Shown: in pieces, positions 1 to 64,000 of the stretch
How the letters are laid out: every line of letters begins with the position of its first letter
Position numbering within the stretch: position 1 is the stretch's first letter
The notes under the pieces: generated by a model
Seen by the model: only the letters and a program-made list of their open reading frames with translations
Database searches by the model: none
Told to the model about the DNA's origin: nothing
Made by a program: the position numbers and the translations under genes
Sequence record: OQ427096.1
Direction: 5' to 3' (one strand)
DNA length: 64,000 nt

Positions 1-69
1 TAGTTCAATTGGCAGAACACCAGCCTCCAAAGCTGGGTGTTGAGGGTTCGAGTCCTTCACGGCGTGCCA
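1..69 (+). tRNA. tRNA-Trp(CCA), 5' end truncated by window edge
   Basis: Anticodon loop CT-CCA-AA, T-loop TTCGAGT, 3' GCCA. Confidence 0.9.
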
Positions 70-77
70 AGTTTTAT

Positions 78-153
78 GTCTGGGTAGCAAAACGGCAAAT
101 GCGCTGGCCTGCAAAGCCATGAGGTGCGAGTTCGATTCTCGCCTCAGACTCCA
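78..153 (+). tRNA. tRNA-Cys(GCA)
   Basis: Acceptor GTCTGGG/CTCAGAC, loop CT-GCA-AA, U73, CCA. Confidence 0.9.
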
Positions 154-163
154 AGTTTTATAT

Positions 164-241
164 CTGTGTGTAGCTCAGTCTGGTTAGAGTACTCGCTTTG
201 GAAGCGAGTGGTCGTTGGTTCGAATCCAACCACGCAGACCA
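164..241 (+). tRNA. tRNA-Pro(TGG)
   Basis: Full cloverleaf, CTCGC-TTTGGAA-GCGAG, CCA. Confidence 0.95.
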
Positions 242-249
242 AGTTTTAT

Positions 250-343
250 CCCGTTGTATCCCCAGACGCTACGAACGTCTACAAAGGTAACTGGAGTGGT
301 GTCAAAAGCACTGATGCAGGTTCGAATCCTGTCGACGGGTCCA
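250..343 (+). tRNA. Atypical D-armless tRNA-Arg(ACG)-like RNA with expanded variable region
   Basis: Acceptor CCCGTTG/CGACGGG+TCCA, anticodon arm AGACG-CTACGAA-CGTCT, T-arm GCAGG-TTCGAAT-CCTGT; no D-arm. Confidence 0.7.
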
Positions 344-348
344 AACAG

Positions 349-434
349 TTCTCGGACTTAAACCGAGTGGTGGAGGATAAACTGAGAAATCAGTGAATCC
401 CTTGACGAGATGGAGTCATTAACTCGATCGAGAA
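349..434 (+). ncRNA. Unidentified structured RNA
   Basis: Terminal TTCTCG/CGAGAA pairing; hairpins CTCGG/CCGAG, GGAT..CTGA-GAAA-TCAG..ATCC, TGAC/GTCA; lies between tRNAs. Confidence 0.45.
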
Positions 435-438
435 TTTT

Positions 439-513
439 GGGCTGCTCGTATAATGAGTATTACACCTGCCTTGCACGCAGGGAATCGGAGTTTGATTCTC
501 CGGCGGTCCACCA
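439..513 (+). tRNA. tRNA-Ala(TGC)
   Basis: G3.U70 pair, loop CT-TGC-AC, CCA. Confidence 0.93.
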
Positions 514-519
514 AAACTT

Positions 520-595
520 GGGGCCTTAGCTCAGATGGGAGAGCAGGTGCTTTGCAAGCATCAGGTCATCGGTTCGATCCCGATAGGCTCCACCA
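520..595 (+). tRNA. tRNA-Ala(TGC), second copy
   Basis: GGGGCCT/AGGCTCC, loop TT-TGC-AA, CCA. Confidence 0.95.
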
Positions 596-606
596 AGTTT
601 AGATAT

Positions 607-691
607 GCCCTGTTGGTGGAATTGGTAGACACGCATCCTTGAGGTGGATGTGCTGAAAGGCGTGAGGGTTCGAGTCCCTTGCAGGGTACCA
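607..691 (+). tRNA. tRNA-Leu(GAG)
   Basis: Loop TT-GAG-GT, long V arm, A73, CCA. Confidence 0.93.
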
Positions 692-705
692 AACAAGACT
701 GTTCA

Positions 706-838
706 ATCAGTCGAACGAGTTGGAAGGTCGGGTTCGAATCCCGAAGTGATGACGTCCGGATTAGGTCATCATTTGGTGTAGTGGGCAGCACGCCGATACA
801 TTAAAAGGTTGCGCAGAAGTGTGCTTCATTTAGACTGT
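706..838 (+). ncRNA. YrlA-like Y RNA (circularly permuted tRNA-like domain)
   Basis: GTCGAACG motif (710-717), T-arm TCGGG-TTCGAAT-CCCGA (728-744), loop-closed acceptor-like stem (745-753/765-773), D-arm GTGT-AGTGGGCA-GCAC (776-791), CAGTC/GACTG terminal helix. Confidence 0.7.
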
Positions 839-840
839 GA

Positions 841-1005
841 ACACAGTCAGGCAAGTCGATCAAAAGACGCGCCGACAAGCCCGAAGCGAGTTCTTCGGCT
901 AAGAAGGAAAGACATCGTTTCCTACTTGTAACGACAAGTCCTTAGAGGATGAAGTCTCCGTTAGTCGGACGCCTGAGAGTGGCGAAAAGGATTCTTCGGT
1001 ATTTC
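841..1005 (+). ncRNA. Unidentified multi-hairpin RNA
   Basis: Non-coding; hairpins AGGAAA/TTTCCT, ACTTGT/ACAAGT, GTC.CCG/CGGAC, GCC/GGC. Confidence 0.4.
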
Positions 1006-1079
1006 GGGTTGCAAGCATTAAGGTGATGCAGGAGGCTTTTAACCTTCAGAACAGGGATCGTTACCCTGGCGACCCACCA
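1006..1079 (+). tRNA. tRNA-Lys(TTT)
   Basis: Loop CT-TTT-AA, variant T-loop ATCGTTA, CCA. Confidence 0.88.
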
Positions 1080-1087
1080 AGTTTTAA

Positions 1088-1163
1088 GCCCCGTTGGCTC
1101 AATTGGCAGAGCAGCTGTTTTGTAATCAGCAGGTTGGGAGTTCGAGTCTCTCACGGGGCACCA
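1088..1163 (+). tRNA. tRNA-Thr(TGT)
   Basis: Cloverleaf, loop TT-TGT-AA, CCA. Confidence 0.93.
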
Positions 1164-1171
1164 AGTTTTAA

Positions 1172-1245
1172 GCGGGTATGGTATAGTGGTTGTGCCCTAG
1201 CCTTCCAAGCTAGAGAGACGAGTTCGATCCTCGTTACCCGCTCCA
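1172..1245 (+). tRNA. tRNA-Gly(TCC)
   Basis: GCGGGTA/TACCCGC, loop CT-TCC-AA, U73. Confidence 0.95.
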
Positions 1246-1256
1246 AGTTTTACGAT

Positions 1257-1334
1257 GCATCTGTCTGCTAATTGGAATAGGCAACGATCCTTTCAAGTTC
1301 GGGAATGCGGGTTCGAGTCCCGTCAGATGCTCCA
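1257..1334 (+). tRNA. tRNA-Glu(TTC), atypical (U73, T.T mismatch in anticodon stem)
   Basis: Loop CT-TTC-AA, GCATCTG/CAGATGC, CCA. Confidence 0.8.
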
Positions 1335-1340
1335 AGTTTT

Positions 1341-1415
1341 GCTCCACTCGTCTAGTGGCTAGGATGACACCCTTTCAAGGTGTAGAAGAGGGATCGAAAC
1401 CCTCGTGGAGTGCCA
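1341..1415 (+). tRNA. tRNA-Glu(TTC)
   Basis: ACACC-CTTTCAA-GGTGT, G73, CCA. Confidence 0.92.
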
Positions 1416-1421
1416 AATTAT

Positions 1422-1498
1422 GCGTCTGTAGCTCAACAGGATAGAGCATCCGGCTTCTACCCGGATGGCTGAGGGTTCGAGTCCTTCCAGGCGCGCCA
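1422..1498 (+). tRNA. tRNA-Arg(TCT)
   Basis: TCCGG-CTTCTAC-CCGGA, CCA. Confidence 0.95.
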
Positions 1499-1508
1499 AG
1501 TTTCAAAT

Positions 1509-1594
1509 GGATAGGTGGGCGAGTGGTTTATGCCAGCAGACTGTAAATCTGCCGCTTAATTGCATCGTTGGTTCGAATCCAACCCTATCCACCA
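1509..1594 (+). tRNA. tRNA-Tyr(GTA)
   Basis: GCAGA-CTGTAAA-TCTGC, long V arm, A73. Confidence 0.95.
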
Positions 1595-1601
1595 AGTTTA
1601 T

Positions 1602-1692
1602 GTGTCTGCTGTCGGGTTGGAGGACGGCACCGGGCTGTAACCCCGGATCCTCAAAAGGGACGTAGTAGGTTCGAATCCTACCAGGCACACCA
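1602..1692 (+). tRNA. tRNA-Tyr(GTA), divergent second copy
   Basis: CCGGG-CTGTAAC-CCCGG, long V arm, unusual D-arm, CCA. Confidence 0.85.
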
Positions 1693-1700
1693 AGTTATAT

Positions 1701-1776
1701 GGTTCCTTAGCTCAGTTGGTAGAGCAACGCTTTTACAAGGCGAAGGTCGTGGGTTCAAGTCCCTCAGGAACTACCA
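1701..1776 (+). tRNA. tRNA-Val(TAC)
   Basis: Loop TT-TAC-AA, cloverleaf, CCA. Confidence 0.9.
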
Positions 1777-1790
1777 AACGTTGAAACAGG

Positions 1791-1818
1791 TTGTGTAGAA
1801 AACAGCTTGGTATACAAT
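1791..1818 (+). promoter_or_regulatory. Putative sigma70-like promoter for the hammerhead/GOLLD unit
   Basis: TTGTGT-N16-TACAAT just upstream of the ribozyme. Confidence 0.4.
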
Positions 1819-1839
1819 AAGCAACATGAAGCAACGTCC

Positions 1840-1925
1840 AGACCACTGAAGAGTCGCCGGGACGATAAACAAAGGCACGAAACGTCGAGAGGCACAAAAC
1901 ATTAGCCTCGTGAGACGTCTGGTCT
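1840..1925 (+). ncRNA. Type I hammerhead ribozyme
   Basis: Stem I AGACCA/TGGTCT, core CTGAAGA (1846-1852), stem II GT(C)GCC/GGCAC, GAAA (1879-1882), stem III CGTC/GACG, GTC cleavage triplet (cut after 1919). Confidence 0.88.
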
Positions 1926-2760
1926 AGCAACTCAATTGTCGAAAGGCGATTGTTTAGGAATACGGTACAGTGATGTGCCTAATGGATTAAACGCCCACAA
2001 GCGGTCCGCCAGAGATGGTTCCTCTAGAACAAGTCGACATAGTGCAGCCGAAAGGTTGGCGTCTAGTATCCCTAGGCGATATGTGGAGGCTCAGTGAGAC
2101 ACGAGATTCAGGTCCAATGCCGAATGGTGAGGATTTGATCGTTTAGCGACGGTAGTGTTTCGGCTTAGCGGCAACTGACTCCAAGGACATTGAATCGGCA
2201 GGTACGTAGTTCAAGCCTTAGCGGGTAAGGGCGAGTATCAGGTCAGACGGACTAATGTTCGTACTGTATCACTCGGACGTAGGCTTAGCGGCTGAAACGA
2301 GAGGAGGTCGGGTAAGAAGCTGTCGCCCAAAAGGCTATGGACTTACGAACCTGCTCGACCTTAGTGGGCTTTCAACTTTGACGGTTAATCAAAACTACGA
2401 AAAACGCAAAGTCAGGTTCGGTCGTAAGTGAAAGTGGCTTAATCGTTGACACGAAAGTGAATCAACGCAATTTGAGGCTCGCAAGGCTGATGATTGTCTA
2501 TCAGGAAGTGCACCTAAGAGGAAGCCCCTCTGAATGGCTCGCAAGGTCAAGGGAAACGGGAAGGTAGAGTAGCTTACGATGACAGAGGAAACGCCACCTC
2601 TTTAAACTAGGCAGCCATGACGGTTAACAATGATGCATCGAAAGATGGTTGTTGTGGAAAAGTTGGGAAGGGCTCCGCAAGAGCTGATAATCCAAACGAA
2701 TGAATCGTCTCGTCAGACTGTATTCTCAGGTCGACACTTTGTTTCAAGGAGTTGTATTCC
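1920..2760 (+). ncRNA. Giant ornate RNA, GOLLD-like
   Basis: ~840 nt with no credible ORF inside a phage tRNA array; many GNRA-capped hairpins; end pairing CAACTC(1928-1933)/GAGTTG(2749-2754); motifs GAAACGAGAGGAG..CGGGTA, AACTACGAAAAA, CGCAAG, TGTATTCTCAG that I recall from GOLLD-type RNAs. Confidence 0.7.
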
Positions 2761-2800
2761 TCAAACGCTTCAATTGAAGTTTTTGCGAAATGCAATTTTT

Positions 2801-2878
2801 GGTCCCATAGTTTACGATTGGTTAGAACTCCCGCCTCTCAAGCGGAAGAATCGGGTTCGACTCCCGATGGGACTGCCA
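2801..2878 (+). tRNA. tRNA-Glu(CTC)
   Basis: Loop CT-CTC-AA, G73, CCA. Confidence 0.92.
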
Positions 2879-2886
2879 AGTTTTAT

Positions 2887-3090
2887 ACGCGTGTAGCTCA
2901 GTGGCGACGATAAGTTCAAAGACGGTAGGCATACTGTCACGCAGAGCGAGTCGAGGATTGGCGATACGACTGTGACGATACGAAGGTGGAGCTCGAGATC
3001 CTAGCTCCGACAATAACGGTACGGTCAACATTCGAGAGCGCCGGGTAGATAACCCGGAGGTCAGTGGTTCGATTCCATTTTCGCGTACCA
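2887..3090 (+). tRNA. tRNA-Ile(GAT)-like gene with ~130-nt structured insertion in the D-loop
   Basis: D-stem GCTC(2896-2899)/GAGC(3036-3039) separated by insert 2905-3034; CCGGG-TAGATAA-CCCGG; T-arm; ACCA. Confidence 0.75.
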
Positions 3091-3118
3091 TATAAGTAGA
3101 GTAGTACAAAAGTTTTAT

Positions 3119-3195
3119 CCGGGTTTAGCTCAGTCTGGCAGAGCACGCCGTTTGGGGCGGTGAGGTCGTAGGTTCGAACCCTGCAACCCGGACCA
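3119..3195 (+). tRNA. tRNA-Pro(TGG)
   Basis: CGCCG-TTTGGGG-CGGTG, CCA. Confidence 0.95.
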
Positions 3196-3209
3196 ATTAG
3201 AGAAGTGTT

Positions 3210-3449
3210 ATGGAAACTTTAGAAACGAAAGTGACACGTCTAGGCAATGGGCTTTATGGATGCAGGATCATCAGGTCAGCTGACAAGAAGCCAATTGTTG
3301 AATTAAGAGTTGAAAAGTCTCAGATTAGGAATGCTATGTTTGATATGCTCCGAACTCTAGACAAGCTGGGATATGATAGTCCTATGGCACATGCTTCGCG
3401 ACATCGCGGTAAGGCTTGTGTCACAGACTCGAAATATATCTGGCATTGA
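3210..3449 (+). CDS. hypothetical protein
   Basis: 79-aa ORF filling the gap between two tRNAs. Confidence 0.7.
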   Translation: METLETKVTRLGNGLYGCRIIRSADKKPIVELRVEKSQIRNAMFDMLRTLDKLGYDSPMAHASRHRGKACVTDSKYIWH

Positions 3450-3454
3450 TTTAT

Positions 3455-3540
3455 TCTGGACGCGCCTAATGGGGAGGCACCGGGCTGTTAACCCGGCGAT
3501 AGAAATATCCGACACGGTTCGATTCCGTGGTCCAGAGCCA
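3455..3540 (+). tRNA. tRNA-Asn(GTT) with long variable arm
   Basis: CCGGG-CTGTTAA-CCCGG, V-arm GATA-GAAA-TATC, G73, CCA. Confidence 0.8.
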
Positions 3541-3546
3541 AGATAT

Positions 3547-3622
3547 GGATTACAGGCCAACTGGTGTAGGCATGCAGCTGTTAACTGCAGATTGTTGAGT
3601 TCGATTCTCAAGTAGTCCTCCA
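3547..3622 (+). tRNA. tRNA-Asn(GTT), U73
   Basis: TGCAG-CTGTTAA-CTGCA, CCA. Confidence 0.85.
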
Positions 3623-3630
3623 AAACAAAC

Positions 3631-3705
3631 GGTCTATTAGTCTATGGGTTAAGATGCTGGCCTGTCACGCCGGCGTAACGAGTTCGAGCCTCGTATAGAC
3701 CGCCA
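3631..3705 (+). tRNA. tRNA-Asp(GTC)
   Basis: CTGGC-CTGTCAC-GCCGG, G73, CCA. Confidence 0.93.
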
Positions 3706-3712
3706 AACAAAT

Positions 3713-3792
3713 CGGGATAGGGACTGCTAGGTGTGGTCGCCGGACTGTCAATCCGGAGAGTCAGACGGATTCGAATTCCGTTATCCCGACCA
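3713..3792 (+). tRNA. tRNA-Asp(GTC), divergent second copy (A73)
   Basis: CCGGA-CTGTCAA-TCCGG, CGGGATA/TATCCCG, CCA. Confidence 0.82.
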
Positions 3793-3799
3793 AGTCAGT

Positions 3800-3872
3800 G
3801 GCGTCCTCTTCGGAGATAGTGAAGTGAGGTAAAGTACTCAATGCTCACGGAACGAATAATCAGACGCCTCCA
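3800..3872 (+). ncRNA. CCA-terminated non-tRNA hairpin RNA
   Basis: GGCGTC/GACGCC stem then TCCA; internal UUCG hairpin and GTGAG/CTCAC stem. Confidence 0.55.
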
Positions 3873-3885
3873 AAATTGAGAATGA

Positions 3886-3959
3886 TGCGCGGTCGTATAA
3901 CGGCAGTATACTGGGCTCATAACCCGGAGATGGAGGTTCGATTCCTCCCTGCGCTACCA
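3886..3959 (+). tRNA. initiator tRNA-fMet(CAT)
   Basis: 1:72 mismatch, three G-C pairs in anticodon stem, loop CT-CAT-AA. Confidence 0.9.
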
Positions 3960-3984
3960 AATGGTCAGGCTCATGACCTAACTC

Positions 3985-4042
3985 TGTGAGTATGATAAGC
4001 TTTCATGAGGCTGTCGGGACTTAACTGTTCAACTCACAACCA
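3985..4042 (+). ncRNA. CCA-terminated mini RNA
   Basis: 7-bp TGTGAGT/ACTCACA then ACCA; 58 nt. Confidence 0.5.
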
Positions 4043-4048
4043 ATCAAC

Positions 4049-4124
4049 GGGTCCGAAGCTCAAATGGCAGAGCAACTGGTTCTTACCCAGTAGGAAGTCG
4101 GTTCGATCCCGACCGGACCCACCA
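4049..4124 (+). tRNA. tRNA-Lys(CTT)
   Basis: ACTGG-TTCTTAC-CCAGT, CCA. Confidence 0.9.
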
Positions 4125-4130
4125 AACTAT

Positions 4131-4170
4131 GCGCTCGAGCAGCCGAAAGGAAGTAGCCGAGGGCGCACCA
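4131..4170 (+). ncRNA. CCA-terminated minihelix RNA
   Basis: GCGCTC/GGGCGC stem then ACCA, internal CC-GAAA-GG; 40 nt. Confidence 0.5.
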
Positions 4171-4176
4171 AACAAT

Positions 4177-4265
4177 GGACTCGTTCCCGTAGTTGGTCGA
4201 ACGGAGCGGACTCTTAATCCGACGGCGAAAGCCCATCGCAGGTTCGAATCCTGCCGGGTCCACCA
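4177..4265 (+). tRNA. tRNA with CTT (Lys) anticodon on a type II body
   Basis: CGGA-CTCTTAA-TCCG, V-arm GGC-GAAA-GCC, A73, CCA. Confidence 0.8.
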
Positions 4266-4278
4266 AAATGAGATAGAT

Positions 4279-4557
4279 ATGCCGAAGTACAATTTCAAGT
4301 GTAGCGAATGTGAGCACCGCGGTGATGTCTGGACCGGCGATACTGAAAAGGTCGACGTGGACTACAAAGACGTAGAGTGCCCTGGTTGTGGAAAAAAGAC
4401 CTACAACTATGCTCCTTGGGATTCAGGTGCTACATCTCAGTCATGGGGCCATGTGAAGCCTACAACGCTAGGAAGGCAGAAGGCTCCTCAGGATTTTAGA
4501 AACTTCCTGACACAGATTAAGAAGGCACATCCAGGTTCAACAATCCGCGATCATTGA
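4279..4557 (+). CDS. FmdB-like zinc-ribbon protein
   Basis: MPKYNFKCSECEH...CPGCG, two CxxC motifs. Confidence 0.75.
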   Translation: MPKYNFKCSECEHRGDVWTGDTEKVDVDYKDVECPGCGKKTYNYAPWDSGATSQSWGHVKPTTLGRQKAPQDFRNFLTQIKKAHPGSTIRDH

Positions 4558-4573
4558 TCAAAAAGGTGTTGCG

Positions 4574-4783
4574 ATGTACGTGTATCAAACTTATTATGAC
4601 TACACCGAAACATATTGTCATCCGAATCCTGAGCAATGGTCGGAAGAAAGGAAAGTTCTGTGTACTACTCTAGACGAGAGCTTGGCGCAAGAAGTTGCAG
4701 CCAAGCACAACGCTGAGAGCAAGGCACACAGGTGGTATAAAGAATATGCGAGAGTTGAGAAGTTTGAATTGACCTCGCGATAA
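4574..4783 (+). CDS. hypothetical protein
   Basis: ORF with AAGGTG ribosome-binding site. Confidence 0.7.
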   Translation: MYVYQTYYDYTETYCHPNPEQWSEERKVLCTTLDESLAQEVAAKHNAESKAHRWYKEYARVEKFELTSR

Positions 4784-4791
4784 AGAATCGC

Positions 4792-4865
4792 TGTTCAGTA
4801 GCTCAGTTGGTAGAGCGGCTGCCATTTAGGGCGGCAGGTCGTGGGTTCGAGACCCACTTGGACGT
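4792..4865 (+). pseudogene. tRNA-like gene with aberrant anticodon loop and no encoded CCA
   Basis: Canonical D-arm TAGCTCAGTTGGTAGAGC and T-arm; GCTGCC-ATTTAG-GGCGGC gives a 6-nt (or 8-nt) loop. Confidence 0.65.
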
Positions 4866-4944
4866 TAAGCGCTAGGGCGAATTTAAAGTACTCACATACT
4901 AGTCCGAGACAGTATCGCCCGGATCCTATAATTGTCAGCAGGTA

Positions 4945-5424
4945 ATGGTCATGCAGAAGAAAATTGACGTGAAAGCAGTCGAGGCGTTCATGCAGACGCA
5001 GAGCCCTGAGACAAAAGTTTATCTTGGAGCAGACTCCGAGAAGGTAAAAATCAATGGTAAGATGTACGCGGATTACACCGTCGTCATCGTTGTTCACATT
5101 GATGGTTGTAAGGGTTGTAAGGTATTCGCCGAGACAACTCGTGAGGAAGACTACGATAAGGACCCTTCAAAGCCGTTCACTCGGATGATGAAGGAAGCTG
5201 AAAAGGTAGCCGAGCTTCACGATCGTTTCAAGGACACCTTCTACGACTTCGAGGTTAGTATTCACCTCGACATCAACCCGAAGAAGACGGCAGGTTCAAG
5301 TATCGCAATGGAAGCGGCACGTGGTTACGTCAAGGCGATGACCATGGTTGATCCTCACTTGAAGCCTGTAGCATTTGCTGGTTCTTATGCTGCGGATCGC
5401 GCTAAAGAACTTGGTATGTGCTAA
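4945..5424 (+). CDS. RNase H-like YkuK (DUF458) family protein
   Basis: VYLGADS, IHLDIN..GSS, KP.AFAGSYAAD motifs. Confidence 0.8.
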   Translation: MVMQKKIDVKAVEAFMQTQSPETKVYLGADSEKVKINGKMYADYTVVIVVHIDGCKGCKVFAETTREEDYDKDPSKPFTRMMKEAEKVAELHDRFKDTFYDFEVSIHLDINPKKTAGSSIAMEAARGYVKAMTMVDPHLKPVAFAGSYAADRAKELGMC

Positions 5425-5431
5425 GAGATAT

Positions 5432-5517
5432 GCCCCTGTAGGCGAATTGGTATAGCTACTGGCCTTAGAAGCCAGCGCCGAAAGGCATTGACGGTTCGAG
5501 TCCGTCCAGGGGTACCA
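5432..5517 (+). tRNA. tRNA-Leu(TAG)
   Basis: CTGGC-CTTAGAA-GCCAG, long V arm. Confidence 0.95.
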
Positions 5518-5524
5518 AATATGT

Positions 5525-5600
5525 GTCGGAGTAGCTCAGTTGGTAGAGCGGTAGCTTGAAAAGTTACGCGTCGCAGGTTCGATTCCTGTCTCCGATACCA
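5525..5600 (+). tRNA. tRNA-Phe(GAA)
   Basis: GTAGC-TTGAAAA-GTTAC, CCA. Confidence 0.93.
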
Positions 5601-5663
5601 AAACACCGTCACTCAGGTCCCTCGGTGCAAAATAAGGGAATACTCAGGAGAGGAGATTGTAGT

Positions 5664-5849
5664 ATGAAGTTGCCTTCGCGTTTTCAAATCGGTGATAAGG
5701 TTCTCGCTGGTCGTCTTGATGGTGGGAGCAAAGGTGAAGTAATTGGTGTACACTTCAACCGATACAAAGTATCGTATGATGTGGTCGACGAGTTGACCCA
5801 ACGTACAAAGAAGCACCTCAGTGAACGGGTTCATCCTGTCACAGAGTAA
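5664..5849 (+). CDS. hypothetical protein (SH3/KOW-like pattern)
   Basis: AGGAG RBS; FQIGDKV..KGEVIGV. Confidence 0.65.
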   Translation: MKLPSRFQIGDKVLAGRLDGGSKGEVIGVHFNRYKVSYDVVDELTQRTKKHLSERVHPVTE

Positions 5850-5869
5850 ATACAGATATAAGACAATTT

Positions 5870-5944
5870 GCATCGTTAGCTGAGATGGATTAGCGCTTGC
5901 CTGAAGAGCTCGAGAGGTTGGTTCGATACCAACACGATGCACCA
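5870..5944 (+). tRNA. tRNA-Phe(GAA), weak anticodon stem
   Basis: Loop CT-GAA-GA, only ~2-3 stem pairs, acceptor GCATCGT/ACGATGC. Confidence 0.75.
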
Positions 5945-5959
5945 AACAAAGGAACGTGA

Positions 5960-6208
5960 ATGAGCTTTAAGCCGGTTAATACTTTCGTCATCGTAAAGCG
6001 TAGGGAAGAAGATACAACGAGTCAGGGAGGCATCATCATCTCTGGATCAGTTGATCATAACCTCTTCACTGTTGTGGCCAAGAATGATCTTGTGACATTC
6101 GTTGAGCCCGGTGATACGGTAGTAATCAACATTCGCGAAGCAGCTGAAATCGACGATGTACATTACGCAGTTGATGCAAAGCACATCTTCACCAAGGTTT
6201 CTAAGTAA
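5960..6208 (+). CDS. GroES-like co-chaperonin
   Basis: FKPVNTFVIVKRREEDTTSQGGIII..V.PGDTV, GroES mobile-loop pattern. Confidence 0.8.
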   Translation: MSFKPVNTFVIVKRREEDTTSQGGIIISGSVDHNLFTVVAKNDLVTFVEPGDTVVINIREAAEIDDVHYAVDAKHIFTKVSK

Positions 6209-6217
6209 GACAGTTTT

Positions 6218-6294
6218 GCCCAGGTGACGGAATTGGTATACGTACTGTCCTCAGAAGGCAGGTTTTGAGGGTTCGAGTCCCTCTCTGGGTACCA
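6218..6294 (+). tRNA. tRNA-Leu(CAG) with short variable loop
   Basis: CTGTC-CTCAGAA-GGCAG, V loop GTTTT, A73. Confidence 0.88.
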
Positions 6295-6304
6295 AAGTTT
6301 CAGT

Positions 6305-6382
6305 GTTCCACGTGTCGGAATTGGTAGACGAGCCAGACTGTGAATCTGGAGTTTGCGGGTTCGAGCCCCGTCGTGGTCCCCA
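6305..6382 (+). tRNA. tRNA-His(GTG)
   Basis: CCAGA-CTGTGAA-TCTGG, G-1:C73, two mismatches at top of acceptor stem. Confidence 0.85.
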
Positions 6383-6428
6383 AAGTTGATCAGGTGATTC
6401 GCCACCTTAGAGTGCGAAATTGAAATAT

Positions 6429-6503
6429 TGCCTGTTAGCTCAGTGGTAGAGCAATCGCCCGATAAGCGATAGGTCGTCAGTTCGATCCTGACACGGGCAA
6501 CCA
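6429..6503 (+). tRNA. tRNA-Ile(GAT), C33
   Basis: ATCGC-CCGATAA-GCGAT, CCA. Confidence 0.9.
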
Positions 6504-6507
6504 ATAA

Positions 6508-6581
6508 GCCTTCATAGCTCAAAGGTAGAGCACTCGCCCGATAAGCGATAGACCTAGGATCGTTACCTAGTGAAGGCACCA
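6508..6581 (+). tRNA. tRNA-Ile(GAT), C33, second copy
   Basis: TCGC-CCGATAA-GCGA, T-loop ATCGTTA. Confidence 0.88.
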
Positions 6582-6586
6582 AACCG

Positions 6587-6615
6587 TTGACGAAACAGCG
6601 TAAGGGCGCTAAAGT
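6587..6615 (+). promoter_or_regulatory. sigma70-like promoter
   Basis: TTGACG-N17-TAAAGT. Confidence 0.6.
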
Positions 6616-6619
6616 AGTA

Positions 6620-6775
6620 CGCAACAAGGTATTCTAGTTGGAGCCTTGCAAAGAGCCGGACTGTTAAAGGTTGCGGCGAGACTAGATTGGTAGCTTAATT
6701 AGCTTACGGTGCATCATATGTTGCTAGGGTATGATGACTCAGAAGCCTTCGGGAACCCTTAACTTAGCTACAAAT
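6620..6775 (+). ncRNA. Unidentified structured RNA(s)
   Basis: Non-coding downstream of promoter; stems TCTAGT/ACTAGA and TAGCT/AGCTA, CC-TTCG-GG hairpin. Confidence 0.4.
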
Positions 6776-6780
6776 TCTAT

Positions 6781-6858
6781 AGCCCAGTCGTTTAGTTGGT
6801 CCAAGACGCCGTCCTTTGAAGTCGGTCATCGTAGGTTCGAATCCTACCTGGGTTGCCA
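6781..6858 (+). tRNA. tRNA-Gln(TTG)
   Basis: Loop CT-TTG-AA, G73, CCA. Confidence 0.9.
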
Positions 6859-6865
6859 AGTTTGA

Positions 6866-6939
6866 TGCCTCTTAGTTCAATGGTAGAATGTCGCTCTCTG
6901 AAAGCGAAGACAACGGATCGATACCGTTAGAGGCTGCCA
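6866..6939 (+). tRNA. tRNA-Gln(CTG)
   Basis: TCGCT-CTCTGAA-AGCGA, G73, CCA. Confidence 0.9.
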
Positions 6940-6944
6940 AATAT

Positions 6945-7065
6945 GGGACTGTGCCGGATAGCTCCCGGACATTATGATGTGAGTAGGTTAGCCTGACTAG
7001 GGTGTTTGGTGCATCAGGCACCATCTGAAAGACTAATCCAAAGTTGATTGATGCAGGTCCCGCCA
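6945..7065 (+). ncRNA. CCA-terminated multi-hairpin RNA
   Basis: GGGACT/GGTCCC stem then GCCA; internal hairpins CCGG/CCGG, GGTGC/GCACC, TAATC/GATTG. Confidence 0.45.
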
Positions 7066-7252
7066 GATGCAAAAGTAAGACTAGCCGTTCAAGTCGGTAA
7101 GCACATGGTGTGCACCATGCCGCGTTAGGTGTGGAGGAGGCGTTCGAATCGTCGGTGGTTGCCAGGCCCCTATAGACACTGCTTGCAAGAGGGATTTAAA
7201 GTAACCAAATGAGGTCGCTCCTCGCGGAACAGTTCCCTCGGTACTATTCTAT

Positions 7253-7364
7253 GAAGGTTGTAGCTCAAAGGTAGAGCGCCGGGTGTCGGACCCGGGTCAA
7301 AGAGTATGAAGTTCGCGCGAACTGTCTGCTCAGGTGCAGGAGTCGAAGCCTGCCAGCCTTCCCA
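7253..7364 (+). tRNA. Atypical tRNA-like gene (TCG in anticodon position) with ~40-nt variable arm
   Basis: 8-bp GAAGGTTG/CAGCCTTC then CCA; canonical D-arm; CCGGG-TGTCGGA-CCCGG; V-arm with AGTTC-GCGC-GAACT; 8-nt T-loop. Confidence 0.65.
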
Positions 7365-7384
7365 CTAATTGATAATTAGAGACG

Positions 7385-7669
7385 ATGAGACAGTTTAACC
7401 TTCGAGGTAAGAAGACATATCGTCCTGGCTGTGGTTGTTGCGTTGTTGAAAACTTCAAGCCAGAAATCATTGACAAGATTCACGCATACGAAATGCGTAA
7501 TCCAGATGAATTCGCTCTCACAGCAGACGATTTCGATTGTGTAGAAGATTTTCTCATTTATATTGATGTTCCCGTTGACCAAGTTTGTTATGATAGTTCA
7601 CACTGCGCTCCCTTCGAAGGCAAGGAAGAAAGCCAAGAAGAAGGTTGTACCGACAAGGACGCCAGTTAA
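7385..7669 (+). CDS. hypothetical protein
   Basis: ORF after tRNA; CGCC motif. Confidence 0.55.
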   Translation: MRQFNLRGKKTYRPGCGCCVVENFKPEIIDKIHAYEMRNPDEFALTADDFDCVEDFLIYIDVPVDQVCYDSSHCAPFEGKEESQEEGCTDKDAS

Positions 7670-7913
7670 GAAGTTCGTTGAAAAGAAACGACAGTTCATT
7701 CCCAAGATCCCCGTTTACCGTGCAGCAGGAACCGAGCACATCCGATCCCATGGATTGGAGAAGGTGCCGCCTAAACTGGAACGTCCAATCGTGTATCATG
7801 GTGATATGGCTGAACGTGAAGCGGCTGCTCAAGATCAAATTGAGTACCGCGAGCATTTGGTTAGAAACGCTTTCCGTAACGGGAAGGTATCGGCATGCTA
7901 CATTTCAGGATGA
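7590..7913 (+). CDS. hypothetical basic protein
   Basis: Lys-rich N-terminus; abuts next gene. Confidence 0.6.
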   Translation: MIVHTALPSKARKKAKKKVVPTRTPVKKFVEKKRQFIPKIPVYRAAGTEHIRSHGLEKVPPKLERPIVYHGDMAEREAAAQDQIEYREHLVRNAFRNGKVSACYISG

Positions 7914-7916
7914 CCT

Positions 7917-8147
7917 ATGAATACTGTGATTGAAAAGACTGACAAGGGTGTGATCAAAGGCGCGGTGTTCATCGTCGCCGGCGATAGGCATTGGGTTGAG
8001 GGTAATGTCTACGGCAACCCCAACTTCAAGGATGGCACCTATATCCACACGTCCAAGATTGTTGCAGTTCGTGGACGCCGCATTGAAACCCTGAACTCGT
8101 TCTACACTTGCGAGTTCCACGTTGATGGACCTGTTCGCCTATGGTAA
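7917..8147 (+). CDS. hypothetical protein
   Basis: Tightly packed ORF; GTYIHTSKIV motif typical of small phage proteins. Confidence 0.7.
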   Translation: MNTVIEKTDKGVIKGAVFIVAGDRHWVEGNVYGNPNFKDGTYIHTSKIVAVRGRRIETLNSFYTCEFHVDGPVRLW

Positions 8148-8461
8148 CCCAAGTTCGTATTCTGATTGATGAGTGTGGTGCACCTCTGGATTCCATTGTT
8201 GAAGTGACCGAAATCTTGGATGATGGTCACATCATGTATACCTGGGAAGACATCACCTTCATGGCTTCACCGGAAGCCTGGGCATTGCATTATCCGGATT
8301 CTGCATATGGATATGATTCTCAGAGCGCTGGCACAGACATCAACTACGAGATTTTGAGAAACGCCGCTGAGCAATTCTTGGTGTTTGTTGAGGAAGAAAA
8401 ACTCGACGAAGCTGCCATTGATTACTTCTACGACGTGTTCAAGGAAACTCTCGGTAAGTAG
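8141..8461 (+). CDS. hypothetical protein
   Basis: Overlapping co-oriented ORF. Confidence 0.7.
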   Translation: MVTQVRILIDECGAPLDSIVEVTEILDDGHIMYTWEDITFMASPEAWALHYPDSAYGYDSQSAGTDINYEILRNAAEQFLVFVEEEKLDEAAIDYFYDVFKETLGK

Positions 8462-8574
8462 AAATATTGGAGCGTAACTCAGCCAGGTGGCTGACGCTGT
8501 TTGCTAAACAGTTGGGACCCTATGAACGGGTCTGGGGATCGAGACCTCTGCGCTCCGCCAATTTGGATTTGATC

Positions 8575-9093
8575 ATGAAAATCGTGCTGCTTGATCTTGA
8601 GCAAACTGTGATCGACGACTGGGAGCACATGAACCTGCTTCCAGGAAACCTCGATAAGATTCGCTGGGCAATTCAGCACACTGGCTGTAAGCTGGGATTG
8701 ATGTCCTGGGCTGTATGGAATGAGGTGGACAAAGAGACGTTCAAGAAGCGCCTGCAAGGTCCACTCGAAGAAGTGCTTGGTATGAAGTTCTCCGAAGATC
8801 TTATCTTCTCCATGCACGACTTCTCAGACATAATTCTTAAGCGACGTCGGAAATGGCTTAGCCGTGATGATATGTTCGACCTGTTTGGCAAGGAAGAGTG
8901 TCTACTCCAGCTGCTGAGGCTTGAACACTTCGGAAAGAATGCTCGCGTTACTCTGATTGATGACGTGGTTGATCACAACATGGAATTCACCAAAGGCGCT
9001 TCCAAGGTGCGTTTCATCAACGTGACCAATCCTCAGTACAAGCATTGGAATATCAATGAAACTGTCCATGACTATGGCAGTTGGAGAGAATGA
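8575..9093 (+). CDS. HAD-like hydrolase (variant)
   Basis: MKIVLLDLEQTVID (motif I-like) and TLIDD (motif IV-like). Confidence 0.55.
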   Translation: MKIVLLDLEQTVIDDWEHMNLLPGNLDKIRWAIQHTGCKLGLMSWAVWNEVDKETFKKRLQGPLEEVLGMKFSEDLIFSMHDFSDIILKRRRKWLSRDDMFDLFGKEECLLQLLRLEHFGKNARVTLIDDVVDHNMEFTKGASKVRFINVTNPQYKHWNINETVHDYGSWRE

Positions 9094-9452
9094 TGGAAGA
9101 ACTTGCTCCTCAGAAAGGCAATATGCCTGACAGCTTCATCCTCGTTCGTACATCTGCAGGCGTTCATGTGCTTGGTGGTTGGAGCGGTGGCTATCTCTAC
9201 GGCGATAGCTGGCGTCTCAGCACTGCATTGAAGCGCGTAGTTGAGTACGATGGTGATTGGGTAGTTGTTGAAACAAGATCAGGTTCGACCTATGCCCTAC
9301 CGACACAAGCAGCCATTCGCCGTTATACTTTGACTGTGACGACTTCGGGCGTGTTTAACTCGTTCGACCGTCAGGCAAAGGAACAAGGAATCCTCTTTGA
9401 AGCGATTCCGGAATCCGAATTCAACGATGTAATCAACCAACTGGAAAATTGA
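9090..9452 (+). CDS. conserved phage hypothetical protein
   Basis: VLGGWSGGYLYGDSWR motif. Confidence 0.75.
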   Translation: MMEELAPQKGNMPDSFILVRTSAGVHVLGGWSGGYLYGDSWRLSTALKRVVEYDGDWVVVETRSGSTYALPTQAAIRRYTLTVTTSGVFNSFDRQAKEQGILFEAIPESEFNDVINQLEN

Positions 9453-9679
9453 TCATGAGCAATGCTAAGCTGCAACGTCTGGAAGAAGAGCTGTATGAAA
9501 AGCTGCGCGAGATTCAGGATGTCGCTGTAGAGACGAACACCCCGTTCTCTTTCTCCATCAACTACCATACCTATGATGTGTTCCTCCCGGATCATGAAGA
9601 TGAAGACATGGTAGAATATCTCAAGGAAGAAGTTGGTGTTGAAGTTGGTGATTGGGTCAGCTCTAGCGATCGTTGCTAA
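9449..9679 (+). CDS. hypothetical protein
   Basis: Ends in W.SSS..C, a motif common in small phage proteins. Confidence 0.7.
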   Translation: MIMSNAKLQRLEEELYEKLREIQDVAVETNTPFSFSINYHTYDVFLPDHEDEDMVEYLKEEVGVEVGDWVSSSDRC

Positions 9680-10155
9680 TGAGAATTGACACTGACCTCT
9701 ATGAGTTGGTGGAAGGTAGACCAGACGCAGCTTCCATGCTCGTCTGGGCTGCATCACTGCTCGGGCTAAACGACGTTCCTGAGTCCGAGGAAGTTGAAGC
9801 TGCAATTGGTATCTTTGAGGATGCTCGAGAGCAGATCATCGAGAAACGTGCTAAGGATCGTTTGACCGATATCGTTCGCTACATTGTCCCTCCTCAGTAC
9901 GATAAAAAATGGGACAAGCGCACGTCGAAGCATCCTGACATTCCTCGTAATTGGTGGAATGGAGCATTCGTAAAATCGTTTGGCTGGACCAAAGATAGCT
10001 TCATTGTTGAAGTTAGTTCCTACGTCGGCAACAACGAGTATGATGGGACAACGATTGAGATTCCTCAACATCTCGCTGACGTAAAGAACTTCAATTGGAA
10101 CCTGCAAGATAAGATTCCTCTTATTGACGCATTCCTAAAAGCAGCCAACCGCTAA
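9673..10155 (+). CDS. hypothetical protein
   Basis: Co-oriented overlapping ORF. Confidence 0.7.
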   Translation: MLMRIDTDLYELVEGRPDAASMLVWAASLLGLNDVPESEEVEAAIGIFEDAREQIIEKRAKDRLTDIVRYIVPPQYDKKWDKRTSKHPDIPRNWWNGAFVKSFGWTKDSFIVEVSSYVGNNEYDGTTIEIPQHLADVKNFNWNLQDKIPLIDAFLKAANR

Positions 10156-10166
10156 ATATCACGTAA

Positions 10167-10255
10167 GGATTGTTAACCAACCGGGGAGTTGGCACCGCTT
10201 CGAAAGCGGTAGGTGCCCGAAAGGGCATGGGGATCGAGACCTCAGCAATCCGCCA
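10167..10255 (+). tRNA. tRNA-Ser(CGA)
   Basis: ACCGC-TTCGAAA-GCGGT, long V arm, G73. Confidence 0.9.
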
Positions 10256-10261
10256 AACAAT

Positions 10262-10348
10262 GGACAGTAAACTAGCCGGGGAGCTAGCGCCGACTTGAAA
10301 TCGGTAGGCACGTAATGGTGTGGGGATCGAAACCTCTGCTGTCCGCCA
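10262..10348 (+). tRNA. tRNA-Ser(TGA)
   Basis: GCCGA-CTTGAAA-TCGGT, long V arm, G73. Confidence 0.9.
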
Positions 10349-10362
10349 AACAAGGAAAGATT

Positions 10363-10767
10363 ATGAGTCGTAGTGGACCGATTGAAGCTGTAGAGTACAG
10401 AGGTGTCAAGCCTGGTGATCGCTGCATTGTGATGACCACGTCTACTGGACGTTCGAAGATGCACGCTGGAACCTACCTTGGTCAACGCAAGGGAAATTGT
10501 GTCGTCGAGCTTGATTATATCAAGACCATCTTTGTGAATGCCGAAGGCAAGCATTACGATTGGAATGCTGAGTATAAGCAAAATCCATATCCGAGAGCTC
10601 GTTGGAATACTCCTGAGTATCATGCGGAACAGGAACGCTACAATTTGAAGAAGAAAGAGCTTCAAGCTGGCTATGAGTACAAGAAGGTCCCGTCTACTCG
10701 CCGCTCGACTCTTCAGAACAACAATGTCTATCCTGCGGATATGGCACTGAAAGATTTCAAGCTGTAA
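10363..10767 (+). CDS. hypothetical protein
   Basis: AAGGA RBS; fills gap between tRNAs. Confidence 0.75.
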   Translation: MSRSGPIEAVEYRGVKPGDRCIVMTTSTGRSKMHAGTYLGQRKGNCVVELDYIKTIFVNAEGKHYDWNAEYKQNPYPRARWNTPEYHAEQERYNLKKKELQAGYEYKKVPSTRRSTLQNNNVYPADMALKDFKL

Positions 10768-10778
10768 ATAGAACATAT

Positions 10779-10865
10779 GGACAGTAATCTGGCTTGGTAG
10801 TCAGCACCGCTTGGAAAGCGGTTGGTACCGAAAGGTATGGGATTCGATTTCTCTGCTGTCCGCCA
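10779..10865 (+). tRNA. tRNA-Ser(GGA)
   Basis: ACCGC-TTGGAAA-GCGGT, long V arm, G73. Confidence 0.9.
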
Positions 10866-10878
10866 AATAAGGCGAACG

Positions 10879-11073
10879 ATGATTTACGTTGTATTTGATG
10901 ATACGTATCGCGGTGCACACAAACCATTTCATTCAATTGAGGCAACTCAAGAGGATGCAGATAGGGTAGTGCATGATTTGAGAGAAACAAGCACATCAAC
11001 ATGTGCAAGAACACTGATCAAATGGAAGGCATTTGAGTTTGGTCAGACGTTTGAACTACCTAAGCCCTTATAG
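10879..11073 (+). CDS. hypothetical protein
   Basis: ORF between tRNAs; 3' end overlaps tRNA-Thr. Confidence 0.6.
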   Translation: MIYVVFDDTYRGAHKPFHSIEATQEDADRVVHDLRETSTSTCARTLIKWKAFEFGQTFELPKPL

Positions 11074-11138
11074 CACAGTGGCAGTGCACCTCATTGGTAA
11101 TGAGGAGGTCGTCGGTTCGATCCCGACTAAGGGCACCA
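11064..11138 (+). tRNA. tRNA-Thr(GGT)
   Basis: CCTCA-TTGGTAA-TGAGG, CCA. Confidence 0.95.
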
Positions 11139-11202
11139 AATAAAGGAAATGGATATGACTGATACGACAAGCTTCACCGCTGTTGGCGAAGGTTAAAAAT
11201 CT

Positions 11203-11279
11203 GCGGGTATAATTCAGTCTGGTAGAATGCTTGCTTGCCATGCAAGTCGTCGCGAGTTCGAATCTCGCTACCCGCTCCA
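11203..11279 (+). tRNA. tRNA-Gly(GCC)
   Basis: CTTGC-TTGCCAT-GCAAG, U73, CCA. Confidence 0.95.
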
Positions 11280-11289
11280 GATGTCAAAA

Positions 11290-11318
11290 GCCAGGGCTTT
11301 AATCGGTCCTGGCTTTTT
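11290..11318 (+). terminator. Intrinsic terminator closing the tRNA array
   Basis: GCCAGGGC/GTCCTGGC hairpin + TTTTT. Confidence 0.8.
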
Positions 11319-11358
11319 CTTTGGTTGAATAGAAACAGTCTACCTATAGGATAAAGCA

Positions 11359-11835
11359 ATGAACAGACACGACGTGAAAGACCAGCTCGAAGACCTGTGG
11401 TTCGATGTGCGCCATTGGTTCAAGAACCTCCGCCTGGAAATCGACACTCGAATCAACCCACGTCAGAAGTGGTTGACGAAAGAAATCGGTCGCCGTTTCG
11501 TCGACAAAGACTACATCATCGAGACGACCATCTTCGAAAGCATGATCCACTTCTGGGAAGAGGACGATGGAGAAAGGTCGACCCGCTACCAGTTCGAGCA
11601 CTACGAAGGACCGTGCGGTGGTAAGGCGCTCAAGCCCGAAGACCAAGAAGCCTACGTATACCTACGTAAGCTGTACGCTGACCTGGACAAGTGCTACCGT
11701 TGGGCTAAGACGCGTAAGGGCTTCTGGGCAGACTGCTACACCAACTACAAGCCGGAAAACGAGAAAAAACTCGAAGCCGAAGACACGTACTATATGAACG
11801 AAATCATCCGTCTCCGTAAGCACATGTGGACCTAA
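11359..11835 (+). CDS. hypothetical protein
   Basis: AGGA RBS, long ORF. Confidence 0.75.
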   Translation: MNRHDVKDQLEDLWFDVRHWFKNLRLEIDTRINPRQKWLTKEIGRRFVDKDYIIETTIFESMIHFWEEDDGERSTRYQFEHYEGPCGGKALKPEDQEAYVYLRKLYADLDKCYRWAKTRKGFWADCYTNYKPENEKKLEAEDTYYMNEIIRLRKHMWT

Positions 11836-12159
11836 ATGTACGGAATCCCTGAAAACTACCGGCGGGTGGCAGAATCTTTCTATCGCCCGCATGGTTGCAC
11901 CTTAGATTTTTCTCAAAAGGCATTGCTGCAAGCTTTCGAGAAAGAAACCTACGGCGTTGACCACGACATGTCGAAGAACGGCTGGGCTTTTGGCAAGAAA
12001 GCCTTCGACATCACTGTCGCAAGTTGGCGCGAAGATCTTGCAGAAGGTCTTTTCTGCAAGTATGACTACCTCCGAGACTATGAAGAAGATTCGTTCGAGT
12101 ATGATTTCATCTGGAACGTGATCAAGAATTTTTCTTCGGCAAGGCTGTTCACTTACTGA
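11836..12159 (+). CDS. hypothetical protein
   Basis: Abuts previous gene. Confidence 0.7.
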   Translation: MYGIPENYRRVAESFYRPHGCTLDFSQKALLQAFEKETYGVDHDMSKNGWAFGKKAFDITVASWREDLAEGLFCKYDYLRDYEEDSFEYDFIWNVIKNFSSARLFTY

Positions 12160-12221
12160 TCTTGTTCTATCCAGGCATCCTGCATATCATAATTGTGTAG
12201 CACTTATACACCTTTGAGGAA

Positions 12222-12491
12222 ATGATAATGAGCAACGAAGTTTGCGTGAAGTTCCCGGCGCACCTGGTGCAGACCGTCCACGACGGCTACCTGTACGATC
12301 GTAATTCGCGCCAGCTGTTCTCGTTCAAGTCTGGCAAGTTGAAGCCGATCAAGCAGGTCGGTTGCTACCAGGCAAAGAAGTCGTACGGTGAAGATGGCTG
12401 GGCTGTCTCCGTCAGCGGTAAGAAGAAGTTCATGGCCAAGAAGGAGCTCCAGTCTCTGTATCCGACGGAGTATCAGGTTCCGTTTGCATGA
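12222..12491 (+). CDS. hypothetical protein, NUMOD4-like; paralog of 13355-13636
   Basis: DGYLYDRNSRQLFSFKSGKLKPIK...YQVPF. Confidence 0.65.
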   Translation: MIMSNEVCVKFPAHLVQTVHDGYLYDRNSRQLFSFKSGKLKPIKQVGCYQAKKSYGEDGWAVSVSGKKKFMAKKELQSLYPTEYQVPFA

Positions 12492-12778
12492 GCTTCGTTA
12501 TCCTCTACTGGGCAGGCGTCATCGTCACCGGTGGTGCCTGCATTTTCGGACTCTACCAGATTTGGAAGACGAAGACCTACACGCCAATCGGTTTCGAGCA
12601 TGATGCACCAGCGACGCTGGGTTCTTTCCTTCTCCGGATCTTCCTGGCAATGCTCGCCACCTTTGTACCAATCATCAATTCCTCACTCGCCATCATGATT
12701 GTATTCTTGGCAGCCTACATCGCGATCGCGGAAAAGTTTGGTGACAGGATTCTCAAAGTCCTCCGGAGACCTCTGTGA
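12488..12778 (+). CDS. small membrane protein (P-x-x-N family)
   Basis: Hydrophobic segments; TLGSFL...FVPIIN. Confidence 0.75.
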   Translation: MSFVILYWAGVIVTGGACIFGLYQIWKTKTYTPIGFEHDAPATLGSFLLRIFLAMLATFVPIINSSLAIMIVFLAAYIAIAEKFGDRILKVLRRPL

Positions 12779-13068
12779 TGGCAGCTTTCATCATCTTCAT
12801 GCTTTTCTATGGCGGTCCTGCCTTGATTGTTGGAATTCCTGGATTCCTCAATGTTCGAGCGATGATCAAGGACAAGGTGTTCCAGGACTGGATCGACCAT
12901 TACGAAAAACGGACAACTCGTGGCGATGTTCTGGGCAGAGCTTCCCTTCTTGTTCTTTTGACTTTCTTGCCAGTTTTCAACATTGGCTTTGCACTTTTCG
13001 TTGTAATAGGATGGCTTCACGCTGCCTGGTACAAATTCTTCGGTGAATGGTCAAGGACACCTGTATAA
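12775..13068 (+). CDS. small membrane protein (P-x-x-N family)
   Basis: TRGDVL...FLPVFN. Confidence 0.75.
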   Translation: MMAAFIIFMLFYGGPALIVGIPGFLNVRAMIKDKVFQDWIDHYEKRTTRGDVLGRASLLVLLTFLPVFNIGFALFVVIGWLHAAWYKFFGEWSRTPV

Positions 13069-13358
13069 TGGAAGCGATTATCTTTCTGATTGTCTACCTC
13101 ATCTCGATTCCGTTTCCTGCCTATATGGCTTGGAAAGAAGTTGATGAGGTCCGCACATCAAAGCGAATCAAAGGCATCCATAACTTCTTCTATCGCGATG
13201 CCACGCGGTGGGATTTGATCTGGACAGGCATATGGTGTGGCTTTGTTGCGATGCTGCCACTGGTCAACACTGCGCTCACCATTGGTGGAGCTTTGGTTTG
13301 GTTCTTTGAGAAGCTTTGGGCAACCAAATTCATTGCATGGATGAAAACTCCGCTATGA
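13068..13358 (+). CDS. small membrane protein (P-x-x-N family)
   Basis: TRWDLI...MLPLVN. Confidence 0.75.
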   Translation: MEAIIFLIVYLISIPFPAYMAWKEVDEVRTSKRIKGIHNFFYRDATRWDLIWTGIWCGFVAMLPLVNTALTIGGALVWFFEKLWATKFIAWMKTPL

Positions 13359-13636
13359 GCATGAACACAATTCCAACGGAACTGATCGCGGTTCCGAATT
13401 ACGATGGCTACTTCTGGCATCCGGGCGAAGAGCAGTTGTACTCGCTCAAGGTGACCGGAACGCTTAAGCCGATGAAGTATCATGGTGCGAGATATGTGCC
13501 AAAGCTGTATCGGCAAATTCCTGCATCGTATTCCGTATCGCGTGCTGGCAAGAAATCAATTCTGACCAAGGAAACGCTGCGGAAAATCACACAACAGAAA
13601 TACGAGGTGCCTTATGAAAGTCGGAGTCGCATCTGA
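13355..13636 (+). CDS. hypothetical protein, NUMOD4-like
   Basis: VPNYDGYFW...LYSLKVTGTLKPMK...YEVPY. Confidence 0.7.
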   Translation: MSMNTIPTELIAVPNYDGYFWHPGEEQLYSLKVTGTLKPMKYHGARYVPKLYRQIPASYSVSRAGKKSILTKETLRKITQQKYEVPYESRSRI

Positions 13637-14390
13637 TCTCCATCTAGATTTTGCGGATATGAACCCCGAGTTCTTCCAGTGGCGCGGCGACCTGCTGCTT
13701 CTCGCTGGTGACCTCGGTGAGGAAGATTATCTGCGGAAGCATGGTGCTGAGTTCTTCGATGGCGTCTCCAAGATGGCGGAGCAGGTCTTCGTCATCTCAG
13801 GCAACCACGAGTTTTACGGCTCTGAGCTGGATGTAGCGGAAGACCACCTGGACGTCTATCTGGAGCAGTGGAAGAACATCATCCCGCTCCGAAATGAGGT
13901 GAAGTCGTTTGGTCACCTTGACGTCTTTGGTGGCACTCTGTGGACTGATTATCACGGTAGTCCTATCGCGGAAATGGCTGCCTTCATGGGTTTGAATGAC
14001 TTCAAGCAAATTCGCATCAAGAAGGCAGGTTACCGAAAGATCACGCCGCGCGATATCCTGATCGAGCATATGAAGGGAAAGAACAAGCTGCTGGACTTCC
14101 TTGAGAAGCCTAGTGGTGGAATCAAGTTGGTGATGACTCATCATGCGCCTTCGATGCAGTCTGTGCCGAACCGTTTTCGTGCTGATTACGATTTGAACAA
14201 AGCGTATTGCAATCACTTTGATGCGCTGATCGAGTCTTTCCCTGATCTCAGTTATTGGGTTCACGGTCATACGCACGATTACATCAACTATACTATCGGT
14301 CAGACGGAAGTGATCTGCAATCCGCGCGGCTACCCAGCTGAGCGACCAGCACATCTTCCGCCATATCAACCAAGGGATATTTTGCTATGA
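13614..14390 (+). CDS. metallophosphoesterase (calcineurin-like)
   Basis: SDLH, AGD, GNHE, THH, HGHTH motifs. Confidence 0.92.
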   Translation: MKVGVASDLHLDFADMNPEFFQWRGDLLLLAGDLGEEDYLRKHGAEFFDGVSKMAEQVFVISGNHEFYGSELDVAEDHLDVYLEQWKNIIPLRNEVKSFGHLDVFGGTLWTDYHGSPIAEMAAFMGLNDFKQIRIKKAGYRKITPRDILIEHMKGKNKLLDFLEKPSGGIKLVMTHHAPSMQSVPNRFRADYDLNKAYCNHFDALIESFPDLSYWVHGHTHDYINYTIGQTEVICNPRGYPAERPAHLPPYQPRDILL

Positions 14391-14773
14391 ACATTTTTAT
14401 GGGGTCCTGGTCTGACCGTGAGGATATGATCGCAGATTTCTGCCACTATGATGGCGAAGGTCGCGAGCGCGTCAAAAACTATCTCGATGACGCACAGATC
14501 ATCCTTGCATACTACGAAAGCTCTGGGTACGAAGGCGATGCGTTCGTTCTCTTCCGCAAGTGGGGCAAGTACTACGAAGTAAGCGGCGGTCACTGTTCCT
14601 GCTATGGTCTTGAAGGTCAGTTCGAGCCGGAGGAAACTACGCTTGAAGCAATCGTGCACCGTTTGGAGCATGGTGATCTGGGGCGTGAGTATTCCTGGAA
14701 CAAATCTGAAAAGGGTGCGAACAAGTTCGCGGATGAACTGGAAGAAGCAATCATGAGGCTGGAGAAGATCTAA
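14387..14773 (+). CDS. hypothetical protein
   Basis: YEGDAFVLF...GGHCSCYGLEGQF motif. Confidence 0.75.
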   Translation: MNIFMGSWSDREDMIADFCHYDGEGRERVKNYLDDAQIILAYYESSGYEGDAFVLFRKWGKYYEVSGGHCSCYGLEGQFEPEETTLEAIVHRLEHGDLGREYSWNKSEKGANKFADELEEAIMRLEKI

Positions 14774-14924
14774 TGAGCATCGTCGAACAATTCGCTCACC
14801 TCTGCGTGTGGGCAGGCACGGATAACTACCGTTGGAAGATGAAGCAGGTCGGCTGGACTGGTTGGTCTGTCGACGGTCTCAAGGAAAAGCCTGCCGCTGA
14901 GGAAGGCTACGAGAAGGAGTAACT

Positions 14925-15920
14925 ATGGGCGGCAACGCTTTTGATAAGGCAGAGCGCCTTACACCGCAGTTCTACAAAGATGTCGTAGACGATATCAAGT
15001 GGCTCCTTCGGAACATCATGGGGTATGGCTCCGGCTTCTCTATTCCGCATTCTGTGCGGAACAAGGAAAGCTACGGCGACGTCGATGTTCTGGTGGCAAG
15101 CTCACAGATGCAAGCTGCACTCAAACAGATGAAGAACGGCTTCAATGTCGTTGGTGAAATCTCAAATGGTTGCGGCTACAATCTCCTCGTTCACACTGAT
15201 GGACAGTACGTTCAGATCGATTTGAACAAAACCAAGGATGAGGACATGGAATTTGCGTTCCATTACTTCTCTTGGAATGACCTGGGAAACCTGATCGGTC
15301 GTATCGCGCATCGTCAAGGTCTGAAACATGGTCACGACGGTCTGTGGTATGTGCATCGCGATGGTGACCATCAGCTGGGTGAGATTCTGCTGACCAAGGA
15401 CTACGACACTGCGCTGTGTCATCTTGGATTTGACGTCAACGATTTCCGTGCAGGCTTTGATTCCTTCGAACAGATGTTTGATTGGGTCGAGCGTTGCAAG
15501 TATTTCGAGCCGAGCGCATTCCCTCTTGAGCATCGTAACCATCAAGCTCGCGTTCGTGATGCGAAGAGGAAGGTGTACAATCTGTTCCTTGAGCGACTCG
15601 CCTTCGATGGAGACTACGTTCCTTCGGACAAGGAAAAGCACCTCGAGCGCCACAAAGACAAATGGCCCCACCTGAGAAGCGAGATCCTGTTCCTGAATTG
15701 TCAGAATGCTGTTCGCAAGGAAGTCAAGGCTAAGCTCAACGGTAACATCGTTCGCGAGCTGACAGGTCTTGACGGAAAGGAACTAGGCGAGCTAATGCAG
15801 ATTGTGAAGAGGATGCTGCCTGAGGACAAGGTATACAGCATGTTCCCAGCTGAGATTGAGGAAGGGGTCATGGATGCTTTTGAACGTTACAAGGTAGAGA
15901 AGAATGCGACTAATTCTTGA
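14925..15920 (+). CDS. Pol-beta-superfamily nucleotidyltransferase
   Basis: MGGNAF start; KESYGDVDVLV (G-D-x-D); VQIDL. Confidence 0.75.
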   Translation: MGGNAFDKAERLTPQFYKDVVDDIKWLLRNIMGYGSGFSIPHSVRNKESYGDVDVLVASSQMQAALKQMKNGFNVVGEISNGCGYNLLVHTDGQYVQIDLNKTKDEDMEFAFHYFSWNDLGNLIGRIAHRQGLKHGHDGLWYVHRDGDHQLGEILLTKDYDTALCHLGFDVNDFRAGFDSFEQMFDWVERCKYFEPSAFPLEHRNHQARVRDAKRKVYNLFLERLAFDGDYVPSDKEKHLERHKDKWPHLRSEILFLNCQNAVRKEVKAKLNGNIVRELTGLDGKELGELMQIVKRMLPEDKVYSMFPAEIEEGVMDAFERYKVEKNATNS

Positions 15921-16236
15921 TTGGACCAATGGCGAGTATGATGACACTCGCACCTGGGTTGAACCGGTAGAGTTTGAATCGAAGGAAGTCTTCTTTGAAA
16001 AGCTCGAGGCTAAGAAGATCGAGTACAAGGAAAATCGTGACAAGCAGATCTCTGTCCGTGAGAAATATGTGCGGAAAGAAATCAGCTATGACGAATACTT
16101 CGAGCAACTGGACAAGCTCGACTCTGTGAATATCGTCGATGACAAGGGGCGCGAGTTCTTCCTTGGTGATATGATTTACATGGGTCACTGGGATCCAATT
16201 ACTGTCTACACCGTTGATGAATGGTACGGAGATTGA
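15904..16236 (+). CDS. hypothetical protein
   Basis: Overlapping co-oriented ORF. Confidence 0.7.
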   Translation: MRLILDWTNGEYDDTRTWVEPVEFESKEVFFEKLEAKKIEYKENRDKQISVREKYVRKEISYDEYFEQLDKLDSVNIVDDKGREFFLGDMIYMGHWDPITVYTVDEWYGD

Positions 16237-16237
16237 T

Positions 16238-16483
16238 ATGAAAGAGAAGTCGAAGGAAAAGCTGAAATACTACGCTGTGTCTGCAAAGACGGAATCGGGG
16301 GATGACTATCTGTTCCTGCTCAAGGCAAAGAATGCTCTGGATGTAGCCAACCAGTTCTCGGTGGCTATGGATGAAGAGCTCGGCTACGTCTACTACAACG
16401 CTGTCGAAGCCGAAGACCCTGAGGATGCCAAGGCTGCTAAGAAGGCCATCAATCGTGCAATCGAAAATGCAGAGATTGACTGA
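16238..16483 (+). CDS. hypothetical protein
   Basis: Packed ORF. Confidence 0.65.
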   Translation: MKEKSKEKLKYYAVSAKTESGDDYLFLLKAKNALDVANQFSVAMDEELGYVYYNAVEAEDPEDAKAAKKAINRAIENAEID

Positions 16484-16625
16484 GGCACTCAAAGAGTTTG
16501 CCTATGATATGCTCTATGGTGTTGGCTGCATCATAGAGCTTCTAATCGACTGTGCAATTGGTATCTGGGAAGACTGCGTACGCAAAGGGTAAATACTGTG
16601 GATACATCACACAGGACATTTTCCA

Positions 16626-17276
16626 ATGCCACTAAGTTTCTTCCCCGATGCCGTTCCTACCGCGATCGGCTGGGCACATCCACTGACCGGCGAACAGCTG
16701 ACGGCAGGTGCTATTCCAGCATCTCAGCTTGATGGCGATACCCCGGTTGATTTCTACAAGCCAAATGCTAAGGCCAAGTCTTTCCTTGACCCAGCTGGTT
16801 CAACACGTAACCTGATCAACCATGTTGCTCACGGAAAGCGAGTTGAGTTTGCAGTTCACTCCCTCGACAAGATTGCCTCAGTGGCATGGACGTTCGGGGG
16901 TGCAGCTGTTGCTAGCGTGAACGTTACAGCAGGTGGTTCTGGCTATACCGGCGCGCCTACCGTAACCTTTGCAGCACCGCCTGCAGGAGGTGTGCGTGCT
17001 ACCGGTACTGCGGTTCTAACCGGAGCAGCCGTCACTGGTGTTACGATCACGAACCCAGGTTCTGGCTACACTGCTGCACCAGCAATTACGTTTGCCGGTG
17101 GTGCAGGTACAGGTGCTGCGGCTACCGCTGTTCTTGCTGCCAACGCAGCTGTTGCAGGTGGTGCTGTCCAGCAGAAGGTCTTCCCTGCAGGTACGCACAG
17201 TGTCAAGGCTGTTGTTTCGTATGTCGGTGGCACTCCAGCCAACGTCACGTTGAACACTTCGGTCACCGTAGCCTAA
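16626..17276 (+). CDS. putative virion structural protein
   Basis: TAAATA upstream (16590-16595), own terminator; two VT..GSGYT.APT/AITF repeats, G/A/T/V-rich. Confidence 0.6.
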   Translation: MPLSFFPDAVPTAIGWAHPLTGEQLTAGAIPASQLDGDTPVDFYKPNAKAKSFLDPAGSTRNLINHVAHGKRVEFAVHSLDKIASVAWTFGGAAVASVNVTAGGSGYTGAPTVTFAAPPAGGVRATGTAVLTGAAVTGVTITNPGSGYTAAPAITFAGGAGTGAAATAVLAANAAVAGGAVQQKVFPAGTHSVKAVVSYVGGTPANVTLNTSVTVA

Positions 17277-17283
17277 TAGAAAG

Positions 17284-17320
17284 AACCCGTAGCGGCGAAA
17301 GCTTCTACGGGTTTTTCTTT
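17284..17320 (+). terminator. Intrinsic terminator
   Basis: AACCCGTAG/CTACGGGTT + T run. Confidence 0.85.
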
Positions 17321-17356
17321 GGTGTTGTTTCGTCATTGATGTTATATCATATAGTC

Positions 17357-17908
17357 ATGAACACATTCTTTATTTCTGATACGCACTTCACCCACGGAAA
17401 TCTGATGAAGCATTACCCTAATGGGCGTAATCGTTTCGCAGACGTGGATGAACTCGATGAACACATGATCACCGAGTGGAATGCTCGCATTGGTCGAAAG
17501 GACCGCGTGTATCACGTTGGTGACTTCGGCGGATGGGACATTGAAAAGTCCACCAAGGTTCTTCGTCGCCTCAATGGCCAGAAGTTCTTGGTTCCGGGCA
17601 ACCACGACAAGAAGCACATCAAGGACGAGAAGTTCCGTTCTCAGTGGTCGATGATCTATCCCTATTCGTATGCTGAGATCAGCTGCGAAGGTCAGCCGAT
17701 TGTGCTGTGTCACTTCCCGATCTGGGAATGGATGCAGATCCATCGAGGCTGGTGGCATATCCATGGGCACGTCCACGGCAAGCCGACTGGTATTCCTGGC
17801 AAGATTCTCGACGTTGGAGTCGATGGCCACAACCTGTTACCATGGTCGTGGGAAGAAGTAGTTGAACACATGGCAAACCGCCCAACAAGGACACATCATG
17901 AGCACTGA
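17357..17908 (+). CDS. metallophosphoesterase (phage type)
   Basis: SDTHFTH, HVGD, GNHD, LCHFP, HGHVHG. Confidence 0.92.
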   Translation: MNTFFISDTHFTHGNLMKHYPNGRNRFADVDELDEHMITEWNARIGRKDRVYHVGDFGGWDIEKSTKVLRRLNGQKFLVPGNHDKKHIKDEKFRSQWSMIYPYSYAEISCEGQPIVLCHFPIWEWMQIHRGWWHIHGHVHGKPTGIPGKILDVGVDGHNLLPWSWEEVVEHMANRPTRTHHEH

Positions 17909-18350
17909 AATCGAACTGCTGTTTGAAAAGCTTGACCAGATGGGCATGCGCCTGGGTGGTCTCACTCTGGGTGACAATCCTGAAAATGCTGAGAAGGTAG
18001 CTCGCGAACTGCGACTAAGCCTGGAACGTCTTGAGGATGTTGGTCTCGAAGAAATTACCGACTTCGACTGCACTGGCGAACCGACTCAGGAAAAGATTGA
18101 TCGTGACCGGCGTGCTCTTGCTCGTATGCAGAAGCGAGCTGACGACATCAAGGCCAAGACCCGCGATCTCAAGCGTGAGCTGGGCGAGGACCTGATGAAA
18201 TATGCTGAAGAAAATCTTCGCCCCTATTCCTATGGCAAGGCAGGCATTGAAGATGCCGTAGACAAAATCGTCAACACTGCCAACCTCAATGATTACGATT
18301 ATGAGGACGGCTATAGTGGTTTCTGGCTTCCTTCCAACTTCGGCTGCTAA
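17898..18350 (+). CDS. hypothetical protein
   Basis: Overlapping ORF; W.PSN..C end. Confidence 0.7.
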   Translation: MSTEIELLFEKLDQMGMRLGGLTLGDNPENAEKVARELRLSLERLEDVGLEEITDFDCTGEPTQEKIDRDRRALARMQKRADDIKAKTRDLKRELGEDLMKYAEENLRPYSYGKAGIEDAVDKIVNTANLNDYDYEDGYSGFWLPSNFGC

Positions 18351-18361
18351 AGGAGAATCAA

Positions 18362-18583
18362 ATGCCTTACTCGATTCCTATGTATGAAAGTGAACGCGGC
18401 TGGGGTGGTAAGATTGATGGCTATGCTGGTCCGTTTCCAACCTACGAGGAGGCCAAGGATTTCAAGAAGGCCTACAATCGTAAGTACAATAACGAAGCCC
18501 GTGCTCCTGACTACTACATCATGGCAATGGATCCGGTAGAAACCACACCGACTATGAAGCATGACTACCGATCAACTGTCTGA
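18362..18583 (+). CDS. hypothetical protein
   Basis: AAGGAG RBS; YESERGWG motif. Confidence 0.75.
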   Translation: MPYSIPMYESERGWGGKIDGYAGPFPTYEEAKDFKKAYNRKYNNEARAPDYYIMAMDPVETTPTMKHDYRSTV

Positions 18584-18737
18584 GCATGTCGTACTAGACA
18601 AAGCTTGGTTCAATCGGTTAGTTGAGTTCATCGGTCCTGGCGCCCTCACCTACATGGCAAGAAACATGCCTGAGGGCGTCGTTACCGTCCCATTGGATAT
18701 TGATCTATCGAAAGTTAGATCATAGTCTAAGCAACTG

Positions 18738-18767
18738 TGGACACCGACTTTCTGATTCCTGTATAAT
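18738..18767 (+). promoter_or_regulatory. sigma70-like promoter of topoisomerase genes
   Basis: TGGACA-N18-TATAAT. Confidence 0.5.
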
Positions 18768-18824
18768 GCTTTGGTAGCACGATTCATTAAAAGAAACTTC
18801 AAATAGAAAGAAAAAGTAGAAGGC

Positions 18825-20687
18825 ATGAAAACAATCGAAAAGCAGTTTAGAAAACTGTCAGAGGTGGAACACGTTCTGCTTCGTCCTGGTCGGTACATCG
18901 GGAGCATTACGTCCCACACTTCTGTGGAACATTGTCCGACTTCGGGAAAGATGGAGCAGCGTGAGCTGACTTTCAATCCTGGCTTCCTCAAGCTGTTCGA
19001 TGAAGTTGTCTCTAACTCTGTCGATCATTCGAAGCGCCCGGAAGGCAAGAATCTCGATACCATCAAGGTTGATATCGATCACTCCACCGGTGAGATCTCT
19101 ATCTACGACAATGGTGGTATTCCTGTCATCAAGCACAAGGAGTACAATCAGTACGTTCCTGAGATGATCTTCGAGCTTCGTTCGGGTAGCAACTTCAATG
19201 ATGCTGACGAGTCGATGCTCACTGGTCAGAATGGTGAAGGTGCTGCACTGACGAATATCTTCTCCAAGAAGTTCACTGTTGAGACTTGTGACGGCAAGTA
19301 CAAGTTCAAGATGGAGTTCTCGGACAATTCTCAGACTCGCTCGACACCTGTGGTTCGACCAGGTTCGGGTGGCTTCACAAAGATCACCTATCAGCCTGAC
19401 TTTGAAAAGCTGGGCATGAAGGGCATTGATGAAGGGAACATTGCAGTTCTCGTCAATCGTGTCTATGAGATTGCAGCTACGAATTCTCACCTCAAGGTGT
19501 ATCTCAATGGTAGTCGCATCACGTTGAAGTCCTTCAAGGATTACATCGAGATGTTCACACCTGAGTATGCCTATGACGAAAACGAACACTGGAAGATCGG
19601 TATTGCCAGTGCTGAGGATGGGTTCGCTCATATCTCGTTCGTCAATGGCACTCGCACAAAGACTGGTGGTAGCCATATCGACTATGTGGCCAATCAGATT
19701 TGTACGGAACTTCGTGCTCATATCAAGAAGAAGCACAAGATCGACGTCAAGCCTTCGGAGTTGAAGCAGCACTTCCGACTGTTCATTGATGCTCAGATCG
19801 TCAATCCTCGCTATTCGTCTCAGACGAAGGAAGACCTGATCACTGAGGTGAAGGACTTCAAGACGAGCTGGACCATTGATCAGAAGTTCGTCAACAAGAT
19901 CATCAAGTCGACGATCATTCAGTCGGTGCTTGATTGGGCAGCTGCAAAGGCTCATCAAGAAGAGATGCGCGAGCTCCGTAAGCTCAACAAGGCAACGGAC
20001 AAGGCTAACCTCAAGCATATTGCGAAGTTCAACGATGCGACTGAAAAGAAGAATCGTCATTTGACTTCGCTGTTCCTGGCTGAGGGTGACTCGGCAGCAG
20101 GTCCTCTGCGCGGTGCTCGTAATCCGAAGCTGCATGGAATCTTTGCTCTGCGTGGTCGACCAATCAATGTGTCGGCAGCACCTCTGGCAAAGGTCAAGGA
20201 GAACGATCAGTTCGAGAATGCACGAATTGTCGTTGGGTTGAAGTACGGCGAAGCTCCGGACTTGAACAATCTAAACTTCGGACGTATCATTGTGGCATCG
20301 GACGCTGACCAGTTCGGTCACTCCATTGCTGGTCTGGTAGTAAACATGTACTACCGACTGTGGCCAGACCTTGTCAAGAAAGGCAAGATCTATCGTCTCG
20401 TCACTCCTGTAGTCACTGTTGACTACAAGAAGCAGGATCTCGAATTCTTCTCGATGGAAGAGTTTGAGGCATGGCGTCTTAAGCATCAGAACGAGAAATA
20501 CAGCTACAAGTTCTTGAAGGGACTTGGCTCGTCGTCTCCGAAGCAGTGGAAGAAGTACATGGACAATCTGGATCGTTATCTGGTGCAGTTCACGTTCGAC
20601 GACTCGGCAAAGGAAACGATGGACCTCTGCTTCTTGAAGGAAGCTGGTTTCACCGACAAACGTAAGGCATGGTTGGATCTGGAATGA
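18825..20687 (+). CDS. DNA topoisomerase II large subunit (T4 gp39+60-like, GyrB/ParE homolog)
   Basis: HVLLRPGRYIGS, EVVSNSVD, GQNGEGA, EGDSA, ALRG, DAD, KGLGS. Confidence 0.97.
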   Translation: MKTIEKQFRKLSEVEHVLLRPGRYIGSITSHTSVEHCPTSGKMEQRELTFNPGFLKLFDEVVSNSVDHSKRPEGKNLDTIKVDIDHSTGEISIYDNGGIPVIKHKEYNQYVPEMIFELRSGSNFNDADESMLTGQNGEGAALTNIFSKKFTVETCDGKYKFKMEFSDNSQTRSTPVVRPGSGGFTKITYQPDFEKLGMKGIDEGNIAVLVNRVYEIAATNSHLKVYLNGSRITLKSFKDYIEMFTPEYAYDENEHWKIGIASAEDGFAHISFVNGTRTKTGGSHIDYVANQICTELRAHIKKKHKIDVKPSELKQHFRLFIDAQIVNPRYSSQTKEDLITEVKDFKTSWTIDQKFVNKIIKSTIIQSVLDWAAAKAHQEEMRELRKLNKATDKANLKHIAKFNDATEKKNRHLTSLFLAEGDSAAGPLRGARNPKLHGIFALRGRPINVSAAPLAKVKENDQFENARIVVGLKYGEAPDLNNLNFGRIIVASDADQFGHSIAGLVVNMYYRLWPDLVKKGKIYRLVTPVVTVDYKKQDLEFFSMEEFEAWRLKHQNEKYSYKFLKGLGSSSPKQWKKYMDNLDRYLVQFTFDDSAKETMDLCFLKEAGFTDKRKAWLDLE

Positions 20688-22048
20688 GATTTTTCGAAGA
20701 CGATAGCAATTTTGAAACGACCCCGGCGAATCAGTCGGGGGTCACCAAGCTGCGAGTGAAGGACTTCCTCGATCGAGACTTCAAATCATTCTCGGAATAC
20801 GATTGTCAGATCAACATTCCGAACATGATTGATGGTTTCAAGATCAGTCAGCGCAAGGCAGCCTATGTCATCAACCGAACGAACAAACTCAACACCGTTG
20901 AGCGATATTCGGCACAGGTGGCATCAGAAACTGCATACCATCATGGTGCAGGCAATCTGGAAGGCGTCATCGTTGGTATGGCGCAGAACTTCCCGACCTC
21001 GAACAATGTCAATTGGTTCGTTCCAGATGGCACGTTCGGTAACATCCTTGACCACAAGGCTTCGTCTGGACGATACATCTCGGTTGAAGGCTCTCCCAAC
21101 TTCCGAAAGTGGTTCAGTAAGGACGACGACCTGATCCTCGAATACGAGTTTGAGGACGGTGAACAGATTGAGCCGACGTTCTTCATTCCTAAGGTTCCGA
21201 CAATTCTGTTCAATGGTTCGTCGGGCATTGGTACCGGTTACTCGAGCACGATTCTGAACTACAACCCTGACGACGTCGTGCGCAATGTGCTGCAGGTCGT
21301 CAACGGAAAGAAGCAGACCAAGCTGGTTCCTTGGTATCGTGGTTGGACTGGTGATATCTCGAAGGCTGATGGACAGACGACTTTCCGTGGCAAGTTTGAG
21401 CGTGTCAACACCACGACCATTCTGATCACTGAGCTTCCGGTTGGTGTTGAGCAGGAGAAGTATCAGTCGCACCTGTCGAAGCTTATTGATAAGGGCTGGA
21501 TCAAAGACTATGACGATGACTCGACGGAAGAGGCTGGTTGGAAGATCACTCTCTACACGACTCGCGAATGGCTCAAGGCACAAACCGACGAAGACCTGAT
21601 GGTCAAATTGGGCTTGATCTCTCGTGAGTCTGAGAACATCGTTGTCTGGGATCACAAGGGCAAGATCAAGACCTTCGACAATCCTGAGCAGTTGGTTGAG
21701 TATTTCGTTGAGGCTCGTCTGGAGTTCTACGAGAAGCGTCGTCAGAAGCTGATCGAGGCAACGTCTGAGAAAATTCGTTGGTTGAGTGAGCGCATGCGCT
21801 TCATTCTTTTCTATCTGGACAACTCAGCTACCTTCAAGAACTTGAAGAAGGATGCCTTGGTAGAACTGTTGCAGAAAAACAAGTTTGCCGACTACGATCG
21901 CCTGTTGCAGATGCCTATCTGGAACTTGACGAAAGATAAGATCGAAGAACTTTCGAAGGCAACGGACAACGAAAAGTCTACCCTGGTTGCCCTCGAAAAA
22001 GATACGGCGAAGGACATGTACGTTCGAGAGCTGAAGGAAATCAAGTAG
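20684..22048 (+). CDS. DNA topoisomerase II subunit (T4 gp52-like, GyrA/ParC homolog)
   Basis: IPNMIDGFKISQRK, YHHG, ASSGRY active-site Tyr, GIGTGYS. Confidence 0.97.
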   Translation: MRFFEDDSNFETTPANQSGVTKLRVKDFLDRDFKSFSEYDCQINIPNMIDGFKISQRKAAYVINRTNKLNTVERYSAQVASETAYHHGAGNLEGVIVGMAQNFPTSNNVNWFVPDGTFGNILDHKASSGRYISVEGSPNFRKWFSKDDDLILEYEFEDGEQIEPTFFIPKVPTILFNGSSGIGTGYSSTILNYNPDDVVRNVLQVVNGKKQTKLVPWYRGWTGDISKADGQTTFRGKFERVNTTTILITELPVGVEQEKYQSHLSKLIDKGWIKDYDDDSTEEAGWKITLYTTREWLKAQTDEDLMVKLGLISRESENIVVWDHKGKIKTFDNPEQLVEYFVEARLEFYEKRRQKLIEATSEKIRWLSERMRFILFYLDNSATFKNLKKDALVELLQKNKFADYDRLLQMPIWNLTKDKIEELSKATDNEKSTLVALEKDTAKDMYVRELKEIK

Positions 22049-22108
22049 GAACTTGTTCTTTCTACATCGAAACAATATCATAGTTTTACGGTAACCAAAC
22101 AGGACTTT

Positions 22109-22432
22109 GTGATGATGATCAGGTTGGACGGCGCGAAGGTTGCATTGATCTCCGCTGCCGTCGCTCGTGTTGCAGGTAGTGAAGCCCACAAGTTCGTCAT
22201 TGACGAGCATCTGCGGGCGATTTCCTCCGCCGTTGGCGCCGAAGGCGTCTCGGTGTATGACCTGGGCAAGCGGAACGAAAAGACTCGCTTCATTCGTTTC
22301 GACTTCCCGCAGGGTGAACAGATCGAAATCGAAGTCGGTCCGCAGCCTGAGTTCGTGAACCATGACAATCGCCCCGAAGGCGATGATGACACCCCGGGCG
22401 GCACGCCTGTTGCGATGCGGATGGCAGCATGA
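22109..22432 (+). CDS. hypothetical protein
   Basis: ORF with RBS. Confidence 0.65.
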   Translation: MMMIRLDGAKVALISAAVARVAGSEAHKFVIDEHLRAISSAVGAEGVSVYDLGKRNEKTRFIRFDFPQGEQIEIEVGPQPEFVNHDNRPEGDDDTPGGTPVAMRMAA

Positions 22433-22704
22433 TCGAGATCATCTTTGGGTGGGCGCTTCCTGCGCTCATCCTTCTCATCGTAGGTGGGTACTTCACCTGG
22501 AAGAAAGCGAAGGAAGACATTCTGTACTACGACTGTCTTACTCGCGGGACGCTGCTGAGAATCCCGTTGGTTCTTATCGCCGCTGCGTTTCCGGGCATCA
22601 ACTGGGTGGCTATCCTCTTCATCGTAGCCTGGGCACTCGCTGTGTATGAACGCCAAATATCTGACTTCTTCAGAGAGCCTGTCTGCGGAAGGAAGAAGAA
22701 ATGA
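22429..22704 (+). CDS. small membrane protein (P-x-x-N family)
   Basis: LTRGTLL...FPGIN. Confidence 0.75.
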   Translation: MIEIIFGWALPALILLIVGGYFTWKKAKEDILYYDCLTRGTLLRIPLVLIAAAFPGINWVAILFIVAWALAVYERQISDFFREPVCGRKKK

Positions 22705-23003
22705 GCATCTTTCTGTTCGCACTCTGGGCATTCGGAAGTCTCTTCTGTCTCGCCTACCTGACCAGCGTAGCTAAAGACCACATCAAGCACTACGATTTGA
22801 CGGTTGGCGACCTGGGCTTCTTCGGAGTGATGTGCTTGTTGGCGGTCATCCCGGTGTTTAACTTGCTGGCAGGATTCGTTATCTTTGCCGAGTGGGTTGA
22901 GGTCACCTTCGGACCCAAAGCAAAGCGCATCATCGATTTCATCTCCAACCACCCGATATGGGACAAGGTAATCTTTGTCTCGAAAGAATCCAACAAGAGG
23001 TAA
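22701..23003 (+). CDS. small membrane protein (P-x-x-N family)
   Basis: LTVGDLG...IPVFN. Confidence 0.75.
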   Translation: MSIFLFALWAFGSLFCLAYLTSVAKDHIKHYDLTVGDLGFFGVMCLLAVIPVFNLLAGFVIFAEWVEVTFGPKAKRIIDFISNHPIWDKVIFVSKESNKR

Positions 23004-23010
23004 TACCGAA

Positions 23011-23226
23011 ATGGCTGTGAAAGAAAAGAAGGACACCAAGACCTACGTTGGTGCACGCATCTCCACCAAGCAGTTCAAGCGCTACCTGGCCACTGCTCCG
23101 ACGCCGGAAGCGAAGCGCGCCATCAAGTCTCTGTACCTGAGCGAGCCGGTCAAGTTCTACAGCAAGGCTGACCTGGCTGCTGAGAACGAAGGTGTCGAAA
23201 CCGACCTGCCGGTCAAGGCGAAGTAA
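23011..23226 (+). CDS. hypothetical basic protein
   Basis: GAGG RBS, biased codons. Confidence 0.7.
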   Translation: MAVKEKKDTKTYVGARISTKQFKRYLATAPTPEAKRAIKSLYLSEPVKFYSKADLAAENEGVETDLPVKAK

Positions 23227-23229
23227 GAA

Positions 23230-23523
23230 ATGGCCATCTCCAAGAAGCGCATCGCTTTCTGGACTGTGGCACTGGCCTTCGGGGTAGCAATTTCGCTACC
23301 CCTGGGCGCTAACGCAGAACAGCCGACCCAGCCGAAGCCGGTTCCGTCGTATGTCCAGGCCAACGTGAATCAGTTCAAGTTCACGCAGATTCCTGATCCG
23401 TCGACCAAGGGCGAGACTTCGGTCATCCGTTTCGTCGACTACGAACTGCGCAAGGTATGCTACATCCAGAAGATGTATGTCTACCATGGTGGCGGTCCGG
23501 CAATGAGCTGCCTGCCGCTATGA
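23230..23523 (+). CDS. exported protein (Cys-pair family)
   Basis: Signal peptide; KVCY...AMSCLP. Confidence 0.7.
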   Translation: MAISKKRIAFWTVALAFGVAISLPLGANAEQPTQPKPVPSYVQANVNQFKFTQIPDPSTKGETSVIRFVDYELRKVCYIQKMYVYHGGGPAMSCLPL

Positions 23524-23876
23524 AGAAGATTCTTCTCGCAGTTGCGCTGATGATGCCTCTGTCTGCAATGGCACAGAACATCATCATGGATACGAACACT
23601 CAGATGCTGACCCAGTCGATGATGGCGTCTGCAAATGAGCCGAGCCGACCGAAGCCGACGGCGCACACCTTCTACAAAGAGCGCGTGCCAGGCAAGCCCG
23701 AAGAAGGTTTCATCCCGGTCACAAGAAATGCACCTGCTGTAAACTATGTGCAGGATAAGGTAAGGGTCGAAGGCAAGACGATCTACATGCTGGATGATAG
23801 GGCTAAGGGCATCAAGTGCTACTTCATCACCTATTTCAGCGTGCGTGAACCTGCAATCTCCTGTGTGAAGTACTAA
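23520..23876 (+). CDS. exported protein (Cys-pair family)
   Basis: MKKILLAVALMMPLSAMA signal; IKCY...AISCVK. Confidence 0.72.
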   Translation: MKKILLAVALMMPLSAMAQNIIMDTNTQMLTQSMMASANEPSRPKPTAHTFYKERVPGKPEEGFIPVTRNAPAVNYVQDKVRVEGKTIYMLDDRAKGIKCYFITYFSVREPAISCVKY

Positions 23877-23897
23877 CTCAACTCTGGAAAATATATC

Positions 23898-24344
23898 ATG
23901 AACCGTGAACGTCTGATCTACATCGCTGAGTGGCTGGAAGCTGGCGCTCCGCATAAGGGCAAAGTGAAGGGCTTCGACATTTCCGTCGGTGTGCAGGCGC
24001 TCAAGAGCGATGCACCTTCCTGTGGTACCACCTGCTGCATTGCCGGTGCGGCTACGCAGTTCTTCAACGACGAAGATGGCGAGCTGGCCAACGCCGCTTT
24101 TGGCTTCAGCGAGTGGCAGGAAGATGATGCCACCAATGAAGCCGAGTGGGATGCGGTCTTCTATGAAGCGCAGGACCTGCTGGAGCTGGATCATAAGACC
24201 GCAGTCGACCTTTTCATTCCGGTCGGTGCAACCGGTATCTACGCTGAAGGCACCAACTGGTCGGATTTCAACGACCCCTACAAGACCGCACGCGTCATCC
24301 GCAATCTGCTGGAGACCGGCAAGGTCGACTGGAGCATCGAATAA
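23898..24344 (+). CDS. hypothetical protein
   Basis: CGTTCCIAGAA motif. Confidence 0.75.
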   Translation: MNRERLIYIAEWLEAGAPHKGKVKGFDISVGVQALKSDAPSCGTTCCIAGAATQFFNDEDGELANAAFGFSEWQEDDATNEAEWDAVFYEAQDLLELDHKTAVDLFIPVGATGIYAEGTNWSDFNDPYKTARVIRNLLETGKVDWSIE

Positions 24345-25231
24345 TGAAGGCAACTCTGACCATCGGTGTGTCTGCCTCGGGTAAGACCACCTGGGCGCTG
24401 TCTCAGCCGGGCGAAGTGCTGAGCCGCGACAACTACCGTTGGTCCATCATGGAAGAGAAGGGCATCTCGCCTTCCTGGACCAACTGGAAGTGGAAGTGGG
24501 AAAATCTGGTCACTGAACGCGTCGATGCCGACCTGGCACTGTGCGCGGCTCAGGGTAAGGATATCATCATCGCCGATACGAACTTGAACGAGAACGTTCG
24601 TGGCGCGATGGCTGCCAAGCTGGAAGCTCTGGGTTACACCGTCGAATACAAGTTCTTCGATGTGACTTGGGATGAAGCTGTTCGTCGCGACAACGAGCGT
24701 GCGCATGGTGTCGGCTATTCTGTGCTGCAGAAGCAGCATCAGCAGTTCCTGGACAACCATGTTGGTCGTCTCGCCGCAGACGCTGACAAGGGGACTCGTA
24801 AGGCTGCCATCGTCGACATTGATGGAACCGTGGCTCTGATGGAAGGCGTTCGTGGACCGTTCGAGTGGCACAAGGTGCACCTGGACAAGCCGCATACTCC
24901 GATCATCGATATGGTCAAGGGTCTGATGGCAGCTGGGTACTTCATCCTGTTCACCTCTGGTCGCAGTGATGAGTGCTTCGACCTGACCGAGAACTGGCTG
25001 CAGAGCGTCTTCGCCCCCGATGGCTACTGGCACGGCGACTGTCGTTTGCTGATGCGCGAAGCTTCGGATCAGCGTAAGGACACGATCGTGAAGGAAGAGA
25101 TCTACATGCGCCATATCCACTACAACTACGACGTGCAGATCGTTCTGGATGACCGTCCGAGCGTGTGCCGTATGTGGCGTGACCTGGGTCTGAACGTCGT
25201 GCAGGTCGGCAATCCCTACATCGAGTTCTAA
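24344..25231 (+). CDS. pseT: polynucleotide 5'-kinase/3'-phosphatase
   Basis: P-loop GVSASGKTT, SRD; HAD DIDGT and DDR motifs. Confidence 0.95.
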   Translation: MKATLTIGVSASGKTTWALSQPGEVLSRDNYRWSIMEEKGISPSWTNWKWKWENLVTERVDADLALCAAQGKDIIIADTNLNENVRGAMAAKLEALGYTVEYKFFDVTWDEAVRRDNERAHGVGYSVLQKQHQQFLDNHVGRLAADADKGTRKAAIVDIDGTVALMEGVRGPFEWHKVHLDKPHTPIIDMVKGLMAAGYFILFTSGRSDECFDLTENWLQSVFAPDGYWHGDCRLLMREASDQRKDTIVKEEIYMRHIHYNYDVQIVLDDRPSVCRMWRDLGLNVVQVGNPYIEF

Positions 25232-25232
25232 G

Positions 25233-25541
25233 ATGACGGACGCCGAAATCTATAAGGCGGTAATGGCGGAGCTCAAGGCAGCTCCGTTCATTACAACCAA
25301 TCGTGCACTCACGACAACGAAATTTGCAACGTTCAAATTCAAGAAGCGTTCGAGTGGGTACTACCTCAACGTTGACTTGCATTCTTGGCCTTCGGAGCAC
25401 GAGCGAGTACGCAAAGAGTTCAACTCATGGCTTTATAAGAAGCTGAAACCCTATGGTTGGGTTCCCTACACCACTTCCGGTGGCTGTGGCGAGTGGACCT
25501 ACCGACTTGATGGAGGAATAGAATTTGACTTCGGACCTTAA
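25233..25541 (+). CDS. hypothetical protein
   Basis: Packed ORF. Confidence 0.65.
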   Translation: MTDAEIYKAVMAELKAAPFITTNRALTTTKFATFKFKKRSSGYYLNVDLHSWPSEHERVRKEFNSWLYKKLKPYGWVPYTTSGGCGEWTYRLDGGIEFDFGP

Positions 25542-25743
25542 AATCGAATCAATCAAAACCGTTTACTCTGCTCTGAACATTCCTTTCCCGGAAGGTCAGG
25601 ATACTCACCTGTATGGTGTGCTGAATGATCTCTGGGAAACGGCTACTACGACCGTTGACGTCGAAGCAGTAAGGCAGCAGTCTTGGCAGGAAGGATATGA
25701 TGACGCACGCGAAGATCATGCGTGGGACAGTTCAAGCTGTTGA
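25525..25743 (+). CDS. hypothetical protein
   Basis: Packed ORF; W.SSSC end. Confidence 0.65.
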   Translation: MTSDLKIESIKTVYSALNIPFPEGQDTHLYGVLNDLWETATTTVDVEAVRQQSWQEGYDDAREDHAWDSSSC

Positions 25744-25772
25744 TTGACCTATCCAGGTCAAAGATGTAGACT
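25744..25772 (+). promoter_or_regulatory. early-type promoter
   Basis: TTGACC-N17-TAGACT followed by GTG-rich tract. Confidence 0.65.
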
Positions 25773-25819
25773 GTGAGTGTGGTAGCGGTAACACTTTATT
25801 ATTGGAGTACGTGATTTAG

Positions 25820-26809
25820 ATGGCACACGAAATTACTGAACGTGCAGACGGCACGAGTGAAATGGCGTTTACCGGTCCTCGCAGCGCAGTTTGGCACGGA
25901 CTTGGTCAGCAGGTTGATGAAAATGCTTCCTTCGATGATTGGAAGCGCATGGCAGGTTTGGATTGGGAAGTACACGAATCCACCGTCGATTACACCGCAG
26001 TGAGTGCAAAGGGTAAGCCTGAGAAGCATTCGATTCCGGACAAGCGAGTTCTGTTCCGTTCGGACAACAAGGAAGCTCTGGGTATTGTCTCGAATGACTT
26101 CAAGATCGTGCAGCCTGATCAGGTCATTGAGTTCTTCCGAGACCTTGTTGAACTGCATGGCTTCAAACTGAGTACTGCTGGATCGCTCTTCGGTGGTCGT
26201 CGTTTCTGGGCACTTGCAGATGTTGGCAAGAGCGAGAACGTTATCGACAAGGATCAGATTGACGGACATCTACTGCTGACAACGGCTGTGGATGGAACGA
26301 TGTCGACCCAAGCGCGTTTCACCTCAACCCGAGTGGTTTGCAACAACACTCTGACGATTGCTCTGCAAGGTGCAAGCTCTCGCCCTGTAATTCGTGTGAC
26401 TCATAAGAAGGACTTTGATCCGACTCAGGTCAAGATCGATCTCAAGCTCATCGACAAGGGCTGGGCTGACTTCATGACCAATATGCGGAAGCTGGCAAAC
26501 AAGAAGATGTCTGCTCGTCAGACTCGAGAGTTCTTCGAAGAGCAGCTGTACAATCCAGAACGTCGTGCAGACGAACAGACCTGGGGCGTGAACCGCGAAG
26601 TGACGCGTTTGACCGATCTGGCTCTGGGTGGTAGTGGGTCCGGTTACTCCAAGGGCACGGCGTACGGTACGCTGTGTGCGATTACGGAGCACTTTACACA
26701 CGGTTCCGGCAAGCGTGATCCGTCTCGCCAGTTCTGGGATGCTTATGTCGGTCATGGTGACTCGAAGAAGCAAGACATGTATCGCAATCTGTTGAAGGTT
26801 GCAGCCTAA
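25820..26809 (+). CDS. DUF932 family phage/plasmid protein
   Basis: WHGLG, LGIVSN.FKIVQP, AGSLFGGRRFWALA, RVVCNNTL. Confidence 0.9.
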   Translation: MAHEITERADGTSEMAFTGPRSAVWHGLGQQVDENASFDDWKRMAGLDWEVHESTVDYTAVSAKGKPEKHSIPDKRVLFRSDNKEALGIVSNDFKIVQPDQVIEFFRDLVELHGFKLSTAGSLFGGRRFWALADVGKSENVIDKDQIDGHLLLTTAVDGTMSTQARFTSTRVVCNNTLTIALQGASSRPVIRVTHKKDFDPTQVKIDLKLIDKGWADFMTNMRKLANKKMSARQTREFFEEQLYNPERRADEQTWGVNREVTRLTDLALGGSGSGYSKGTAYGTLCAITEHFTHGSGKRDPSRQFWDAYVGHGDSKKQDMYRNLLKVAA

Positions 26810-26819
26810 GGAGAAAGTA

Positions 26820-27065
26820 GTGAGCGAAGTAAAGAATGTTTCTGTAAGGTTTGGTGTACCTTTCCTGCCTCTGTTGACACTGCTGTTCATCGGTCTTAAG
26901 CTGGGTGAGATCGGTGTCGTCGCAGGCTGGTCTTGGTGGTTGGTCTGGGCGCCGCTGTGGGTTCCTGTAGCACTCGTGCTGGGTATCTGGGGTCTGATCA
27001 TTGGCCTGGGTGCAACGGTTGTTGTTGGTTCCTATCTCTATCGTAAAGCCAAAGGAAAGAAGTAA
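26820..27065 (+). CDS. small membrane protein
   Basis: LFIGLKL..WSWWLVWAPLW. Confidence 0.75.
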   Translation: MSEVKNVSVRFGVPFLPLLTLLFIGLKLGEIGVVAGWSWWLVWAPLWVPVALVLGIWGLIIGLGATVVVGSYLYRKAKGKK

Positions 27066-27068
27066 TCC

Positions 27069-27866
27069 ATGAAGAAGTTCTTTGTAGCAATTCTGATGGC
27101 TGCTGTTCTGGCCACCACTGGTTGTTCTGTGGTTTCGCCTGATCCTGGTCAGGAAGCTGTTCTGGTCGCCAAGCCAATGATCTTCGGCACCGGTGGCGTG
27201 CTGGATGAAACCGTCAAGCCTGGACGCGAGTTTGTGGCATTGACCACAGATGCGATCTATGTGGACGTGACTCCGCAGAACATCCCTGTGAACTTCGACG
27301 ACCTGTCTAGCAAGGACAACATCCTTCTTGACTTCGAGACGAACATCCAGCTGCAGGTCAAGAACGCATCGCAGCTCTACAAGACCAAGGGTCCTGAATG
27401 GTTCAAGAACAACATCCAGGCTAACTACCGAGCCATTGTTCGCGATGCTGTCAAGACCAAGGACATGAATGAGCTGATGTCTGGCCAAAAGACGGCTCAG
27501 GAAGTCGATGCCGACGTGACTGAGAAGCTGGTTGCACTGGTCAAGGAAAAGCTGGGTGACAATGTCGTGGTGATGGATGTCTCTCTGGGACGTGCCAAGC
27601 CCAACCCGGATGTTCTGCAGCAGATGAACCTGACAGCTGCCGAGCAGCAGCGCGCCAAGACGATGGTGCAGGCAGAATTGGCTGAACAGGCTCGAAAGCA
27701 GCAACAGATTGCTAAGGCAGACGCAGACAACGCATATCGAGACAAGATGTTTCTTTCTCCAGAGCAGTACCTTCGTCTCCAGATTGCCAACATCCAAGCC
27801 GATGCCTGTAAGGCAAGCAAGAGCTGTATCGTAGCGCCGCCTGGCACTTCGGTGCTCGTGCAGTAA
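27069..27866 (+). CDS. SPFH/band-7 domain lipoprotein
   Basis: Lipobox TTGC; coiled-coil EQQRAKT..AE..R; KADADNAY. Confidence 0.88.
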   Translation: MKKFFVAILMAAVLATTGCSVVSPDPGQEAVLVAKPMIFGTGGVLDETVKPGREFVALTTDAIYVDVTPQNIPVNFDDLSSKDNILLDFETNIQLQVKNASQLYKTKGPEWFKNNIQANYRAIVRDAVKTKDMNELMSGQKTAQEVDADVTEKLVALVKEKLGDNVVVMDVSLGRAKPNPDVLQQMNLTAAEQQRAKTMVQAELAEQARKQQQIAKADADNAYRDKMFLSPEQYLRLQIANIQADACKASKSCIVAPPGTSVLVQ

Positions 27867-27887
27867 GAAAACTTTCTGCAAGTAGGA

Positions 27888-27913
27888 GAAGCCACAGAAA
27901 TGTGGCTTTTCTT
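27888..27913 (+). terminator. Intrinsic terminator
   Basis: AGAAGCCAC-AGAAAT-GTGGCTTTT. Confidence 0.7.
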
Positions 27914-27947
27914 GCGTCAATCGAGAACTTTCTGGCCTACGAAAAGG

Positions 27948-27976
27948 TTGTTCCAGAAGTGCCTGATCTGTAGACT
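27948..27976 (+). promoter_or_regulatory. early-type promoter
   Basis: TTGTTC-N17-TAGACT followed by GTG-rich tract. Confidence 0.6.
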
Positions 27977-28028
27977 GTGTGAGTGGTAAACAGTTCCGAA
28001 AAAACAAATCACTCCAAGAGGTTCCGAA

Positions 28029-28268
28029 ATGTCTGAGTATGTCGTCGTTCCGCAGGTCAAGGGTCTTTCGAAGGTGCCGGCTTATGTTGGCAACCGTGTC
28101 GATGGCTACCAGACTGTCTACCTGACCGTCGGAACCAAGGTGACCAACGTCTCGAAGTTCCCCTATGAACTGAAGAAGTTCTACGGCACGATCGACGGCG
28201 TGGTCCACGTCCTCTGGAAGGACTCGATCAAGCGCGCCCCGCGTGTCAAGAAGGGAGAAGAAGAATGA
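28029..28268 (+). CDS. hypothetical protein
   Basis: GAGG RBS after promoter. Confidence 0.7.
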   Translation: MSEYVVVPQVKGLSKVPAYVGNRVDGYQTVYLTVGTKVTNVSKFPYELKKFYGTIDGVVHVLWKDSIKRAPRVKKGEEE

Positions 28269-28558
28269 ACCGCTGGTGCAGGTTCTTCGCCACCCTCGGT
28301 CTCGGTCTGGCCATTGCAGGCGGGTTGACTGGATGCTTCGAGCATTCACCTCCACAAGAAGCCAGCTATACCCAGAACGGCATCCAGGTCGAGAAGCTTT
28401 TTGTCAAGGACGGATGCACGGTTTACCGATTCCTTGACGGCAACATTCGCTACGTCTACTACGCAGACTGCTCGAAGTCTGCGACGGTGAGTTACTCCGA
28501 GAACTGCGGTAAGAGCTGCGAGCGTCCCGTCGTGAATACTTCTTCCAAGGAACAGTGA
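28265..28558 (+). CDS. putative lipoprotein
   Basis: Lipobox LTGC; VEKLFVKDGCTVYRF. Confidence 0.75.
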   Translation: MNRWCRFFATLGLGLAIAGGLTGCFEHSPPQEASYTQNGIQVEKLFVKDGCTVYRFLDGNIRYVYYADCSKSATVSYSENCGKSCERPVVNTSSKEQ

Positions 28559-28956
28559 TGCGAACCTACCATAAAGACGGCACCCAGGCAGCACCGGACG
28601 AGATTTTCGTCTTCGGCAGTAACCTCGCCGGTCGGCATGGTGCAGGTGCAGCAAAAGCCGCCCTACATCACTACGGTGCGAAGTACGGCGAAGGCATCGG
28701 CGAGCAAGGTCGGTCGTACGCAATTCCGACCAAGGATGAACACATCCAGACCCTGCCGATCGAACTGATCAAGCCGCACATCGACGAATTCATTCGTCAG
28801 GCTGGTCATCTCTTCAACACCCGAAAGTATTTCGTTACTCGAATCGGTTGTGGCCTCGCAGGCTATACCGACGAGCAGATCGCTCCTCTGTTCCGCGAAG
28901 CGCCGTACAGCAATATGAGCTTCCCGGAAGAGTGGAAACCCTATCTCGAGGACTGA
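28555..28956 (+). CDS. conserved phage protein (A1S_2505-like)
   Basis: IFVFGSNLAGRHGAGAA, YAIPTK, VTRIGCGLAG. Confidence 0.85.
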   Translation: MMRTYHKDGTQAAPDEIFVFGSNLAGRHGAGAAKAALHHYGAKYGEGIGEQGRSYAIPTKDEHIQTLPIELIKPHIDEFIRQAGHLFNTRKYFVTRIGCGLAGYTDEQIAPLFREAPYSNMSFPEEWKPYLED

Positions 28957-28964
28957 GAACTGTT

Positions 28965-29219
28965 ATGCAGAAGTTGATGCGCGAAGGAATCATCATTGAC
29001 ACCAAGCGTCGGCAGGAGGGCAATCTCTCCATCCAGGTTCCGCCTGTACCGTCAGCTGAAGAACGTTACGGTGACTACTGCGCCAAACTGGCAGCACGTG
29101 GTTTGACCCCGAAGGTAAACAGCTTCCCCTGGGCGTGGAAGGGCAAGAAGAAGCCCAAGACGTTCCTCAGCAAGAAGCCTAAGATGCGCAAGCGTCGCAT
29201 GGAGACGGTACCGGTATGA
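28965..29219 (+). CDS. hypothetical protein
   Basis: Packed ORF. Confidence 0.55.
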   Translation: MQKLMREGIIIDTKRRQEGNLSIQVPPVPSAEERYGDYCAKLAARGLTPKVNSFPWAWKGKKKPKTFLSKKPKMRKRRMETVPV

Positions 29220-29388
29220 CCAAAGAAGAAATCATTCAAAAGTTGGGACGTGCGGCTGCAATCGATATCATCCTGCAGCGCGAACTAACCGAAGAGCAAC
29301 TCCAGCTCGTTCTCGAGGTTATCGAAATCTCGATGGACCTGGCAGAGGCGAACACCCTCAAGGCAATTGAACTCCGGAACGCAGCGCA

Positions 29389-29667
29389 ATGATCGAGCAC
29401 AAGAAAGATATCTTCTTCAAAGGCATCATGATCTTTGCGGTCATGGTGTGTCATTCTGACCAAGAGACATATACTGAAGGCATGGTGTACCGCGATGGTT
29501 ATATGGCTGCGGCTCGGAAGTTCTACGAGAACTTCGGCTACATGACCGCCAAGGAAACCCGTGACCTGTTCAGCACTGACACTCCGGTCTGGCCTGAATG
29601 GATGACGGAAGTTTTCATGGAAGTGGAGCGCCGAGTTTTCGACACCACCATCTGGGACAAGCAATGA
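29389..29667 (+). CDS. hypothetical protein
   Basis: Packed ORF. Confidence 0.65.
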   Translation: MIEHKKDIFFKGIMIFAVMVCHSDQETYTEGMVYRDGYMAAARKFYENFGYMTAKETRDLFSTDTPVWPEWMTEVFMEVERRVFDTTIWDKQ

Positions 29668-29903
29668 AAAAGATTCTCTCAATCGCTCTTCTGGCTCTGA
29701 GCCTCACAGCATGTTCGCGCCAGGAACTTCCGAGCCCGCCAGAAGCTGCAACGGCAGCAGCAGGCGAAACCGTCACCTCGCCTTGGACGAACAAATCGTT
29801 CGAGCATCGTGTCGAAGCCTTCTCGAAGCCAGACAAGTACGGCGTGGTTTGTTACCACTATCTGTACGGTGACCAATCCCTCTCTTGCATCAAGGTGCAG
29901 TGA
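29664..29903 (+). CDS. lipoprotein (Cys-pair family)
   Basis: Lipobox LTAC; VVCY...SLSCIKV. Confidence 0.72.
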   Translation: MKKILSIALLALSLTACSRQELPSPPEAATAAAGETVTSPWTNKSFEHRVEAFSKPDKYGVVCYHYLYGDQSLSCIKVQ

Positions 29904-30295
29904 TGAACCAGCAAGAAGCTCTTGAGAAATTGATCGAAGCCGCCGACCATGCCTACAAGGTCTTTCTGAGTCTGGCAGAACGCGGTGAATATCCGCAGGA
30001 GCTTCTTCCCTGGGACGGCGAAGGCAAAGACAGTCCGTTGTTCATGGGCCACCAAGGTCTGATGTTCTTGATCAACGCGATCAAGGATGCTAAGGCTGTA
30101 AAGCAGCCTCAGGCTTTCGTTGCAGACATGAAAACTTCCGGCGGCATGGAATACTACGTCATGTTGGGCACGCCAGAGCGGAATGATTCGCTCTTCATGT
30201 TCAAGAGCCGTAGCCGAGCAGAGTTCACTGCCGCCGAAGTCAACTATTCATTGGGCATTGGCCCGCAGCCCGACGTACTGGATTACGAAGAATGA
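29903..30295 (+). CDS. hypothetical protein
   Basis: Packed ORF. Confidence 0.65.
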   Translation: MNQQEALEKLIEAADHAYKVFLSLAERGEYPQELLPWDGEGKDSPLFMGHQGLMFLINAIKDAKAVKQPQAFVADMKTSGGMEYYVMLGTPERNDSLFMFKSRSRAEFTAAEVNYSLGIGPQPDVLDYEE

Positions 30296-30504
30296 GATTC
30301 GATATCACCACTCGCCAGCCCTACAGCTACCGAACCCGAAAGGTAGGTTTCTTCTGGGATACCTACGACATCGTCTACGATGAAACCGTGATCCGCGAAG
30401 TGAAAGACGAGAGTCTTGCGCGAGAAGTAGTCGTGCTTCTCAACTGCGCCTATCGCGAGGGTCACATCCAAGCTCAGATGGAGGCGATGGTCGATGCATA
30501 TTGA
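30292..30504 (+). CDS. hypothetical protein
   Basis: ATGA overlap. Confidence 0.65.
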   Translation: MRFDITTRQPYSYRTRKVGFFWDTYDIVYDETVIREVKDESLAREVVVLLNCAYREGHIQAQMEAMVDAY

Positions 30505-30661
30505 TCTTGACAAGCCGATGACTGAGCTCACCGTACGAGAATACGCCTGGCTGTTAGCATGGCAGGCTAAGCAAGTGACGGGAATGCCTACAGGTGAAAG
30601 GGTGCGGTGGATGGCAGATGTGGCCATCGCAGACCTGGAAGATTCTATCGAAAAGAGATGA
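30494..30661 (+). CDS. hypothetical protein (55 aa, not in ORF track)
   Basis: Read manually; fills gap, GGAGG upstream. Confidence 0.5.
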   Translation: MHIDLDKPMTELTVREYAWLLAWQAKQVTGMPTGERVRWMADVAIADLEDSIEKR

Positions 30662-30665
30662 AATA

Positions 30666-30851
30666 ATGGACACGACCTTCTATCAAGAAGCTATCGACGC
30701 ACTTGGCAACACCGAGCCGGAAGGCTTCGATGGTTGCTCAGGCGTTGGTTTCATCGACGGTTGTAAGCGGATGGGCTGCCACAACGAAGCTGACGAGGCC
30801 AAGTTGGTTGCCTTCCGAAAGGCAGCAATCGAGCAAAAATTCGTAGGCTGA
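30666..30851 (+). CDS. hypothetical protein
   Basis: Packed ORF. Confidence 0.6.
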   Translation: MDTTFYQEAIDALGNTEPEGFDGCSGVGFIDGCKRMGCHNEADEAKLVAFRKAAIEQKFVG

Positions 30852-30906
30852 GAAAGCCAAACACCGCTGTATAATGCTTCGACACACTTTGAAAAGGTAA
30901 TTGATC

Positions 30907-31317
30907 ATGACCTACGCCGCACAAGCTGCTACCGAACTGCTGGACGCTCTGCATCACGCCCACCTGCTGGAAACTCGTCAGCGAGTTTACGAATCGATTG
31001 CGGATCTGCGCTATGCAGCACGCCACGAAGTCGAAGTGATGCTGCCGACTCTGAAGGCTGAGATCAAGCGCATCGGCAAGGCGCTGGAAGATGCTCGCGA
31101 GCGCGGTCTGAACCATGGCGACGTGATCTACGATGAGCTGGTTCGTACCATCCGTGAAGTGAACCACGCTCGTGCTCACAACCGTCAGCGCATCAAGGAC
31201 CTGGCACTGGATCAGGCAATCAACAAGGCTGCTCTGGCAGAACTCAATCGTGAGATTTCCTACTTCGAGGCTGAGGGTCTCGAACTGGAAGTCGAGCAGA
31301 TCATCAACTACCACTGA
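30907..31317 (+). CDS. hypothetical helical protein
   Basis: AAGG RBS; TATAAT upstream. Confidence 0.7.
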   Translation: MTYAAQAATELLDALHHAHLLETRQRVYESIADLRYAARHEVEVMLPTLKAEIKRIGKALEDARERGLNHGDVIYDELVRTIREVNHARAHNRQRIKDLALDQAINKAALAELNREISYFEAEGLELEVEQIINYH

Positions 31318-31327
31318 GGAACAAGAC

Positions 31328-31507
31328 ATGTTCGGATCTCTTCTCAAGGCAGCCGTAGGCGTTGCCGTTTCACCCATCAAGGTAGCAGCAGACGTCGTCA
31401 CCCTGGGTGGCGCGATCACCGACCGTCGTGAGCCGTACACCGTCACTGCTGTTCGTGAAGTCATGGAGAACCTGGAAAACGCTACCAAGCCGGATCCGCT
31501 GCGGTGA
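31328..31507 (+). CDS. conserved small phage protein
   Basis: MFGSLLKAAVGVAVSPIKVAADVVTLGG. Confidence 0.75.
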   Translation: MFGSLLKAAVGVAVSPIKVAADVVTLGGAITDRREPYTVTAVREVMENLENATKPDPLR

Positions 31508-31866
31508 CCGCCTCTATCTGGGCTAGCAAGCCGCATCGCGAAGACCTCTACGCTGACTGTCTCGACCACTGGGGTGCACCTGCCCAGACCGATATGCTCG
31601 TCGAGGAACTTGCTGAGCTAATCGTCGCGGTACAGAAGTACACCAAGCGGAAGGCCACCTACGACAACTTCGATCACATGGCTGAGGAAATGGCTGATGT
31701 GATTTTGATGATCGAAGAGATGGCATTCCATTTCAATCAGGAAGGTCACGCAGAAGCGAACAAGCCGTTTACCGAAATGGTCGCGGGTTGGATGGCTTTC
31801 AAGTGCAACCGAACTGAGCAGCGTCTGGCAGAATCCATCGCACGTCGGTATCCGGAAATCGAATGA
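31504..31866 (+). CDS. MazG-like nucleotide pyrophosphohydrolase
   Basis: EELAEL...EEMADV motifs. Confidence 0.75.
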   Translation: MTASIWASKPHREDLYADCLDHWGAPAQTDMLVEELAELIVAVQKYTKRKATYDNFDHMAEEMADVILMIEEMAFHFNQEGHAEANKPFTEMVAGWMAFKCNRTEQRLAESIARRYPEIE

Positions 31867-32057
31867 ACGCACTCATGGTGACATATTTCGTCGAGAACGG
31901 TATGGGCTACCTCTTTGAGCAGCCCTCCGAGATCGCTCGTCCTTTGGCTTGCTCAATGACAGGCAAGCCGATGGCATGGCCTTTCAGGGTGGACAAGAGC
32001 TTTGTCCGAGAAGACGGATATGTCCCTGTGCTTCTGCAAGAGGCAGCAAACGCATGA
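31863..32057 (+). CDS. hypothetical protein
   Basis: ATGA overlap. Confidence 0.55.
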   Translation: MNALMVTYFVENGMGYLFEQPSEIARPLACSMTGKPMAWPFRVDKSFVREDGYVPVLLQEAANA

Positions 32058-32596
32058 TCAATCGATATAAGCTCGACGTCCTGTTGACGGATGAAGAGGA
32101 AGACAAGCTCTGGGAAATGAAGAAGAACAACGACCCGCTGTATGGTCGTCGTATCAGCGAATATTTCCATGTGGTTGAACACAATCGCGGAATGCAGTTT
32201 GCCATTGATCGTCTCAACGAAGCCTACGCCAACGACTTTGTTGATGAGTTTGGCATTGACTTCCTGGATGGCAGCGAGTACGCGTTCGTCACCGACAACC
32301 ATGACCTGGCATCGGAACTGATTCGCATCCTCGAGCTGGACTTCATCTACGACTTCAAGGCTGACGTCTTCATCTTTGATATCTGGGCTTGCCACGAAGC
32401 ATGGCTGTCCTATCTGTACGAGCGATTCAAGGGTCGTGTTCGCGGAAACATGCGAGCGGGTGATGTGGCAGAACGGTATGTACGAGAAGGCTATGGCATC
32501 TATCAATCGAGCCAGTCTTATCGTATCATGATCGGCGAGAATGTTGCTATTCCGTCGTTCCTGAGCCAATTCAAGAGCCGCTTCCTGAGAATCTAA
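32054..32596 (+). CDS. hypothetical protein
   Basis: Packed ORF. Confidence 0.7.
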   Translation: MINRYKLDVLLTDEEEDKLWEMKKNNDPLYGRRISEYFHVVEHNRGMQFAIDRLNEAYANDFVDEFGIDFLDGSEYAFVTDNHDLASELIRILELDFIYDFKADVFIFDIWACHEAWLSYLYERFKGRVRGNMRAGDVAERYVREGYGIYQSSQSYRIMIGENVAIPSFLSQFKSRFLRI

Positions 32597-32597
32597 A

Positions 32598-32888
32598 ATG
32601 AACCTTATCCACTGGGCTGACCAACACCTCGACTATCGTTGTTCCTTCATGCCAACGATGCTCAACATCAATGGCGAAACTGAGACTGCTACCATTCGGC
32701 TTAAGAGTCGGCAGCTGTGTCAGGGATCGAGAATGGTAACCATTGTGCGAGAGTCCGGTGAGGTTATTGAAGTGTACCTGGATGACCTTGAGCCGATGAC
32801 CGAAAGCCTGTATTATTTTGATACGCCTGACGGTGTGTCGGGTTCGTTGCTCATTCCATTCCCTCAAGAGACCGATGACGGATGCTAA
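32598..32888 (+). CDS. hypothetical protein
   Basis: Packed ORF. Confidence 0.65.
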   Translation: MNLIHWADQHLDYRCSFMPTMLNINGETETATIRLKSRQLCQGSRMVTIVRESGEVIEVYLDDLEPMTESLYYFDTPDGVSGSLLIPFPQETDDGC

Positions 32889-33205
32889 CTGCAGAAAAAG
32901 CAAGGCTAGTTCTCACTGTCCATCTGGCACTTGAAAAGCTGGACAAAGAAGTTCGTAAGGCTGCGGTCGAGGGTAAGAATTCTCTGATCGTTTGGGAAGG
33001 CCAAGTTACGCATATGGAGCACAGTCTTAAGCCTGTAGCAACACCTTTTCATACTATGATGATCGAAGAACTCGTCAGCCTTGGATATAAGGCTGTCTGG
33101 GGACAAGTCTCAGAATATGATAACGCAAAAGGCTTTGGTTCCTGGGGAGACGATGAGCATACGGCACCTAAGTCAGCAGCGTTTTCAATCAAGATTAGCT
33201 GGTAA
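32882..33205 (+). CDS. hypothetical protein
   Basis: KAAVEG...LGY...ISW pattern. Confidence 0.7.
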   Translation: MLTAEKARLVLTVHLALEKLDKEVRKAAVEGKNSLIVWEGQVTHMEHSLKPVATPFHTMMIEELVSLGYKAVWGQVSEYDNAKGFGSWGDDEHTAPKSAAFSIKISW

Positions 33206-33217
33206 CCGGAGAACACT

Positions 33218-34189
33218 TTGACAATTTCTGCAAAAATCATTGCCGACTCGATCGACCCGAACGGTCGTCGAATCACAACCTACGAACTGGAATACCCACG
33301 CTTCATCCATTCGGAGTTCATGACCCATCGTCTGTTCTCTCGCAATGCTGCATCGAGCCGTGCAATTCCGATCGACAAGGCAATTCGCCTGATCCTGGAA
33401 GATACTGCTGCACCGAGCCATTGGGGCAAGAATCAGCCAGGCATGTCTGCAAAGGAAGAGCAAGATGAGCCTATCCAGCTGACCAAGGGAACGCGCTATT
33501 CGATTAGCCGCCTGGGTGCATGGAATTGGGCACGTGACCGCGCTGTTGAAGCTGCGACTGCCTTCGCTGATGCCAAGTATCACAAGCAGATCATCAACCG
33601 TTTGCTCGAACCGTTCTCTCATATCAAGGTCGTTGTGACCGCAACTGAGTACGACAATTTCTTCTGGCTGCGAAACCATGCTGATGCTCAGCCCGAGATC
33701 AAGATTCTCGCTGAGAAGATGCTCGAGGCTCGCTCAAAATCCTTCCCGAAGCTGCTGCGCCCAGGAGACTGGCACGTTCCTTACTACAAAGGCGGTCATT
33801 GGTTTGCAAGTGGATATGCTCGTGGCAAGGAACTCGAGGAAGTCGATGACAAGCGCGGCGGAAGCACTCTGAAGGAAGCACTGGCTATCTCTTCGTCTTG
33901 CTGTGCTCAGGTGTCGTATCGTGTGCTGGATGACTCGCTTGAAAAGGCTCAGGACATCTTCCGTCGTCTGATTGATGCAAAGCCGGTTCACGCTTCGCCG
34001 TTTGAGCATCAGGCAACCCCGATGAAAACTCTGTACGATGAGACTGAAGGTCCTGTCTACAACTGGGATGAAGGCGTAACTCACATTGACCGCTACAACA
34101 ATGGTTGGTCAGGAAATTTCCGTGGCTGGATTCAGCATCGCCAGCTGATCGAAGACAACGTCTGTTGGGACTATCATGAGCATCAGTAG
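33218..34189 (+). CDS. thyX: FAD-dependent thymidylate synthase-like protein
   Basis: YPRFIHSEFMTHRLFSRNAASSRAIP, HASPFEHQA; probable TTG start. Confidence 0.8.
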   Translation: MTISAKIIADSIDPNGRRITTYELEYPRFIHSEFMTHRLFSRNAASSRAIPIDKAIRLILEDTAAPSHWGKNQPGMSAKEEQDEPIQLTKGTRYSISRLGAWNWARDRAVEAATAFADAKYHKQIINRLLEPFSHIKVVVTATEYDNFFWLRNHADAQPEIKILAEKMLEARSKSFPKLLRPGDWHVPYYKGGHWFASGYARGKELEEVDDKRGGSTLKEALAISSSCCAQVSYRVLDDSLEKAQDIFRRLIDAKPVHASPFEHQATPMKTLYDETEGPVYNWDEGVTHIDRYNNGWSGNFRGWIQHRQLIEDNVCWDYHEHQ

Positions 34190-34457
34190 TGGAACTATCG
34201 TCGTAGAAACACCTGAGTCTATCCGTTGGGACCGAACCATCCGCAATTGGCGTTGGTGGTCGGTCCTTCCGATGGTGGTGCCTGCAGCATTGATCATGTT
34301 TGTCCTCTATCCGCTGCACTATGTTCTGTGGCCAATCGGACAATGGATCTGTACCCTGTCCAACAAGCTATACTACTTCAAGCCTCCGAAGTGGGTCAAG
34401 CGATTAATGGATTGGGCGATGAAGAAATATCCGGAGGAAACAGATGAAGAGCATTGA
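34176..34457 (+). CDS. hypothetical membrane protein
   Basis: One hydrophobic segment. Confidence 0.65.
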   Translation: MSISSGTIVVETPESIRWDRTIRNWRWWSVLPMVVPAALIMFVLYPLHYVLWPIGQWICTLSNKLYYFKPPKWVKRLMDWAMKKYPEETDEEH

Positions 34458-34659
34458 AGGCAAGTACACTCTACCTAACGGCGAAGTTCTTGATGTGCAT
34501 CTGAACATCAGCGTTGGAGTCAACACCTGGGTCGATGGCGCATGGTGTGGCTTCAACGAAGTGTCTCCCGAAGACTTCGCATTCTGCATGGAAGAGATGG
34601 CGAAGGAAGGAAAGATCATTTTTGAGCCCAAGCATAATGGAAATCCAGACAGTAATTGA
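34444..34659 (+). CDS. hypothetical protein
   Basis: Packed ORF. Confidence 0.6.
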   Translation: MKSIEGKYTLPNGEVLDVHLNISVGVNTWVDGAWCGFNEVSPEDFAFCMEEMAKEGKIIFEPKHNGNPDSN

Positions 34660-34978
34660 CGACATGAAAGCCATGGCATCTAAGTGGGATGCCATTGGTG
34701 CAGGCTTCCAGGCAATTCCGATTCATACGTGGATCGGAATGCTTGAGCAGTATCAGAAGGAACAGAATCCGCCTGAACCTATCACTGAGCAAAAGATTGA
34801 TGATTGGCATCTGCCTATCGTAGGTTCGGACACCTGCCTGACTATCAAAGGTCAGAGTCGTTGGTTCCGTTGCACAGCTGACGATTGCGGTGCGAACGTC
34901 TTCTCTAAGACGCGCGATCCGAATTACTATGTCTGCAATGGTTGCAACGCTGGATACGAGACGAGCAAAGGACTATGA
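34637..34978 (+). CDS. hypothetical protein with zinc-ribbon motif
   Basis: FRC..DDCGANVF...YVCNGC. Confidence 0.65.
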   Translation: MEIQTVIDDMKAMASKWDAIGAGFQAIPIHTWIGMLEQYQKEQNPPEPITEQKIDDWHLPIVGSDTCLTIKGQSRWFRCTADDCGANVFSKTRDPNYYVCNGCNAGYETSKGL

Positions 34979-35352
34979 AGAAGATTACTTCGCACAAGGA
35001 AGTCAGGTGTAAGACTCCTCAGGAACTGTCTGACCTGATTGCTAGCCTTGCTGGCTCCGAATGGTCACTAGCAGCATTCCCTTCTACCTTTCTTGATGGC
35101 ACTGCTCAAGTTTCACTCGTGAAGATCGATCTTGTTGAATACAAGTTCACAGACACAGAGATGCTCGACTGGATGGAACGGAACGAGGCGATCTTTAGCA
35201 GCACCCACGACAACACCTTCATGGTTTCTATGAGGATGCGCAAAAGCAAGAAGTATGGTGCTTTGGCGTGTGGTTTAACTGCTCGTGCAGCTTTGGAGAA
35301 GGCCATGATCAACATCAAAGGCCATCAACACATTTTCGAGGATGAGAGATGA
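34975..35352 (+). CDS. hypothetical protein
   Basis: Packed ORF. Confidence 0.6.
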   Translation: MKKITSHKEVRCKTPQELSDLIASLAGSEWSLAAFPSTFLDGTAQVSLVKIDLVEYKFTDTEMLDWMERNEAIFSSTHDNTFMVSMRMRKSKKYGALACGLTARAALEKAMINIKGHQHIFEDER

Positions 35353-35624
35353 CAGTCTATGTCGATAGCATGAGAGCGCAATATGGAAGAATGATCATGT
35401 GTCACATGCTAGCCGACACCGATGAAGAGTTGCATGCCATGGCAGACGCGATTGGCGTGCAACGAAAGTGGCATCAGAAAGCTGGCACCGTCCATAGCCA
35501 CTACGACATTGCTCTTTCGAAGAGAGCATTGGCGGTCCAGCACGGCGCTGTCGAGGTAGATCTTCGTCAGGTTGCCTATATAATACGTGGTAAACGCCAA
35601 CGCCTAAAAGGTGACACACCATGA
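35349..35624 (+). CDS. DUF4031 family protein
   Basis: MTVYVD..MCHMLADTDEELHAMA..IGV...W.Q...HYDI. Confidence 0.9.
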   Translation: MTVYVDSMRAQYGRMIMCHMLADTDEELHAMADAIGVQRKWHQKAGTVHSHYDIALSKRALAVQHGAVEVDLRQVAYIIRGKRQRLKGDTP

Positions 35625-35893
35625 AGAAGTTTCTGATCGCACTGATGCTGGTTCTTTCGTTGGGTGGCTGTGTGAGCCGCGAAGAGTACATCGCAGAACA
35701 AGAAAGCAAAACCACGAACGACCAGTGCCTGAGAAATCAGATTTTCCAGCAGTGTCTGGCGACCATTCCTCCGGGACCGCAGAAGACTGTCTACAACGAC
35801 TGGAACGAAGTTGTCTCGGAGTGCTCATCTGTTGCCTACTATCAGTCGCTCCGTGTTCGTAGCCAGGTGAAGCCAGAATGTCGAGCACAATGA
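35621..35893 (+). CDS. putative lipoprotein
   Basis: Lipobox LGGC; DQCLRNQIFQQCL. Confidence 0.75.
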   Translation: MKKFLIALMLVLSLGGCVSREEYIAEQESKTTNDQCLRNQIFQQCLATIPPGPQKTVYNDWNEVVSECSSVAYYQSLRVRSQVKPECRAQ

Positions 35894-36108
35894 GAGACAT
35901 CCAATCCGAAGGGCGCATCGAGAAGGCAGCACGATACAAGTGCGAACTTCTCGGTCTTGATCCAGATGAAGCGCTCTGGCTCGAAGATGGTCGGAGCAAG
36001 AAGGAAAAGCGTTGGATGCGAGTTGCGCGTGAGATCGAAAACTTCCGTCTCAACCTTCAAATTGTATCAATGTTCCTTGGCGACGAAGTGACCGATCCTG
36101 TATCATAA
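35890..36108 (+). CDS. hypothetical protein
   Basis: Packed ORF. Confidence 0.6.
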   Translation: MRDIQSEGRIEKAARYKCELLGLDPDEALWLEDGRSKKEKRWMRVAREIENFRLNLQIVSMFLGDEVTDPVS

Positions 36109-36138
36109 GTAATGTAGATTCACATCGAGGCATGTTCA

Positions 36139-36645
36139 ATGAGTAAGCGTTTCGTTTCAACAAAAGAATACAAGGAGCTCGCTCCGGTTGCATATCGCCA
36201 GTGGCGCGACCAAGGCAACTGTAATCTGATCCACGGCTACGCGCTGTCGTTCTATTTCGAGTTCGAGTCGGACAATCTGGACTCTCGTAACTGGGTGGTT
36301 GACTACGGCGGTCTGCGTCCGCTGAAGGACTTCCTGGAAGAGTACTTCGACCACTGCTATCTCCTGGCACAAGATGAGCCGCACTATGATGCGATCAAGA
36401 AGCTGGGTGACCTGGGTCTGATGAAGATCACCGAAGTCGAAGCAACTGGCTGCGAAGCGATTGCAGATTTCCTCTACAAGTACATCAACACTGGCTTCCT
36501 TCGCGAGATCGGTGCACCTGCAGACGTTTGGTGTCGTTGTGTTCAAGTCCGCGAGACGGAAAAGAACATGGCGATGCGACTTGGCCATCAAGAGGACAAC
36601 GAAGACCTGACCGTCGACCTGTCTAAATATCGCAGAGACGGCTGA
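36139..36645 (+). CDS. queD: 6-carboxytetrahydropterin synthase (PTPS/QueD family)
   Basis: CNLIHGY, WVVDYG.L, FDH, TGCE, VRET. Confidence 0.88.
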   Translation: MSKRFVSTKEYKELAPVAYRQWRDQGNCNLIHGYALSFYFEFESDNLDSRNWVVDYGGLRPLKDFLEEYFDHCYLLAQDEPHYDAIKKLGDLGLMKITEVEATGCEAIADFLYKYINTGFLREIGAPADVWCRCVQVRETEKNMAMRLGHQEDNEDLTVDLSKYRRDG

Positions 36646-36659
36646 TCACGGTGTAGGCA

Positions 36660-37376
36660 ATGGCATCACAACCCGCGCATCCAGAGCAACGTAAGATCCT
36701 TACGAAGTTCTGTGAACAAGAACTTGTACGTCAGCGGGACTATCTGATCAAGAAGTATAAGCTGAGAGACTACAATCCTCAGCTTTTCTTCAATTGGAAA
36801 AGGAATGCAGTCCACAGTTGGGGCGGATCACTCGAGGATGATATACCATTCCTCATGCTGATGCCTCATGAGATTTGGCAGCACGTCGGCAAGACAGGAA
36901 AGTACATCTTCAATGAGTACGAGTTCCTGCATGACAAGCCTGGCATCGGAATGGGCAGGGCGAACTGGAAGCAGCACATCTCATGGACCATGGCTCACGA
37001 ATTGGCTCACACCATTTGTGAGATTGAGCGCTTCGCAAAGAAAGCTAAGAAAGTCTTCCCGGGACAGACTGCAACTGAGCATGATGGTCATGGACCCTTG
37101 TGGCAGTCTGTCTACTATGATCTCCGTGTACATCACTGCCGCGAGGAATTCTATCCTGTTGAGGAGATTGACTTCTCAAACGAGGTCCACTACTCGCATC
37201 ACAGGGAAAAGGGTGAGCACCGCTTTGTCTTCTACAAGGGGAACAAGCCATTCGCATGGTTTGTCCGCACTGAAGGGGTCTTCTGGCAGACCACGTCCCG
37301 CTGGCGGAAAGCGGGCAGGGCCAGAAACGGGGCCAGAACCCCTCGAGAACTGACCAGAAATCTCCAGAATTCGTGA
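36660..37376 (+). CDS. SprT-like zinc metalloprotease-domain protein
   Basis: HELAH (HExxH) and downstream HGPLWQ. Confidence 0.65.
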   Translation: MASQPAHPEQRKILTKFCEQELVRQRDYLIKKYKLRDYNPQLFFNWKRNAVHSWGGSLEDDIPFLMLMPHEIWQHVGKTGKYIFNEYEFLHDKPGIGMGRANWKQHISWTMAHELAHTICEIERFAKKAKKVFPGQTATEHDGHGPLWQSVYYDLRVHHCREEFYPVEEIDFSNEVHYSHHREKGEHRFVFYKGNKPFAWFVRTEGVFWQTTSRWRKAGRARNGARTPRELTRNLQNS

Positions 37377-37395
37377 CTTTTTGTCCTGAGAGTTG

Positions 37396-37444
37396 TAAGT
37401 GTCTGATTCGTAAGGTTGTCCTCAGGACAGAAAGAACTTAATAT
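37396..37444 (+). promoter_or_regulatory. IHF-like site plus early promoter
   Basis: TAAGTGTCTGATT (37396-37408); TTGTCC-N17-TAATAT. Confidence 0.7.
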
Positions 37445-37490
37445 GTGGTTGTGGGACAAACACTCCTCAACAAACACAAAGGACACGAAG

Positions 37491-37937
37491 ATGAGCAAGT
37501 TGACCAAGACCCAGAATGAAGCCGTCGCCGGTGCCGTGAAGGCAGTCACTGGCTTCAAGATGGGAGCGGAGACTTCCGGGGTGCAGCATGTGGAAGCCGG
37601 CAACATCACCAGCCGTAGCGGTCGTAAGTGGAAGACCAGCATCGCCTTCACCAACGACGGCGGCAAGCTCAAGGCGGACCTGACCTTCTCCGAAGTCGGC
37701 GCCAAGACCGAGACCACCTACTCCAGCGAGAACGCTGCCGGAGAGAAGCTGCGCGAATTCATCAAGTACCGTGGTCGCCGCCTCTGCCTGAAGGGCGCGG
37801 ACATCCAGCGCATCCTTCGCTTCTTCAACTCCATCGTCCCGACCGGCGAAGCCGCGAAGCCGGCGACCAAGAAGACGACCAAGGCTACCAAGCCGAAGGC
37901 TACCACCGAAGCTGTCGCCGAAACCGCCGAAGCCTGA
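37491..37937 (+). CDS. hypothetical early protein
   Basis: First gene after promoter; strong codon bias; K/A/T-rich tail. Confidence 0.8.
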   Translation: MSKLTKTQNEAVAGAVKAVTGFKMGAETSGVQHVEAGNITSRSGRKWKTSIAFTNDGGKLKADLTFSEVGAKTETTYSSENAAGEKLREFIKYRGRRLCLKGADIQRILRFFNSIVPTGEAAKPATKKTTKATKPKATTEAVAETAEA

Positions 37938-37983
37938 GCCCTACGGGGCGGCGCAAGTCGCCCCACCTTTCGGAGAACGAACA

Positions 37984-38199
37984 ATGCCCCGTCGTATCAG
38001 TCTACTCCCGCAGCAGGCACTGGATTTCGCTCAGCTCCCGATGATCGTCTCAGGCGATGACGAGCTGGTCGAGAAGGCTCTCCTGGTAAAGAAGAGCGAT
38101 CTACCTGGCGCCTACGCATACGTCACAGTCACCATGGTGACGCGTGTTGCGGGGAAGACCGAGGACATCCGGGTCTGCGTTCGTAAGGAAGTCGAATAA
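37984..38199 (+). CDS. hypothetical protein
   Basis: GGAG RBS. Confidence 0.6.
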   Translation: MPRRISLLPQQALDFAQLPMIVSGDDELVEKALLVKKSDLPGAYAYVTVTMVTRVAGKTEDIRVCVRKEVE

Positions 38200-38546
38200 T
38201 GAAGATCGTGATCCAAGTCCTCGATGGTGGCTGGCAGGACCAGTCCGAACACGACACTGTCGAGGACGCAGAGAAGATGATGGACGTGGTACAGGGAGGC
38301 GATCCCGATGCCTACGTCCGCATGGTGCAGTTCGTTCCGCGCTTCTTCGCCGAGTACCAGAAGCCGATCGAATGTTCGGGAGGAACCCGAACCTACACGC
38401 ACATTCTCTACGTAGCCGAGTACCCTGCGGACAGGAGCATCAAGTCCTGCAAGGCGCACTTCCGGTCTCAGGTCCGCAAGTTGCCTGAGTTCAATGATCC
38501 GACGTTCAAAATCCGTCACGAGTACGTCAACCCTCTGTCGTATTGA
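38199..38546 (+). CDS. hypothetical protein
   Basis: TAATG coupling. Confidence 0.7.
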   Translation: MKIVIQVLDGGWQDQSEHDTVEDAEKMMDVVQGGDPDAYVRMVQFVPRFFAEYQKPIECSGGTRTYTHILYVAEYPADRSIKSCKAHFRSQVRKLPEFNDPTFKIRHEYVNPLSY

Positions 38547-38564
38547 GGTAACCTGGAGATCGTC

Positions 38565-39044
38565 ATGAACATCTTCGTCACGCACCTGAGTCCGGTTCTA
38601 GCTGCACGGAACTTGGACAACCTGCGTCTGAACAAGATGGTGGTCGAAACCGCGCAGTTACTCTGCACCGCGCATCACATGAAACAAGGCAGCCGGGCTA
38701 AGGTTCTCTACAAGCCCACGCACAAGAATCACCCCTGCGCCATCTGGGTTCGCCAGAGCAACGGCAACTACAATTGGGCTTATCGACACTTCGCCGCTCT
38801 GGCTGCAGAATTTGAAAGCCGCAACGGCAAAGTCCACAAGACCTGGGCAGATTTGAAGGACGTGCTCGAGAACGCCCCGAAGGGCATCAAGGATGTCGTC
38901 CGCACTCCGTTTCCGAACTGCACGCCGCACAAGGACATGGAGCTGATCGAAGCCTACCGCCTGACCATGACCGAGAAGTGGCAAGCGGATGTCGAAGCTG
39001 GTCGTACGCCAAAGTGGGGTGAGAGATTGACACCACCGTTCTGA
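38565..39044 (+). CDS. pyrimidine-dimer DNA glycosylase/endonuclease V-like protein
   Basis: MNIF...KMVVETAQLLCTAH, YKPTHKNHPCAIW. Confidence 0.82.
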   Translation: MNIFVTHLSPVLAARNLDNLRLNKMVVETAQLLCTAHHMKQGSRAKVLYKPTHKNHPCAIWVRQSNGNYNWAYRHFAALAAEFESRNGKVHKTWADLKDVLENAPKGIKDVVRTPFPNCTPHKDMELIEAYRLTMTEKWQADVEAGRTPKWGERLTPPF

Positions 39045-39130
39045 TCGAACGCCAACTAGAAACTTTCTAAAAGCGCCAGAGCGAAAGCCTGGCGCTTGAC
39101 CTATCTATGGTGCCCGCATATCATAACGGC

Positions 39131-39376
39131 ATGGAGACATTATTTTGGTTGGCAGTTACATTCTTGGGGCCACTTGTACTGGCCTTCCCGCCAGCATTGA
39201 AGAGGCTGGTGAACTACTACCGTTGGTCGAAAACTGTCTATGTTGAGGACCTGATTGGATATCTCTTCCGAACCCTTTGGCCAACTCTGATCCCGGCTAT
39301 TGGATGGTTCGTTATGCCAGGACTCTACTTCGAAGAGTTCGTTGAACCGATTCTCAAAATCAAACTCAAGGGTTGA
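39131..39376 (+). CDS. small membrane protein (divergent P-x-x-N family)
   Basis: YVEDLI...LIPAIG. Confidence 0.65.
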   Translation: METLFWLAVTFLGPLVLAFPPALKRLVNYYRWSKTVYVEDLIGYLFRTLWPTLIPAIGWFVMPGLYFEEFVEPILKIKLKG

Positions 39377-39378
39377 TC

Positions 39379-39750
39379 ATGTGGCCATTCAGTAGTCGCA
39401 AGGATGCGCAAATTCGTTCTCTTCATCTGGACCTGGCAAAGAAAGAAGGTGAGTTGTCCAAAGCACTGAAATCACATCTCGAAACTCTCGACAAGTACGA
39501 GAAGGGACTCAACTCCCAGATCGCGCTGCTTGAAGTGGTGAGTCGGTGGTCCAGACAACTAGACCGAGATAAGAGCATGAGTGAGACTGATCAAGGCTTG
39601 TTGAAAGTTGTACTGGAAGATTTCTCCAAGGCAATATCTGAGCATTGTCAGCACAAGAAATGGGTCAAGACTGATCGACCCGATCCAATGTTCCCAGGCG
39701 ACTGGTATCACCAGTGTGAAGTCTGTGGCAAATTCGACTATGAGGTCTAA
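39379..39750 (+). CDS. hypothetical protein
   Basis: Coiled coil + C-H/C-x-x-C end. Confidence 0.65.
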   Translation: MWPFSSRKDAQIRSLHLDLAKKEGELSKALKSHLETLDKYEKGLNSQIALLEVVSRWSRQLDRDKSMSETDQGLLKVVLEDFSKAISEHCQHKKWVKTDRPDPMFPGDWYHQCEVCGKFDYEV

Positions 39751-39759
39751 GGAAGAAAT

Positions 39760-40926
39760 ATGCGTAAGCTCGTAACCCTGCGTACTGTCGCAGAAATTGT
39801 TCCCATCGAAGGCGCGGATGCCATTGAAGTGGCGGTCGTCGACGGCTGGAGCTGTGTGGTCAAGAAGGGTGAATTCAAGGAAGGCGATAAGGCCATCTAT
39901 TTCGAGATCGATTCGATCCTGCCATACGGTGACGAACGTTTTGCCTTCTTGATGGCCCGTGGCTGCAAGATGCAGCCGACTGAGGATGGTGGTCTGCTCG
40001 AAGGTCATCGCCTGCGCACTATCAAGCTGCGCGGTCAGGTGTCTCAGGGTCTGCTGATCAAGCCAGATGTTGCTTTCTCTGACCCGACTCTCTACCTTCG
40101 TGGTATCAATGTCGCCGAAGGTCCGTTCCTTGACTACCGGCATTCGGTTGAAGGCGAACTGAAGCGCATCTACTTCAACGACGAAGAGAACAATGACCTG
40201 TCGGATGTCTTCGGCGTCAAGAAGTATGAGAAGCCTATCCCGGCACAGCTCGCAGGAATGATTGCAGGCAACTACCCTGTGTGGCTGCCGAAAACGGATC
40301 AGGATCGAATTCAGAACTGCTTCGGTCGTGCACCTGAGGGCAAGTACCACGCCGAAGAGAAGTTCGAAGGCTCCTCAATGACCATCTACCATGATGGTGA
40401 GAAGCTTGGTGTGACCAGCCGAAACCTGGACCTCAAGCTGGAACAGGAAGGCAACACCTTCATCGACGTCGCCAAGGCAAGTGGCATCTTTGATGCACTC
40501 ACTGCGTGGATTGCTCGCTTCAATCAGGATGACTTCATTCCTCGCATTGCTATTCGTGGCGAGCTGATCGGTCCTGGCGTTCAGGGCAACATCTATGGAC
40601 TGACGGCACATCGTTTCATGATCTACGATGTCTTTGCTCATGACCATTACCTGACGCCTCTGGGTCGACATGTCTTCCTGGAAGAGTTCATCAAGCCGTT
40701 CGCAGGAAAGAATGTAGGCTATGTCCATACTCTGTTCACGATGACTCGAGGCGAATACGCTACGAAGGAATCGTACAAGGAGTTCCTGGGCAAGGCAACA
40801 GGCAAGAGCATTCTTGCGGACACGCTGCGCGAGGGAATCGTCTACAAGTCAGACATCCAGCACCGCGGTGACGTGTTCTCGTTCAAGGCGATCAGCCCTG
40901 AATACCTGCTGGGCGAAAAGGAATGA
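39760..40926 (+). CDS. RNA ligase, Rnl2-type (DRB0094-like)
   Basis: N-terminal IVPIEGADAIEVA.VDGW..VVKKGEF; motif I EKFEGSS; GELIGPG.QGN; EGIV; FKAIS..YL. Confidence 0.92.
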   Translation: MRKLVTLRTVAEIVPIEGADAIEVAVVDGWSCVVKKGEFKEGDKAIYFEIDSILPYGDERFAFLMARGCKMQPTEDGGLLEGHRLRTIKLRGQVSQGLLIKPDVAFSDPTLYLRGINVAEGPFLDYRHSVEGELKRIYFNDEENNDLSDVFGVKKYEKPIPAQLAGMIAGNYPVWLPKTDQDRIQNCFGRAPEGKYHAEEKFEGSSMTIYHDGEKLGVTSRNLDLKLEQEGNTFIDVAKASGIFDALTAWIARFNQDDFIPRIAIRGELIGPGVQGNIYGLTAHRFMIYDVFAHDHYLTPLGRHVFLEEFIKPFAGKNVGYVHTLFTMTRGEYATKESYKEFLGKATGKSILADTLREGIVYKSDIQHRGDVFSFKAISPEYLLGEKE

Positions 40927-41091
40927 ACGAGCTTGTCGCATCTCTTATCCTCGGTGTCATCGGCTTTGTAGTCGGTGGCATCATTGGCACTATCTGGTTC
41001 ACAGGATTCTTTCCTGCTGCACTGATTGGTCTAATCGTCGGGTTCTGTATCCTGTGGTGCCCGTGTATCTTAATGCATCTGGACTGAAACC

Positions 41092-41544
41092 ATGGCTGAT
41101 ATCTTTCAAAGGGAAGTGATCGATTCGTTCCGCGGCGACCACGAATTCCTCTCTAACTTCTATCGTGAGATGATGGAATACGATGGACATGTTTGGGCGA
41201 CTGCGGAACACGCCTACCAAGCATCGAAATGTGCCAAACAGGATGAGTATGATCTGTTCCTGAATCCTATGCTCACTGCAGGTCAAGCAAAGCGCATGGG
41301 TAGGCATGTGGACATCTGGAAGAACTGGGACTCAATCAAGGTGTCGGTGATGGTCAAAGTCATCGACGCCAAGTTCGAGGAAGGTACGCCGTTGGCAAAG
41401 AAGTTGCTTGACACGGGCGATGCAATCCTCATCGAAGGCAATACCTGGGGCGACAAGTTCTGGGGACAGTGCGACGGCGAAGGCCTCAACTACCTCGGAA
41501 ACATTCTGATGCGGCGACGCGACAATCTGAGACTAAAACGATGA
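41092..41544 (+). CDS. NADAR (YbiA-like) family protein
   Basis: FLSNFY, TAEHAYQASK, AKRMGR, LLDTG..ILIEGNTWGDKFWG, GLNYLG.ILM. Confidence 0.92.
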   Translation: MADIFQREVIDSFRGDHEFLSNFYREMMEYDGHVWATAEHAYQASKCAKQDEYDLFLNPMLTAGQAKRMGRHVDIWKNWDSIKVSVMVKVIDAKFEEGTPLAKKLLDTGDAILIEGNTWGDKFWGQCDGEGLNYLGNILMRRRDNLRLKR

Positions 41545-41732
41545 CCACAACGATCCATCACAATTTCGTCACCCACAAAGATGTGTGGCGCAAGGCAATT
41601 GAACTGGCGATTGAGAATTCGCCACCAAGGGATTATGATCAAGATGACGCTGGGTTCTGGCGCCATGAGCTCAAGGCGTTTGATGAAGCTTATGCTCAGC
41701 TCGAAACTCAGGACCTGATCCTGCTTCCGTAA
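41541..41732 (+). CDS. hypothetical protein
   Basis: ATGA overlap. Confidence 0.6.
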   Translation: MTTTIHHNFVTHKDVWRKAIELAIENSPPRDYDQDDAGFWRHELKAFDEAYAQLETQDLILLP

Positions 41733-41760
41733 TACCACACGCCAACTCAAGGAGTTTGAA

Positions 41761-41955
41761 ATGGCAATTGAAGTGATCGGCAAAGACCCAGCGCAGTATC
41801 GTGAGACGACCTGTAGGAATTGTGCTTCGATTCTTCGTTTCGTTCTTGCTGACGTACAGAAGAAGCAGGTGAGCGATTACACCGGCGATACAGACACGGT
41901 CTATTACGTTCCTTGCCCTTGCTGTAGCAACCAAGTTAGCACCCGAGGCTACTAA
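41761..41955 (+). CDS. small zinc-ribbon protein
   Basis: TCRNC...CPCC. Confidence 0.7.
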   Translation: MAIEVIGKDPAQYRETTCRNCASILRFVLADVQKKQVSDYTGDTDTVYYVPCPCCSNQVSTRGY

Positions 41956-42179
41956 TGAGACTACTCTGCCGTCTAGGCATTCACAAATGGGGACAGTGGT
42001 CCAACCGTTGGTACAAGAAGTACATCATGCTTGACCCGTGGGACTTTGAATGGACTGAATATCGAGTTCACAGAAGTCTGAAATGTTCAGAGTGTAATCA
42101 TCAGAAAGATAAGTTTGTCGAGACCCTGACAGAAGTAGGGTCTGCGCTTAAAGGAACGAATCAGCCTACTTGGGACTGA
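41955..42179 (+). CDS. hypothetical protein
   Basis: LLCRLGIHKW...CSEC pattern. Confidence 0.65.
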   Translation: MRLLCRLGIHKWGQWSNRWYKKYIMLDPWDFEWTEYRVHRSLKCSECNHQKDKFVETLTEVGSALKGTNQPTWD

Positions 42180-42544
42180 TTCGCTGTTCCTAGTGCGGCA
42201 GCAAGTTCTGCCTTTGATGAGTCCAATGCGGTTGCGAGCTTCTCGAGCAGCTGTGTCAGCATCGTGTTTTGAATTCGGAGTTGCTGTTCTTTGGACAGCA
42301 GCTCTTTCACCTTTTCCAAACACTGGTCTGCCTCAGCGCCGATCTTCATAAGCTCAGCTTCCATGTCCGCTTTCTCCTTGCGGGCATCGTCTCTTTGCTT
42401 GATCAGGTCCTCGATCAAGTTTCCTTCTGCACGGTCACGGACCAGCTCTAGCTTATCGCGGGCGAGGCGACGCAAGAACATCGTCGCTCCACCTAGCGCG
42501 GCTACGACTGATCCGCCAATGATTGCAGGGGTGATTGGTTCCAT
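42161..42544 (-). CDS. N-terminal TM plus coiled-coil protein (late; possibly lysis-related)
   Basis: MEPITPAIIGGSVVAALGGATMFL then coiled coil; downstream of minus-strand late promoter. Confidence 0.65.
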   Translation of the reverse strand: MEPITPAIIGGSVVAALGGATMFLRRLARDKLELVRDRAEGNLIEDLIKQRDDARKEKADMEAELMKIGAEADQCLEKVKELLSKEQQLRIQNTMLTQLLEKLATALDSSKAELAAALGTANQSQVG

Positions 42545-42795
42545 TACTTTAGGATCAGGTTGAGGACAATTCTCTTCCAGGCAGGAAGGTCTTTTTCTTC
42601 GTGCCACTGTCTATGGCTAACGAGGTCGCCTTTTGGAAATCCTGTTTCGATCACCGTATCAATGCGTCGGTTGATGGCTTCAATTGAGTTTCTTGCGTCA
42701 TCAAGACGCTTCTCGAAGCTTTCGATCGACACCTGGACTTCTTGCACGATGATAAGGATCTGAGCCAGTAGGCTTTCGGATGCAGCTTGGTCCAT
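42544..42795 (-). CDS. hypothetical late protein
   Basis: First gene after minus-strand TATAAATA. Confidence 0.7.
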   Translation of the reverse strand: MDQAASESLLAQILIIVQEVQVSIESFEKRLDDARNSIEAINRRIDTVIETGFPKGDLVSHRQWHEEKDLPAWKRIVLNLILK

Positions 42796-42825
42796 GGTAG
42801 TCTTTAAGGGCGGATGGGTATCGCG

Positions 42826-42833
42826 ATATTTAT
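42826..42833 (-). promoter_or_regulatory. T4-type late promoter
   Basis: TATTTATA on + = TATAAATA on -. Confidence 0.8.
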
Positions 42834-42880
42834 AGAGAAACTTTACTGAACCGTTATATGCAGAGGTCGTGAAGGAAGTC

Positions 42881-42888
42881 TATAAATA
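42881..42888 (+). promoter_or_regulatory. T4-type late promoter
   Basis: Perfect TATAAATA. Confidence 0.8.
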
Positions 42889-42919
42889 TCGAGGATATCG
42901 AATTGATAAGGATCGAGCC

Positions 42920-43456
42920 TTGATTAACCTAGACCAACTCTATGCTCGCACCCCGGTCACTACTTTCACCGGCGCCGAGATTATCGCGGTCCAGAAGGAT
43001 GGCGTGACGGGTGCATCTGTTCTGTCGACATTGAAGAACTTTCTGAAAAGCGGATTTGTTGCCAACGATGTGAGTGATGCAACGACTGTAGGCAAGCAGT
43101 TGATGAAGGTTGCATCCGTTTCGGCGGCAAAGACTCTCCTTGAAGTGCCTGAGCCAACTCCGGAGCCTTTGGCTCCTGTTTCACTGACTGCAAGCACTAC
43201 CCTTGCAAAGACACACGCCAATCGCCGTGTCTTTGTGAAAGCAGCTGCAACCCTCACCACCAATGCAGCTGTAATCGCTGATACTGACACGTTCACCATC
43301 TACAATCTTCATACGGCTGCGGTAACGCTGACTCCGAAGAGTGGTGAAACTTTCCGCGTCAAAGGCACAGGATCAGCATCGACCTTTAGCATTCCTGCGA
43401 ACACGAGTGTGCGAGTTTTCCTAATCGACGCCACCACTTGGTTCATCGAGAATTGA
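42920..43456 (+). CDS. putative virion protein
   Basis: TTG start after AAGGA; beta-rich C-terminal domain. Confidence 0.65.
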   Translation: MINLDQLYARTPVTTFTGAEIIAVQKDGVTGASVLSTLKNFLKSGFVANDVSDATTVGKQLMKVASVSAAKTLLEVPEPTPEPLAPVSLTASTTLAKTHANRRVFVKAAATLTTNAAVIADTDTFTIYNLHTAAVTLTPKSGETFRVKGTGSASTFSIPANTSVRVFLIDATTWFIEN

Positions 43457-43459
43457 TAG

Positions 43460-44098
43460 ATGGATGACCTAATTTCTCTTCCCGTAGTAACAGATGACTT
43501 CGACGGACAGACAGCTGCCCTCGACCAAGCCATCCGTGAGGCTGCGGTTGCATTCAATTTCAGCTATTTGGCAGACGCTCCTACATTTGAGCAGCTCTAC
43601 CATGTTCCTGATCTTGTCTACAAACTTGTCGAACACTACACGATGCGAGGCTTCATCTGCACCTACGATGGTGAGGCAGGTAAGCTAAAGATCGCATGGG
43701 ATCACCCAAATATGTCCTGGCTCGAGGCGAGGGAAATTACTCGTGCGATCCCGGAAATGATCCCAAACCTCGGCATTGCCTTCCGTGCTGGTCTGCTCTA
43801 TCTCTGCATGACCAACGGTACCGACCTGCGCGCCGAATCCGACTTCACCCTGCAGACTAAGCTCGGAAAGGAAATCAAGGCTGCTGCTACTCTGGGCAAC
43901 CTACAGCTTTCCTTCGGCTTCCCATCTGTGCCAGCTCCAGCTGTTCAGAACCTCTTTGCTCCTACCTTCCAGGTATTGGAAGACCAAGGCTTTGAGATCA
44001 CCTACAGCGCAAATGCTAACATCTTCCTTTTGAAGTGGGGCACAAGCATGGCATTGAACTTTGTATCTGGGCAAACACTCGAGGTTGTGCTGTCTTGA
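43460..44098 (+). CDS. hypothetical late protein with internal duplication
   Basis: Two copies of I..AA...F....GF..TY......I.W pattern. Confidence 0.7.
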   Translation: MDDLISLPVVTDDFDGQTAALDQAIREAAVAFNFSYLADAPTFEQLYHVPDLVYKLVEHYTMRGFICTYDGEAGKLKIAWDHPNMSWLEAREITRAIPEMIPNLGIAFRAGLLYLCMTNGTDLRAESDFTLQTKLGKEIKAAATLGNLQLSFGFPSVPAPAVQNLFAPTFQVLEDQGFEITYSANANIFLLKWGTSMALNFVSGQTLEVVLS

Positions 44099-44763
44099 AA
44101 GGTCTCGTAATCGGCAAGCCACACTCTGGCAACGTCTGCATTAGGTACCGTGAGGATGCGTCTTCGACGGACTTCCTGCCACTACAACCAAACCCGTCTG
44201 AGCCACCTATCGTCATTCCTATCGAAGGAACTGGCGATATGTTCCGTGCGATCTACGACAAGGATGCTAACGGTGTAGTTGACACAGCCGATGAAGTTCC
44301 TGTCTCGCACATTCCTGGCCTTCAGGATACCATCAACGACATCTACAACCAAATTGGTTCAGGTGGCGGTGGTGGAGGAAACTCACAGGTCATCTTCGTA
44401 ACCAACACAGGTGGCGAGACGTTCCTACCTGGCATGCCTGTCTGTAAGGTCGGTAGTTCCTACCTGCGTGCTCGCTCCACTGGTCCAAGACAGACATGCC
44501 TTGGCCTTGCTGTTGATGCGTCAAACCCAGGTGAACAGCTAAAGATTCAGCAGGCAGGTCTATTCACTCTGTCTCCTGAAAATTGGGACTTGGTTACCAA
44601 TCAGGTTGGTGGCCTTGGCACGACGATGTTCTATTACGTGAACATGGATTCGCAATTGACCATGACTCCGCCTACCGACTTCCCTGAGTACCTTGTAAAG
44701 GTCGGATACGCCTTAAATAATACTGACTTCCTGATTGACCTTGACTTGTCAATCAAACTATAA
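44095..44763 (+). CDS. putative tail/fibre accessory protein
   Basis: Gly linker then C-terminal domain similar to that of 44773-46509. Confidence 0.65.
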   Translation: MKGLVIGKPHSGNVCIRYREDASSTDFLPLQPNPSEPPIVIPIEGTGDMFRAIYDKDANGVVDTADEVPVSHIPGLQDTINDIYNQIGSGGGGGGNSQVIFVTNTGGETFLPGMPVCKVGSSYLRARSTGPRQTCLGLAVDASNPGEQLKIQQAGLFTLSPENWDLVTNQVGGLGTTMFYYVNMDSQLTMTPPTDFPEYLVKVGYALNNTDFLIDLDLSIKL

Positions 44764-44772
44764 GAGACGGAC

Positions 44773-46509
44773 ATGGCAGACTTCAAACCCCTTAAGCTAG
44801 GCTCTAACAACGAGCTGACTCGCTTCCAGACCGGAGACAGCGTCGGCATTGACGCCGGTGGTACCGGTTCTACTACTGCGGCTGGCGCCCGTACAGCCCT
44901 TGGCCTTGCCATCGGTACGGATATCCAGGAACACAGTGACAAACTTGACACGCTCGCAGCACTAGCTGGCACCGGATTCCTGGTTCAGGACGGCGCGAAT
45001 GGTTGGCTTGCGCGTACCGTAGCGACGGCCTCTACAACTCGACTGACTGTTACCAATGCGAACGGCGTTGCAGGCAATCCAACGTTCGACCTCGCCACAG
45101 TCACCGACAGTGGTACAGGTACTTTCAAGAAGGTAACGGTTGACGGATACGGACGCGTAACTGGCACTTCTAACGTAACGACAGCAGACATCACAGCGCT
45201 CGTTGACTCGACCTATCTGAAGCTGTCAGGAGGATCGCTCACAGGTTTCCTGACGCTGCATGCTGATCCTACGAATGCGATGCACGCGGTCACCAAGCAG
45301 TACGTTGATACTGTGATGGCGTCTGGTGGTATTCCTCCGTTCGCTCCTGCAAAGGTTCGTACCACAGCTAACATCACCCTAAGCGGTGCACAGACAATCG
45401 ACGGCGTTTCGGTTGTCGCAGGTGATCGTGTTCTTGTTGCACAACAGACTACTGCTTCCCAGAACGGTGTCTATGTCGTTGCGGCAGGTGCATGGACACG
45501 CGCAACAGACGCGGATCAGACTGCTGAGTTCTCTCCTGCACGTCAGGTATTTGTCCAGCAGGGTACACTCTATGGCTTCACCACATGGGGCGTTGGTAAC
45601 ACGACTGCTCCTGTCATCGGCACTGATGCAATCACATTCGTGCAGGTTGGTGGTGCTGCTCAATACACTGCAGGTAACGGTCTCAGTCTCACAGGTACAC
45701 AGTTCTCTGCGGTGGGCGTTTCAGGACAGATCACTGTCACTGGTAGCGGCATTGGCCTTGCAACTTCGGGTGCAACGGCTGGTACCTACACCAAGGTAAC
45801 GGTTGATACCTACGGTCGTGTCACTGCAGGCGCGACAGCTACTCCAGCTGACATTGGCGCTCAGGCTTCTTCGACTAACCTCACCGCGCTGTCTGCCTAC
45901 AACACAAACGGCTTCCTTGTACAGTCTGCGGCTGGCACATTCGTTGGTCGCTCAATTGCTGTGGCTTCGACTACCCGTCTGACCATCACCAATGGTAACG
46001 GAGTATCTGGTAACCCAACACTTGATCTGGCTACCACAGGCGTTACAGCAGGTACCTACAACAGCGTGACCGTTGACGTCTATGGTCGTGTCACTGCAGG
46101 TACTTCGACTGCTTCGGATCAGGTTGTAACCTCGCTGACAAACGGCAACGCAGGTGCGATCGTCATTGGTCGTGCAGTCTACATCTCCGGCGCCAACACA
46201 TGTGATGTGGCAAACGCCAACAACTATGGCACGGCAAGCGTCATTGGTATCGCAACCTCGGTGACAACCGCATCAGGTGCAGCAGTGAACGTTGCTGTTT
46301 CCGGTGTCGTCACTGCAACAACTGCTCAGTGGGATGTGGTAACAGGTCAGTCTGGTGGTTTGACCACAGGTGCCAAGTACTACCTCTCCAACACAACCTC
46401 AGGTGCATTGACCACAACTGCTCCAGTTACAGGCATCCTGGCTCCGGTTGGTATCGCTGTGAGCACAACCAAGCTGGCTCTGCGCCTCGAGCGAGTTGTT
46501 GTTCTCTGA
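44773..46509 (+). CDS. tail fibre-like structural protein
   Basis: T/G/A-rich; repeated KVTVD.YGRVT; ANITLSGAQTIDGV, DRVLV..QT.ASQNGVYV. Confidence 0.8.
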   Translation: MADFKPLKLGSNNELTRFQTGDSVGIDAGGTGSTTAAGARTALGLAIGTDIQEHSDKLDTLAALAGTGFLVQDGANGWLARTVATASTTRLTVTNANGVAGNPTFDLATVTDSGTGTFKKVTVDGYGRVTGTSNVTTADITALVDSTYLKLSGGSLTGFLTLHADPTNAMHAVTKQYVDTVMASGGIPPFAPAKVRTTANITLSGAQTIDGVSVVAGDRVLVAQQTTASQNGVYVVAAGAWTRATDADQTAEFSPARQVFVQQGTLYGFTTWGVGNTTAPVIGTDAITFVQVGGAAQYTAGNGLSLTGTQFSAVGVSGQITVTGSGIGLATSGATAGTYTKVTVDTYGRVTAGATATPADIGAQASSTNLTALSAYNTNGFLVQSAAGTFVGRSIAVASTTRLTITNGNGVSGNPTLDLATTGVTAGTYNSVTVDVYGRVTAGTSTASDQVVTSLTNGNAGAIVIGRAVYISGANTCDVANANNYGTASVIGIATSVTTASGAAVNVAVSGVVTATTAQWDVVTGQSGGLTTGAKYYLSNTTSGALTTTAPVTGILAPVGIAVSTTKLALRLERVVVL

Positions 46510-46536
46510 TACACAATCAAACATCGGTTGATAAGG

Positions 46537-46561
46537 AAAAGGAGCCTAGTGCTCCTTTTCC
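46537..46561. terminator. Hairpin, likely bidirectional terminator
   Basis: AAAAGGAGC-CTAGT-GCTCCTTTT. Confidence 0.7.
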
Positions 46562-46565
46562 TTTG

Positions 46566-46573
46566 AATAAATA
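46566..46573 (+). promoter_or_regulatory. late promoter (variant)
   Basis: AATAAATA upstream of long fibre gene. Confidence 0.6.
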
Positions 46574-46596
46574 TCGCTGTATTACAGGACAGAATA

Positions 46597-49500
46597 ATGG
46601 CCTCCATCAAGCCTCTTTATATCAATGCAGCAGGACTCGAGGCTCAGGCAGCTTCGGGCGACACAGTACCGGTTGATTACGGCGGCACCGGTCTTTCCTC
46701 TCTGACTGCAAACAGCTATCTTCGTGCGGTGTCAAGCTCAGCCTTTGAGCTCCGCACACCTGCTCAGGTTCTTGCTGACATTGGTGCGCTGTCTACCACA
46801 GGCACTGCTGCTTCGGCGACTATCCTTGCGACTGCGCGCACCATCAACGGAACGAGCTTCAACGGCTCAGCCAACATCACAACCTCAACTTGGGGTACCG
46901 CTCGTACCTTGACGATTGGCTCGACGGGAAAGTCGGTAAACGGTTCTGCCAACGTGGCATGGAGCCTGACTGAAATTGGTGCTGCGCCCACTGTTCATAC
47001 GCATGTATCTGCAGACATTACTGACCTGCAGACACAGCTAAGTGGTCGAGTTCAGCGCGGCACTCTTCAGTTGAATCCGGATGGTACAGCACCTGCCACA
47101 TTCTTCAACGAAGTCTCTGACACTCTCGCACTCAAATATTCTAACAACTCTACAGGTTCCACAGGATACCCAACCGAGTTTGGTGCAACCCTGTCTGTGA
47201 TCATGGAAAAGCAGTCAACACGTTCGTTTGACCTGCATATGCCAACCAACTCGGCTAATAACCTCTACTTCCGAGGCTATTCGTCGGCAGGTACACCAAC
47301 TGATTGGAAGACCATTGGTGCCCTGCAGAATACCAACACCTGGACTGCAAAGCAGACTTTCGCCGGTGGTGTGAATATGGCCAACGACGTACTCCTTGAG
47401 TACGGTTCGGGCGGCGCAACAATCCGCGGCTCGTCCACAGGATCAATTATCCTGGCATCAGGTGCCGCTGCAGGTGCAGGTATTCGCCTCCGCCCAAACG
47501 GTGACACCAGCCTCACTGGTCAGGTTGCCATTGACACTGATGGTATCGTAGTCGCAACTGGATTCAGCGGTCCTTTGACTGGCAATGCTACAACGGCTAC
47601 CACGCTTGCTACTGCGCGCACAATCAACGGCACATCCTTTAACGGATCAGCTAACATCACTACCGCTAACTGGGGTACCGCTCGTACTCTAACCATCGGT
47701 GGCACAGGAAAGAGTGTCAATGGCTCAGCCAACGTAGCTTGGACCCTTGCTGAGATTGGTGCGGCGTCTGCTGACGACATGCTTTTGATCGGTGGCGACA
47801 ACCAAATCGGTAACGGTAACTTCTACACAGGCACGGCTGCAGGTTGGTCGGGTGGCAGTGGTAGCATCGGAAGCGGAACTGCTGTTCGTTCTATCGTTGA
47901 TAGCACTCTTGCGAGTACGGGTAAGGCATATCGAATGGATATTGCCAATTTCCCTACCACAGGTTACATTGAAATCATCTCCAACACCAACGTCAAGATT
48001 GCTCGTGTTCAGGGCGGCGAAAGAGCTGTCGTCGCAGCATACGCTCGTGGATCGGCAGGCGTTCGTGTCTTCCTACAAATCCGTTGGAATGATGAAACAG
48101 GCGCAGCTATCTCCTACACGGGTACACCTAACAATTCATCTTACCTAACGTCCGAGACCTGGACAAAGTACACCTACAGTGCTACGGCACCTGCCAATGC
48201 TGTATCTGCAAACCTTTATGTCCGAGTCTATGGCAACACGGCAGCTGATCAATGGTTCGAGACGAGCCATATCTCAATGCAGGTTGGCAATGTAAGCACA
48301 GGCTATGCACCGTCCATTGATGAGCTGAGAAACGATTTCAACAACCTGATTACCACTCCAAATGTCTGGAATCAATTGCAGACATTCAACGGAGGTTGGA
48401 CTCTACCAAACAACAAATTCGGATTGATCGGTACCGGTGGCGGATCGATCCGAGGAACTGACACAGGTAGCGTTGTACTGTCTTCGGGCACAGGTGGCAG
48501 CGGTTTCATCTACGTTCGTCCTAACGGTGATACCAGCACCTCATTCCAGACAGTGTTCTATGCCACAGGCAATGTGGACATGCCAACCGTTCGTGCAGGT
48601 GCATCTACTCCTAATGCCGCTGGCGCTGTAATGCTTGAACTTGTGTCTGAGCGCTCATGGCAGTTCCGTCAGCGCAACACAGGTGCGACAACTCAGCTAG
48701 AACTGTTTGATTTGACAGGAGCTAAGGACTTTGTCCTGTCCAACACATCAAACACGAACGTCATTGTGATGAACCCGACCAACAGTTCGATCAGTGCAAC
48801 GACGTTCACTGGAGCGTTGACTGGTAACGCAACAACTGCAACAACTCTTGCAACTGCTCGTACAATCAATGGTACATCGTTCAATGGTTCGGCGAACATC
48901 ACTACATCTTTGTGGGGTACTGCTCGCAACATCACAATCGGTTCGACAACTAAGAGCGTCAACGGTTCGGCTAACGTGTCTTGGACCCTGGCTGAGATTG
49001 GTGCGGTAGACGCATCAGGCTTTGTCAAGAAGGTCGGCGACACTATGAGCGGTGACCTCACCGTTTCTGCGAATGTCAGTGGCCAGATGGTTCGTGCAGG
49101 TTTCTCTGCCGACCTTGCATTTGCTCAGGTCAGAACCCTTGGTGACGGTTCGAGTATCGTTTGGTGGGAATCTATCCTGAAGAGCTCAGGCGGACCGGGC
49201 GGCGAGTCTTGGTACCGTGCAAAGTCTCACGTATGGACGAACGATCAGGGTAACATCAGTGCTACTCTGGACACATCAGGCACCTTTACCGCATACAATG
49301 TTCTTGCCGCAAAAAGTTTCTCTGTCACAGATGCAACCGCAACAAGCTCGATCCAAGGCAACCTGTCTATCAACGATAGCCTAAACGCCAAGGGTGTGAT
49401 GTATTTCGGTGGTAAGGTTGCTAACACCGGCAACAAGATCCGTATCCTAAACCCTGACACATCTACCTCTGTGAGAATTGACGCTGTAACTGCAGACGCA

Positions 49501-50712
49501 TCTGCATTTGCACAGATGAACTTCTATGCATCACAGTTCACATTCATCACCGGACGCGTTGGATTCAACGCTCACCTCAACTCTACAGCCACTGCAGCTG
49601 TTATTTCTGCTCAGAATGGCGGCACAGTATACCTGAGACCGAATGGTGCCGATAACTCAAACCAAGAAGTCACCGTAGGCACCGACGGTACACTGAATGT
49701 CTCTGGTAGTATCCGCCTTGGGGGTAACGGTCGTAACATTCGTTTGTATGATAACAACGTAGACACTGCGTGCGTTGACATTGGTTCGGGTATTGGTACA
49801 GGTACTGACCGAGGTGGCTATGTCATCAACCGAAACGCTGGCGGTGAACTATCTCTTTGGGCTCGTAACGGTGGTGTCCAGCTGCGCCTCGGTCTTAGAG
49901 ACGGTGTCGCAGGTGCTGTAGCACAGCTCAACGTTCCTATGCTCTTCTCTGCACCAGCTATGGATCCTGGAAACGCTGCAACCTGGTCGATCCTAACCAC
50001 CGGTTCCTACGGTGGTGGCGTTGGTATGCGCGACAATGCGGGTAGCGGAAACTACTTCGGTGGCATGTATCTCGGCTCTGGGCAGATGTACATCGGTTGT
50101 GGTGCACCAAATGAGGCAGGTATTCGTGCTTCGGTTGTGATCAAGAACGATTACCAATGGTACTTCACAGGTAACACTATCAACATCGAAGGTTCCTCGC
50201 CTACTATCCGTGTCTACGATAACGATCAAGGCTACACCAGCTGGATCCACCACAACGACGGTAACCACGGATTCCTGGCACACAATAGCTTCTCTTGGGC
50301 ATGTTTCCGTAACTCAGGAAATGATTGGCAGTGCCAGAACAACATCATCGCCTACGCATCTGATAGGCGCCTTAAGAAGAACATCGTTGATGCACCGAAC
50401 GATATCATCGAGCACTTCTTCGAGAATGTCCGCATCCGACAGTTCGATTGGGATGAAGAGAAGATTGCTCACTATAAGGTAGGCATCAAGGCACGAGTTG
50501 GTGAGGTGGGTGCTGTGGCTCAGGAAATGCAGGCGGTCTATTCTGACGCTGTTGCAGTCAATGAGGCGCACAACCAGATCAAGACCAAAGACAACCCTAA
50601 TCCTTTGAAGCCAGACTTCTTGACCATTGACTGGACAAAGACTGTTCCGCTTCTAATCGCCGAAGTACAGAACCTGCGCCGCAGAGTTGCACAATTGGAG
50701 AACCGAGCATGA
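46597..50712 (+). CDS. long tail fibre with C-terminal peptidase S74 intramolecular chaperone
   Basis: Three ARTINGTSFNGSANIT repeats; CBM-like central domain; SDRRLKKNI...GAVAQE...PLLIAEVQNL coiled-coil end. Confidence 0.9.
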   Translation: MASIKPLYINAAGLEAQAASGDTVPVDYGGTGLSSLTANSYLRAVSSSAFELRTPAQVLADIGALSTTGTAASATILATARTINGTSFNGSANITTSTWGTARTLTIGSTGKSVNGSANVAWSLTEIGAAPTVHTHVSADITDLQTQLSGRVQRGTLQLNPDGTAPATFFNEVSDTLALKYSNNSTGSTGYPTEFGATLSVIMEKQSTRSFDLHMPTNSANNLYFRGYSSAGTPTDWKTIGALQNTNTWTAKQTFAGGVNMANDVLLEYGSGGATIRGSSTGSIILASGAAAGAGIRLRPNGDTSLTGQVAIDTDGIVVATGFSGPLTGNATTATTLATARTINGTSFNGSANITTANWGTARTLTIGGTGKSVNGSANVAWTLAEIGAASADDMLLIGGDNQIGNGNFYTGTAAGWSGGSGSIGSGTAVRSIVDSTLASTGKAYRMDIANFPTTGYIEIISNTNVKIARVQGGERAVVAAYARGSAGVRVFLQIRWNDETGAAISYTGTPNNSSYLTSETWTKYTYSATAPANAVSANLYVRVYGNTAADQWFETSHISMQVGNVSTGYAPSIDELRNDFNNLITTPNVWNQLQTFNGGWTLPNNKFGLIGTGGGSIRGTDTGSVVLSSGTGGSGFIYVRPNGDTSTSFQTVFYATGNVDMPTVRAGASTPNAAGAVMLELVSERSWQFRQRNTGATTQLELFDLTGAKDFVLSNTSNTNVIVMNPTNSSISATTFTGALTGNATTATTLATARTINGTSFNGSANITTSLWGTARNITIGSTTKSVNGSANVSWTLAEIGAVDASGFVKKVGDTMSGDLTVSANVSGQMVRAGFSADLAFAQVRTLGDGSSIVWWESILKSSGGPGGESWYRAKSHVWTNDQGNISATLDTSGTFTAYNVLAAKSFSVTDATATSSIQGNLSINDSLNAKGVMYFGGKVANTGNKIRILNPDTSTSVRIDAVTADASAFAQMNFYASQFTFITGRVGFNAHLNSTATAAVISAQNGGTVYLRPNGADNSNQEVTVGTDGTLNVSGSIRLGGNGRNIRLYDNNVDTACVDIGSGIGTGTDRGGYVINRNAGGELSLWARNGGVQLRLGLRDGVAGAVAQLNVPMLFSAPAMDPGNAATWSILTTGSYGGGVGMRDNAGSGNYFGGMYLGSGQMYIGCGAPNEAGIRASVVIKNDYQWYFTGNTINIEGSSPTIRVYDNDQGYTSWIHHNDGNHGFLAHNSFSWACFRNSGNDWQCQNNIIAYASDRRLKKNIVDAPNDIIEHFFENVRIRQFDWDEEKIAHYKVGIKARVGEVGAVAQEMQAVYSDAVAVNEAHNQIKTKDNPNPLKPDFLTIDWTKTVPLLIAEVQNLRRRVAQLENRA
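46825..49008 (+). repeat. Three ~160-bp diverged direct repeats in the fibre gene (~46825-46986, ~47605-47766, ~48847-49008)
   Basis: LATARTINGTSFNGSANITT..WGTAR..TIG.T.KSVNGSANV.W.L.EIGA x3. Confidence 0.9.
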
Positions 50713-51110
50713 GCTCACGAGTAATCACAGAAGAAAGCATCACCCGTATTCGCGAGACTGTCGCACCTAATATCACTATCCAATGGGATCCAGTAACCAA
50801 TGGAGGACAGGTAACGTTCTTCATGCAGGATCAGATCACAGAGAATGGTGTCTACAAAGGCATGCAACCTCATCAAGGACTGCGCCCTAAGGAGAACTCT
50901 CTTGATATGAAGGGTGTGCTCATTGTGCCTATGGAAGAGATCATGAACTCGACCATTGTGACATCCTCAGGTGAAACGCCTGGTTATGTGCTGATGGTTC
51001 TTATCAAGGCATACTTTGAGCAGGTATTCACGGATCGTCTCAACAATCAGGACGCTGCGGACGCACTCAAGGGCGGTACAATTCCTGTCGAAGAGAAGGC
51101 GAGCCTCTAA
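50709..51110 (+). CDS. hypothetical tail-associated protein
   Basis: ATGA overlap with fibre gene. Confidence 0.7.
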   Translation: MSSRVITEESITRIRETVAPNITIQWDPVTNGGQVTFFMQDQITENGVYKGMQPHQGLRPKENSLDMKGVLIVPMEEIMNSTIVTSSGETPGYVLMVLIKAYFEQVFTDRLNNQDAADALKGGTIPVEEKASL

Positions 51111-51586
51111 TGCCAATTCCAGGTTCGGGTGCAATCTCATTTGCAGATCTAAGAAACGAGTTTGGCGGTGGTAACCCTGTAAGAATCTCAGACTACTTCC
51201 GCGGCGGTCCGCGAGTTCCAAACACAGGAACAAACGCAGGCGTACCAACAAGTGGAATCGTCTATCTGTCGCAGTATCGAAATGCGAGTGCATCTACACC
51301 ACTGACTGCATCGGTTCCGGATATCAACGCATCGCGTCTCCCAAACGGTTCGGCTACACGTTCAACAACAGTGACTGCATCTGGTGGTACAGGTTCCTAC
51401 AGCCTCACCAATGCTGTTCTTTTGTCAGGTAGTGCAACAGTTTCCCGAAGTGGCATGTCTGTCAACGTGACAGCATCTGCTACCAACGCTGAGAGAAACG
51501 GTTCGGTTCGCGTAACCATCTCAGATGGTGCAACCACTATCACTCGCGACTTCAACTTCTACATGCAATTCGGTACGCCGCTCTAA
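51110..51586 (+). CDS. putative tail-tip/adhesin-like protein
   Basis: MPIPGSGAISFADLRNEFGGGNPVRISDYFRGG, N-terminus typical of fibre-tip proteins. Confidence 0.7.
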   Translation: MPIPGSGAISFADLRNEFGGGNPVRISDYFRGGPRVPNTGTNAGVPTSGIVYLSQYRNASASTPLTASVPDINASRLPNGSATRSTTVTASGGTGSYSLTNAVLLSGSATVSRSGMSVNVTASATNAERNGSVRVTISDGATTITRDFNFYMQFGTPL

Positions 51587-51635
51587 GCCTGTAAATAATG
51601 GACAACGTAATGATACATTGCCCGGAGTTTACCCA

Positions 51636-52019
51636 ATGAAGTTTGCCGCATTCCAAAACCCAGCTGTTTTTGATCTTCTGAACCGCCTATTCGTGGCTCA
51701 GGTGCCTGTCAAGGTCGCCTACAAGCTCAGCAAGATCCAGAAGGCTGTGACCGTTGAGTCGGAACGTTACCAAGACCTGCGCATGAAGATCGTGTCCAAG
51801 TTTGGTACCAAGGACGAGAACGGTGAGCTCATCGTCGACGAGGCAGGCAATGCCAAGATCGAGGATGCAGCCCTGAATGACCTCATCGAAGAGATGAAGG
51901 AACTACACGACATTGACGTTACGCTAGAGAACAAGATCAAGCTCGATGACCTCGAGAAGGTTGACCTCTCCGCAACGGATCTGTCTATCCTAGAAATGTT
52001 GGACATCCTAGAAGAGTAA
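51636..52019 (+). CDS. putative tail-fibre assembly chaperone-like protein
   Basis: PVKVAYKLSKIQK...KFGTKDENGE; TAAATA upstream (51592-51597). Confidence 0.6.
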   Translation: MKFAAFQNPAVFDLLNRLFVAQVPVKVAYKLSKIQKAVTVESERYQDLRMKIVSKFGTKDENGELIVDEAGNAKIEDAALNDLIEEMKELHDIDVTLENKIKLDDLEKVDLSATDLSILEMLDILEE

Positions 52020-52021
52020 AG

Positions 52022-52267
52022 ATGCAAAAGACAAAAGTTGGTCGTTATGTCTGGAATATGCTGATCGCCATTGATCAGTTTTTCAACACAGTGTTTGGTG
52101 GTGACCCGGATGAAACGATCAGCAGCCGAATTGGCAAGATCACAGCTAACCGCCCGAAGTCTTGCCAATTCTGTGTCTTCCTTTGCAAGGTATTGAACAG
52201 GATCGATCGTGACCACTGTAACAAGGTCATTGAACTCGACCGAGGTTGGAGAGAGGTAATCAAGTGA
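52022..52267 (+). CDS. conserved phage protein next to endolysin
   Basis: NMLIAIDQFFNTVFGGDPDETISSR. Confidence 0.75.
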   Translation: MQKTKVGRYVWNMLIAIDQFFNTVFGGDPDETISSRIGKITANRPKSCQFCVFLCKVLNRIDRDHCNKVIELDRGWREVIK

Positions 52268-52269
52268 CC

Positions 52270-52911
52270 ATGAGCACTGAAACTGTAGCAATCAAGATGG
52301 GTGCACCTGCGGATGTCGCACGAGCACTCGAGAATGCCTGCATCAAGTTTGGCATCACAACCCAGAATCAGAAGTCGCACTTCCTCGGACAGATCTTTGT
52401 TGAGTCGGGTAGCTTCAAGACACTACGCGAGTCGCTGAATTACTCTGTCGAAGGAGTGATGAAGACCTTTAGCCGTGCTCGTATCTCTGAGGCTGACGCT
52501 AAGAAGTACGGACGCACCGCAACCCAAAAGGCAAACCAACAGGCACTTGCCAACATCCTTTACGGTGGCATGTGGGGACTCAACAACCTCGGCAATTCCA
52601 AGGAAGGTGATGGTTGGGCTTTCATTGGTCGTGGACTCAAGCAGCTCACAGGTCGCTCCAACTACACAGCTTGCTCGCTTGCTCTGTATGGTGATGATCG
52701 TCTTGTAAAGAATCCTGCCCTACTTGAACAGCTTCCTGATGCAGCACTGTCTGCAGGTTGGTTCTGGTCTTCCCGTGGACTCAACTCTCTGGCTGAGTCT
52801 AACTCGTATGAACAGGTCACTCGCAAGATCAATGGTGGCCTTAACGGATACGATGCACGCGTTGCAGCAACAAAGAAGGCATACGCGCTCTTCGAATCCC
52901 TAAAGGGCTAA
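52270..52911 (+). CDS. endolysin, glycoside hydrolase family 19
   Basis: HFLGQIFVESGSF, GDGW.F.GRGLKQLTGRSNY, INGGLNGYDAR. Confidence 0.93.
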   Translation: MSTETVAIKMGAPADVARALENACIKFGITTQNQKSHFLGQIFVESGSFKTLRESLNYSVEGVMKTFSRARISEADAKKYGRTATQKANQQALANILYGGMWGLNNLGNSKEGDGWAFIGRGLKQLTGRSNYTACSLALYGDDRLVKNPALLEQLPDAALSAGWFWSSRGLNSLAESNSYEQVTRKINGGLNGYDARVAATKKAYALFESLKG

Positions 52912-52914
52912 GCT

Positions 52915-53229
52915 ATGTCTCAAGCAACACTTCAAGCCGCAACTCTAGCTATCCTCGCAGGTGGCGCATCCTGGACACAGGGCGCCCTTGCACGAAAGGC
53001 TGATGGTCTACCATGTTCCCCGTTCAATGAAGATGCAGTTACATGGGACATGATGGGCGCTCTGATCAAGGCTCAACTCGAATCCGACGAGCCTAACTGG
53101 ACCAGCTATCATCTGGTCTACAACGCACTTCGAGATGCTCTGCCTGCCGACTACAAGAGCAGAGACATCGAAGCTTATAATGATGACGCAGATGTCGTAT
53201 GGGGCGACATTTCCGCTTTGTTCGCCTGA
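52915..53229 (+). CDS. hypothetical protein
   Basis: WTQGALAR...WDMMGAL..YND motif. Confidence 0.72.
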   Translation: MSQATLQAATLAILAGGASWTQGALARKADGLPCSPFNEDAVTWDMMGALIKAQLESDEPNWTSYHLVYNALRDALPADYKSRDIEAYNDDADVVWGDISALFA

Positions 53230-53357
53230 TTCAATCGAATCAACTCAATCCAACCCAGACTCAAAATTGAATATTTTAGAAATATTCTGAGCACAATACA
53301 AGGTTGTTTGGCGTAACATTTCTGTTACCCTAAACGGCACTGTAAAGGAGACAGATT

Positions 53358-53954
53358 ATGAAGAAATTTGTAATTTTGTTTCTGCTGCTGATCACTTCAA
53401 CTTTTTCAACATTCAATACACACGCAGCCGAAACGATCATCATGCCCGAAGTAATCCTGGCACCTGCGCCAGAGATTGTCGTGGATACATCCATCAAGGT
53501 ACACACTTTCGTACCTGACCTCTCAGAGCCAGACATCCTTGTCGCAGCTCTACCCAGTGAAGCAGAGCTTCGTTGCCTGCAGAAAAATATCTATTACGAA
53601 GCCCGAGGTCAGGGCACCAGCGGAATGACAGCGGTCGCCAATGTGACCATGCACCGCACTCAAGACAGTCGCTATCCCAGCACAGCCTGCGGCGTCGTCA
53701 AACAGAAAAGTAGAGGCACCTGCCAATTCTCTTGGTTCTGTGATGGAAAGAAGAGTGGTGGCCCTAGCCTTCGACAGGCAGCAGACGTTCGAGCATGGGA
53801 GCTCGCCGGTGAGATTGCACTAAAAGCACTCACAGGCACCCTGCGTGATATCGTCAACGGTGCAACTCACTTCCACAACACGTCAACCAATCCAGGCTGG
53901 GCTCGAAAGCTCAACCGAACGGCACGAATCGGAAATCACATTTTCTATCGTTGA
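53358..53954 (+). CDS. cell-wall hydrolase, SleB family
   Basis: CL..NIYYEARGQ, AVANV, QFSW, GATHFH, IGNHIFY. Confidence 0.92.
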   Translation: MKKFVILFLLLITSTFSTFNTHAAETIIMPEVILAPAPEIVVDTSIKVHTFVPDLSEPDILVAALPSEAELRCLQKNIYYEARGQGTSGMTAVANVTMHRTQDSRYPSTACGVVKQKSRGTCQFSWFCDGKKSGGPSLRQAADVRAWELAGEIALKALTGTLRDIVNGATHFHNTSTNPGWARKLNRTARIGNHIFYR

Positions 53955-53994
53955 CCTGTTAGTCTAATTTGGTAACCATTCTTCGGAGCGAAAG

Positions 53995-54195
53995 ATGCAC
54001 TACCACCCGCAGCCTGATACCGCAGTGTTCGTAGTTGGAGCCCATACTCTTTCGACGACACTGCGGTGGCTCGGAAAAGAGGCAACCGTTGACATCACAG
54101 GTGAGAAACTTCAAGACGTGATGCGACGAGTTGACCGCGCAACTTTCTACAACAACGGTGAAGAGACCGATTGTTCTTTCTACTCCTCCCTGTAG
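53995..54195 (+). CDS. hypothetical protein
   Basis: GGAG RBS. Confidence 0.5.
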   Translation: MHYHPQPDTAVFVVGAHTLSTTLRWLGKEATVDITGEKLQDVMRRVDRATFYNNGEETDCSFYSSL

Positions 54196-54224
54196 ACTAC
54201 GATCATCCAAACAGGAATTTGACC

Positions 54225-55340
54225 ATGTATCTGCAGTTGTCAGACTTTGACCACCTCCGCGAAAACCCGAACGTGCGTTTCCGCGAAGAGAACGTCGCCG
54301 GTAAAGATGTCGTCATCATCTCTTACATGCTTTCCAGCGACGAGCTGTGGAAGCTGCCGCTCGGTGTGGAATGCCGTGGCATCACCTTCGATGCCCAAAC
54401 GGGTAAGCTGATCTCGCTGCCGTTCGAGAAGTTCTTCAATGTCAACGAGAAGGCGCACACCCAGGCTCACATCATCCGTGACTACAAGGTGCAGGCTGTC
54501 CTGGACAAGCGCGACGGTTCGATGATCACGCCGATCTGGGCTGATGGTCGTATCTATCTCAAGACCAAGAAGACCTTCACCTCCGACGTCGCAGTGGCAG
54601 CTCAGCGCCCCCTTTCTGTCGAGCTGGAACGCTTCTGTGAAGCCATGCTCGAACTGAACTTCACTCCGATCTTCGAGTTCACCGATCCTGACTGCAAGAT
54701 CGTCCTCGACTACGGTCATGACTCTCAGCTTGTGCTGCTGGCGATGCGCGATATGATCGACGGCTCCTATGTCTCGTACAAGGACCTGGACCAGATTTCC
54801 AAGGCTTGGGGTGTGCAACTGGTTGGCGGCTATAACCATGACTATACCGTTGATGGCTACCTCGAGCTCGCAAAGACTGCTGAGGGCATCGAAGGCTGGG
54901 TCATCTACACCGATGAAGGTCGCTACAAGGTCAAGACAAAGTGGTACTGTGATCGCCATCACCTGATCGATATTCGTGAGCGCGATATCGCTGCCCTGGT
55001 ACTCGAAGAGAAGCTGGACGACCTGATCCCGAACCTGCTCGCAGGTGATGCGGATATGGAAGCCATCCGCGAGATCGAGCGCCGTGTGACCGATGGCATT
55101 TCGCACATCATGGAAACCGTTGCCTTCCTTGGTGTCCATGCAAGTGGTATCGACCTGGGTAAGGATCGTGCCGATTGGGTCAACGCCAACTGTGGCAAGC
55201 TGTCGAAGTTTGTCCATCGTGCAGCTCGTGGTGTGGAGAACTCTGACGAGTCCTTCAAGGAGTTCTATCGTCAGCACTATCTCAGCACCTTCTCACTCCG
55301 GTCAATCGGCAACCCCAATTTCCGCGACGAGGAAGAATAA
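54225..55340 (+). CDS. rnlA: RNA ligase 1 (T4 RnlA-like)
   Basis: ECRGITF, PFEKFFN, motif I KRDGSMI, FEF, EGWV, KVKTKWY. Confidence 0.93.
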   Translation: MYLQLSDFDHLRENPNVRFREENVAGKDVVIISYMLSSDELWKLPLGVECRGITFDAQTGKLISLPFEKFFNVNEKAHTQAHIIRDYKVQAVLDKRDGSMITPIWADGRIYLKTKKTFTSDVAVAAQRPLSVELERFCEAMLELNFTPIFEFTDPDCKIVLDYGHDSQLVLLAMRDMIDGSYVSYKDLDQISKAWGVQLVGGYNHDYTVDGYLELAKTAEGIEGWVIYTDEGRYKVKTKWYCDRHHLIDIRERDIAALVLEEKLDDLIPNLLAGDADMEAIREIERRVTDGISHIMETVAFLGVHASGIDLGKDRADWVNANCGKLSKFVHRAARGVENSDESFKEFYRQHYLSTFSLRSIGNPNFRDEEE

Positions 55341-55531
55341 TGAAGTACACCGTTACCATTCTGTTCAAAGGCAATCCGCAGCCCATCATCCTCAATGAGG
55401 TTGAAGAGTTCACTGTGAGGTATGAAGGTGATACCATCACTAACCTCCAATGGAAGCTGGCGCCAGGACAGAATATGCTCTACATTGACCTGAGTCAGAT
55501 CGCATTCGTGTTCGCAGTCGAGGACAAGTAA
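55340..55531 (+). CDS. hypothetical protein
   Basis: TAATG coupling. Confidence 0.65.
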   Translation: MKYTVTILFKGNPQPIILNEVEEFTVRYEGDTITNLQWKLAPGQNMLYIDLSQIAFVFAVEDK

Positions 55532-55614
55532 GACCAAAGTTCCTGCAACCACTTCGTACCAAAACCCCTGAGACCCAGAGACCTTGTAATCCAAGGTTCT
55601 CTGGGTTTCCTACG

Positions 55615-55696
55615 TAAGTGTCTGATTCTTGGCTCCAAACAGATTAGCAAGTGTCTGATCTATAAGATTGTCCTGTCCTACGAAAGTCTTTAATAT
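55615..55696 (+). promoter_or_regulatory. Two IHF-like sites plus early promoter
   Basis: TAAGTGTCTGATT (55615), CAAGTGTCTGATC (55648); TTGTCC-N17-TAATAT (55668-55696). Confidence 0.7.
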
Positions 55697-55748
55697 GTGG
55701 TTGTGGGGCAAACATAGCCCGAAACGAAAAAGACAAAGGAACGCAGAC

Positions 55749-55964
55749 ATGGCCAAGCACGTAGAACTGACTCCGACCAAGACCTACAAGACTCCGGAAA
55801 ACGCTCATAAGGCGGTGGAGAAGTTGAACTTGCCGGACTTCGTTTGTGACCGCCAGCTGCGATACGTCATCATGACGCACACCGACGGTCGATTCTATCC
55901 GGTGTTCCTGGGTGAACCGGCAGTGCAGGCAGGCGTTCACTTCCACTTCTGCGTCCTGGGTTAA
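55749..55964 (+). CDS. hypothetical early protein
   Basis: AAGGA RBS after promoter. Confidence 0.75.
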   Translation: MAKHVELTPTKTYKTPENAHKAVEKLNLPDFVCDRQLRYVIMTHTDGRFYPVFLGEPAVQAGVHFHFCVLG

Positions 55965-55974
55965 GGAGAAGATC

Positions 55975-56283
55975 ATGAGCAAGATGCGCATCCTGAGCGG
56001 CAAGACCTTCTACATCGACCGATACCATGACGAGCAGGTCGAGCGGCACATCCTGGTCAGCCTCAACGCACGTGAGCGCAAGGCCATCCTGAAGAACAGG
56101 AAGACCCGCTACAACTTCATCCGCAAGCTGCAGGATGCCGGCATCGTAGAGCGCAGTGGGTGCCAGTGCGGTCACTGCATGAACGGTTGGGACTGCTGCG
56201 GCAGGTGGTTCATGTCCCGGGCGAAGATCATTCCTGCGCCGACGGGCGTCTACATCGTCAAGACTTACGAGAGGAACATCTGA
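55975..56283 (+). CDS. hypothetical protein
   Basis: AAGGAG RBS; CQCGHC..DCCG. Confidence 0.72.
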   Translation: MSKMRILSGKTFYIDRYHDEQVERHILVSLNARERKAILKNRKTRYNFIRKLQDAGIVERSGCQCGHCMNGWDCCGRWFMSRAKIIPAPTGVYIVKTYERNI

Positions 56284-56408
56284 TGAAGACCAAGACCAGG
56301 AACATTCTGATTGGCTTCGTAGTAGCACTGACCATCGGTGCACTGTGGATGACGACCCCGACCGAATGCACGCACAGCGGTTCGGTCCCCAAATATTGCG
56401 TGGACTAA
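56283..56408 (+). CDS. small membrane peptide
   Basis: Hydrophobic segment; coupled start. Confidence 0.5.
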   Translation: MKTKTRNILIGFVVALTIGALWMTTPTECTHSGSVPKYCVD

Positions 56409-56552
56409 GATCATGGAACACAACGCCTGGCTGTATACCAAAGACCGTAGCGAGCTCGAGGACTTCGCCATCGGCATGGGCATTGACCCGGAGCAGTACT
56501 CCCTCGACGAATCCCTGATTGATGCAATCATCCAGAAGCTGGAGGAACAGAA

Positions 56553-56810
56553 ATGAGCAGGCAGTTTGTAATCCTCACCAAGGGCGGCGACCAGGTCGCT
56601 GAGATCGACACCAACACCTTCGCCAAGATCATGGCTGGGAACCGCGGCGAGATGCAGCTGGTTACGACGCCCGCAGGTCGTGGTGTCAGCGCCTTTGTGG
56701 TCAATCAGCCGCACAGCTTCCAAATTGGCGGCACGGGGCTGACCACGTTGGATATTTCGATCGCGCTGGATGCGGGTTATCGCATCTACCGTTCCGAGGA
56801 TATCTTCTAA
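56553..56810 (+). CDS. hypothetical protein
   Basis: GGAGG RBS. Confidence 0.7.
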   Translation: MSRQFVILTKGGDQVAEIDTNTFAKIMAGNRGEMQLVTTPAGRGVSAFVVNQPHSFQIGGTGLTTLDISIALDAGYRIYRSEDIF

Positions 56811-57049
56811 TGAAGGTCGAGAACATCCTCCTGCAGGAATACAGCGGCGAGGCTGTCAAGGACATGCCGAAGATCCTCAAGGCCCATCACTTCATCATGG
56901 ACGCGAAAAACAACATGACGGAACGCGCCATGGTGTATCGTGATGTGGCTCGCCGAGCTCTGGGACACGACGTCCCGATGGACGTTTCCGATATCGAACT
57001 GATCGGAACCTACTACCAGGAGATGTGCAATGTCTTCCTCCGTCAATAA
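56810..57049 (+). CDS. hypothetical protein
   Basis: TAATG coupling. Confidence 0.7.
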   Translation: MKVENILLQEYSGEAVKDMPKILKAHHFIMDAKNNMTERAMVYRDVARRALGHDVPMDVSDIELIGTYYQEMCNVFLRQ

Positions 57050-57416
57050 GGTACGCCTGACCAAGTGGCAGCGCGGTGAGATGTCCTTCCTGGTCTCCGT
57101 GATGGAGGAGGGCTTCGACGACAACGGCGACGTGATGGAAGGTTACATCGCGCAGGGCTACGGCTTTGACCGTGCTGAGGAACTGACCGACCTGGACAAG
57201 AAGCTCCGCTTCAAGCGTCAGGCAGGCTCCTTGGAAGTCGAACTGAACATCCGCGAAGCCAGGACCATCTGGCATGAATTCGACAACCGCCTCGATATCG
57301 AGCTGAGCAACTCGTGCAGCTCGAATGATGAACACGGTCGCGCCTACCGCAAGCTCAAGGATGGTATGGCGCGTTTGGAAGCAGTTTTCGGCAGTGACGT
57401 GAGGAAGAAGCAATGA
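57030..57416 (+). CDS. hypothetical protein
   Basis: Packed ORF. Confidence 0.7.
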   Translation: MSSSVNKVRLTKWQRGEMSFLVSVMEEGFDDNGDVMEGYIAQGYGFDRAEELTDLDKKLRFKRQAGSLEVELNIREARTIWHEFDNRLDIELSNSCSSNDEHGRAYRKLKDGMARLEAVFGSDVRKKQ

Positions 57417-57733
57417 TTGGTCGTCTCTTCAATCGACAGAAGCCTGTCATCTTCGAGGCTCCTCCGCCGCAGGGTGATATGTATGAGCTCTGGCTCAAGG
57501 TCGGCAAGGTGCATATCAAGTCCGCATCCTTCTGTCATCGAGTTGCGGTGCAGTTGATGAACCTGCGCGGTGGGAAGTGGGTGGCCCAGCCCGACTACCA
57601 CGGCGACTTGGTGGGAGTCTACACCTTCACCCAGGACTTCATCTTCATCCGCGTTCGTGATGATGGGTATGGTAACGAGTTGCAGCGGATTGAGATCAGC
57701 ATCACTGAAGGCTCCTACCTCCGGATTCCCTGA
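57413..57733 (+). CDS. hypothetical protein
   Basis: ATGA overlap. Confidence 0.65.
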   Translation: MIGRLFNRQKPVIFEAPPPQGDMYELWLKVGKVHIKSASFCHRVAVQLMNLRGGKWVAQPDYHGDLVGVYTFTQDFIFIRVRDDGYGNELQRIEISITEGSYLRIP

Positions 57734-57827
57734 AAACTGGCCTACACATCGTCTTAACGAGTGGTCTATATAATGCAGATGCCGGCAGAAACTTTCTAGT
57801 CCGGCACTAACCAAAAGGATCATCGTC

Positions 57828-58139
57828 ATGTCTACGCTCAACTCCCCCGCTCACACCTACGCCAGGCCCTCCGGTGCTGTCAACTCTGTCCGAAAGATGC
57901 ATGTGGAGCGCGGCGGTGAGGAAGTCCGCTTCGTCATCGGTAAGGACCCTGCAACAGGTCGCTACTTTCCGGTCTTCATCGACCGCATCAAGCAGGTGAG
58001 TGATCAGGAGATCATGGCCAACCCGAGCGCCAACCAAACGGGTCGCGCAAAGAAGCGAGCCAGCGCTCGAAAGGCTCCTGCGAAGAAGGCAGCCAAGAAG
58101 GCGACCAAGCGGACAACGCGCAAGAACACGTTGCACTGA
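57828..58139 (+). CDS. hypothetical protein with histone-like K/A-rich tail
   Basis: KKRASARKAPAKKAAKKATKR. Confidence 0.7.
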   Translation: MSTLNSPAHTYARPSGAVNSVRKMHVERGGEEVRFVIGKDPATGRYFPVFIDRIKQVSDQEIMANPSANQTGRAKKRASARKAPAKKAAKKATKRTTRKNTLH

Positions 58140-58153
58140 AACGAAAGTTTCTG

Positions 58154-58188
58154 AGAGAAGCTGCCCGTAAGAAGGCAGCTTTTCTTTT
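58154..58188 (+). terminator. Intrinsic terminator
   Basis: AAGCTGCC-CGTAAGAA-GGCAGCTT + T run. Confidence 0.8.
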
Positions 58189-58199
58189 GGCTGTTTTTC

Positions 58200-58640
58200 G
58201 TGACCACACAAGAAAGGAATTATCTATACAATTTGTATATCGACAAACGGAGCACCAATGTGAAGTTGTTCAAGACCGCCATCGCCAAGCTCAACGCCAT
58301 CCCGAGAAAGAACATCGAACGTGTCGCGGCAGTTGTCGTGTTCACTGCGGTGACCGGCGGGCTGGCACATTCCTTCATCAATGATGGTGGGATGGAATTC
58401 TTCAAGCCGAAGACCGTCGCGGTGGCTCAGGCTGATACCTATGCCAAGCCGATCGTCGAAGAGGGTTTCTTCCTGACCAAGACGACCTGGCCTGATTACA
58501 AGGACACGGTGTCGGCTGAGCAGTATGCGAACCAAACGCAGTTCGACCGCACCCACCTGGGTCCGTGCAGCAAGGACAAGCCGTGCGAGAAGCCGAAGAG
58601 CTATCTCGACTATAACCTCCCGGACTACCTGACCAAGTAA
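58200..58640 (+). CDS. hypothetical membrane-anchored protein
   Basis: One TM segment; true start may be ~58257. Confidence 0.6.
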   Translation: MTTQERNYLYNLYIDKRSTNVKLFKTAIAKLNAIPRKNIERVAAVVVFTAVTGGLAHSFINDGGMEFFKPKTVAVAQADTYAKPIVEEGFFLTKTTWPDYKDTVSAEQYANQTQFDRTHLGPCSKDKPCEKPKSYLDYNLPDYLTK

Positions 58641-58650
58641 GGAAACGAGC

Positions 58651-59043
58651 ATGAACCCGATCGTTGAAAACGCATACACCTATCGCATCCAGAACGATTC
58701 TGAGACTGTTGTCTGGAAGTCCCAAGCTCGTGATGACCGAAAGGTAGAAGCCATCAAGTCTTTCCGTGCCGCCACCGGCGCAGGTCTCCTGGAAGCCAAG
58801 CAGGTAGTAGAGCACTACAAATCTCTCTACGATCAGAAGATGCGCGAGGTTGGTTCAAAGCCTGCCAGTGGCAATCGTATCGTCAACCTGCGCCTTGGCA
58901 CCCGTCTCGTGGTCGCCGAAGATGTGCCTGGGTTCTTCAAGGTAAAGGAGATCACCGAGCGCGACCTCGGCATTGTGGACGAGTATGATCTCCTTCAGTT
59001 CATTGCCGATACGGCAGCGCGCCTGGGCGGACCGGTGGCGTAA
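58651..59043 (+). CDS. protein with ribosomal L7/L12 C-terminal-like domain
   Basis: KVEAIKSFRAATGAGLLEAKQVVE. Confidence 0.75.
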   Translation: MNPIVENAYTYRIQNDSETVVWKSQARDDRKVEAIKSFRAATGAGLLEAKQVVEHYKSLYDQKMREVGSKPASGNRIVNLRLGTRLVVAEDVPGFFKVKEITERDLGIVDEYDLLQFIADTAARLGGPVA

Positions 59044-59240
59044 TGCCTTTCGTACTTCAACACCGCCGACAGGCCAGCCCTCTACCCATGGTAAAAGAAT
59101 GGTCTGAGGTCGCCGGCTCCTATTCCGAAACCATGGAAGGTGTCAAGGCTGAGATGGAATGGTGGGACCGTTATAATGAGCAATACCGACTGACGGATTG
59201 GGAATTCAAAGTGGTGCAGGTGAAGGCGAGGAAGGGATGA
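59043..59240 (+). CDS. hypothetical protein
   Basis: TAATG coupling. Confidence 0.55.
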   Translation: MPFVLQHRRQASPLPMVKEWSEVAGSYSETMEGVKAEMEWWDRYNEQYRLTDWEFKVVQVKARKG

Positions 59241-59521
59241 TGGAAAACGATTTCGGCATTGACTATCACCTCAACATCATGAACAACGGGCGCCCAACGC
59301 CTTCGGACTATCTCCCTCCTCGCCCAGAGAAATGCCTCTGGAAGATCATCTCGTTCGATGGCTACTATGCCACCTACCGCACCGAATGCGGACAGCTGGA
59401 AGATATCCGTGCTGAGGAATGCGTTGGCATGCCGATGATCCCCGAGCCTCAAGGCAAGTACTGCCATCATTGCGGTGGCAGGCTGCATGTGAACTCGTCG
59501 TTCAAAAGGAAGACACACTGA
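59237..59521 (+). CDS. hypothetical protein, Cys-rich
   Basis: C.W...Y.TECG...YC.HCGG. Confidence 0.65.
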   Translation: MMENDFGIDYHLNIMNNGRPTPSDYLPPRPEKCLWKIISFDGYYATYRTECGQLEDIRAEECVGMPMIPEPQGKYCHHCGGRLHVNSSFKRKTH

Positions 59522-60594
59522 TGAAGTTCTACATCGTGGGTGGCGCAGTTCGCGATCATCTGATGGGCAAGGTCCCGAAAGACATTGACTACGTTGTGGT
59601 TGGTGCCACTCCTGAAGACATGCTGGACATGGGACTGAAACAGGTCGGCGCCGACTTCCCTGTCTTCATCGACGAGGCTGGCACGGAGTTCGCTCTGGCT
59701 CGTACCGAACGAAAGACAGGCGTTGGTTACAATGGTTTCACCACTGACCACAGCACATCGGTGACGTTGGAAGAGGATCTGTCTCGCCGTGACCTGACCA
59801 TCAACGCTATGGCAATGGTGAAAGACAGCCAGGCAATCATCGACCCGTTCAACGGCGTTGCGGACATCGAAGACAAGATCCTGCGCCATGTCTCTCTGGC
59901 CTTTGTGGAGGATCCTGTGCGTGTGCTTCGCATCGCTCGTTTCCGTGCAAGGCTGGGCGAGGACTGGACCATCGCACCTGATACCATGGTACTGCTGAAA
60001 GAGATGGTGCGCCGAGGCGACTTGGCTCATCTGACGCGTGAGCGTGTGCTGTTGGAAATGGAAAAGGCATTCGGTGAGCCGTACCCCGATATCTTCTTCT
60101 CGACTTTGAAAGAGATCGGAGCCCTAGACGTGGTCTTCCCTCACTTGTTCATGATCGACAAGCTGGACTATCAAGAGATAAGAAAGGCTGCCGGCACATC
60201 GCCGGCGTTTGTCTACTCCGTTGTCTCTCTGATCATGCCTGAGACGAGTGCTGATTACTTCGGCGAACGGCTGCGCGTCTCCAACGAGTGGCGACAGATG
60301 GCTGTCATGTATCGCGCCATGATGAATAGCCGAATGGATTCCAATCAGGTAGACATCCTGTACAAGATGGATGCCTACAGGAAACATCATGTGTGGGATG
60401 CTCTGCTGAGAGAACTGGTCAAGACTGGAAGGAGTCGTGAGAGGTTCTACAACGATCTGTTCGTTGTCTGGTGTTCAACCAGTCGAATGAGCTTCACCGA
60501 ATTGACCGAATGGCAGCGTGATAACCTCAAGGGTCCGGAGATTGCTGAGGCCATCAAACAGCTGCGCAAGAAGGTGATCAATGAAACTCGGTGA
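59521..60594 (+). CDS. cca: tRNA nucleotidyltransferase (CCA-adding, class II)
   Basis: VGGAVRD.L....KDID, VGADFPVF, EFALARTERK, EDLSRRDLTINAMA, EDPVRVLR.ARF. Confidence 0.95.
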   Translation: MKFYIVGGAVRDHLMGKVPKDIDYVVVGATPEDMLDMGLKQVGADFPVFIDEAGTEFALARTERKTGVGYNGFTTDHSTSVTLEEDLSRRDLTINAMAMVKDSQAIIDPFNGVADIEDKILRHVSLAFVEDPVRVLRIARFRARLGEDWTIAPDTMVLLKEMVRRGDLAHLTRERVLLEMEKAFGEPYPDIFFSTLKEIGALDVVFPHLFMIDKLDYQEIRKAAGTSPAFVYSVVSLIMPETSADYFGERLRVSNEWRQMAVMYRAMMNSRMDSNQVDILYKMDAYRKHHVWDALLRELVKTGRSRERFYNDLFVVWCSTSRMSFTELTEWQRDNLKGPEIAEAIKQLRKKVINETR

Positions 60595-60734
60595 CCTGCT
60601 CAACGACAATCAGCTATTGGATCTCGTACGGCACATCCGCGTCGTGCATGATGAAACCAATGTACCTAAGAATAAGCTTGCGCGCGAACTAAAGCAAGTG
60701 CTGTCCGAATTCGAGTTCGAACCGAAGGTGATCA

Positions 60735-61109
60735 ATGGGTAAGGTGGTCGTCGATCAAGGCGCACTCCGAATGGCACTCAATGTGCTGATTCGGGCAGGC
60801 AAAACGGAAGTGGCTGAGGAGTTGGAAGCCTCAGCCACTGACTATCCTGAGCTGCCTTCAGACGGATGCTATATCGTCCGATTTGATGATGCCGAAAAGG
60901 CAGACGTAGACTTCAACGGCTATGGCGCCCGCGATGCAGCATTGAAGTACTACGATCACATAGCTTGGAATTGGAACGGGCATCTCTATGTCAAGATCGA
61001 TTCCAACACTCGTGATGCGGAGAAGCAGTTCCCGTCACTCAAAGTGGTAGACATACATCGCTTCGGTCGCGCCAACCCATCACAAGGTGAGGCCAGTACT
61101 TTCCGCTGA
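60735..61109 (+). CDS. hypothetical protein
   Basis: Packed ORF. Confidence 0.6.
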   Translation: MGKVVVDQGALRMALNVLIRAGKTEVAEELEASATDYPELPSDGCYIVRFDDAEKADVDFNGYGARDAALKYYDHIAWNWNGHLYVKIDSNTRDAEKQFPSLKVVDIHRFGRANPSQGEASTFR

Positions 61110-61509
61110 TCTGATCATTCAACCAGACACGCTCGCCGTTGGCATCTTTCTCTTCCAAGACGTTGTATTGGAATTGATACAGGACTTCGCAGAAGTTCAC
61201 ATCACGCTTAAGAGTATGGAGGGACAAGATGTCTCTCCTGATTCCTTTTGTGCCATTCTCTTTCACATAGTTGTTGATGAACTCTGAGGAAGAGAAGTAG
61301 GTCATCCAATTGGACGATACCTTTGAGCGGCGCTTCTTTCCTTTCTGCTTTCGCATGCCGTTGAAGAACTTCTTGCCAATGTACTTCTTGCCGTTCGGCA
61401 TTGTGATCAGGTAGACGAAACCTTCGTAGCCGTCAGCGCCTTCCTCAGGAAAAGGCTGACCACGGAAGTACCAGGGATCACACTCAATCACTTTCTTTGC
61501 ACGAGCCAT
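61039..61509 (-). CDS. GIY-YIG-like nuclease domain protein
   Basis: YEGFVYLIT..NGKKYIGKK, W..Y.SSS; TAAATA on - strand (61539-61544). Confidence 0.75.
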   Translation of the reverse strand: MARAKKVIECDPWYFRGQPFPEEGADGYEGFVYLITMPNGKKYIGKKFFNGMRKQKGKKRRSKVSSNWMTYFSSSEFINNYVKENGTKGIRRDILSLHTLKRDVNFCEVLYQFQYNVLEEKDANGERVWLNDQISGKYWPHLVMGWRDRSDVCLPL

Positions 61510-61646
61510 ATCACAGTCATCTGTTAGGTAGGATGAGATATTTAACCTCGGTCCCTGCACAGTCCTCCAGATGTTAAAAAGATGTTAAGCGGACCACCAC
61601 AGTCCAATGACTCTACGGGATGCCCAGCTTTTAAGCGCTGATCCAG

Positions 61647-61705
61647 TAACCCCTTGATATTACTAGCATTCTGGTCAGGAAGGGCAGGCACGTAAGTGTC
61701 TGATT
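61647..61705 (+). promoter_or_regulatory. Two IHF-like sites in a ~300-bp non-coding gap
   Basis: TAACCCCTTGATA (perfect YAANNNNTTGATW) and TAAGTGTCTGATT. Confidence 0.55.
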
Positions 61706-61863
61706 CTATTGGGCTCCAGCACTCAGGGGCTGTACAGATGACGGGTCAGCGACTGGCAGCAATGTGGTTGCGGGCTCCTTAACGGATTCTATACACTCAG
61801 GGTGCCTGACGTCTGAGTCAGGAAATCGGGGGACAAACCAGTTTAGATTGTGAGGAGAGTGTC

Positions 61864-62076
61864 ATGCCGCAGCCGAGGTATCCGATGATCGGGATAGTGG
61901 TAGCCGTAGCCACTGATTGGGAGTTGGTGAAGGAAGTGAACAAGGAGCTTGTCCTACATGGAGTGAGTCCTGAGGCAAGGCGAGCATTTTGGTTTGAGGT
62001 CCTCAAGGTAGACAACGCGTTGAGGATGGGTGAGATAGCGCGAGAGTGGGTCACGGTACATCCAACCATCCAATAA
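61864..62076 (+). CDS. hypothetical protein
   Basis: GAGGAG RBS. Confidence 0.55.
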   Translation: MPQPRYPMIGIVVAVATDWELVKEVNKELVLHGVSPEARRAFWFEVLKVDNALRMGEIAREWVTVHPTIQ

Positions 62077-62077
62077 A

Positions 62078-62110
62078 AGGAAAGCCCGGACCATTGAGCC
62101 CGGGCTTTAT
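62078..62110. terminator. Bidirectional terminator between convergent genes
   Basis: AAAGCCCGG..CCGGGCTTT. Confidence 0.75.
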
Positions 62111-62118
62111 TGCAACTA

Positions 62119-62757
62119 TCAACCGCCGAGGTTGGTCCCGGCATTCTGTGCTCTCTGATTGTCGGCACTCGATCCGATCTGTACCCAACGTCGGTATTGA
62201 AGTGTTGTGGTGACAGTCTGATAGGTACCTGAGTTACCGTAGGCAATGTCCATGGCGCCAACGGCAATCGGATAAGCCTCCTCGAGTCGAACACCATAGG
62301 TCGGCTGGTCCATCTCATTCAAGTTCCACATCTCCACATTGGCTGTGAACTCGTTGTAGAAATTGAGCGTGTTGGAACGCACATTGATGACGGTGTTCTG
62401 CCATAGGTCGAAGTATCTACGGGTGTCTGCATCAGCATCAGCGTAGAAGGAGAACGTCACAGGATCGTATGCCTGAGTATAAGGAACACGGAACGATGAG
62501 CTGTTCTGTGCGCGCTCACTCGTCACCAGATTGCGCTGCGGGAAGTTAGCCGTATGGCACTTGATGTTGATCGAACCGATGCCATTGAAACGTGCTTCCT
62601 CCAACTGAAGGCGTCCGCGGCGTACTCGTGCATCAATGAAATCAGCACTGCCACTCACACCCTCAGGCAGCACAAATCGGATAAGGTACTTGTTCGGTCT
62701 CATCACTCCGCGTTGGAAGTGAGAGAGGAACTTCATATAAAGGGTCTCGTTACTCAT
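62119..62757 (-). CDS. baseplate/tail-tube initiator (T4 gp54-like)
   Basis: G..RPNKY.I.F, C.TANFP, PY...YDPVTFSFY.D, F..WQ..V, AYPIAVG. Confidence 0.75.
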   Translation of the reverse strand: MSNETLYMKFLSHFQRGVMRPNKYLIRFVLPEGVSGSADFIDARVRRGRLQLEEARFNGIGSINIKCHTANFPQRNLVTSERAQNSSSFRVPYTQAYDPVTFSFYADADADTRRYFDLWQNTVINVRSNTLNFYNEFTANVEMWNLNEMDQPTYGVRLEEAYPIAVGAMDIAYGNSGTYQTVTTTLQYRRWVQIGSSADNQRAQNAGTNLGG

Positions 62758-63359
62758 GCCAGTCCTGTCTTACGCCATACCTGGCGGGCTGTCTGTTTCT
62801 CAAATTGCTGTAGTGGAAGCATCGCTACCTCTTCCCAGTACTCGTCCGATACCTGTACCAAACGTGATGTGACGTGTGATGCAAGATAGCGATGAACACA
62901 TGGTGCGAAGTATTTCGATTTCACGACGTTCTTAAGGAGCTTATAGGACACAGCCATATAAGCCTTGTCGGTTCCGGCACGCTTACGATACTCGATGAGC
63001 TTATCCATCAGCTTCGCACGCATCACGGGTGGTAGGTAATGAAGGTTGAGCCCAAGCCATCCGTCGGAATACATCTCGACAGGAATCACACAGGGCACAG
63101 TATCATACCAAGGCAGTACATCTTTGTACTTCGGGTCATAGGTATAGATGAACATGCCACCAATGAAGGTAGATGAATTGCGCTTGGCACCAAAGGCCTC
63201 TTCAGGAACTTTCGCACGCTTGAGCTTGGACTTTGCCATGGTATAGAACCATTCGATTGCCTTCGCCGTACGCTTACGATCATGAAGGATCAGCTTTTGC
63301 TCGATGGTCTTTTTAGGCTGGGCGCCCGTTCTATTTGCAGTCTTCTTTACAGTAGCCAT
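62754..63359 (-). CDS. DNA end protector (T4 gp2-like)
   Basis: YDPKYKDVLPWYD..P, GWLGLNLHYLPP..R, PC.HRYL.SHV. Confidence 0.92.
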   Translation of the reverse strand: MATVKKTANRTGAQPKKTIEQKLILHDRKRTAKAIEWFYTMAKSKLKRAKVPEEAFGAKRNSSTFIGGMFIYTYDPKYKDVLPWYDTVPCVIPVEMYSDGWLGLNLHYLPPVMRAKLMDKLIEYRKRAGTDKAYMAVSYKLLKNVVKSKYFAPCVHRYLASHVTSRLVQVSDEYWEEVAMLPLQQFEKQTARQVWRKTGLA

Positions 63360-63362
63360 ATG

Positions 63363-63818
63363 TTACTTCCTTTTGGCAATGCCTAAATCGTATTCGGTCA
63401 TCACCTTGAATTCCATGCCATGCTTCTCTGCATAGGCCCTCGCGGCAGTCCACTTATCCTGATTTACTTGATAGGTAACGCACTCCTCAAGATAACGCTC
63501 AGGCTTCTTCCTTCCCTTTGTAGGAGCGATAGTCTGGGACTCAGGTTTGATCTCAATCAGCATAGTCTTTAAGGAACCATCAGACATCTTCAATTGAATG
63601 ATATAGTCAACGAAATAGCGACGGTTCTTACACTCAGCCGAGGAATAATAGGGAATGACGATCTCCTCACTGTTCCACTTTACTACGGAAGGATTGAGGT
63701 CACACCATCTATTGAAGCGAAGTTCCCAGGAAGAACGATACACCACATCATTAGCATTGCCTACGTACTTTTCAGGATGAAGTAGGCGATAGCGACCCTG
63801 TTGATACTTGCGTGCCAT
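63363..63818 (-). CDS. head completion nuclease (T4 gp4-like)
   Basis: KYVG....VYRSSWE, W.SEE..IPY, RYFVD, IEIKP..Q, NQDKW.AA. Confidence 0.95.
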   Translation of the reverse strand: MARKYQQGRYRLLHPEKYVGNANDVVYRSSWELRFNRWCDLNPSVVKWNSEEIVIPYYSSAECKNRRYFVDYIIQLKMSDGSLKTMLIEIKPESQTIAPTKGRKKPERYLEECVTYQVNQDKWTAARAYAEKHGMEFKVMTEYDLGIAKRK

Positions 63819-64000
63819 TGTTAAATCACTCGTTTAGGAAGCTGCATAGGGATTCAGCTATAAGTTGATAATCTCGGTTGAAAACAGGCTAAGAATTGTG
63901 TGAAAGAAACACCATAGCCGAAGGCACCTGCCTTTTCACCTGGATTAAATATCTGTAGACTTCTATATTTAGGCATACGATTGTGGCACGCCAACGATCA

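What the first reader, a model, noticed from the sequence alone, without database searches (positions are those of the whole stretch)
2887..3090. tRNA-Ile-like gene with a 130-nt folded domain grafted into the D-loop
Seen: a normal tRNA start (acceptor, TA, GCTC, AGTGG) is interrupted right after G18G19 by 130 nt (2905-3034) and resumes at A21-GAGC. It then continues with a perfect anticodon stem, V loop, T-arm and ACCA. The insert has its own helices (GTCAC/GTGAC, GTCG/CGAC, GGAGCT/AGCTCC). The anticodon loop is TA-GAT-AA (A33, no U-turn base). I know of no bacterial or phage tRNA intron at this position, and standard tRNA finders would probably miss the gene. Inference: either a novel intron removed and resealed with phage ligases, or a tRNA scaffold that displays a functional RNA domain.
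Basis: partly seen in the sequence, partly recalled or inferred. Interest (0 to 1): 0.82.

Follow-up and report, generated by a model that had tools for sequence, protein, structure and literature searches.

The report
Phage tRNA-Ile gene with D-loop insert
Two related Xanthomonas phages carry an otherwise complete isoleucine tRNA gene with a conserved 130-base extra module in its D-loop, a layout not known for bacterial or phage tRNAs, and whether the module is cut out or kept is still untested.

Summary
Window 2887-3090 (+) of Xanthomonas phage X1 is one coherent tRNA-Ile(GAU)-like gene. It has an acceptor stem, U8/A9, a GCTC/GAGC D stem, A14 and G18G19. A 130-nt insert (2905-3034) sits where nucleotide 20 belongs. 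After it come A21, the anticodon arm (loop UAGAUAA, A33), V loop, T arm and an encoded ACCA. ARAGORN, the Rfam tRNA model and the GenBank annotation all miss it. With the insert removed, ARAGORN calls tRNA-Ile.

It is very unlikely to be chance or junk. My split-tRNA scanner finds only this case in the window, and 4 of 3000 shuffles match it. Phage BUDD has the same gene with 4 changes in 204 nt. Two of them are a compensatory G-C to A-U pair in the anticodon stem. The insert is 1.5% diverged, against 6.5-10.8% for spacers.

Closer metagenomic relatives lack the gene at the same slot. No homologue of the insert was found anywhere, so its fold cannot be tested by covariation. Known intron types (group I/II, archaeal bulge-helix-bulge) and known ribozymes do not fit.

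Best reading (about 0.45): a stable tRNA-shaped RNA that keeps the module, probably a tRNA-Ile mimic or scaffold rather than an ordinary translating tRNA. Rivals are a new kind of intron, a dead gene, or a module cut out as a separate small RNA.

The parts
2878..2886 (+). 5' leader/spacer AAGTTTTAT, the same spacer that precedes neighbouring tRNAs
   Evidence: Direct repeat with 3110-3118 upstream of tRNA-Pro. The same AGTTTTAT precedes tRNA-Asn in BUDD.
2887..2893 (+). Acceptor stem, 5' strand ACGCGTG
   Evidence: Pairs with 3080-3086 (5 WC, 1 GU, 1 mismatch). The three bases that differ from the tRNA-Pro 5' end in the 25-nt repeat all create pairs with this gene's own 3' strand.
2894..2904 (+). 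U8 A9, D-stem 5' strand GCTC (2896-2899), D-loop start A14 G15 U16 G18 G19 (2900-2904)
   Evidence: Sequence; scanner output.
2905..3034 (+). 130-nt insert at D-loop position 20, with no homologue found
   Evidence: Present in BUDD with 2 changes in 130 nt. No match in phages, plasmids, IMG/VR or GTDB genomes. No Rfam family within it at E<=10, apart from its last 12 nt (3023-3034), which fall inside the partial tRNA match and one E=5.8 chance-level match.
2921..2938 (+). Hairpin A: GACGGTA-GGCA-TACTGTC
   Evidence: Pair probabilities 0.96-1.0. The BUDD change T2935C turns a G-U pair into G-C.
2988..3008 (+). Hairpin C: GGAGCT-CGAGATCCT-AGCTCC
   Evidence: Pair probabilities 0.95-1.0; identical in BUDD. 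Its loop AUCCU (2998-3002) is complementary to AGGAU (2954-2958); I read this from the sequence and did not test it.
2906..2982 (+). Three copies of GRCGATAMG (2906-2914, 2960-2968, 2974-2982), the last two inside a 14-nt tandem repeat (2959-2986)
   Evidence: Three of the six matches in the whole 64-kb window lie in the insert, against 1.3 expected for the whole window (the motif was chosen after seeing the sequence). Tandem repeat D5. BUDD's C2981A makes copy 3 identical to copy 1.
3035..3040 (+). A21, D-stem 3' strand GAGC (3036-3039), G26
3041..3057 (+). Anticodon arm CCGGG-TAGATAA-CCCGG; A33 at 3047; anticodon GAT at 3048-3050
   Evidence: BUDD has G3045A plus C3053T, a compensatory G31-C39 to A31-U39 change. 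The same arm occurs in uninterrupted A33 tRNA-Ile genes of IMG/VR contigs L010, L012 and L013.
3058..3079 (+). V loop AGGTC (with G46 and C48) and T arm AGTGG-TTCGATT-CCATT
   Evidence: partial Rfam tRNA alignment.
3080..3090 (+). Acceptor 3' strand TTCGCGT, discriminator A73, encoded CCA
   Evidence: All but one of the other 36 tRNAs ARAGORN calls in this island also encode CCA.

Best explanation
This is a real, selected gene for a tRNA-Ile(GAU)-shaped RNA that keeps its 130-nt module.

Shown or read directly from the sequence:
- It lies inside the phage's same-strand tRNA array, with the array's usual spacer and an encoded CCA.
- No promoter-like or terminator-like site lies within the gene.
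- Every nucleotide that builds the tRNA L-shape is present: U8-A14, A9, G15-C48, G18/G19 with a normal T loop, G26-A44, C13-G22-G46.
- The module replaces only nucleotide 20. In solved tRNA structures this residue is in the variable, outward-pointing pocket of the D loop (established structural knowledge).

Inferred:
- The RNA is released by RNase P and 3' trimming like its neighbours and folds as an L with the module projecting near the elbow.
- A module of about 40 kDa there, together with A33 in place of the U-turn base, makes normal passage through the ribosome unlikely.
- The intact Ile anticodon loop (G34 A35 U36 A37 A38), A73, C4-G69 and U12-A23 keep it recognisable as tRNA-Ile.

I therefore propose it acts outside ordinary decoding. 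It could be a mimic or decoy of tRNA-Ile for a factor that reads the tRNA-Ile anticodon loop, most plausibly a host tRNA-cleaving defence, since the tRNA-Ile(GAU) genes of X1, BUDD and five of their relatives have lost U33. Alternatively, the tRNA may serve as a processing and stability scaffold for the module, whose three GRCGAUAMG repeats look like binding sites. The target and the molecular role of the module are not shown.
For: - Gene integrity and significance.
- Independent isolate BUDD (USA; X1 is from China) has the same gene, so it is not an assembly artefact.
- Four differences in 204 nt. Two form a compensatory pair in the anticodon stem (probability 0.0024 for 4 random substitutions). 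One strengthens hairpin A.
- The insert is 1.5% diverged. Island spacers are 10.8% (Fisher p = 2e-4), ORFs 10.1%, and spacers in the same conserved block 6.5% (p = 0.04). The genome-wide X1-BUDD nucleotide identity is about 87% (PMC13384950).
- No promoter-like or terminator-like site lies within the gene. It shares the array's spacer and encodes CCA as nearly all the others do.
- No known intron or ribozyme family matches.
- U33 is lost in the tRNA-Ile(GAU) genes of X1, BUDD, L014, L018, L019 and L020 (seven genes C33, L019 TCGATAA) but in almost no other tRNA of these islands. A33 tRNA-Ile genes occur in unrelated viral contigs.
- The family keeps other non-standard tRNA-like RNAs under clear covariation (window 250-343, 11 of 17 pairs compensatory). 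Odd architecture here therefore does not mean decay.
Against: - There are no expression data.
- Only two closely related genomes carry the gene, so the insert's fold has no covariation support, and its predicted stability is no better than shuffles.
- The gene is absent from the same slot in the next-closest relatives (L018, L019, L023, L024) and replaced by something else in L014. It is therefore dispensable for the phage family and could be a recent accident.
- The conservation test rests on 2 substitutions in 130 nt, in a locally conserved block.
- The decoy and scaffold roles are inference only. The acceptor stem has a U-U mismatch.
Confidence: 0.45

Rival explanations
1. The 130 nt are an intron of a new kind. 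It would be removed either by a small self-splicing fold or by cut-and-reseal with phage or host enzymes (endonuclease plus polynucleotide kinase/RNA ligase or RtcB). The product would be a 74-nt A33 tRNA-Ile(GAU) that works in translation like the uninterrupted A33 tRNA-Ile genes of other phages.
For: - Removing the insert gives a tRNA that ARAGORN accepts and that has all tertiary-contact bases.
- Uninterrupted tRNA-Ile genes with the same anticodon arm and A33 exist in IMG/VR contigs.
- The X1 genome paper lists an RNA ligase (PMC13384950). Relatives encode an RNA ligase and a PNKP-like protein.
- The insert is conserved, as self-splicing introns are.
Against: - No group I, group II or self-cleaving ribozyme model matches at E<=10.
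- At 130 nt it is well below the size of known group I or II introns (established knowledge).
- The junctions do not form a bulge-helix-bulge. The D stem is followed by a 5-nt/1-nt asymmetric loop and only 3 closing pairs (CGA/TCG) (read from the sequence).
- No bacterial or phage pathway for removing a D-loop intron is known.
- No intron-less copy exists in any relative.
Confidence: 0.2
2. It is a dead gene. A former A33 tRNA-Ile gene was hit by an insertion of unrelated DNA in the common ancestor of X1 and BUDD and has not yet decayed.
For: - It is restricted to X1 and BUDD. The slot between tRNA-Glu(CTC) and tRNA-Pro is empty in L018, L019, L023 and L024 and holds other material in L014.
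- The phage already has two other tRNA-Ile(GAU) genes.
- The insert has no homologue and no significant folding energy.
- Homing-endonuclease genes come and go in these islands.
Against: - The insert and body are 4-7 times less diverged than spacers and ORFs of the same island.
- There is a compensatory double change in the anticodon stem.
- No tertiary-contact base is lost.
- There are no terminal repeats, no target duplication and no second copy of the insert in the window, and only one place in the X1 record.
Confidence: 0.15
3. The tRNA parts serve only as processing signals. The module is cut out by host RNases and acts as a free small RNA, and the tRNA halves are discarded.
For: The insert is conserved and carries repeated motifs. 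tRNA-flanked release of small RNAs is a known principle in tRNA arrays (general knowledge). T4's tRNA cluster encodes the stable RNAs C and D, whose function is unknown (PMC9697503).
Against: Release signals would only need flanking tRNAs. They would not need a split tRNA whose two halves keep a matched acceptor stem, D stem and all tertiary bases. The compensatory change lies in the anticodon stem, not in the module.
Confidence: 0.1

Closest known systems
Canonical bacterial/phage elongator tRNA-Ile(GAU) (Rfam RF00005)
   Same: Acceptor, D stem, anticodon arm, V loop, T arm, A73-CCA, all tertiary-contact bases, the anticodon GAU with A37 A38, and a position in a phage tRNA array.
   Different: The D loop is 136 nt instead of 7-11. 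It has A33 instead of the near-universal U33, and a U-U mismatch in the acceptor stem. The full gene scores below the Rfam threshold.
U33-less phage tRNA-Ile(GAU) genes (C33 in X1, BUDD and relatives L014, L018, L019, L020; A33 in IMG/VR contigs L009, L010/L012/L013, L011)
   Same: The same anticodon and loss of U33. L010/L012/L013 share the identical stretch from U8 to C48, apart from the D-loop filling and base 26.
   Different: Those genes are uninterrupted and 72-76 nt long. Their acceptor and T stems differ, so direct ancestry is not shown.
Group I introns in bacterial tRNA genes (e.g. tRNA-Leu, tRNA-fMet, Azoarcus tRNA-Ile)
   Same: An intervening sequence inside a bacterial-type tRNA gene, in one case also tRNA-Ile.
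   Different: Those sit in the anticodon loop, are about 200 nt or longer, and have the P1-P9 core. Here the site is D-loop position 20, the length is 130 nt, and no group I model matches.
Archaeal non-canonical tRNA introns (bulge-helix-bulge, some in the D arm)
   Same: An intervening sequence outside the anticodon loop of a tRNA gene.
   Different: They need a bulge-helix-bulge motif and the archaeal splicing endonuclease. The motif is not formed here, and the host is a gammaproteobacterium.
tRNA-like non-coding RNAs with an added domain: tmRNA, YrlA (Y RNA-like), phage T4 RNA C and RNA D
   Same: tRNA-like ends joined to a non-tRNA module. T4 RNA C and D also lie in a phage tRNA cluster and have no known function.
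   Different: tmRNA and YrlA replace the anticodon arm and lack a normal D arm. This gene keeps a full cloverleaf and adds the module in the D loop. ARAGORN finds no tmRNA here, and the YrlA model scores 15 bits against a threshold of 69.
Engineered 'tRNA scaffold' for expressing RNA modules (Ponchon and Dardel, 2007; from my own knowledge)
   Same: A tRNA body gives processing and stability to an embedded foreign RNA.
   Different: It is man-made. The module replaces the anticodon stem-loop, not D-loop position 20.

Membership tests
tRNA (RF00005), functional elongator | Cloverleaf: 7-bp acceptor, 4-bp D stem, 5-bp anticodon stem with 7-nt loop, 5-bp T stem with TTCRA loop, discriminator plus CCA | tested here: met
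   The acceptor has one U-U mismatch and one G-U pair.
tRNA (RF00005), functional elongator | D loop of about 7-11 nt; total length about 70-95 nt; score at or above the Rfam gathering score (29 bits) | tested here: not met
   The D loop is 136 nt and the gene 204 nt. Rfam gives only a partial 21.2-bit match. ARAGORN gives no call.
tRNA (RF00005), functional elongator | U33 (U-turn base) | tested here: not met
   A33 at 3047 in X1 and BUDD.
tRNA (RF00005), functional elongator | Aminoacylation and use on the ribosome | not testable with these tools
   Needs acid-gel or periodate assays and tRNA-seq.
tRNA-Ile identity (E. coli rules: G34 A35 U36 A37 A38, A73, C4-G69, U12-A23, C29-G41; from my own knowledge) | Presence of the identity bases | tested here: inconclusive
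   The anticodon loop bases, A73, C4-G69 and U12-A23 are present. Pair 29-41 is G-C, not C-G. The rules for Xanthomonas IleRS are not known to me.
Group I intron | Conserved P1-P9 core detectable by the Rfam model, size about 200 nt or more, anticodon-loop site in tRNAs | tested here: not met
   No match at E<=10. The length is 130 nt and the site is in the D loop.
Group II intron / self-cleaving ribozymes (hammerhead, twister, pistol, hatchet, HDV-like) | Match to the family covariance model | tested here: not met
   No match at E<=10 in 2780-3210.
Archaeal bulge-helix-bulge intron | Two 3-nt bulges holding the splice sites, separated by a 4-bp helix | tested here: not met
   The junctions give the D stem, a 5-nt/1-nt asymmetric loop, and 3 pairs CGA/TCG (read).
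tmRNA | tRNA-like domain without an anticodon arm, a tag reading frame, pseudoknots | tested here: not met
   ARAGORN searches for tmRNA and found none. The anticodon arm is present.
YrlA / Y RNA-like | Rfam RF02553 match at or above 69 bits | tested here: not met
   15.3 bits, spanning the 3' end of the gene and the next spacer.
GOLLD RNA (RF02032) | Lies inside the GOLLD model match | tested here: not met
   The GOLLD match ends at 2732, and a tRNA-Glu lies between it and this gene. Relatives with GOLLD (L014, L019, L023) lack the gene.
Phage T4 RNA C / RNA D type stable RNAs | Stable RNA processed from the phage tRNA cluster transcript | not tested
   Only the location in a tRNA cluster is shared. 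I made no sequence comparison and have no expression data.
Small mobile element (MITE-like or other insertion) | Terminal inverted repeats, target-site duplication, several copies | tested here: not met
   There are no terminal repeats or duplication at the junctions. It is single-copy in the window and in the X1 record.

The most novel reading that the evidence does not exclude
The 130 nt are a new class of tRNA intron. It would be the first at D-loop position 20 in a bacterial virus and far smaller than group I or II introns. It would be removed either by an unknown small self-splicing fold or by a phage cut-and-reseal pathway that reuses the tRNA-repair enzymes (kinase-phosphatase plus RNA ligase).
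Probability: 0.15. Interest if true: 0.9.

Novelty: new variant of a known kind. Interest (0 to 1): 0.6.

Why it matters
If the module is kept, this would be a natural counterpart of the engineered tRNA scaffold, and the first tRNA-shaped RNA known to carry a large domain in the D loop. It comes from a phage family whose tRNA-Ile genes all avoid U33, which points to a conflict with the host over tRNA-Ile. If the module is removed, it would be a new kind of RNA splicing in bacteria. Both outcomes can be told apart with one Northern blot in a culturable phage-host pair (X1 on X. campestris 8004). The case also shows that standard tRNA finders under-report the contents of phage tRNA islands. At least five further tRNA or tRNA-like genes in this same island were missed.

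Tried and rejected
Homologue searches for the insert, all negative:
- blastn against 50,697 phage genomes found only X1 and BUDD.
- Plasmids gave nothing.
- A gapped D-loop pattern in IMG/VR gave 5 chance hits in coding DNA.
- Three insert words of 18-21 nt in IMG/VR gave no hit.
- Two 21-mers in GTDB genomes gave no hit and one 22-nt chance hit inside a Rhizobiaceae coding region.
- I searched the protein database with the spurious 95-aa minus-strand ORF that spans the gene, hoping gene callers had recorded it in relatives. Nothing was found.

Relatives:
- GroES in IMG/VR gave nothing.
- The neighbouring DUF458/RNase H-like protein gave many relatives. I fetched 22 loci.
- A GOLLD 21-mer in JGI metagenomes gave two more loci.
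- None carries the gene. All other 'split' calls from my scanner were cross-matches between two neighbouring tRNAs.

Other ideas rejected:
- The spliced body has no close intact orthologue in the phage database.
- The insert shows no similarity to GOLLD or to the rest of the window, nor to the conserved non-coding stretch upstream of the A33 tRNA-Ile in L010-L013.
- The aberrant tRNA-like gene in the same slot of L014 is not specifically related (70% identity, below many ordinary tRNAs).
- I considered that the repeat CGATAAG mimics the C33-G39 stretch of the phage's own tRNA-Ile loops. The 7-mer is not rare (10 in the window, 5.5 expected), so this stays a loose lead.
- A coding role is unlikely. 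Only 20-24-aa plus-strand ORFs lie within the gene, longer plus-strand ORFs merely run into its first bases, and the minus-strand ORFs run across tRNAs.
- Thermodynamic stability gives no support for a special fold.

Full report
**Where this is.** The window is the last 64 kb of Xanthomonas phage X1 (OQ427096.1, 200,058 bp). Window position 1 is record position 136,059. Its first 11 kb form a same-strand tRNA island. ARAGORN reports 36 tRNAs there. A GOLLD RNA matches the Rfam model at 2303-2732 with 179 bits, and its 5' domain probably starts near 1790. The finding lies 155 nt downstream of GOLLD, between tRNA-Glu(CTC) (2801-2878) and tRNA-Pro(UGG) (3119-3195).

**Checking the observation.**
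- Acceptor ACGCGTG (2887-2893) pairs with TTCGCGT (3080-3086): five Watson-Crick pairs, one G-U, and one U-U mismatch at 6:67.
- T8 A9 follow, then D stem GCTC (2896-2899) with GAGC (3036-3039).
- The D loop opens with A14 G15 U16 G18 G19 (2900-2904). Then come 130 nt (2905-3034), then A21.
- After G26 come the anticodon stem CCGGG/CCCGG with loop UAGAUAA, V loop AGGUC, T arm AGUGG-UUCGAUU-CCAUU, A73 and an encoded CCA.

All bases that make the tertiary contacts of a class I tRNA are present (U8-A14, A9, G15-C48, G18/G19 with T loop, G26-A44, C13-G22-G46). I read this directly from the sequence.

ARAGORN, Rfam at its gathering score and the GenBank record miss the gene. Rfam at a relaxed threshold sees only the 3' three-quarters at 21.2 bits. 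After removing the insert, ARAGORN calls tRNA-Ile(gat) over a range of junction choices.

**Is it more than chance?**
- I wrote a scanner that finds a 3' tRNA portion and then looks up to 700 nt upstream for a matching acceptor strand plus D-stem strand. In the 64-kb window, on both strands, it returns 14 ordinary tRNAs and exactly one interrupted one, this gene.
- In shuffles of the upstream 700 nt, 136 of 3000 gave any matching 5' part. Only 4 of 3000 gave one that also had T8, A14 and GG.
- The 25 nt around the 5' end resemble the start of the next tRNA-Pro. The three bases that differ all lie in the acceptor strand, and each creates a pair with this gene's own 3' strand.
- The leader AAGTTTTAT is the array's usual spacer.
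- Across about 35 related loci, all other 'split' calls were cross-matches between two neighbouring tRNAs. The 130 nt here contain no tRNA.

**The insert itself.** However, GTCAC/GTGAC and GTCG/CGAC overlap with a stronger hairpin, GACGGUA-GGCA-UACUGUC (2921-2938). In a fold constrained to the cloverleaf, only that hairpin and GGAGCU-CGAGAUCCU-AGCUCC (2988-3008) have pair probabilities near 1. The folding energy is no better than that of shuffled sequence (z = -0.75 for the insert and -0.87 for the gene).

The insert holds three copies of GRCGAUAMG (2906, 2960, 2974). The whole window has six, against 1.3 expected. I chose this motif after seeing the sequence. The base of the insert is closed by only three pairs (CGA/UCG).

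There are no terminal inverted repeats, no target duplication, and no second copy in the window or the X1 record. No promoter-like or terminator-like site lies within the gene. No Rfam family matches inside it at E<=10, apart from its last 12 nt, which fall inside the partial tRNA match and one chance-level match.

**Comparative evidence.** The only other genome with this gene is Xanthomonas phage BUDD (ON758385.1). It was isolated independently in Florida, whereas X1 comes from a cave in China. This rules out an assembly artefact.

The two copies differ at four positions in 204 nt.
- G3045A and C3053T together change pair 31-39 from G-C to A-U. For four random substitutions the chance of such a compensated pair is 0.0024.
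- T2935C turns a G-U into a G-C in hairpin A.
- C2981A lies in a repeat copy and makes it identical to the first copy.

Divergence between X1 and BUDD across the island is as follows:

| Region | Divergence |
|---|---|
| Spacers, whole island | 10.8% |
| ORFs | 10.1% |
| tRNAs | 3.7% |
| GOLLD | 2.0% |
| Candidate body | 2.7% |
| Candidate insert (2 of 130) | 1.5% |
| Spacers inside the locally conserved block 1172-3196 | 6.5% |

The insert is less diverged than spacers with p = 2e-4 (all island spacers) or p = 0.04 (local block). Genome-wide nucleotide identity of the two phages is about 87% (PMC13384950). Both the body and the insert therefore look constrained, though the sample is small.

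**Distribution.** The neighbouring DUF458/RNase H-like protein (4945-5421) has many metagenomic relatives. I fetched 22 loci through it and two more through a GOLLD 21-mer.
- In L018, L019, L023 and L024, tRNA-Glu(CTC) is followed directly by tRNA-Pro.
- In L014 (84% protein identity), the slot holds a different aberrant tRNA-like gene (G33, T loop UUAAAUC) and an 88-aa ORF with an HNH-like motif.

The gene is therefore confined to the X1/BUDD lineage. No homologue of the insert was found in phage genomes, plasmids, IMG/VR or GTDB genomes, nor through a spurious-ORF search of the protein database. Covariation analysis of the insert is not possible with the data I could reach.

**A33 in context.** The two ordinary tRNA-Ile(GAU) genes of X1 (6429, 6508) have C33. 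The same holds for BUDD, L014, L018 and L020, and L019 has UCGAUAA. Almost all the other roughly 30 tRNAs in each of these islands keep U33. An IMG/VR scan for UAGAUAA tRNA-Ile genes found uninterrupted A33 tRNA-Ile genes in three unrelated groups of viral contigs. In L010/L012/L013 the stretch from U8 to C48 is the same as in X1, apart from the D-loop filling and base 26.

Loss of U33 in tRNA-Ile(GAU) is thus a recurrent phage trait and not a defect of this one gene. It fits the published idea that phage tRNAs escape host anticodon nucleases through anticodon-loop changes (PMC10264068; PMC11555353). That link is inference.

**What it most likely is.** I rank the 'module kept' reading first (0.45). 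The reasons are these.
- The insert replaces only nucleotide 20, the D-loop position that points outward in solved tRNA structures (established knowledge).
- All L-shape contacts are preserved.
- The insert is as conserved as the body.
- No known splicing signal or ribozyme is present.

A module of about 40 kDa at the elbow, together with A33, makes ordinary ribosomal use unlikely (inference). I therefore propose a tRNA-Ile mimic or decoy, or a tRNA used as a processing and stability scaffold for the module.

The rivals are:
- A new kind of intron (0.2). It is supported by the perfect tRNA left after removal and by RNA ligase and PNKP genes in this phage group. Against it are the size, the lack of motifs and the lack of any known pathway.
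- A recently disrupted dead gene (0.15). It is supported by the narrow distribution. Against it are the conservation and the compensatory change.
- A module released as a free small RNA (0.1).

**Comparison with known systems.** It works like a tRNA-like RNA with an added domain (tmRNA, YrlA, T4 RNA C and D, the engineered tRNA scaffold), but it is a member of none of these. tmRNA and YrlA lack the anticodon arm, and their models do not match. It fails three defining features of a standard tRNA: D-loop size, U33 and the model score. It fails the defining features of group I, group II and bulge-helix-bulge introns. I know of no bacterial or phage tRNA gene interrupted in the D loop, and two literature searches found none. 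I file it as a new variant of a known kind.

**Context that raises the prior for function.** The island holds other non-standard tRNA-like genes. Window 250-343 is a 94-nt RNA with an acceptor stem, no D arm, an invariant CUACGAA loop and a T arm. It is conserved in BUDD, Stenotrophomonas phage DLP_6 and at least eight metagenomic loci (five of them used in the alignment), and 11 of its 17 pairs show compensatory changes. Long-variable-arm copies of tRNA-Asn and tRNA-Lys(CUU) are also conserved across the family. In this phage group, unusual tRNA architecture is maintained by selection.

**Verdict.** The feature is real and unusual, and it appears to be under selection. It is known from only two close genomes and has no expression data. 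One Northern blot would decide between the main readings.

Noticed in passing
window 250-343 (+): Unannotated 94-nt tRNA-like RNA. It has a 7-bp acceptor stem, no D arm (a 7-nt linker instead), a 5-bp stem with an invariant loop CTACGAA (anticodon ACG), an invariant ACAAAGGTAACTGGA stretch, a variable hairpin, a normal T arm and CCA. It is conserved in BUDD, DLP_6 and at least eight metagenomic loci. In an eight-sequence alignment, 11 of 17 pairs show compensatory changes. ARAGORN and Rfam both miss it.
   Followed up: partly
window 6429-6503 and 6508-6581; L002, L014, L018, L019, L020: The tRNA-Ile(GAU) genes of X1, BUDD and four relatives lack U33 (loop CCGATAA, or TCGATAA in L019), while nearly all other tRNAs in the same islands keep it. 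Uninterrupted A33 versions (TAGATAA) occur in unrelated IMG/VR contigs L009-L013.
   Followed up: partly
window 2303-2732 (probably from about 1790): A GOLLD RNA (Rfam 179 bits) that is not annotated in the GenBank record. It is 81-87% identical in L014 and L019 and about 72% in L023. It is absent from L018, although L018 and L019 encode the identical DUF458 protein.
   Followed up: partly
window 7254-7364 (+): A tRNA-like gene that ARAGORN misses (Rfam tRNA 31.7 bits). It has a 37-nt insertion with its own hairpin in the variable region, loop TGTCGGA (G33) and an 8-nt T loop. Its D arm and anticodon stem (CCGGG/CCCGG) are the same as in the D-loop-insert gene.
   Followed up: partly
window 8469-8560, 10167-10255, 10779-10865 (+): Three clean class II tRNA-Ser genes (anticodons GCT, CGA, GGA) with 5-6-bp D stems. 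Neither ARAGORN nor Rfam (E<=1) reports them.
   Followed up: partly
window 3455-3540, 3713-3792, 4177-4265; L014, L018, L019, L022: Many amino acids have two adjacent tRNA copies. For Asn, Asp and Lys(CTT), one copy carries an extra-long variable arm (86, 80 and 89 nt). The long Asn and Lys forms recur in relatives.
   Followed up: no
L014 7923-7999 and 8054-8320: In the slot where X1 has the insert-bearing gene, this relative has another aberrant tRNA-like gene (anticodon TGG, G33, T loop TTAAATC) followed by an 88-aa ORF with an HNH-endonuclease-like motif.
   Followed up: no
L022 3589-4323, L026 1167-1793, L027 732-1358, L028 2914-3540: A roughly 208-244-aa minus-strand ORF is inserted between the DUF458 gene and tRNA-Leu(TAG) in several relatives but not in X1. 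In L022 and L028 it carries a faint SegE/GIY-YIG homing-endonuclease hit; the L026 and L027 copies have no Pfam hit on record. The islands are reshuffled by mobile genes.
   Followed up: no
L010 about 5960-6190 (-), L012, L013 about 1370-1597 (+): In three IMG/VR contigs, the only tRNA that Rfam found in the fetched stretch is an A33 tRNA-Ile(GAU). It is preceded by a conserved non-coding stretch of about 200 nt rich in complementary segments. No Rfam family matches it.
   Followed up: no
window 6940-7250 (+): About 300 nt without an annotated gene or convincing ORF. It contains a T-arm-like GGCGTTCGAATCGTC followed by GGTGGTTGCCA, but I found no matching 5' acceptor strand.
   Followed up: no
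window 4792-4865 (+): A tRNA-like gene that ARAGORN labels tRNA-??? (GenBank: tRNA-OTHER). It has a 6-nt anticodon loop in the predicted fold and no encoded CCA. It is conserved in BUDD and relatives.
   Followed up: no

What the first reader, a model, noticed from the sequence alone, without database searches (positions are those of the whole stretch)
3800..7065. Four non-tRNA RNAs ending in a helix plus NCCA (40, 58, 73 and 121 nt)
Seen: 3800-3872 (GGCGTC/GACGCC-TCCA), 3985-4042 (TGTGAGT/ACTCACA-ACCA), 4131-4170 (GCGCTC/GGGCGC-ACCA) and 6945-7065 (GGGACT/GGTCCC-GCCA). Each occupies a tRNA-sized slot in the array but has no D, anticodon or T arm. Known: T4 stable RNAs C and D are CCA-ended non-tRNAs of unknown role, and minihelices can be aminoacylated or bound by CCA-adding enzymes. 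Inference: natural acceptor-end minihelices that could decoy acceptor-end toxins or CCA-clipping nucleases.
Basis: partly seen in the sequence, partly recalled or inferred. Interest (0 to 1): 0.72.

Follow-up and report, generated by a model that had tools for sequence, protein, structure and literature searches.

The report
CCA-ended non-tRNA modules, phage array
Between the tRNA genes of Xanthomonas phage X1 lie four small elements that copy only a tRNA's end (closing helix plus CCA); they are probably cut out by the tRNA-processing enzymes, and one is a conserved folded RNA while three are strain-specific cassettes of unknown use.

Summary
The window is the last 64 kb of Xanthomonas phage X1, a T4-like phage with about 40 tRNA genes.

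**Observation.** All four elements are exactly where and as described. They have no detectable tRNA core. A bare "6-bp helix + NCCA" is common by chance (1.1-1.7 per kb). These four stand out because they fill inter-tRNA slots in register (shuffle P about 0.001, 0.001, 0.0003 and 0.012) and share the tRNA junction context (U-1/G+1, CCA|A).

**Comparison with relatives.** c1-c3 are unique, strain-specific cassettes. Close relatives lack them or carry unrelated sequence in the same slot, and the indels run CCA to CCA. c4 is conserved. Its closing helix covaries, and its central 65 nt are fully diverged yet keep a hairpin in the same register.

**Best reading.** These are acceptor-framed, non-decoding RNAs released by RNase P and 3' trimming, like T4 RNA C/D or P1 C4 RNA. 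The frames were probably inherited from tRNA genes whose cores were replaced.

**Decoy idea.** It is untested. The phage does encode a CCA-adding enzyme, Pnkp and Rnl1.

**Caveat.** No expression data exist.

The scan noted c1-c3 before on this same genome (s1-157540), not on other DNA.

The parts
3800..3872 (+). c1: 73-nt non-tRNA module. 6-bp closing helix (3800-3805 / 3863-3868), discriminator U, CCA 3870-3872. Its 7-nt leader ends in U-1.
   Evidence: Absent from phage BUDD and from a 72.9-kb Logan contig. Replaced by an unrelated 41 nt in L010. No homologue in 50,697 phage records.
3960..3984 (+). 25-nt leader of c2 holding a small hairpin (GGTCA...TGACC). It is gained and lost together with c2.
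   Evidence: A C>T change at 3966 in a relative turns C-G into U.G.
3985..4042 (+). c2: 58-nt non-tRNA module. 7-bp closing helix (3985-3991 / 4032-4038), discriminator A, CCA 4040-4042. Predicted three-way junction with two weak hairpins.
   Evidence: Present in the 72.9-kb Logan contig; absent from BUDD and L010. No homologue elsewhere.
4131..4170 (+). c3: 40-nt interrupted hairpin capped by a GAAA loop. Closing helix 4131-4136 / 4161-4166 (one G.U), discriminator A, CCA 4168-4170. A register shifted by 2 nt competes.
   Evidence: Absent from L010. The same slot in BUDD holds an unrelated ~70-nt element (L002 4520-4589), also 6-7 bp helix + G + CCA. No homologue elsewhere.
6945..7065 (+). 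c4: 121-nt conserved structured RNA. P1 closing helix 6945-6952 / 7053-7061 (8 bp with one bulge), then G + CCA (7062-7065).
   Evidence: P1 is 100% paired in three phages, with one compensatory change (A-U to G-C) and one G-C to G.U. A 292-nt metagenome contig joins 7065 directly to 7247, so the CCA is a module boundary.
6954..6968 (+). c4 P2: hairpin in the position of a tRNA D arm.
   Evidence: Two indels between X1 and BUDD/L010 lengthen both strands of the stem together.
6984..7042 (+). c4 central domain (P4 6986-6994 / 7030-7038 plus inner hairpins). Its sequence is completely different in L010, but the length is the same and it again forms a hairpin in the same register.
   Evidence: 6 of 8 P4 pairs are changed on both sides and kept. 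94% of cells are paired, against about 40% when partners are slid.
59521..60594 (+). Context: phage class II nucleotidyltransferase (CCA-adding type).
   Evidence: Annotation. Pfam PolyA_pol head 1.6e-22 plus RNA-binding domain.
24344..25231 (+). Context: T4-type polynucleotide kinase-phosphatase (Pnkp).
   Evidence: Pfam HAD_PNKP 5e-42 and AAA_33.
54225..55340 (+). Context: T4 Rnl1-type RNA ligase.
   Evidence: Pfam RNA_lig_T4_1 6e-28.
11286..11317 (+). Context: the only strong intrinsic-terminator-like site of the array, just after the last tRNA. This fits long polycistronic transcription across c1-c4.

Best explanation
c1-c4 are non-decoding RNA modules built into a polycistronic phage tRNA array. 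They keep only the processing frame of a tRNA:
- a short leader ending in U;
- a 6-8 bp helix joining the 5' and 3' ends;
- one unpaired discriminator base;
- an encoded CCA followed by A.

**Inferred mechanism.** The host type-A RNase P reads the helix plus RCCA and cuts at the 5' end. RNase E and 3' exonucleases trim back to the helix-protected CCA. Each module is thus released as a discrete, stable, CCA-ended small RNA, and the upstream tRNA is left with only a short trailer that is easy to trim.

**Origin.** The frames were most likely inherited from tRNA genes whose cores were replaced. This process is seen directly in this clade.

**Status of each element.**
- c4 is a genuine structured ncRNA under selection. 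It has a conserved scaffold and a fast-evolving central hairpin. Its role is unknown.
- c1-c3 are strain-specific accessory cassettes with no evidence yet of selection on their cores.

**Shown versus inferred.** Shown: anatomy, non-random placement, module behaviour, and covariation in c4. Inferred: transcription, RNase P cleavage and CCA 3' ends.
For: - **Placement.** The elements fill their slots in register: shuffle P of 0.001, 0.0012 and 0.00025 and 0.012.
- **Junction context.** It matches the 36 tRNAs, where -1 is T in 25/36, +1 after CCA is A in 34/36 and CCA is encoded in 35/36. c1, c3 and c4 have T-1/G+1, and c1-c3 have CCA|A.
- **Indel boundaries.** Indels between X1, BUDD, L010 and a fourth contig remove or insert exactly [leader+body+CCA]. 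The downstream spacer is left identical.
- **Shared frame, unrelated cores.** Five mutually unrelated cores (c1-c4 and BUDD slot 3) share only helix+NCCA.
- **Array survey.** In 8 related arrays, 10 of 37 CDS-free inter-tRNA gaps hold a slot-filling helix+NCCA, against 0.36 expected.
- **c4 structure.** P1 covaries and the diverged central domain keeps its helix register.
- **Core replacement seen directly.** The interior of the neighbouring tRNA-Arg-like gene 7254-7364 was swapped within a retained acceptor/D frame in L010.
- **Transcription unit.** There is no strong terminator inside the array, only one at its end.
- **Literature.** RNase P cleaves hairpin model substrates and natural non-tRNA RNAs, including phage M3 RNA and phage C4 antisense RNA (PMC11143913). 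The 3' RCCA motif matters for cleavage (PMC12710915). RNase P can separate polycistronic tRNA units (PMC2190699).
Against: - No RNA data exist. No public run holds this phage as RNA, so the ends are unproven.
- The closing helices are only 6-8 bp and there is no T stem-loop, so the normal S-domain contact of RNase P is missing.
- c1 has a pyrimidine discriminator.
- c2 has C-1/U+1 and a 25-nt leader.
- The NCCA-register helix of c3 is only 30-45% populated.
- Folding z-scores are weak.
- c1-c3 have no diverged homologues, so nothing shows selection on them.
- T-arm-less modules of this kind were not found in 9 other arrays surveyed.
Confidence: 0.55

Rival explanations
1. Decoy or sponge. Once released, the CCA-ended helices compete with tRNAs for host enzymes that attack or modify the acceptor end. 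Examples are DUF1814 nucleotidyltransferase toxins of the MenT/AbiEii type, acceptor-stem nucleases and CCA-trimming exonucleases. The modules would thereby protect the tRNA pool, alongside the phage's CCA-adding enzyme.
For: - Toxins that modify tRNA acceptor ends exist and belong to an abortive-infection family (PMC7450476, PMC10435456; bioRxiv 10.64898/2026.01.19.700257).
- The phage carries a CCA-adding enzyme, Pnkp and Rnl1.
- c1-c3 turn over between near-identical phages as counter-defence loci do.
- The only feature shared by five unrelated cores is the acceptor-like end.
Against: - There is no direct evidence of any kind.
- Four single-copy modules would be outnumbered by about 40 phage tRNAs plus the host pool, all of which present the same end.
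- The acceptor stems do not obviously copy any one tRNA.
- The host's toxin repertoire could not be examined.
- BUDD and L010 do well without c1 and c2.
Confidence: 0.12
2. Inert relics. c1-c3 are gutted tRNA pseudogenes or structured spacers. Their helix and CCA are inherited, or are by-products of recombination at CCA(A) microhomology. They are tolerated but have no function of their own, and may not accumulate.
For: - c1-c3 occur in only 1-2 of 4-5 close relatives.
- They have no homologues in 50,697 phage records (c1-c3); an exact c3 core pattern also found nothing in IMG/VR.
- Truncated tRNA remnants exist in related arrays: L003 753-784 and 6327-6387.
- Hairpin spacers without CCA are common in other phage arrays.
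- L010's slot-1 hairpin ends in CCUA, not CCA.
- The indels are flanked by CCAA repeats.
Against: - If decay were neutral, the closing helix should erode like the rest. Yet c1 and c2 keep perfect 6-7 bp helices while no trace of D, anticodon or T arms remains.
- Exactly one unpaired base separates helix and CCA in all of them.
- This reading does not apply to c4, which covaries.
Confidence: 0.25
3. Antisense regulators released by RNase P, like C4 RNA of phages P1/P7. Loops of c1-c4 would pair with phage or host mRNAs.
For: The precedent of the RNase P-processed C4 antisense RNA (PMC11143913). The modules also have exposed loops.
Against: The longest complementarity of c1-c4 to either strand of the whole 200-kb X1 genome is 11-14 nt. 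That lies within the range given by shuffled queries. Host targets were not testable.
Confidence: 0.05
4. Pure coincidence: ordinary spacer sequence that happens to contain a helix and CCA.
For: The bare motif occurs 1.1-1.7 times per kb. Four other hits lie in the same 3.3 kb.
Against: - Slot-filling probabilities are 0.00025-0.0012 for each of three adjacent gaps.
- The survey found 10 such gaps against 0.36 expected.
- c4 covaries.
- Module boundaries fall at the CCA.
Confidence: 0.03

Closest known systems
Phage T4 small stable RNAs, species 1 (rnaC) and species 2 (rnaD)
   Same: - Non-decoding RNAs of about 120-140 nt.
- They are encoded at the end of a T4-type phage tRNA cluster and co-transcribed with tRNAs.
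- Their function has been unknown for 50 years.
- rnaD runs into a genomic ACCA.
   Different: - No sequence similarity to c1-c4.
- rnaC keeps a T arm and has no encoded CCA.
- In rnaD the 5' end is not paired to the 3' end.
- c1-c4 are interleaved between tRNAs rather than appended, and three of them are much smaller.
RNase P-processed non-tRNA phage RNAs: C4 antisense RNA of P1/P7, M3 RNA of phi80
   Same: Small phage RNAs whose 5' end is made by host RNase P because they mimic a tRNA end (PMC11143913). From my own knowledge, not checked here: C4 has a closing helix followed by a CCA-containing 3' end.
   Different: - They are not embedded in tRNA arrays.
- C4 has a defined antisense target, and none was found here.
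- No homology.
Synthetic tRNA minihelices / RNase P hairpin model substrates (acceptor stem + T stem-loop + NCCA)
   Same: A helix plus single-stranded NCCA is enough for recognition by RNase P (PMC11143913). From general knowledge, it also suffices for CCA-adding enzymes and some synthetases. c3 is a 40-nt interrupted hairpin of about 11 bp with ACCA.
   Different: - Natural, not designed.
- No T loop.
- c1, c2 and c4 are branched or much longer.
- A closer natural minihelix is L003 753-784 in a distant relative, which keeps the T-loop sequence.
t-elements of plant mitochondria, and mascRNA-type tRNA-like RNAs
   Same: tRNA-end mimics whose job is to recruit the tRNA-processing enzymes and so define RNA ends (PMC1920247; PMC6152437 for a plant example).
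   Different: Those keep an acceptor stem and a T-arm-like domain, and they are eukaryotic or organellar. Here the neighbours are tRNAs that need no help in being cut.

Membership tests
tRNA (Rfam RF00005 / cloverleaf) | D arm, anticodon arm with 7-nt loop, and T arm with T-loop consensus | tested here: not met
   - ARAGORN calls none at default settings, and finds no + strand call inside c1-c3 even at -ps60.
- No RF00005 hit at E<=10.
- Interiors are not similar to 237 array tRNAs.
- c4 has only a D-position hairpin.
tRNA (Rfam RF00005 / cloverleaf) | 7-bp acceptor stem, one discriminator base, 3' CCA | tested here: met
   6-8 bp closing helices, one unpaired base, and an encoded CCA. The seventh pair is a mismatch in c1 and c4.
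tRNA minihelix (acceptor + T stem-loop) | About 12 bp of coaxial helix capped by a 7-nt T loop, then NCCA | tested here: not met
   No TTCRA T-loop motif in c1-c4. Only c3 approaches the shape, with about 11 interrupted bp and a GAAA loop.
T4 rnaC / rnaD | Sequence or structure homology to the T4 RNAs | tested here: not met
   BLAST of the region and of c1-c3 against 50,697 phage records finds only X1 and BUDD. The T4 RNAs fold differently.
T4 rnaC / rnaD | Non-tRNA stable RNA encoded within and co-processed with a phage tRNA cluster | tested here: inconclusive
   Location is met. Stability and co-processing are not testable without RNA data.
Natural non-tRNA RNase P substrates (C4, M3, 4.5S, tmRNA precursors) | 5' end generated by RNase P | not testable with these tools
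   Only the determinants can be read from sequence: U-1/G+1 in c1, c3 and c4, and RCCA in c2, c3 and c4.
YrlA / Y RNA (RF02553) | Match to the covariance model | tested here: not met
   The only sub-threshold hits (22 and 17 bits against a gathering score of 69) lie on tRNA pairs elsewhere, not on c1-c4.

The most novel reading that the evidence does not exclude
The phage keeps a small, rapidly exchanged set of 'acceptor-end only' RNAs as bait for host enzymes that recognise the tRNA 3' end, such as MenT/AbiEii-type nucleotidyltransferases, acceptor-stem nucleases or CCA-trimming exonucleases. c4 would be a conserved scaffold that displays a fast-evolving hairpin. Together with the phage CCA-adding enzyme, Pnkp and Rnl1, this would form an RNA-based counter-defence layer for the tRNA pool.
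Probability: 0.1. Interest if true: 0.8.

Novelty: new variant of a known kind. Interest (0 to 1): 0.4.

Why it matters
Phage tRNA clusters are now seen as counter-defence loci against tRNA-targeting immunity, yet the non-tRNA RNAs within them have had no assigned role since T4 RNA C and D were found.

This array suggests that a tRNA's processing frame (leader, closing helix, discriminator, CCA) can be separated from its decoding body. The frame can then carry unrelated cores that are gained, lost and swapped as units.

- If the modules are indeed released as CCA-ended RNAs, they give a natural system for asking what the minimal frame for RNase P and 3' maturation is in vivo.
- c4 offers a tractable conserved RNA with a hypervariable domain for functional study.
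- If c1-c3 prove to be inert, they document how tRNA genes are gutted and recycled in hyperplastic phage regions.

Tried and rejected
1. **Degenerate tRNAs.** Rejected using ARAGORN at lowered thresholds, a permissive Rfam scan, and similarity of the interiors to 237 tRNAs.
2. **Any Rfam family.** None at E<=10.
No rRNA-family hit appeared in the permissive Rfam scan. Reading by eye, I saw no GTPase-centre or sarcin-ricin motif. Not pursued further.
4. **Homologues of c1-c3 and c4.**
   - Phage records: only X1 itself for c1-c3, and BUDD as well for c4.
   - IMG/VR exact patterns: none.
   - JGI metagenome patterns for c4: none in two scans.
   - Covariance model of c4 against five distant arrays and the rest of the X1 genome: only itself.
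5. **Homology among c1-c4, BUDD slot 3 and L010 slot 1.** None.
6. **Antisense targets in the X1 genome.** Nothing above shuffles.
7. **RNA evidence.** No run holds the phage as RNA. The 'RNA?' wastewater runs are probably DNA and hold only fragments.
8. **Fetching the 72.9-kb Logan contig that carries c2 and c3.** Exact-protein look-ups with two X1 proteins returned only X1 and L010.
9. **A general class of T-arm-less CCA-ended modules.** Not seen in XacN1, DSS3P8, nt-1, T4, DLP_6 or four metagenomic relatives. There, slot-fillers with NCCA all keep a T loop, and other spacers are hairpins without CCA.
10. **Host toxin repertoire and host tRNA acceptor stems.** No host genome handle was available.

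Full report
**Identity and setting.** The window is the last 64 kb of Xanthomonas phage X1 (OQ427096.1; window position = record position minus 136058). X1 is a 200-kb T4-like myovirus isolated on X. campestris pv. campestris 8004.
- Positions 1-11300 form one + strand array. ARAGORN tRNAs there, and there is a GOLLD RNA.
- Several small ORFs and many odd tRNA-like elements are interleaved.
- The only strong terminator-like hairpin lies just after the last tRNA, at 11286-11317.
- 35 of 36 tRNAs encode CCA. The base before the tRNA is T in 25 of 36. The base after CCA is A in 34 of 36, often as CCA-AGTTTTA.
- Elsewhere the phage encodes a class II nucleotidyltransferase of the CCA-adding type, a T4-type Pnkp and an Rnl1-type RNA ligase.

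**The observation.** The four elements read exactly as reported. None is a tRNA.
- ARAGORN finds nothing on the + strand even at 60% thresholds.
- Rfam gives nothing at E<=10.
- With the closing helix removed, their interiors are no more similar to 237 tRNAs from this and related arrays than shuffled sequence is (P 0.3-0.8). Two T-arm-bearing tRNA-like elements of the same array score as expected (P<=0.03).

**Is it more than chance?** The bare criterion is weak. A 6-bp helix (at most one G.U) followed by NCCA within 35-135 nt occurs 1.1-1.7 times per kb in the rest of the window on both strands. Four further hits lie inside 3800-7065, in CDS or nested in c4. Position is what singles out c1-c4.
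- c1, c2 and c3 fill three consecutive CDS-free gaps between tRNAs. They start 7, 25 and 6 nt after the upstream CCA and end 13, 6 and 6 nt before the next tRNA.
- In 20,000 dinucleotide shuffles of each gap, a helix+NCCA filling the slot at least as well arises with P=0.001, 0.0012 and 0.00025.
- For c4, which starts 5 nt after tRNA-Gln, the corresponding P is 0.012.
- c1, c3 and c4 have the array's typical T-1/G+1 junction, and c1-c3 have CCA|A.
- The closing helix dominates the ensemble for c1 and c2 (p>=0.98, outermost c2 pair about 0.8) and for isolated c4 (0.79-1.0). For c3 it reaches only 0.3-0.4, because a register shifted by two bases is slightly more stable.
- Whole-molecule z-scores are unimpressive.

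**Comparison with relatives.** Four relatives are informative:
- phage BUDD (L002, about 89% identical over the region);
- a 20.7-kb Logan contig (L010, near-identical to X1 in flanking sequence);
- a 72.9-kb Logan contig seen only through read laying;
- a 292-nt wastewater contig.

Presence and absence by element:
- c1 is present only in X1. BUDD and the 72.9-kb contig join the tRNA-Asp end directly to the downstream spacer. L010 has an unrelated 41-nt hairpin there that ends in CCUA rather than CCA.
- c2, with its 25-nt hairpin leader, is present in X1 and the 72.9-kb contig. It is absent from BUDD and L010.
- c3 is present in X1 and the 72.9-kb contig and absent from L010. BUDD's slot holds an unrelated ~70-nt element that again has a 6-7 bp closing helix, G and CCA.

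Every indel removes exactly [leader + body + CCA] and leaves the downstream spacer unchanged. For example, ATCAAC and AACAAT are identical in X1 and L010. A canonical tRNA-Leu (6218-6294) is missing from BUDD in the same manner. The modules therefore behave in evolution just as tRNA genes do. c1-c3 have no homologue in 50,697 phage records, an exact c3 core pattern found nothing in IMG/VR, and they are not related to one another.

**c4 is a conserved structured RNA.** It is present in X1, BUDD, L010, the 72.9-kb contig and the wastewater contig. In the wastewater contig, position 7065 is joined directly to 7247, which marks the CCA as a module boundary. Evidence from the three-sequence alignment:
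- The closing helix P1 (8 bp with one bulge) is paired in every sequence. It carries one compensatory A-U to G-C change and one G-C to G.U change.
- Hairpin P2, in the D-arm position, differs between X1 and BUDD/L010 by two indels that lengthen both strands together.
- The central ~65 nt are completely different in L010, although the sequence on either side is about 99% identical. The replacement has the same length and again forms a hairpin whose closing stem sits in the same alignment register.
- In that stem, 6 of 8 pairs are changed on both sides and kept. Overall 94% of cells are paired, against about 40% when partners are slid by 1-3 columns.

Caveats: there are only three sequences, two of them nearly identical, and the structure was derived from these same sequences. 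A covariance model of c4 finds nothing in five more distant arrays or in the rest of the X1 genome. Two metagenome pattern scans found nothing.

The neighbouring tRNA-Arg(TCG)-like gene (7254-7364) shows the same kind of event. L010 keeps its acceptor stem and D arm but has a different anticodon arm, extra arm and T arm. Core replacement within a retained frame is thus an observed process in this clade.

**How general is it?**
- Across eight related arrays, 10 of 37 CDS-free inter-tRNA gaps of 35-170 nt hold a slot-filling helix+NCCA, against 0.36 expected from shuffles.
- Outside the X1/BUDD clade, all of these keep a T-loop sequence. They are tRNA-like RNAs or truncated tRNAs that ARAGORN does not call. 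One is a 32-nt acceptor-plus-T-loop hairpin in L003.
- In XacN1, DSS3P8, nt-1 and T4, short gaps hold hairpins without CCA or T-loop-bearing remnants.
- In this sample, T-arm-less CCA-ended modules are therefore a peculiarity of the X1 clade.

**Mechanism.** The shared feature of five unrelated cores is the tRNA processing frame.
- Bacterial RNase P recognises a helix with a 3' RCCA. It cleaves hairpin model substrates and natural non-tRNA RNAs, including phage M3 and C4 RNAs (PMC11143913, PMC12710915).
- In polycistronic tRNA transcripts, RNase P and RNase E separate the units and exonucleases trim back to the CCA (PMC2190699).
- I therefore infer that c1-c4 are cut out like tRNAs and persist as CCA-ended small RNAs.
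- A frame at the 5' edge of a structured insert also leaves the upstream tRNA with only a 5-7 nt trailer. That gives a reason for the frame to be kept even if the core is a passenger.
- The frames were most simply inherited from tRNA genes whose cores were replaced.

The covariation in c4 argues that it has a function of its own. For c1-c3 the data cannot separate 'accessory but useful' from 'recent and inert'.

**Rival readings.**
- *Decoy.* The decoy hypothesis has a real conceptual anchor. MenT/AbiEii-family nucleotidyltransferase toxins modify tRNA acceptor ends (PMC7450476, PMC10435456), and the phage carries end-repair enzymes. No evidence here supports it, however, and stoichiometry argues against four single-copy genes competing with about 40 phage tRNAs plus the host pool.
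- *C4-like antisense role on phage transcripts.* This is disfavoured. The longest complementarity anywhere in the 200-kb genome is 11-14 nt, as for shuffled queries.
- *Pure chance.* This is disfavoured by the placement statistics and by c4.

**Comparison with known RNAs.** The closest known are T4 RNA C and D.
- On the T4 record, rnaD runs into a genomic ACCA but its 5' end is not paired with its 3' end.
- rnaC keeps a T arm and has no encoded CCA.
- Functionally, the nearest analogues are RNase P-processed phage RNAs (C4, M3) and tRNA-like processing signals such as plant mitochondrial t-elements (PMC1920247).

**Verdict.** These are real, non-random, tRNA-framed non-tRNA modules: one conserved structured RNA (c4) and three strain-specific cassettes (c1-c3). 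This is a new variant of a known kind, namely small non-decoding RNAs that ride on phage tRNA processing. Interest is moderate. The decoy interpretation remains speculation. The same three small elements were noted earlier by this scan on this same genome (s1-157540), not on other DNA.

Noticed in passing
window 8469-8560, 10167-10255, 10262-10348, 10779-10865: Four tRNA-Ser-like genes with anticodons GCU, CGA, UGA and GGA. All have an 8-bp acceptor stem, a 4-bp T stem, a long extra arm and GCCA, which is the '8/4' geometry described for allo-tRNAs (PMC5389517). ARAGORN calls only one of them, and the Rfam tRNA model gives no hit at E<=1. Their MFE folds are clean cloverleaves, with z about -3.3 to -3.7 for three and -1.5 for the ARAGORN-called 10262-10348.
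   Followed up: partly
window 6582-6780: A ~200-nt non-coding gap between tRNA-Ile and tRNA-Gln. A long-range helix (UAAGGG...CCCUUA) encloses several hairpins. There are a few compensatory changes against BUDD, and L010 is 99.5% identical. It has no NCCA end and no Rfam hit. Probably another structured RNA.
   Followed up: partly
window 7066-7253: A stretch 98-99% identical in X1, BUDD and L010, which is more conserved than the flanking tRNA-Gln genes. It holds a tRNA-like element (about 7079-7164) with a T arm and a GUGC-capped hairpin, ending in GCCA. That end reads GTCA in L010.
   Followed up: partly
window 7254-7364: A tRNA-Arg(TCG)-like gene of 111 nt with a long extra arm (Rfam tRNA 31.7 bits). 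In L010 the acceptor stem and D arm are kept, but the anticodon arm, extra arm and T arm are replaced.
   Followed up: partly
window 1-11300 (spacers): The inter-tRNA spacers share a consensus, CCA-AGTTTTA. Module gains and losses between X1, BUDD and L010, including a canonical tRNA-Leu at 6218-6294, are bounded by these repeated CCA(A)/AGTTT motifs. This suggests recombination between spacers as the route of cassette turnover.
   Followed up: partly
L003 753-784 and 6327-6387: A distant relative's array holds two tRNA remnants. One is a 32-nt hairpin made of an acceptor-like helix, a T-loop sequence and ACCA, a natural 'minihelix'. The other is a 3' half of a tRNA (T arm plus ACCA) with a degenerate 5' half.
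   Followed up: partly
window 4951-5424: The RNase H-like DUF458/YkuK gene (PF04308) sits inside the tRNA array here and in many other large phages. It has 3,642 homologues at E<=1e-20 and appears in 77 phage records, often beside tRNAs. Its role in tRNA arrays is unknown.
   Followed up: no
window 4792-4865: A tRNA-like gene that ARAGORN reports with an undetermined anticodon. It is the only one in the array without an encoded CCA (it ends ...GGA-CGT). It is 100% conserved in BUDD together with about 60 nt downstream.
   Followed up: no
window 3960-3984 versus 4003-4013: By eye, the hairpin leader of c2 (CAGGCTCATGA) is 10/11 complementary to the interior of c2 (TCATGAGGCTG). An alternative long-range pairing is therefore possible, although the MFE keeps the two hairpins separate.
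   Followed up: no
window 2303-2732, 250-343, 706-838, 2887-3103: The same array also holds a GOLLD RNA (179 bits) and other unusual tRNA-like elements already noted by the scan. In one search I confirmed only that 250-343 has a 7-bp helix + UCCA; reading the sequence by eye I also saw a T arm there.
   Followed up: no
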